Shown here in pieces: positions 1-25,068 of a stretch of DNA of 25,068 nucleotides. The translations under genes and the position numbers were made by a program. The notes beneath the pieces are model-generated. The model was given only the letters and a program-made list of their open reading frames with translations. It made no database searches and was not told where the DNA came from. The first letter of the stretch is position 1, and each line of letters opens with the position of its first letter. The stretch comes from an uncultured delta proteobacterium (lineage in GTDB: Bacteria; Desulfobacterota; Binatia; Bin18), in assembly GCA_963733195.1 (NCBI GenBank), contig CAVTCR010000035.1:1-25068 (forward strand), in the 5' to 3' direction.

Positions 1-1
1 C

Positions 2-765
2 AACGCCCATGCGGCCCGAGGAGCGATCGGCGTCGTCCGACGAATTATTCAGCGTCTCAAGCAGCGCTTTCCCCAGGTACAGCTTGTGATCCGGGGCGAT
101 TCGGCGTTTGCCGTCCCGCGCGTGCTCCGCATGGTGGAGGAGCTGGCTCGGGAGTCGGGGGCATCGCCTATGTCTTTGGGCTGGCCCAGAATGCCGTGCT
201 GCTCCGCTTCGGGGCAGCGGCGTTGACGGAAGCGCGCCTGCGCTTTCGGGCCGCCAAGCAAACCGTGCAACACTTCGACGCCTTTGCCTATGCGGCGGAG
301 AGTTGGCCGCAGGCCCGCCACGTCGTGCTGAAAGCGGAGGTCAGCGAGCAAGGCGCGAAGCCTCGGTTTGTGGTGACCTCGCTCTCAGAGTTCGCCCCCG
401 CGCTGCTCTATCACGCGTATGGTGAGCGGGGACAGTGTGAGAATTTCATCAAAGACTTCAAAAACGCGCTGCACGCCGATCGCCTCTCGTGTTCCACGTT
501 TGCCGCGAACTTCTTCCGGCTCTTGGAACACGTTGCCGCCTATGTGCTCTTCCACACGCTGCGCACGCAGGTCGCACCGCTGGCCCCTCCTCTGGGCCGG
601 GCGCAGTTCGATACGCTGCGGCTGCAGCTCTTGAAAGTGGCCGCCATTGTCTCGCAGTCGACACGCCGGCTGCTCGTCCGGCTCCCGGCCGCTTTTCCGT
701 TGGCGCGCGTGTTCCACCACCTCGCCACGCCGCTCGCGGAGCTGCCCGTCCTGTCCTCCGCGTAA
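2..765 (+). CDS. IS1380-family DDE transposase, C-terminal part, with a 1-nt frameshift
   Basis: Frame starting at nt 2 reads NAHAARGAIGVVRRIIQRLKQRFPQVQLVIRGDSAFAVPRVLRMVEELARES; homology continues in the frame of ORF 196-765 (GIAYVFGLAQNAVLLRF...). Adding one G to the G5 run at 157-161 joins them. Confidence 0.85.
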   Translation, partial: RPCGPRSDRRRPTNYSASQAALSPGTACDPGRFGVCRPARAPHGGGAGSGVGGIAYVFGLAQNAVLLRFGAAALTEARLRFRAAKQTVQHFDAFAYAAESWPQARHVVLKAEVSEQGAKPRFVVTSLSEFAPALLYHAYGERGQCENFIKDFKNALHADRLSCSTFAANFFRLLEHVAAYVLFHTLRTQVAPLAPPLGRAQFDTLRLQLLKVAAIVSQSTRRLLVRLPAAFPLARVFHHLATPLAELPVLSSA

Positions 766-973
766 TCGGGCTCGTTCACAGAAAGTTATTCCTCTTTTCA
801 CCGCCGCTCCTGCGTCGGCAGGGAGGAGTCCGTCGGTCTCTGACTTCTGACGCTGCGCATGCCCATCGTGGGCCCTCGCTTTCCCGGGCCGTAGACTTAC
901 GCTAATCACTTTTCATTACAATTCCCGCTTTCTTGTGTCGAAACAGACAACGTCCTATCTTCCGCTTTTCATT

Positions 974-988
974 CATGAATAATCCGGG
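974..988. repeat. Putative right terminal inverted repeat of the IS1380-family element
   Basis: CATGAATAATCCGGG, ~210 nt after the transposase stop, followed by CTAA; partner IR lies outside the window so cannot be confirmed. Confidence 0.65.
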
Positions 989-1112
989 CTAAAAGAATAT
1001 GACAATGCTACGCAACTTATGTTTAGGTGGGACCTGACGGTGTACTAGAGAAGCCGCCTATTCACTTCTCTGCAATGGCTTGGGCTCTGCAACAACAATA
1101 GAGCAACTGCTG

Positions 1113-1121
1113 CTCATGCTA
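1113..1121. repeat. Left target-site duplication of the IS256 unit (CTCATGCTA)
   Basis: Abuts IRL; matches CTCATGCTG at 7378-7386 (8/9, first 8 identical). 8-9 bp duplications are typical of IS256. Confidence 0.85.
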
Positions 1122-1178
1122 GAGGTAATTTGAAAAGGTGTGGAAACAAGAGTCAGGCTGCGTATCTTCTCGGGTGAC
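1122..1178. repeat. IS256 left terminal inverted repeat
   Basis: GAGGTAATTTGAAAAGGTGTGGAAACAAGAGTCAGGCTGCGTATCTTCTCGGGTGAC; reverse complement aligns with 7321-7377 at about 42/58 columns by hand (shared blocks GTCACCC, GCCTGA, CACACCT, terminal CTC). Confidence 0.85.
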
Positions 1179-1222
1179 TTAACCCACTGGGCTCAAAGCC
1201 TGGGTAAAGAAGGAGGGACGCC

Positions 1223-2472
1223 ATGACACAAAAGAGCACTACACCAGAGCTGAAAGTCAGCAGCACGTGGGAGCACTTAGAAGACTGTGTTCGTGAACCC
1301 GTCCAACATTTTATTCAGGCGCTGTTGGAAGATGAGGTGGCAAAGTTATCGGGGCGTACGAAGTCAGCCCGACGAGAGGCCATCGATGCAACCCCAGAGT
1401 ATCACAACGGCTATGGCAAGCCCCGCCGCTTGAGCATGACCAGTGGAACTATTACCGTCGAGCTACCACGAGTCCGAGACGTGAACGAGCGCTTCGTGAG
1501 TCGGATGTTGCCATTGGTCAAGTGGAAGACCAAGGAGGTGGACGAGCTGCTACCCCAGCTCTCCCTGCATGGATTAGCCTTGGGCGATTTTGCATTAGCG
1601 CTACGTGGCCTCTTGGGGGATGGTGCGCCGTTATCTCCGGCCTTCTTGGTGCGACTCAAAGCGCAATGGCAGCAAGAGTATGCCGCATGGAAGCAGCGGC
1701 GGCTGGATGACTTGGAAGTAGTGTACCTCTGGGCGGATGGGCTGTATGTGAAAGCCGGGCTGGAAGATACCAAGGCAGCGCTGCTGGTGATGATTGGTGT
1801 GCTGACCAATGGCCAGAAAGTCGTCTTAGCCGTGGAGAGCGGACAGTGAGAGTCCAAGGAATTGTGGGGGATAATCTTACGGGACCTACGCAGACGGGAG
1901 CTGAAGCCCTGGCGGTGCACGATAGCCGATAGCCATCTAGGCTTATGGACCGCATTAGGCGAGCAATATCCGACCCTGGCGGAACAGTGGTGTTGGAACC
2001 ATAGGATGGTCAACGTCTTGGACGCGCTACCGAAGAAACATCAATCAGAGGCACGTACTCTCTTGGGTGCCATGCCCTATGCTGATACGCAGGCCGCCTG
2101 CGAGGCGCTCCGAGCCGAGTTCACCACTTGCTATCGGAAGCTGGCACCCAAAGCTGTGGAGCGGCGGGCGGATGATTGGGAACGGCTAGTGACCTTCTAT
2201 CAGTTTCCTCAGGCGCACTGGGTGCACGTGCACCTACGGACGACGAACATCGTGGAATCGCCATTCGCCACGGTACGGCTACGCACAACGGCAGCGAAAC
2301 GCTTCAAGAAGGTTGAGAACGCCACGGCCTTAATCTGGAAGATGTTGCAGGGGGCCGATTCGACCTTCCGGCGGCTCAAAGGAGCGGAGTTGTTGCCCGC
2401 TGTATATACCGGCACGCAGTATGTCGATGGTCAGCAGCTGATACAAGCACGCACCAGAGGATCGCTGCCTGA
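1223..2472 (+). pseudogene. IS256-family (Mutator) transposase, inactivated
   Basis: RBS AAGGAGG before ATG 1223; motifs NGYGKPRRL, YLWADGLY, CWNH, LRTTNIVES. In-frame TGA at 1847-1849 (likely CGA>TGA in Q-R-E-S), 6-bp duplication GTGCAC at 2222-2233, and an ...IAA-stop end at 2461-2472 reached only by a 1-nt shift near 2449. Confidence 0.9.
2461..2472. repeat. 12-bp direct repeat ATCGCTGCCTGA, left copy (second copy 7336-7347)
   Basis: Exact match seen on both sides of the cargo. Confidence 0.85.
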
Positions 2473-3541
2473 GTGCTGGGACGCAGGCCTTTTCCTTGCC
2501 CTGGCGAGTGCGAAGGAGTAAAGAAGCACCATGCACTGTGCGAGCTGTGGCTCCGACAATCCGGAGGGGACGAAGTTTTGCGGTGAATGTGGAGCCCCCA
2601 TCCACCCGCGCTGTCCGCAGTGTGGCTTTACGAATCTGCCCTCGACCAAGTTCTGTCGGGAGTGTGGTACGCCGCTCACGGGGCAGTCCTCTGCTTCGAG
2701 ATTCCCCTCACAAGCTCCTCACCTTGAGCCTCCTGTGCGCTACACGCCCAAACATCTAGCCGAACGCATCCGCGCGGAGCAAGCGGCATTGGAAGCACGC
2801 AGCGGCGCAGACGGGGAGCGCAAGACGATCACGGCCCTGTTTGCCGATCTCAAAGGCTCGACGGCCCTGATTGAAGGCCTTGATCCCGAAGAGGCACGAG
2901 CGATTATTGATCCCGCTCTGCAGCTCATGATGGACGCTGTGCATCGGTATGAGGGATATGTCGCGCAAGCGTTGGGCGATGGCATCTTTGCTCTCTTTGG
3001 CGCTCCCCTCGCCCATGAGGATCATCCCCAGCGGGCACTGTATGCCGCGCTGCGCATGCAAGAGGAGATGCACCGCTATGCCGACACGCTGCGAGCCAAG
3101 GGTTATCCATCTCTGCTGATGAGGGTGGGAATGAACACAGGGGAAGTCGTCGTCCGTTCGATCCGCAAAGATGATCTGCATACTGATACGTGCCGTAGGA
3201 CAATCGACGAATTTAGGCTCCGCATGGAGAGTCTGGCACGCCGGGTTAATTCTGCCTACACCCACAAACTCACGGAGGGCTACTTCGCGTTCAGAGATTT
3301 GGGGAAGACACAGATCAAAGGGGTGGAAGAGCCGCACAACATTTACGAAGTGCTGGGCGTGGGGTCGCTACGCACGAAACTTCAGATCGCTGTTCGTCGT
3401 GGCCTGACCCGCTTCGAGGGCCGCCAGAGTGAACTAGAACATCTCCAGCGGGCGCTAGAGCAAGCGAAAGCCGGCCACGGACAAATTGTCGGGGTCATGG
3501 GCGAGCCGGGCTTGGGGAAATCCCGCCTGTTCTATGAATTT

Positions 3542-3569
3542 GTAGGGGCACGGTGCGCCGTACTCCTAC
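3542..3569. repeat. GTAG-type REP-like palindrome inside the cyclase coding sequence
   Basis: GTAGGGGCACGG-TGCG-CCGTACTCCTAC; 12-bp arms with 10 Watson-Crick pairs; translated as VGARCAVLL. Confidence 0.7.
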
Positions 3570-4113
3570 TCGCGCGGCTGTCTGGTGATTGAAGCGTATT
3601 CCGTCTCGCATGGCAAAGCCTCACCCTATCTGCCGGTGATTGAATTGCTCAAGAGTTATTTTGACATCCAAGTCCAAGACGATGAACGCAAGCGACGGGA
3701 GAAAGTCGGCGGTAAAGTGTTAATGCTTGATCGCAGTCTGGAAGACACGTTGCCCTATCTCTTCTTCCTGTTAGGGATCGTTGAGCCGACTTCGCCGTTA
3801 CAGCAGATGGACGGGCAGATTCGGCGGTAGCGCATCCTGGAGGCGTTCAAGCGGATATTGCTTCGCGAGAGTCTCAACCAACCGCTCATCATGATCTTTG
3901 AAGACCTGCACTGGTTGGACAATGAGACGCAGGCCTTCCTGCAACTCTTGAGTGAGAGTGTCGCCACGGCCCGCATCCTCCTCCTCGTCACCTATCGCCC
4001 GGAGTATCAACAGAACTGGAGTGGCAAGACGTACTTCTCGCAACTGCGTCTTGATCCGCTAGGGCAAGAACACGCGGAGGAGATGCTTTCCGCCCTACTG
4101 GACGATAGTGGAT

Positions 4114-4173
4114 CCCTCTCTCTGTTCAGCCGGTCCTGAGCGGAGGCAAAGGAGAGAGGGAGAGGGTGAGGGT
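4114..4173. repeat. CCCTCTC/GAGAGGG-type palindromic repeat inside the cyclase coding sequence
   Basis: CCCTCTCTC (4114-4122) pairs perfectly with GAGAGAGGG (4152-4160), followed by AGAGGGTGAGGG; loop contains CCTGAGCGGAGGCAAAGG; introduces a TGA (4137-4139) in the reading frame. Confidence 0.6.
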
Positions 4174-4291
4174 AGGAACCGATGCGTTACAACCCCTCAA
4201 GCGCTTCATCCTGGACAAAACCGAAGGCAATCCCTTCTTCATGGAAGAGATTGTCCAGACGCTGCGCGAGCAAGGAGTCTTCTCCTCCGAC

Positions 4292-4319
4292 GCAGGGGCA
4301 CGGCGTGCTACGCCCCTCC
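4292..4319. repeat. Second degenerate GTAG-type REP-like copy, in frame in the cyclase gene
   Basis: GCAGGGGCACGGCGTGCTACGCCCCTCC, same length as and alignable with 3542-3569; translated AGARRATPL. Confidence 0.6.
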
Positions 4320-5442
4320 CAAGCGACCTCCGTCTGCCGACCACCGTACAAGGCGTGCTCGCTGCCCGCATGGATCGTCTGCCCGCGGAGGAGAAAGCTA
4401 TGCTGCAAACCCTGGCGGTCATCGGGCGGGAGTTCTCGTCCAGCTTAGTACGCAAAGTGGTACGCCAAGCAGAGGCAGACTTCCACCGCGTGCTCGCGCG
4501 GTTACAGGCGGCGGAGTTTGTCTATGACCAACTGGCCTTCCCGGAGGTGGAATACATCTTCAAGCACGCGCTGACTCAAGAAGTAGCCTACAATTTTGTA
4601 CTCCAGGAGCGACGTAAAGAGTTGCATGAGTGGGTGGCGCAGGCGATCGAAGCCCTCTGGCCTGATCAGGCCGAGGACCGCTGTAGTGAGTTGGCGTATC
4701 ATTACCGGCGCAGCGGCAATCTCTCCAAGGCGATCACCTATCTGCACCGCGCAGGGCAACAGGCCTTACGACGGTCCGCCTATCCCGAGGCGATCGACAC
4801 GATGCGGGAGGCCCTCGCGTTGCTAGCCACCCAGCCCGACTCTCCGGAGGGGGCGCGTCAAGAACTGGCCCTGCGGCTGACCTTAAGTCTCACTTTACGC
4901 ATGGCCCACGGCCTGAGCGCAGAGATGGAACGGGCGTACGCGCGTGCGCAGGCGCTCTGCGACGGGTCGGCGAGACGTCCCAACTCTTCTCTCTCTTGTG
5001 TGGATTACACTCAGTCTTTCTCATCAAGGGAGACTTCCACAGGATGCAGGAGGTGGCGCAACGCCTGGTGCAGATCGCCCGGGACACGGACAATGGGGCG
5101 TTTCTGGTTGAGGCCTATTCCAAGCTCGGTGCTACCGCATATGCACGCGGAGAGTTCTTGCAGGCCCGCGGCTATATAGAACAGTGCCTGCAGCGGTATG
5201 ATCCCGAGCACTACGGGAGCCTGGGGATTACGGCTGGTGGCGAGGTGCGGGCTATGGGTCTGTCGGTGTTGGCGATGGTGCTCTGGTGTTTGGGGTATCC
5301 CGACCAGTGATGAGCCTTGCCCGACTATGGCAGGGCCAGGGCAAGCAAGTCGACGCTCGGCAGCTACTAGCCGAGATCTACGGCTGGTTCGCCGAAGGGT
5401 TTGACACAAAGGACTTGCAAGAGGCGAAGGCATTGCTGGAGG

Positions 5443-7298
5443 GTGTGTCACGAACGCTCGACTGAAAGTTGAGCGGTGCTCTGGGAAAGATGAGGGCAGG
5501 CCCCTCGGAGCCGCCTTTCAGGAGGAGGCTTCAAACCGCCCCCGGCTGCTGCGTTTAAGAGGCGTGGTGGTGAACGCAGGGGGAAAAGGCGTGGCGGCGA
5601 CCACGTCAGGTAAGTTTCAAGGAGATGAGCGCAAGCGAACCGCTGAGGACGTAGCGAAAAAGCCAGACGTGGTCGAAACCAGGGGCGCTTCTAACTTCTG
5701 GGACAAGCCTGCGGGCAACCTGAGTACTGCGCAGGCGGCAACCGGTATATAGGCGGCATGACCTTGAGACAGGCTTTGCTAGGGAACGTGAGAACCTGAG
5801 CTCGCGATGGAAAGGGAAACCGACAAGTGGCAGACCCCACAAGTGGGAATACCAAAGCGCGAGCCAGGGGCGGAGTCGCTCGTAGTAGTGAGGAAGCATC
5901 TGTAATGGCTGTGGAGCGAAGGGGCGACATTATCGAGGGTGGTGATCCCAGCCAACCTCTGCGGAGGGAAGAGCTGGGGACATCGCCCAAGGCCTTTGCG
6001 ATACCCAAGCGCGCGGTCTTCGAGGCTTGGCAGCGGGTGAAGGCGAACCGGGGGGCGGCGGGGATAGACGGGGAGAGCCTGGCAGCATTCGAGCAGCAGC
6101 TGCGGGGGAATCTCTACCGCGTCTGGAACCGGCTGGTCTCGGGGAGCTATTTTCCGCCGCCCGTCAAGGAGGTCGGGATTCCCAAGGCCAGCGGGGGGAC
6201 CCGCCCGCTGGGGATACCGACCGTAGGCGATCGGGTGGCGCAGACAGTAGCGAAGATGGCCCTGGAGCCGCACCTGGAACCGCACTTTGACCCCGACTCG
6301 TACGGGTATCGTCCGGGCAAGTCGGCCAAGGGCGCGGTTGCAGTGACGCGGCAGAGGTGCTGGCGGTACGACTGGGTGGTCGAGTTTGATATCAAAGGAG
6401 CCTTTGACAATCTGGACCACGGGCTGCTGATGAAGGCGGTGCGCAAGCACACGGACTGTCGCTGGGTGGTGCTCTACGTGGAACGCTGGTTGCGGGCGCT
6501 GACCGTGACCGAGGCGGGCGAGGTGAAAGCGCGGCAGCGCGGCACGCCACAAGGTGGGGTGCTCGGGCCGCTGTTGCTTAATCTCTTCCTGCACTATGCC
6601 TTGGATCGCTGGCTGCGACGGGAGCTGCCGATGTGCCCGTTTGCGCGCTATGCGGATGACGGGGTGGTGCATTGCCGCACGGAGCAGCAAGCGCAGGAGG
6701 TGCAGCACCGACTCGCGGCCCGCGTGCGGGAGTGCGGGTTGGAGCTGCATCCGGACAAGACGCGGATTGTCTACTGCAAAGACAGCAATCGCGGGGGCGA
6801 CTATCCCACGATACAGTTTACCTTCCTGGGCTTCACGTTCCGACCACGGCGGGCGCAGAACCGCGCCGGCGAACTCTTTACGAGTTTCCTGCCGGGGGCG
6901 AGCCGCCCGGCCCAGCAGCGGATGCGGCAGCAGATCGCCCAGTGGCATCTGCCCCGCCAGACGACCGAGAGTCTTCGCACCTTCTCGACTCACTACAACG
7001 CCATTTTGGCTGGCTGGTGGCAGTACTACGGGAGTTTCTACCCGACCGAAGTGTGGAAAGTCTTTCGCCATTTCGACGTGACGCTCGCCTGGTGGGCCCG
7101 GCGGAAGTACAAGCCCCTTCGCGGGCATAAGCGCCGGAGTCGTCGCTGGCTAGCGAAAGTGTCGCGCCGGGAGTCGGAGCTGTTTGTCCACTGGCGGCTA
7201 TGGTATGGCATGGCTCGGTAAGGGGAGCCGTGTGAGTCGAGAGGCTCACGCACGGTTCTGCGAGCGGCTGAGGGGGCAGTTCCCTTGGCCGACTCACC
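5443..7298 (+). mobile_element. Group II intron, IIB / bacterial class D (RmInt1-like), 1,856 nt
   Basis: 5' GTGTG at 5443; domain V GAGCCGTGTGAGTCGAGAGGCTCACGCACGGTTC (7225-7258) with AGC triad; domain VI with bulged A 7292 and 3' end ACC; removal restores ...LLE-E-L-S-stop; EBS1 candidate CTTCTA (5688-5693) in the loop of stem 5679-5685/5695-5701 pairs with exon end TGGAGG (5437-5442). Confidence 0.93.
5974..7221 (+). CDS. ltrA: Group II intron reverse transcriptase/maturase, no endonuclease domain (~415 aa; start uncertain)
   Basis: VKANRGAAGIDG, SGSYFPPPV, RPLGIPTVGDR, SYGYRPGKSA, FDIKGAFD, GTPQGG, RYADD, FLGFTF, ends LFVHW; closely resembles class D intron proteins such as that of RmInt1. 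Confidence 0.95.
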   Translation: MGTSPKAFAIPKRAVFEAWQRVKANRGAAGIDGESLAAFEQQLRGNLYRVWNRLVSGSYFPPPVKEVGIPKASGGTRPLGIPTVGDRVAQTVAKMALEPHLEPHFDPDSYGYRPGKSAKGAVAVTRQRCWRYDWVVEFDIKGAFDNLDHGLLMKAVRKHTDCRWVVLYVERWLRALTVTEAGEVKARQRGTPQGGVLGPLLLNLFLHYALDRWLRRELPMCPFARYADDGVVHCRTEQQAQEVQHRLAARVRECGLELHPDKTRIVYCKDSNRGGDYPTIQFTFLGFTFRPRRAQNRAGELFTSFLPGASRPAQQRMRQQIAQWHLPRQTTESLRTFSTHYNAILAGWWQYYGSFYPTEVWKVFRHFDVTLAWWARRKYKPLRGHKRRSRRWLAKVSRRESELFVHWRLWYGMAR

Positions 7299-7320
7299 AG
7301 TTATCCTGAAGCAGAGAACC

Positions 7321-7377
7321 GTCACCCAAGAGTATATCGCTGCCTGATTCTATTTACACACCTATTGCCAAGATCTC
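7321..7377. repeat. IS256 right terminal inverted repeat, overlapping a transposase-like tail (7306-7347, LKQRTVTQEYIAA-stop)
   Basis: GTCACCCAAGAGTATATCGCTGCCTGATTCTATTTACACACCTATTGCCAAGATCTC; complementary to 1122-1178; immediately followed by the duplicated target CTCATGCTG. Confidence 0.85.
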
Positions 7378-7473
7378 CTCATGCTGAGGCCTTCGTCAAG
7401 CTCACCTGTGCCTGCGGCACTGGCGCAGGCAGGACAGGCGACGCCGCAGCAGCGGCGAAGTCGAAGCACGAGC
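7378..7473. repeat. Right target-site duplication (7378-7386) and composite REP-like palindrome at the 3' end of treY
   Basis: Outer arms CTCATGCT (7378-7385)/AGCACGAG (7465-7472); CTTCGTC/GTCGAAG; inner TGCCTGCG (7409-7416)/CGCAGGCA (7424-7431); CGCCGC (7442-7447)/GCGGCG (7452-7457). Confidence 0.65.
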
Positions 7474-7485
7474 CTGCCTCTTAAC

Positions 7486-10400
7486 TTAATGCCATTGTTC
7501 CAGGAGCGCGACGGGAAAATGAGCCAACACCTCTCCTAACGCAAGGCAGCAACGGCCTTCTCGATGGTACGTGGTGACCGGCTCTCCCGTAAAGAGATTT
7601 CGGTAGTCATGATCATTGCTATCCGGTGGCAAAACCAGCCACGTCTCTGCCCAGACCTCAGCACCGACAGGAAGCACCAGCTGGATCAGGGATAACCTGC
7701 GTCAGCAGACGCGGTGCCACCACGATGAGCGGCTGGTGCCTATGTCGTCGCGCGAACGCGCAGAGGTGTTTCTGTCGACGTCCGATCGCCTCTACCGGTA
7801 CGTACTCACCAGCACGAAAAAGGTCGGGATGTTGCCGACGATAGGTGAGCGCTTGTTGCGTCACGTACAGCTTGATGCGGCCATCTTCCCACGTCTCCAG
7901 AAGTTCCTGAGTGAGAGCAGGACGATTGTCTCGTGCAGCATTGAGCTTCACTTGCAAATTGTCTAATAACTGTCGTCGCTGATCGTAGTCAACTGGGCGG
8001 CGATTGTCGGGGTCAACTAGACTAAAATCCCAAAGTTCCGTACCCTGGTAAAGGTCGGGTACCCCAGGTGTCGTCAACTTGAGCACTGTTTGTGATAGCG
8101 AGTTGTACATTCCATAGCGGGCGATCTTGGTACGGAACTGGTGGAAATCGTCACGAAAGAGAAAATCGTCGAGCACCCGCCCGACAAATTCGTGCAACGC
8201 GTCGTCGTACGGTTCATTGGGGTTGATCCAACTGGTGTTAACCTTCGCCTCTTTGGTGGCCTTGCGCATGTATGCCTGTATGCGCTGCTTGAAGATGTTG
8301 TAATCGTCCGCGGTCATTGAGATTAGTGGCCACACACCTAGCACGGTTTGATAGAACAGATATTCGTCATTACGATCTGGTGCAAATTGGCCATCTATCT
8401 GCGCTTTCCGTTTCTTGTACTGTTGGCTCCAGCGTCTCAGCAGCGTTCGCCATTCGTAGGGTAACTCCGAGAGGACGTTGATCCGTGCGCGTACATCTTC
8501 GCTCCGCTTCGTATCGTGAGTTGTAGTGGCCAAGAGCGTGTGAGGCCAATACTTACGGCGTTCACCACACCGGGTGTGAAACGTGACCAGCGACGTTCCG
8601 AAGCAATCGGGTGAACTGCCTACCTCATTGAGCGACACCAGTCGGTTGTAAAGATAAAAGGTAGTGTCCTCGACCCCTTTGGCCATGACTGGACCCGTGT
8701 ATTGTTGAAATTTCATCACGAATGCATGCTGCATCTGCCGATCTTCCTCTGTAGCCCCAGCAGGAAATCGCAACAGCAGAACATCGCGGACATAATTGAA
8801 GATCGAGACGTCTCGCGCAGGATTCTTCCGTTTGCCGTATGCCACGGCCTGCTCGACAATGGTCTGGTCTCGCTCACTGACCTCGTTGTCGGTGATATAA
8901 GTCCGGTAGACCGGAAAACAGGCGATGATCTCACGGAGCGTATGGGTAAGGCTGTTGAGCGTAAAATCCCGAGCGTGACGGTTGCGTTCCGAGAGACGGT
9001 GTAGTTGGTGCCCAAGTACGTTGATCTCGCTGGACAACGCCACCTGCATAATAAGTTTTTTATTCTCGTATACCAGGTCGGCAAAGCTCTGTTGGGAACG
9101 GGTGAAACGCTTATAGATGTCGGTGAGTAGTTTCTCATTATCAGTATCGATAAAAATGCCATTAAGGTCAGCAAGAAAATCATAGCCGGTACTGCCGTGA
9201 ACCGGCCAGGACTCAGGAAGGAAATCACCTGCGCTGGAGATCTTCTCCAACACAACATAACAGGGCAACTCAGCTGACAGTGTAACAGAGTCGCCCTGGC
9301 CCTGCGTCGCTACGTGGTCCGCCCGTGCGAGCAGCGAGGGCACTTCTGGATAGGTCTTGGAGCGGAGCGCAAGCGCGAGCGCCTGCTGCAGACGCCACAG
9401 ATATCGAGCTGGATCATAGAGCCCATCGACATGGTCGATCCGCAGCCCGGTGACCTTTCCGTCAGCGCACAAGCACAGGGCGAGTTGATGCGTTGCCGCA
9501 AACACAAGCGGATCTTCCGTACGAACTGCGGCCAGTTCGTTCACGTCAAAGAATCGTCGATAATTGATTTCCTCCGCCGCCGTACGCCAGTAGGAGAGAC
9601 GATAGGCTTGATCGGTCAAGAGACCATCGAGGAAATCGAAGCTACGTGGTTCACCTTTCTTACCGTTAAAGAACTGAACATTTTCTGCTACGAAGGCGAG
9701 AATCTCAGGTGTGGTTGTCGTCACGGTTGCGAGGCGTTTCTTAATGATCTCTTTTTCGCGATTGCGCTCAATGACTTTGTCACGATCCGTCTCGGTGCGT
9801 AGGGGGAGGTGACTGAGGGCAGTAATGATGCTGCGAAACTCCAACAGTTGTGGGTGGTCAGGGCCAAGTTTTCGTTCGAGATCTCCAAGTCGGTGGAGGA
9901 GGACGGCCATCGAAGGGCGCGGCGCAATCGGCAGATGGTAATCACCATACTTGAGAAAAAACGCTCCCTCCTCGTAACTGAGGGTCAACTCTTGATTCTC
10001 TAACACGCTGCCATACTGATCGCCCAAGATCGGTAGCAACACTTTGTTTGCCAACTCCGCTTTAACTGGTGTCCAGTCAATGTCAAAACACGCAGCATGG
10101 AGTGAGCTTGGGCCATTTTCCAATACATCTGCCCACCAAACATTACTGCTTTTAGCAATACCCATGTGGTTGGGAACGAGATCAAGGATATGTCCCATAC
10201 TACGACGCTGCAAAGCATGCACAAAGCTATCGTAGTCTGCTTCCTTCCCCAGCTCTGGGTTGAGAGCGTTGTGGTCAATGACATCGTAGCCGTGCGGACT
10301 CCCCGGACTGGCCTTGAAATAGGGCGAACAATAGCAATCACTAATTCCTAAAGTGTGCAGATACGGAACTAATCGAGCTGCATCGGCAAATGTGAACGAC

Positions 10401-10511
10401 GCATTAAATTGCAACCGGTAGGTCGCTAAGGGAATGCGAGCGACGACGGTCTTCTCAGAGGGCCCTTTCTTCGCCTTCCGAGGCCGCAGTAATGGGGCTG
10501 ACTAACGTCAT
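7486..10511 (-). CDS. treY: Malto-oligosyltrehalose synthase (GH13), with two apparent 1-nt frameshifts
   Basis: [97 protein letters not shown] precedes ATG 10511, which is one base out of frame (~10495); C-terminus ...[10 protein letters not shown] (7486-7677) is in another frame after ~7672. Confidence 0.93.
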
Positions 10512-10757
10512 CACGTCACCTCCCTGTAGGTTTAGTTTCTCCATAGAAAGACTTGCCGATGCCACAAGGATTTTGAGCCAAGCGCCGTGCGAAGCAAAGT
10601 AATTATGGATTGTTTACTTCTTCTAAGGCAGGGGGGTTGAATGACCTGAGCGGGTATACATGCTGGTGTATATCTAAACAGCAAGTGTACAGTCGTAGGA
10701 TTACGTAAACCCCTGCTTCCCAAAATCCCCACCTTTGTCGAACACCCAATCCAATAT

Positions 10758-11348
10758 CTAACTCACGGTGAAAGAACGCGAGTTTCTCTTGACCGCAGTT
10801 TCCTGTGACGTGCCACGCGGAGGCTCGAAGTACGGCTCTGACTTCGTAGCAGGATGCGAGGTTACGGCAGTATACTCGCGTGCACGGTGAGTTGGAGTCT
10901 CCACAAGTACAGAAATCACGAGTGCACTCAACCCGAAAATCTCTAAAATCGCTCGTGCTGCGTGCGTATACTCCCATTGGCTGCGCCACCACGTCCAGTC
11001 CGCAGGTATCGTATCGGGTGTCCACGTCGAGATCACCGCGTTTACCGGGGCAACGAACACCCACCACGCCACATGCGCCATCAGCAGACAGACTGTGCCG
11101 AACAGTGTCCACTGGAAAGCTGGACGCCGTCGCCACACCGCAAGCGATAATATAATCGCCAAAAGTAACGCTCCGACCTCGATGACCGCTCCTATCGTAC
11201 CGAACATCTGGTACAGGCTTTGCGAAGCTATCCACTGGGCGCCATCATAACTCATCCTGGGTGGCAATTGCAGAAGATGACAGAAGGCCATCGCCATGCT
11301 GAGTGAAACAAGGGTGATCGTGAAAAAACGCCAAGTTCTCAAAAGCAT
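10758..11348 (-). CDS. DUF1772 / anthrone-oxygenase-like membrane protein (196 aa)
   Basis: RBS GGAGGA upstream of ATG 11348; about four hydrophobic helices; motifs CHLLQLP, PVN, W..WR.QWEY.HAARA. Confidence 0.7.
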   Translation of the reverse strand: MLLRTWRFFTITLVSLSMAMAFCHLLQLPPRMSYDGAQWIASQSLYQMFGTIGAVIEVGALLLAIILSLAVWRRRPAFQWTLFGTVCLLMAHVAWWVFVAPVNAVISTWTPDTIPADWTWWRSQWEYTHAARAILEIFGLSALVISVLVETPTHRAREYTAVTSHPATKSEPYFEPPRGTSQETAVKRNSRSFTVS

Positions 11349-11382
11349 ATATTCCTCCATATCTGTCCGCGAGGAAATCTGC

Positions 11383-11441
11383 TTTCGCGAGCCACTCGCG
11401 AAATTGCCGTAGGGTCTTACACTACTCAGAACCCTACGGCA
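11383..11441. repeat. Two tandem perfect hairpins upstream of the DUF1772-like gene
   Basis: TTTCGCGAG-CCA-CTCGCGAAA (11383-11403) and TGCCGTAGGGT-N15-ACCCTACGGCA (11405-11441). Confidence 0.75.
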
Positions 11442-11802
11442 GCAAAATATCGTACCGTCTGCCGTGGGACCCCAATGTGGGTACAACCCTGTCTATGGAG
11501 TCTTCCGTTCCAGATTGGCCGTTTGGTATCGCCGAAAGTAAATGCCTAATGACTTACCTTTCCGTCTTACATCCTTGCGGTGTCGCATTTTTTACACAGA
11601 TCAACCCAGTCGCCGTCCCATTATTGGGACGCTTTCCGAGCGTAACTGTCTACGCGAGGAGGCAATTCATCTGAGAGATGAGATAAGTACGCACGAATTT
11701 CGCTCACTATCTGTGAATTAACCTCACTAATGATCCCAGTCACCGTTGAAGGAGCGGAGAGTCTAATTACTACGCGAAGGCCTTCCTTTTCTCGATATAT
11801 GG

Positions 11803-11819
11803 CTGGCATGGTCATTGCG
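11803..11819 (+). promoter_or_regulatory. Sigma-54 (-24/-12) promoter candidate for DUF1328-glgX
   Basis: CTGGCATGGTCATTGCG: GG (11805-11806)-N10-GC (11817-11818), close to TGGCAC-N5-TTGC, ~60 nt before ATG 11877. Confidence 0.7.
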
Positions 11820-11876
11820 TCTCAAAACTTGAGATCGCTGGAACAAACAGAAATATTCCAGAAAGAGGGTGCTATC

Positions 11877-12044
11877 ATGTTGAGTTGGGCGTTGACATTT
11901 CTCATTATCGCGCTGATTGCAGGGTTGCTCGGGCTCACTGGCATTGCTGGTACAGCCACGCAGATCGCATGGGTGTTATTCGTCGTCTTTCTCATTCTGT
12001 TCCTCGTCAGCCTCGTCACAGGGCGTCGTATATCACCTAAGTGA
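11877..12044 (+). CDS. DUF1328 / UPF0391 small membrane protein (55 aa)
   Basis: [51 protein letters not shown] is the family signature; RBS GAGG upstream. Confidence 0.92.
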
Positions 12045-12048
12045 AGAA

Positions 12049-14196
12049 ATGATGAGAGCATGGCCGGGACAACCATTTCCCCAGGGCGCCACCTGGGATG
12101 GGGCTGGAGTGAACTTCGCCCTCTTTTCGGAGAACGCAACCCAGGTCCAACTTTGTCTGTTCGATGGTCCAGACGGCAATCAGGAAAGCGCTCGCATCTC
12201 GCTCACCGAACAAACAGATCACGTGTGGCATATCTATCTGCCAGAAGTACGACCCGGACAGCGCTACGGTTACCGGGTGTATGGCCCCTATGCGCCTGAG
12301 GAAGGTCATCGCTTCAATTCAGCAAAGCTCCTTCTAGATCCCTACGCCAAGGCAGTTGCCGGGAGCATACACTGGAGCGATGCGCTGTTTGGATACACGC
12401 TGGGACACCCAGACGCCGACCTGTCCCAGGACGAACGTGACAGTGCAGCTGGGCTGCCGAAGTGCGTGGTCGTAGATTCAGCATTTGGCTGGGGCAATGA
12501 TACGCCTCCACGGACGCCTTGGCATAAGACCCTGATCTATGAACTGCACGTCAAAGGATTTACCATCCGTCACCCTGAAGTGCCTCTAGAACTCCAAGGA
12601 ACCTACGAGGGGCTAAGCCATCCTGCTGTGATTAACTATTTCCAGTCCTTAGGCATCACCGCTGTGGAACTTCTGCCAGTTCACCAGTTCGTCGCCGACA
12701 AGCACTTGGTGGATCGTGGGTTAACCAATTACTGGGGTTACAATTCCATAGGCTTCTTCGCTCCTGAGTCTTCCTACTCCAGTAGTGGAATATTGGGTCA
12801 ACAGGTGGCGGAGTTCAAGACTCTGGTCAAGACTCTCCACCGAGAAGGGATCGAAGTGATCCTAGACGTGGTCTACAACCACACGGGCGAAGGAAACCAT
12901 CTAGGACCGACTCTGTGTTTTCGTGGAATAGACAATGCCGCGTATTATCGACTCGTAGCTGACAACCGCCGCTACTATATGGACTATACAGGCTGCGGCA
13001 ACACTTTGAACATGACCCATCCACGCACGCTTCAGCTCATCATGGATAGCCTGCGCTATTGGGTGTTGGAGATGCACGTCGATGGATTCCGCTTCGACTT
13101 AGCCTCGGCGTTAGCACGCGGACTCCATGAAGTGGACCGGCTGGGCGCGTTTTTCGATATCATCCATCAAGATCCGGTGCTCTCGCAGGTCAAGCTTATC
13201 GCTGAGCCGTGGGACCTCGGCGAAGGCGGTTACCAAGTCGGCAACTTCCCGGTGTTGTGGGCCGAATGGAATGGGCAATACCGCGATACCGTACGGCGTT
13301 TCTGGAAAGGGGATGGTGGGCTGGTGGGAGACCTAGCGTTTCGCCTGACTGGGAGCAGCGATCTGTATGAACGTAGTGGGCGCCGTCCATATGCCAGTAT
13401 TAACTTTGTCACTGCCCATGACGGGTTTACCTTGAACGATTTGGTGAGCTACAACGAGAAACACAATGAAGCCAATGGCGATGAGAACAGCGACGGTCAC
13501 AACGATAACCTGAGCTGGAATTGTGGAGTGGAAGGACCGAGTAATGATCCGACCATCCAGACACTCCGCGTGCGGCAGCAGCGTAATTTCCTGGCGACCT
13601 TGCTACTCTCACAAGGAGTGCCAATGCTACAAGCGGGTGATGAGAGTGGACGAACTCAGCAAGGCAACAACAACGTTTATTGTCAGGACAATGAACTCTC
13701 CTGGGTGGACTGGAAGCTGGACCGACCGAGGCAGGAGCTGTTGGAGTTCACGCGCCAGGTAATCCACCTGTTCCATCAGCACCCTGTGCTGCGGCGGCGG
13801 AAGTTCTTTCAAGGCCGGAAGATCCGTGGTTCTGAGGTGAAAGACTTGGTGTGGTTTCGGCCCGACGGCAAGGAGATGACCGATGAGGACTGGGACAACT
13901 GGCATGCTCACTGTTTGGGACTGCGTCTGGCGGGTGATGCTATTGAAGAGGTCGATCCTCGGGGAAATCGAATTAGCGACGACACGCTGCTTATTTTGTT
14001 GAATGCCCACCATGAGCCTCTTCCCTTTGTTCTCCCCGCACATCGCGCGAGAATGCGGTGGGAGCTGCTGCTGGATACCCGTGAGGCCAAGGGTACGCCG
14101 CGGCGGCGACTGCTCCTTCGAGGTGGTCAACCATACGAGCTAGAGGCACGTTCTCTGGCGTTGCTCCGGCTTCATGCCAACGTCACGCGTCGTTAG
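12049..14196 (+). CDS. glgX: Glycogen debranching enzyme GlgX/TreX (GH13 isoamylase)
   Basis: [68 protein letters not shown]; intact ORF; start at ATG 12049 or 12052. Confidence 0.97.
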
Positions 14197-14232
14197 ACAC
14201 GGAAACCTTTCGCAGAGCGTACGTTATACTCT

Positions 14233-14877
14233 CTACTGCGCTTCAAGCTCTGCGATTTTCTGCTTGAGAACATCAAGGAGTCCGTCGGCAGAAGACTTGG
14301 CTATGATACGCGAGAATTGATTGCGATAGTTTTGCACGAGACTGACGTTTTCGGCTACTACGTCATAGATCTGCCACGTACCTTCATGCTGATGCAGCCG
14401 GTAAACAACTGAAAAGGGGTTATCCTGGGAAGGAGTTTTGATACGCGTGTGGACTTCAGCATGATCGTTTTCGATCTGTTCGTTGTCAAAGAAGAATTGA
14501 GCATCGGCGGTATATCGTTCGAGCGTGCTACTATAGCTCTTTTTCACTAACTGAATGTATAAGCGCACGAATTCTTTTCGCTGTTCCTCTGTCAGTGTCT
14601 GCCAGTGAACACCCAGGGAGCGCTGGGCAATCTCTTGGGTGTCAAAGCTGGGTAGTATGATCTCCCACATACGCTCGATTTGCTGCTGACGTTGATCCTT
14701 GCCTTTTGCGGGGGCGTTCGCGAGTACCGTAAGCGCTTGATTCGTAGTAGAACGGACCATCTCCAAAGGAGAAGTGGCTGCCCAGGCACTGACCGACCAG
14801 AGTACGCAGCCGGCGCACAACACACACACAATCTCCGTCAATTTCGCTAACATCCCGTGATATATATACTTCCTCAT
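14233..14877 (-). CDS. MlaC/Ttg2D-family periplasmic lipid-binding protein
   Basis: RBS AAGGAG before ATG 14877; signal peptide ending AWA; motifs IAQRSLGVHW, EQRKEF, WQIYDVVAENVSLVQNYRNQF. Confidence 0.88.
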   Translation of the reverse strand: MRKYIYHGMLAKLTEIVCVLCAGCVLWSVSAWAATSPLEMVRSTTNQALTVLANAPAKGKDQRQQQIERMWEIILPSFDTQEIAQRSLGVHWQTLTEEQRKEFVRLYIQLVKKSYSSTLERYTADAQFFFDNEQIENDHAEVHTRIKTPSQDNPFSVVYRLHQHEGTWQIYDVVAENVSLVQNYRNQFSRIIAKSSADGLLDVLKQKIAELEAQ

Positions 14878-15039
14878 CGTGAAGTCTCCTTGAGCGTCTT
14901 GTTTATTGTTTCTTCTTGTCAGTGTCCAGACTGTCTGCGATTCATTTGCTCTTTTGTTTGCCACCGTTCAGTAAGTTACGGTAGTAAGCAGCGCACTACC
15001 GCTCATGTCCACACGATCCAGATGATCGTTGGCTTTATC

Positions 15040-15789
15040 CTAGGTGCGGTTGCGCTGGAGCTGGCGCGTCCATAGCGCAAGCTGATCAAGAAGCCGCTGC
15101 AGACGGGCTTGCGTATCCTTGTCAGTAAGGTTCCCTGCCGCGTCAAAGAGATCCTCAGCGTTACTAATCATAGCCTCTGGCTGGTTCAGGGCATACATAT
15201 TTAAAGTGACAAACACTTGCCGCAGGTGATACTGGGCGCGAGCCGTGCCCAGTCGCCCAACCGAAGCCCCTAGGACGGCAACCGGTTTACCGTTCCATAC
15301 ATTATCGCCGGGAGGGCGCGAAGCCCAGTCGATGGCATTTTTGAGCACACCGGGGATCGAGTAGTTATATTCTGGCGTGGCAATGAGGATAGCATCGGCA
15401 GCGCGGATGCGAGTTTTGAACTCGACCACCTCCGTTGGTGGCGTCTTCTCGTCATCTTGATTAAAGAGCGGGATGCCAGCAATATCGAAGATATCCAGAG
15501 TAATGTTCGCTGGAACAAGCTGTTGGGCGGCGCGCAACAACGCACGATTGTACGAGGCGCGTCGTAGGCTGCCAGCAATACCCAAGATAGTCAGCTGTCT
15601 CTTTTCTTCACTCTTGGGTACTTCAAGGTGAGTTTTCGTTTGGATGTGGGATGAGCTAGTCGTCATAGGTGCCGTTGGGTGGGGCTCGCGCCCTAACGTC
15701 CACGCTGGTGGATCACTCGCTGGAAACGTATCCACAAGCGTCGTGTCGATTATCTCCTTAAGTGTTTGGTCAGTCGCATTTGTGCTCAT
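15040..15789 (-). CDS. NADPH-dependent FMN reductase (ChrR/SsuE-like) with ~65-aa N-terminal extension
   Basis: GSLRRASYN, ATPEYNYSIPGVLKNAIDWASR, GKPVA, GTARAQYHLRQ; AAGGA upstream of ATG 15789. Confidence 0.92.
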   Translation of the reverse strand: MSTNATDQTLKEIIDTTLVDTFPASDPPAWTLGREPHPTAPMTTSSSHIQTKTHLEVPKSEEKRQLTILGIAGSLRRASYNRALLRAAQQLVPANITLDIFDIAGIPLFNQDDEKTPPTEVVEFKTRIRAADAILIATPEYNYSIPGVLKNAIDWASRPPGDNVWNGKPVAVLGASVGRLGTARAQYHLRQVFVTLNMYALNQPEAMISNAEDLFDAAGNLTDKDTQARLQRLLDQLALWTRQLQRNRT

Positions 15790-15948
15790 CGGCTGGTTCC
15801 TTACACCTAGGAAAATATGCTGCGTTCATAACAATGATCATGGATTTGACAGTGGAGAGTTCGTGGGCAAAATAAAGCAACTTACGCGCTGCCATTTCTG
15901 ACAATATGCGCGCAAATCGATAACTTCATTAGTCAATGCTTAAGCAGC

Positions 15949-15965
15949 AGCAAACCGAATGCCAA
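15949..15965 (-). promoter_or_regulatory. Sigma-54 promoter candidate for FMN reductase (and possibly mlaC-like gene)
   Basis: Minus strand TTGGCATTCGGTTTGCT: exact GG-N10-GC spacing; AT-rich tract just upstream (15990-16010). Confidence 0.7.
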
Positions 15966-16311
15966 GCGATTTTCGTCTTAATGAGTATTTGCCTATTTAT
16001 TTATTGGTAAAACTTACTACACTACTGAAGAGAAATTCTCACACCCTTATCGAGCAGTCAGTCTCTACACCTACAGGTTTTCTCGCTTCGAAGAAATTTT
16101 AACGGGTAGGCTCACTTGTCTTGAGAAGCAAACGAAAGTCGCTTTAGCGCACGTGATTTTGCAGTTGTGCTTGCTTTCACTTTTAACCACGATACCGTGA
16201 ATAAGGGTAAGTACCTGCCGGATGTTACATTTGCTCTCACGATTTATGGTGATGAGCATTGCTTTCCTTGGCGGTTTGCTTCACACATTATTAAAATTGT
16301 AAGGACAAGAA

Positions 16312-19300
16312 TTGAATTTCTTTTTTTCTTCTCACGACCTACGCTCCACCTTCCGTTCATGGTTCACCGCTCCTCTACAGTCCGCAGAGCCTATTCGGGC
16401 AGAACTCTTTAGCATCGAGCGTTTGGAGCAACACGCCGAGAGCCTTGCGGCTGCTCAACCTGTCACTACTACAACCCGTTATACGCGCCGGCTGTTGCCA
16501 CGGGTCCAGGAGAACGGGCGTGTCCTCCTGGAGTCTTACCGCACAATCGCTCAGGCGATCCGTGAGGAACGGGCGATCACGCCTGCGGCAGAATGGCTGG
16601 TGGACAATTTCCACATCGTGGACGAACAACTCCGTGAGATCCGTGACGACTTACCACCCGGCTACTATCGACAACTGCCGAAGCTGGCCGAGGGGCCTCT
16701 TAAGGGGTATCCGCGTGTCTTCGGGATGGTTTGGGCGTTCGTCGCGCATACCGATAGTCGGTTTGACCCGGAGGCGCTACGGCGGTTCGTACGTGCCTAT
16801 CAGCGCGTACAACCGTTGACGATCGGAGAACTCTGGGCGGTCGCGATTACGTTGCGAGTGGTGCTCGTCGAAAATCTCCGACGCCTCACGGAGCAAATGG
16901 TGCGTGGACGAGCGGCACGTCAGACCGCCGACGCTCTCGCTGATAATCTACTTGGACTCGAAAGCCGATCAACTGCACCGGGAGTGACAACTCTTCGGCT
17001 CCTTGAAGGTGCACCTTTGGTAACTGCCTTCGCCGTCCAACTCGTTCTGCGGCTACGGGATCAAGACCCGACGGGGATGCCAGCACTTGTCTGGTTAGAC
17101 GAGCGCCTTGCAGCTCAAGGGACGACAGCTGATGAAATCGTTCGCGTCGAGCATCAGCGGCAGGAGGCGATGAACGTAACGGTTCGCAACGTAATCACAA
17201 GCATGCGGCTGATGTCGACCTTCGACTGGGCAGAATTTTTTGAGAGTGTTAGTCTGGTTGACGAAGTGCTTCGTGCCAACAGCGATTTTGCTGCAATGGA
17301 CTTCGCCACCCGCGACCGATACCGACATGCGATCGAAGACCTGGCTCGAGGGTCCCGGCACTCAGAACTCGAAGTCGCTCGACGGGTCATCGTCCAAACC
17401 AAGCGTGCTGCAACTCAGAGTCAGGGAGTCAATGCTCTCTTCAAAGACCGGCAGGCAGAGCCGGGCTACTATCTTATCTCGAAAGGGCGGGCTGGCTTTG
17501 AGCGGGAACTCGGCTTCCGCGTCCCCGCTCAACGTTGGCTACGACGTGCCTACGCCACCGAGGCGACGTCTGGATACCTTGGAACGATTACCGTTGTAGG
17601 TGGAATCATCCTTGCCCTGCTGCTTCTCACTGCGAGTAACTCTGGTGTGAGTGCAGCGGGCCTGTTCTTACTTGGGCTCTTTGCTGCCGTGCCGGCTTTG
17701 GACTTGGCTGTCACGTTGGTGAATCGCGTCGCCATAGCCTTACTTGAGCCACGGGCGTTACCCAAGCTGGAACTCCGCGATGGAGTACCAGCGAGTCTGC
17801 GGACCATGATCGTCGTGCCAACGCTCCTGACTAGCCAAGCCGACATTGAGGAGCAGATCAAACAGCTTGGAAGTTTCCTACCTAGCGAATCTTGACGCCA
17901 ACATTTATTTCGCACTCCTCTCCGACTGGACGGACGCGCCCTCGGAAACAATGCCGAACGACGACGAACTACTAGCGGCGGCGGTCGCGGGTATCGCGCG
18001 TCTCAATCAACGCCACGGATCAGCTCCGGACGGAAGAGCGCGTTTTTTTCTGTTGCACCGCCGACGTGTCTGGAACGAGAGCGAGCAGAAGTGGCTCGGC
18101 TGGGAGCGCAAACGGGGCAAGCTGCATGAACTGAACCGTTTGCTGCGAGGTGCAAAAGACACCACCTTTATCTCGACAGGTGACCACACACACCAAGTCC
18201 CAGCTGACGTGCGGTACGTCATCACCCTTGATGCTGACACGCGGCTACCGAGGGGCACGGCGTGCAGATTGGTCGGCACCATGGCCCACCCGCTTAATCA
18301 GCCAAGGTTTGACCCGCAGGTCGGCCGAGTCGTGGAAGGGTACGCGGTGCTTCAGCCGCGCGTCACACCGACGCTGCCGACCGACCGCGAGGGATCTCTG
18401 TTCCAGCGTATCTTCTCGGGACCGGCCGGTATTGACCCATACGCCTCCGCTACCTCTGATGTCTACCAGGACCTACTCGCCGAAGGGTCGTATACCGGCA
18501 AAGGGATCTATGATGTCGATGCGTTCGAAGCAGCCCTGGCTGGGCGGGTACCCGACAATGCTTTACTAAGTCATGACCTCTTTGAAGGGACGTTCGCGCG
18601 GGCGGGGCTCGTTTCCGACATCGAAGTCTTCGATGAGTTTCCTTCACACTATCAGGTCGCTGCGGCTCGTCAGCATCGCTGGGCGCGCGGCGACTGGCAG
18701 TTGCTGCCATGGATCTTCGGGCATGCTCGGGACCAGAGCGGTGGTCGCGCCCGTACGTCGATCCCACCGATGGATCGTTGGAAGATGCTCGATAACCTCA
18801 GACGTACGCTGTCGCCCCCAGCCGCATTTCTGACTTTAATTGCCGGCTGGACGCTCCCGTCTGCCTCACCCTTACTCTGGACGAGTTTTGTTCTCGTTAC
18901 CCTCGCTTTTCCTGTCCTGTTGCCTCTCTTCAGTGACCTCCTACCACGTTCCCACGGGATCTCAAAACGGAACTACCTCCGCACCATTGGTACTGACCTT
19001 GGTTTCGCTGCATCACACTTTTCACTTGCAGTGATTTTACTTGCCCACCAGGCATGGTTGATGACCGACGCGGTCGTACGGACGCTCTTCCGCTTATACG
19101 TGACCCGGCGCAATCTGCTCGAGTGGACAACTGCCGCACAAGCGAAAACCGGGGCCGCCCTCACCCTAAGCAGCATGTATCGCTGGATGAGCGGGGGAGT
19201 AGTGTTCGCCGCTGCCGCGGGTGCCATCGTAGCGTTGGGACGTCCGCAAGCGTTGCCAGTTGCAGTGCCGTTCGTGCTTCTCTGGCTACTGTCTCCCGTC

Positions 19301-22300
19301 GTCGCGCGTTGGATCAGCCTCCCTCCGCGCGCAGCCGGAACTGAGCCCCTTTCGCTAGATGACGCACGTGCGCTCCGGCTTACTGCGCGTCGAACGTGGC
19401 GCTTCTTCGAAACCTTTGTCCGCCCCGAGGACCATATGCTTCCTCCCGACAATTTTCAGGAAGAACCGACATCGGTCGTGGCCCATCGCACGTCACCAAC
19501 GAACATCGGGTTGTATCTGTTGTCTGCCTCTGCCGCCCATGATTTTGGCTGGCTGGGGACCTTTGCGGTTGTCGAAAGGCTCGAAGCCACGCTCGACACA
19601 ATGAATAGCTTGGAGCGTTTTCGTGGTCATTTCTATAACTGGTATGCGACGCGCGATCTTCGCCCGCTAGACCCTAAATATGTGTCCACTGTCGATAGCG
19701 GTAATCTCGCTGGTCATCTGCTTGCGCTCGGACAGGCGTGCAAAGAAATCATCGACCGCCCAGTGCTTGGCCCTCACATACTTTCTGGAATTGCGGATGC
19801 TGTCCTTCTGGTCCGCGAATCGGCTCGTGCGATCATTGACGATCGACGTACGCAAACAGTCACCCATAAACACCTGGACGAGGCCCTTGATGCTCTAACT
19901 GCGGCACTAACTTCAGTCCCTGTAACACCAAGGGACTGGAGCTTGCGATTCGCAACACTCGAAGCCCACGCTCAGACCCTAGTGGATATTGCCCGCACCT
20001 TGACTGCCGAACGAGGTGGGGGTGCTGAGATTGAAGTTCTTGCCTGGGCCGAGGCAGTCCGGGTAGCTATTGAGAGCCATGCGCGTGACCTTGACGCGAT
20101 TCTTCCTTGGGCCCGGCGTATCTCGCAGGACGACGCCTTGCCTTGGATGCTGACTCCGGACTCGGCAGCCGAGTGGCCCACGATCGAGCGTCTCAGTGTT
20201 TCGCTCCCTTCCCTGGCCGATATGTCAGATCATTGTGAGGCTATTATCCATGAACTCACGACTCTCCGTGCACGCCTGGCGACCGAAGGGATCTCTCAAA
20301 GTGAGACCCTTACCCGAATTGATGCCTTCGTGGAGAGCCTTACACGTTCTGCCGCCGCCTCTGGTGCGCTGGTCCGCCGTCTTACGATTCTCGCTCAGCG
20401 TGCCAAGACAATGTTCGATGCCATGGAGTTTGGCTTTCTTTTTGACCCGACGCGGAAGCTTTTCGCGATCGGCTATCGTGTCACTGATAGCAGTCTAGAC
20501 TCGAATTGTTACGACCTGCTCGCCTCTGAAGCACGTCTTGCTAGCTTCATCGCAATTGCCAAAGGCGATGTACCACCGACGCATTGGTTCCATCTTGGTC
20601 GTCCGCTAACACCCGTAGACCGGGGGGCAGCGCTTATTTCTTGGTCAGGGTCGATGTTCGAGTATTTGATGCCGTTGTTGGTAATGCACGCTCCGCCGGA
20701 AAGCCTGTTAGACCAGACGTACCGCTGTATCGTCCGCCGCCAGCAAAAGTATGGAGCCGAGCGTGGCGTGCCGTGGGGAATTTCAGAATCAGCGTACAAC
20801 GCACGCGATGTGGAGTTGACCTACCAGTATGCGAATTTTGGCGTGCCAGGCTTGGGGCTCGAGCGCGGACTCAGTGAAGACGTGGTCGTTGCTCCCTACG
20901 CGACGGCACTGGCGGCGATGATTGACCCGGATGCGGCAGTGCAGAACTTCGCGCGCCTCGCTGAAGCTGGTGGCAGCGGGCGTTATGGCTTTTACGAGGC
21001 GCTCGATTACACGCCGACCCGGCTGCCGGAGGGTGAACAGGTTGCGGTTGTGCGCGCCTATATGGCGCACCATCAAGGGATGTCGCTGGTGGCGATCGCC
21101 AATGTTCTCCATGAGGGGATTATGCGCGCCCGCTTCCACGCTGAACCGATCGTGCAGGCAACTGAATTACTACTCCAAGAACGAACTCCACGGAACGTCG
21201 CCGTCGCCCGGCCGCGGGCTGACGAGGTGCAAGCTGCTGCTCATGTGCGCGATTCCATTCCACCAGTTTTTCGCCGTTTCACCACGCCACATAACTCGAT
21301 CCCCCCCACCCACTTGCTCTCCAACGGGCGCTACGGAGTGATGGTCACAACCGCAGGCTCTGGCTATAGTCGCTGGCGTCAGCTTGCGGTCACGCGGTGG
21401 CGCGAGGACACTACACGCGATTGCTGGGGGACCTACGTTTTCCTTCGTGATGGACGCAGCGGTGCGGTCTGGTCGGCAGCGTACCAACCAAGTGGAGTCG
21501 AACCGGATACCTATGAAGTGACTTTTGGTGAAGATCGTGTGGAGATACAGAGGCGTGATGGAGCGATAACGACCACACTCGAAGTAGTTGTGTCGCCCGA
21601 AGACGATGCGGAGGTGCGCCGGGTGTCGATCTCTAACCTGGGGACGCAGACTCGCGAGATCGAACTCACCTCCTACGCCGAAATCGTGTTGGCACCACCT
21701 GCTACCGATGCCGCCCACCCCGCGTTTTCTAACCTGTTTGTGCAAACCGACTTTATCCCTGCGCTCAGTGCTTTGCTCGCAACCCGCCGGCCCCGTTCTC
21801 ATGACGAGCCACAGATTTGGGCCGCACATGTGGTAGTCGTCGAGGGAGAAACCGTGGGCGGGGTGCAATATGAAACTGATCGCGCCCGGTTTCTTGGTCG
21901 CGGACGCGGGATCCGGACACCGATGTCGGTGATCGACGGTCGTCCGCTCTCCAACACGGTCGGCGCAGTGCTTGACCCGATCGTCAGCCTCCGGCGTCGT
22001 GTCCGGCTAGCGCCGGGTGCTACCGCTCGGGTCACATTCTCCACAATTGCCGCGGCATCGCGCGAGGAGGCACTAACTCTGGCCGACAAATACCATGACC
22101 CAATGACGTTTGAGCGTGTAGTCACGCTGGCGTGGACGCAGGCTCAGGTCCAGTTGCACCATCTCGGTATTGGCCATGATGAAGCTCATCTTTTTCAGGA
22201 CTTCGCCAGTCGGATCCTATACTCGGACCCTCTGCTCCGGCCATCATCTGAAGTGCTCGCCCGTAATACCCAAGGGCCATCAGCGCTGTGGGCACGCGGG

Positions 22301-25068
22301 ATTTCTGGCGATATCCCAATCGTCCTCGTGCGGATCGATGAATCCGAGGATCGGGAGATCGTCCGGCAGTTACTCCGCGCCCACGAATATTGGCGGATGA
22401 AGCAGTTGGCAGTCGATATCGTGATCCTAAACGAAAAAGCTACCTCCTACGTTCAGGATCTTCAGGCCGATCTAGAGGCCCTTGTCCGTACCAGCCAGTC
22501 ACGCGTACGTCACGAAGGTCATGAACCGCACGGGAGTGTATTCATTCTACGAGCCGATCTCCTGTCGGCGGAAGAGCGGGTGCTTTTGCAGACTGCCGCA
22601 CGCGCAGTGCTCTGGAGTCGCCGCGGGACGCTGGCCGAGCAGACCGCACGCCGGCGACCATTCCAGGCTGATGCTATTCCTATGCCTCGATCACGACCCA
22701 CGTCTCAACCCGTGGAGGTTCCGCCTCGACAGCCCGACCTCGAGTTTTTCAACGGCCTCGGCGGCTTCACTATGGACGGCCGTGAGTATGTAACAATCTT
22801 GGGTGAGGGGCAGTGGACACCGGCACCGTGGATCAATGTCGTTGCTAATTCCTCCTTTGGCTTTCAGGTTTCTGAATCGGGCGCAGGCTATACCTGGTCG
22901 CTCAATAGCCGTGAGAATCAACTCACTCCCTGGTCGAACGATCCAGTCAGCGACCCGCCGGGCGAGACGATCTACATCCGGGACGAGGATAGTGGTGAGC
23001 TCTGGGGTCCGACGGTGCTGCCAATCCGCGAAGAAGCCTGGCCGTATATTGCCCGACACGGCCAGGGTTACAGTCACTTCGAGCACACCTCACACGGTAT
23101 TTCTCTTACCCTTCTGCAATTCGTGCCGCTCGAGGATCCGATCAAGATTTCACGGCTTACGATCGAAAATCGGTCGGGCCAAACGCGGCGGCTCTCGATA
23201 ACGGCGTATGTCGAGTGGGTGCTTGGCGTATCACGCAGCGTCTCTGCCCCCTTTGTAGTTACCGAGATTGACACGGCAACCGGAGCGCTGCTCGCTCGCA
23301 ATTACTGGAACAGCGAGTTTGGTGATCGCGTGGCGTTTGCAGATCTTGGCGGACGCCAGACTGCGTGGACGGGTGACCGGACAGAGTTCCTTGGTCGAAA
23401 CGGGACACTCGATCATCCAGCATCGCTCGAACGTGGAGGCTCACTTTCGGGAAAAGTCGGTGCTGGTCTTGACCCATGCGGAGTTCTCCAGACGACGGTT
23501 GAGCTGCGTTCACAAGGTCGTACTGAGGTTATCTTCTTGCTCGGCGAGACGGCGACCACGGAGGAAGCACGAGCGCTGCTCACGCGTTACCGCACAGCAG
23601 ATCTCGATGCGGTTTTACGCGCAGTGGAGAACCATTGGGACGATGTGCTTAGCGCGGTGCAGGTGAGGACACCTGACCGTTCTCTAGATGTGATGCTGAA
23701 CCGCTGGCTGCTCTACCAAACTTTTGCTTGTCGCGTGTGGGCACGAGCGGCGTTCTATCAGGCCGGTGGCGCGTACGGCTTTCGCGACCAACTCCAAGAC
23801 ATCATGGCGATTACAGTCGCCAAACGCGAAGTTGCACGTGAGCATGTGCTTCGCGCCGCCGCGCGGCAGTTCATCGAGGGAGACGTTCAACATTGGTGGC
23901 ATCCACCATCTGGGCGCGGCGTGCGAACTCGTATCTCTGATGATCTACTCTGGCTGCCCTATGCAGTCATCCACTATCTTGAAGTCACTGGTGATGTCAG
24001 TCTCCTCGACGAGATTGTTCCTTTCCTTGAAGGCCCGGCTCTTGCGGAAAATCAGCACGATGCGTATTTCGCGCCGAGTGTATCCCAACAGTGCGGCACC
24101 TTGTTCGAGCATTGCGCGCGTGCACTCGACCGCAGCTTGGCGGTTGGCAGCCACGGCCTCCCGCTGATCGGCGCGGGAGACTGGAATGACGGAATGAACC
24201 GGATTGGCCAAGAAGGGAAAGGTGAGAGCGTCTGGCTCGGCTGGTTCCTGCACACTACCCTCTGGGAGTTTGCCCGGTTGGCCGACGCACGAGGGGAACG
24301 GAAACGTGCCGAAACTTGGCGCCGCCATGTCCGCGCGCTGAAATCTGCGATCGAGCGCGAAGCGTGGGACGGCGATTGGTATCGACGCGCCTACTTTGAC
24401 GACGGGACGCCACTTGGCTCGGCCACGAATAATGAATGCCGTATCGACTCGATTGCTCAATCCTGGGGGATTATTTCTGGTGCTGCAGATCCGGCACGCG
24501 GCGCACGAGCGATGGCAGCCGTCGAAGAATACCTGGTCCATCGTGGTGACGGCCTCATCCTCCTCTTTACCCCACCATTCGATCGCATTCCCCAGGACCC
24601 GGGATACATCAAAGGGTACCTTCCCGGCGTCCGTGAGAACGGTGGCCAATACACGCATGCAGCGATCTGGTCGGTGCTAGCGTTCGCGGCGCTCGGCGAC
24701 GGAGACAAGGCTGGTGAACTCTTCGCACTATTGAACCCTATCAATCATGCGAGCACGCGTGCTGGTATTCACCGCTACAAGGTCGAACCCTATGTAGTCG
24801 CAGGGGACATTTATGCTGAACCTCCCCACGTCGGTCGTGGCGGGTGGACATGGTACACAGGATCCGCGGGGTGGATGTACCGAGCCGGTATTGAGTGGAT
24901 TCTCGGGTTCCGTTTGCGAGGCACGAGGTTGTATTTGGACCCTTGCATTCCGCGTGCTTGGCGTGGCTTTCGACTCGATTTTCGCTATCACTCAGCGCGT
25001 TACGAGATAGCGTTGAAAATCCGCACGGCATGACACGGGGGGTTGCGTCTGTTGAGCTTGACGGTGCG
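16312..25068 (+). CDS. ndvB: Cyclic beta-1,2-glucan synthase (Cgs/NdvB/ChvB type, ~2,900 aa), 3'-truncated by the window, two apparent 1-nt frameshifts
   Basis: [57 protein letters not shown] (glycosyltransferase); [27 protein letters not shown] (cyclisation region); [32 protein letters not shown] (GH94 phosphorylase). Frames join at ~17866-17870 ([11 protein letters not shown]) and ~25012 ([22 protein letters not shown]). Confidence 0.93.

Follow-up and report, generated by a model that had tools for sequence, protein, structure and literature searches.

Insertion sequences (ISs) of the IS256 family form the prokaryotic branch of the Mutator superfamily, as stated in a passage of PMC3942029, and their transposition is described as a copy-out-paste-in process that passes through a circle (passage in PMC7986276). 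Members of the family are treated as plain ISs, and according to a 2014 survey by Guerillot et al. (PMC3942029) they 'contain[s] only ISs'. A transporter IS (tIS) is described, in passages of three papers, as an IS derivative with passenger genes inside its inverted repeats (PMC3129680, PMC7986276, PMC9330008). Our full-text literature searches found no tIS of the IS256 family. The founding paper of the tIS concept is said to be that of Siguier et al. 2009. With a tIS the locus described here shares a single transposase, the lack of flanking IS copies, a passenger located between the transposase and one inverted repeat, and one duplication around the whole.

Other described systems resemble parts of this arrangement. 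In composite transposons such as Tn4001, which is flanked by IS256, an IS256-type transposase moves a host gene. Pack-MULEs are plant Mutator-like elements with captured fragments of host genes and are usually non-autonomous; in these, transposition multiplies host coding sequence that is enclosed by terminal repeats of the Mutator type. In one-ended mobilisation of the ISEcp1/ISCR type the proximal end is lost or bypassed, so that the transposase takes adjacent DNA with it.

The unit and its ends

The window, by which we mean the whole 25,068-nucleotide stretch of DNA that was analysed, contains at 1122-7377 what is very probably a decayed copy of a non-composite transposon, a tIS, derived from a 1.38-kb IS256-family IS. 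The parts run in the order left inverted repeat (IRL), transposase gene, 58-nt spacer, a zinc-ribbon/cyclase/AAA_16/TPR gene and right inverted repeat (IRR). Together they span 6256 bp with a group II intron and 4400 bp without it, in agreement with the 6.26 and 4.4 kb given in an earlier, sequence-only reading. The plan usual for the IS256 family is one ORF in ~1.2-1.5 kb, without any passenger, while here a second gene of ~3 kb lies between the transposase and the IRR. This passenger is unrelated to transposition and sits within one pair of inverted repeats with a single transposase, no second transposase being found inside the unit. It is not enclosed by two complete IS copies, as the cargo of a composite transposon is; the right side holds only the last 72 nt of the IS. 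The transposase pseudogene (1223-2521, forward strand) was correctly assigned to the IS256 type in the sequence-only reading: it matches PF00872 (1.2e-42) over residues 10-382, and an intact relative from another genus (genome G013, 81% identical) matches NF033543, 'IS256 family transposase', at 271 bits against a cut-off of 150.

The IRL (1122-1178, forward strand) was aligned with 21 other ends and has an nhmmer E value of 2.4e-12, with a profile match that extends to 1185; it begins with GAGGTAAT at 1122, and CTCATGCTA stands just before it. The complete right end (7306-7377, reverse strand; nhmmer E=3.4e-16) was delimited by alignment to the canonical end of the cargo-free relative L058 and consists of 42 nt homologous to the 3' end of the transposase gene plus an outer 30 nt. 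The IRR proper is 7321-7377, and its tip, AAGATCTC, finishes at 7377 and is followed by CTCATGCTG. It had been proposed that the partner of the IRL is this end, 4.9 kb away, and the pairing holds: the arms match without gaps at 33/57 positions when the IRL is set against the reverse complement of 7321-7377, while the best of 200,000 random 57-mer pairs from the window reached 30. The window arms align with ends found in the source genome, nine of IRL type and 13 of IRR type, to give one conserved consensus of ~57 nt, and a profile made from the aligned ends finds 30 ends in the genome at E<1e-3 (19 IRR-type, 11 IRL-type). Imperfect terminal inverted repeats are present at both tips, and their arms are homologous to the ends of cargo-free relatives. 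They are longer than the 24-41 bp typical of the IS256 family. The pair is not among the 25 longest inverted repeats listed by a repeat search of the window.

The unit is flanked by a target-site duplication of the 8-9 bp characteristic of the family, with CTCATGCTA at 1113-1121 and CTCATGCTG at 7378-7386. The two copies agree at 8/9 positions, as had been pointed out before, and share an identical 8-mer, CTCATGCT; the computed chance of an 8/9 flank match is ~1e-4. The right copy doubles as the 5' end of a REP-like repeat, and the window copy inserted at CTCATGCT, on the edge of that repeat. No empty counterpart of this site came to light: the left neighbour of the unit is another IS, beyond which the contig ends, and for the right-hand neighbour gene the nearest homologous loci are only ~70% identical at the protein level.

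The sequence-only reading held that the IRL has no partner after the transposase, which is true of a complete end, but the inner part of the old IRR remains there. This remnant (2431-2472, forward strand), recognised by alignment with four cargo-free relatives, comprises the inner 42 nt alone and terminates with the TGA that is the canonical stop of the transposase; the outer 30 nt of the ancestral right end have gone, and spacer and cargo stand in their place. The 48-nt stretch 2425-2472 matches the 49-nt stretch 7299-7347 in 30/49 aligned columns (pairwise), and a repeat search gives 76% for 2448-2472 against 7323-7347. In its canonical form the 3' end consists of ...GTCGCCGCCTGA and a further 30 nt up to the tip; both the window and G013 follow this sequence as far as the TGA, after which they depart from it into a common spacer. 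This spacer (2473-2530, forward strand) stands where the outer half of the old IRR used to be, and it is conserved in every copy that bears a cargo; homology was seen between the window and C598 of G013, and also with C201 and C189 of that genome, even between copies with different cargo N-termini.

Canonical IS256-family ISs (IS256 itself, and loci L057, L058, L059 and L062) are like the window unit in transposase family, homologous terminal inverted repeats and 8-9-bp duplications. The window unit differs from them in its size (4.4 kb, or 6.26 kb with the intron, against ~1.4 kb), in its extra ~3-kb gene and in its proximal IRR, which is cut to the inner 42 nt. Our comparison set comprised 80 related loci from other phyla, with transposases 53-81% identical, and in 77 of the 80 the IRR lies within ~100 nt of the transposase end. 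The exceptions are a cargo-bearing locus (L056), one without an IRR (L061) and one in which the contig ends there (L076). The cargo-free relatives are ~1.38 kb long, their transposase stop falls within the IRR, and two of them (L058 and L059) have perfect 8-bp duplications.

Cargo-bearing copies at other loci

We compared nine cargo-bearing IRL...IRR pairs, with ends 3.8-8.1 kb apart, seven from the source genome and two from other genera. Six of the nine have an 8-9-bp duplication of their own (a match of at least 6/8): C35, C25 and C12 at 8/9 each, C66 at 7/8, C34 at 6/8 and C201 of G013 at a perfect 8/8. The duplication is absent in C84, C81 and C488 of G003. Among 72 control combinations of mismatched left and right flanks, the best match was 5/8. 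Since copies stand at different sites with their own duplications, it is probably the whole unit, passenger included, that transposes. The register of the duplication (8 or 9 bp) varies between copies, and three are imperfect at 8/9.

The junctions of the unit recur as well. Both the transposase-spacer-cargo and the cargo-IRR junction are found at 73-80% identity at other loci of the source genome and also in three other genera. Matches spanning 2442-2674 occur in seven other contigs of the source genome, and the same architecture is seen in G013 (three copies), G003 and G016; the element is present in at least four genera. In one of the G013 copies the transposase (404 aa) is intact and the reading frame of the cargo stays open until the contig ends. 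The view that both ends stem from one insertion event and that the unit moved with its cargo is supported by these junctions and duplications, and cargo-bearing copies with different duplications, named as a check in the sequence-only reading, do exist at other source-genome loci and at C201 of G013. Cargo-free copies, its other check, were found only as the 77 loci from other phyla; in the source genome there is none, a profile search giving no two opposed ends less than 3.7 kb apart.

In the transposase tree the three full-length sequences from cargo-bearing copies group together as one clade (support 0.928) within the cargo-free ones, and from this phylogeny we infer that cargo capture had a single origin in an ancestor. 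The alternative that the gene entered the IS afterwards would therefore be right about an entry, made once in that ancestor, and wrong about the window locus. It is improbable that an ordinary 1.4-kb IS inserted there and made the duplication, with the cyclase gene entering later. Cargo identity between copies is 35-72%, far below the ~80% of the transposase, so that the cargo can change after insertion, probably by recombination with paralogues, and the figures point to cargo having been swapped between copies. Both junctions are nevertheless the same at other source-genome loci and in other genera, the cargo-bearing transposases are a single clade, the source genome lacks a cargo-free copy, and identical captures arising separately at each locus are implausible.

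An assembly chimera, in which the contig joins non-contiguous paralogous repeats (171 family members and 30 IS ends) and some of the frameshifts are artefacts of collapse, deserves about as little credence. It is true that the genome is known as a draft in 87 contigs, with 93% completeness and 4.5% contamination, that the window is a whole 25-kb contig which starts inside another IS, that no read or contig was found to span 2430-2540 or 7377/7378, and that among the public runs searched none holds more than 12% of sampled words. The same order of parts was, however, recovered by separate assembly at other loci and in the assemblies of three other genomes, and a matching duplication is not expected from a chimera; the window's long neighbouring ORFs, of 918, 759 and 2395 aa, are intact, which argues that general indel error is low. 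Less probable still is a coincidence of two unrelated IS remnants, namely a transposase copy whose own right end has decayed and, 4.9 kb off, a solo IRR from another copy, with flanks that match by accident. This genome does contain many solo and truncated ends (19 IRR-type against 11 IRL-type) and the window duplication is imperfect at 8/9, but a match of that quality has the low chance given above, five further pairs have matching flanks and none of the 72 controls exceeds 5/8. Least probable is segmental duplication or recombination of chromosomal segments that happen to contain IS ends, to which the tandem cyclase arrays on C1, C55 and C81 and the scatter of IS-linked cargos in the paralogue tree might lend colour, because the copies stop exactly at the inverted-repeat tips, have different flanks and carry their own short direct repeats, which is the signature of transposition.

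The cargo family and a proposed history

The first exon of the cargo carried by the transposon (2531-5442, forward strand) encodes, by Pfam matches, a double zinc ribbon, a class III cyclase, AAA_16 (STAND ATPase) and TPR. Its best NCBIfam match is TIGR03903, at 618 bits, below the cut-off of 706. No match to Pycsar or other known anti-phage systems was found over the length of the cargo, only the cyclase domain (~150 aa) resembling PycC models, and the protein of a wHTH cargo gave no match to defence-system models. The exon ends with the conserved C-terminal motif of the gene family, ...LLAEIYGWFAEGFDTKDLQEAKALLE (5313-5442, forward strand), identified by translation and by tblastn of the genome, where it has 176 matches, 171 of which reach the motif end. 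An apparent 140-bp repeat ahead of the intron, noticed earlier, does recur, as the conserved coding C-terminus of this 171-copy family. Fifteen of the 19 IRR-type ends directly follow the motif, two follow a truncated motif and two follow neither, and ~10% of family copies (15 of the 171 motif copies, plus remnants) are still joined to an IS end. Cyclase genes also form tandem arrays (four on C1, three on C55 and two within one end pair on C81), while IS-linked cargos are scattered across the paralogue tree and include cyclase, wHTH and histidine-kinase forms.

We propose that the capture took place in an ancestor of one bacterial family, where the 30 outermost nt of the right end, next to the transposase stop, gave way to the 58-nt spacer and a cyclase-AAA_16-TPR (STAND-type) gene, with a complete right end placed a few bases past the cargo stop. 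That end repeats the final 42 nt of the transposase gene, and for this reason the most likely precursor is a composite formed by two IS copies. With a proximal remnant that lacks its terminal half, the transposase would pair the IRL only with the distal IRR, and the 3-kb gene would consequently be carried in every transposition, with an 8-9-bp duplication, as is normal for the family, made each time. As in IS256, the route may be copy-out-paste-in through a circle. The element would have multiplied in the source genome and exchanged cargo with chromosomal paralogues.

Compared with known tISs, the passenger is unusually large, a STAND signalling protein of ~1000 aa, and the element is many-copied, occurs in several genera and has a passenger that appears to be exchanged between copies. 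It differs from composite transposons in having one transposase gene, one end pair and no second IS, and movement of a single IS would not leave its cargo behind. Unlike ISEcp1/ISCR-type mobilisation, the distal end is a genuine conserved IRR with a junction fixed in all copies, not a variable surrogate. Unlike Pack-MULEs, it has a whole gene and its own transposase, and shared descent of the capture is not implied.

It is possible, if speculative, that the element is a bacterial counterpart of plant Pack-MULEs, a Mutator/IS256 vehicle for one large, fast-diversifying STAND family. The two fixed junctions might then act as handles at which paralogues recombine in and out, the left being the spacer past the transposase stop and the right the 130-nt conserved C-terminal coding motif beside the IRR. 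If so, the transposon would disperse and shuffle sensor variants, and part of the expansion to 171 copies in these genomes could go back to it. More generally, losing the outer half of one end may suffice to make an IS256-type IS an obligate gene carrier, and the capture event can be traced to the base against cargo-free relatives. The element could offer a route by which very large STAND/cyclase families spread and diversify within genomes and between genera, and the intact G013-type transposase, the IRL, the inner remnant and the distal IRR make a defined system for learning which portions of an IS256 end cleavage depends on.

A group II intron and the death of the window copy

The cargo is interrupted by a group II intron of 1856 nt in sense orientation (5443-7298, forward strand). 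It has ribozyme domains (RF01999 at 5492-5611, 111 bits; RF00029 at 7223-7298, 56 bits), a reverse transcriptase/maturase ORF at 5827-7221 with RVT_1 and GIIM domains (TIGR04416, 394 bits against a cut-off of 300), a start, GTGTG, that agrees with the 5' GUGYG of such introns, and precise borders fixed by intron-free sites at C12, C34, C66 and C25. The intron lies inside the cargo coding sequence, nine bases ahead of the cargo stop. Exon 2 (7299-7309, forward strand), read against the intron-free junctions (E-L-x-stop), completes the codon GAG and continues with Leu, Ser and the stop TGA (7307-7309). The intron targets the conserved C-terminal coding motif of the family and entered the window copy after that copy had inserted.

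The window copy is dead. Its transposase gene is interrupted by an in-frame TGA (1847-1849) and shifts frame ahead of the canonical stop (2470-2472), the canonical ...QRIAA-stop ending sitting in a different frame. The cargo is likewise a pseudogene, broken by at least four frameshifts and by a stop at 3828-3830; in tblastn the intact 909-aa G013 homologue matches it in frames 2, 3, 2 and 1, with the C-terminal motif in frame 3. The source genome has no intact copy of the window's transposase family, so that activity there is historical. The remnant of the old IRR, the dead state of the window copy and the position of the intron within the cargo coding sequence go beyond what the sequence-only reading had described.

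Ends and contents of the element

The element under study (1122-7377) lies on contig C35, which the window covers entirely (25,068 bp) and which is one of 87 contigs in the 6.95-Mb source draft genome. Its left end starts at 1122 with GAGGTAAT... and is preceded by CTCATGCTA, while the tip of its right end, at 7377, reads ...AAGATCTC and is followed by CTCATGCTG. In an ungapped alignment the left terminal inverted repeat (IRL, 1122-1178) and the right one (IRR, 7321-7377) agree at 33 of 57 positions, and none of 200,000 random pairs was as good. This pair is absent among the 25 longest inverted repeats listed for the window and was established through alignment and a profile, not via the repeat listing. 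BLASTN and profile searches of the source genome returned 30 ends at E<1e-3, 11 left-type and 19 right-type, and a single consensus of approximately 57 nt fits all of them. IRL and IRR are genuine ends.

Between the ends lie a transposase ORF of the IS256/Mutator family (1223-2521; PF00872, 1.2e-42) and a cargo gene that starts at 2531, nine bases past the end of the transposase ORF, and would encode a double zinc ribbon, a class III cyclase domain, AAA_16 and TPR repeats. In the spliced cargo frame E-L-S-stop falls at 7307-7309, only a few bases ahead of IRR, so that the cargo almost exactly fills the space from transposase to right end. A defence-system search of the cargo (PADLOC) gave similarity to the cyclase domain only, and we therefore make no claim of a role in defence.

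The window copy has decayed. Its transposase contains an in-frame TGA at 1847-1849, and a shift of one base ahead of the canonical stop makes it read on to 2521. The cargo, compared with its intact homologue from genome G013, runs through frames 2, 3, 2, 1 and finally 3, and has a stop at 3828. General sequencing error is an unlikely cause of these breaks, given that the long ORFs nearby are intact. An intact transposase of this element's family was not found in the source genome.

Cargo-free relatives and the proposed site of capture

One genome per species was searched with a relative's intact transposase as query, and 80 loci with 53-81% identity were kept from Nitrospira, Binatia, Acidobacteriota, Dehalococcoidia, Gemmatimonadota and others. 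In 77 of them IRR lies no more than about 100 nt from the transposase end, giving elements of approximately 1.38 kb; in two of these, L058 and L059, the 8-bp duplications are perfect. Three loci differ: L056 bears cargo and has an intact G013-type transposase at 6672-7886, L061 has no IRR, and at L076 the contig ends. Genome G029, from another family of the same class, has a cargo-free element of 1395 bp. The cargo-free copies that the sequence-only reading had proposed to look for thus occur in relatives but not in the source genome, which holds none because no opposed pair among its 30 ends is closer than 3.7 kb.

In the canonical elements IRR includes the TGA that stops the transposase, and another 30 bases lead from there to the tip. 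Both the window and G013 contig C598 match the canonical sequence up to this TGA (2470-2472 in the window) and then diverge into a common 58-nt spacer that runs to the cargo start codon, while the complete right end (7306-7377) contains the final 42 nt of the transposase gene once more. Hence the end proximal to the transposase is without its outer terminal half, and the cargo separates it from the sole complete right end. How this arose is a matter of speculation: a composite of two ISs could have been reduced by deletions, or templates could have switched at the two TGA triplets.

The L061 locus (8001-14100 of a Binatia-labelled record) has a sister transposase without the outer IRR immediately behind its stop; 4.8 kb downstream lies a right junction that is truncated. 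The locus was considered as a possible independent cargo form and left unclassified; it is probably a decayed cargo-bearing relative.

Probable movement as a unit and exchange of cargo

We examined nine IRL...IRR pairs, seven in the source genome and two in relatives, and found matching flanks in six. The match is 8/9 for the window pair and for those on C25 and C12, 7/8 on C66, 6/8 on C34 and 8/8 on G013 C201 (GTTGGCCG), while the pairs on C84, C81 and G003 C488 have flanks without a match. The best of 72 mismatched left/right flank combinations, used as a control, reached 5/8. Cargo-bearing copies with their own differing duplications, which the sequence-only reading had named as something to seek, are therefore present. 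Its view of a single-transposase IS256 unit enclosing a signalling gene agrees with the paired ends, the 8/9 flanks and the comparison, and that the element moved with its cargo as a unit is well supported by comparison.

Of 41 genomes searched, 14 had matches at E <= 1e-20, and the element's order of parts recurs in three other genera of the same family (G013, G003 and G016). In G013 one copy (C598) combines an intact transposase of 404 aa with a cargo frame that is open for 909 aa up to the contig end, another (C201) has an intact 1209-aa cargo with a frameshifted transposase, and a third lies on C189; G003 C488 is cargo-bearing, and G016 C121 is a deletion derivative. In a tree of 73 distinct transposases, in which the label "free" given to L061 is inaccurate, the three full-length transposases from cargo-bearing copies group together in a single clade (support 0.928), which is nested among cargo-free ones.

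The transposases of cargo-bearing copies are approximately 80% identical, and identity to the window's cargo is 72% for G013 C598 and 35-38% for G013 C201 and C189. The C201 cargo follows the same spacer with a different N-terminus that lacks the zinc ribbon. On C25 (L001 769-5285 and 110-661) a transposase-less copy with the 8/9 duplication holds an intact 1088-aa wHTH-AAA_16-TPR gene. In G003 C488 (L050 3452-5728) and C28 of the source genome (~39786-40090), and so in two genera, most of the cyclase gene has given way to a PAS-HisKA-HATPase histidine kinase, and the last ~20 motif residues alone remain ahead of IRR. IS-linked cyclase genes are scattered among their paralogues in a nucleotide FastTree of 52 sequences, which was read without support values and from which no direction of events was taken. 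We infer that capture took place once and that the cargo later recombined with paralogues between junctions that stayed fixed.

The C25 copy also has a small, oppositely oriented ORF for a secreted protein, and a TIR-domain gene lies just outside it. Elsewhere in the source genome two cyclase genes lie within one 8.1-kb pair of ends (C81:115082-123184), and four and two such genes stand in a row before a single IRR (C1:1-18468 and C22:1-5761, respectively); with such tandem arrays the cargo may grow by tandem duplication.

Plant Pack-MULEs provide a parallel to a cargo-bearing element of the IS256 type. Passenger-carrying IS derivatives (tIS) are already known, as three papers describe (PMC3129680, PMC7986276, PMC9330008), and the main text of a survey of prokaryotic Mutator-like transposases treats the IS256 family as ISs only (PMC3942029). 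In full-text searches of the literature we found neither a passenger-carrying IS256-family element nor a link between IS256 and cyclase-AAA-TPR genes.

The cargo C-terminus, the intron and the surroundings

The stretch at 5301-5442, a "140-bp repeat" with more than 100 BLASTN copies, translates to ...LLAEIYGWFAEGFDTKDLQEAKALLE, and 171 of the 176 tblastn copies of this C-terminal motif in the genome extend to the motif end. What it encodes is the conserved C-terminus shared by a STAND-type gene family of very large size; since it is coding, its readings as a structured RNA (fold z-score -2.7), a MITE or an attC-like site were rejected. The motif stands immediately before 15 of the 19 right-type ends (counting the window, where the intron lies between) and, in truncated form, before two more; the remaining two have none before them. 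Many members of the 171-copy family have short tandem repeats directly after the stop (CATTGAG-type heptamers, GTCTAGA-type units), and others overlap the start of the next member (TGATG) in tandem arrays.

The group II intron (5443-7298) starts with GTGTG, matches RF01999 at 5492-5611 and RF00029 at 7223-7298, and contains a reverse transcriptase/maturase ORF at 5827-7221. Intron-free sites on C12, C34, C66 and C25 set both borders. It lies within the coding motif, between ...ALLE and EL-stop, and splicing, if it occurs, would restore the cargo frame (...ALLEELS-stop). Three of the 171 motif copies have this intron at this position, and of these the one on C3 (C3:89027) carries an internal deletion and the one on C1 (C1:67620) an insertion, leaving the window copy as the only one of full length.

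Among 22 listed public runs, which include no RNA run, none contained more than 12% of the sampled window words. Four runs were examined and yielded short contigs, most of which are related to the intron at 90-97%; a few identical pieces cover 1463-1670, 1787-2011, 5213-5376 and 7219-7328, and none had 31 letters on both sides of any element junction. In one contig from run X2, 5430 is linked to 7299 through 12 other letters; this is an intron-free relative.

The insertion point is the 5' edge of a REP-like repeat of ~60 bp (7378-7439, ...TTCGACAAGCTCACCTGTGCCTGCGGCACTGGCGCAGGCAGGACAGGC), which has 43 BLASTN copies in the source genome and more in G013. An empty site with a single CTCATGCT was not found among the other copies in the genome, whose left flanks are unrelated. 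To the left lies another IS, 130 bp from the element, and then the contig end, which falls within that IS (1-991; PF13701 DDE_Tnp_1_4 transposase, 3.3e-55); its copies on C45, C48, C65 and C81 have 77-86% identity.

The nearest loci of the right neighbour gene, in G001 and G003, have ~70% protein identity and are followed by TreS-like and OtsB-like genes; neither an IS nor a cyclase is present there. Insertion of the whole unit is consistent with this, but the synteny is too weak to define an empty site. The neighbour itself, a TreY-like gene of the alpha-amylase family (7658-10414, minus strand), has 918 aa, against 1004 in G001 and 1011 in G003, and truncation or divergence may have affected its 3' end beside the repeat and transposon. 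Further to the right, a 2395-aa ORF at 17846-25033 reaches near the contig end.
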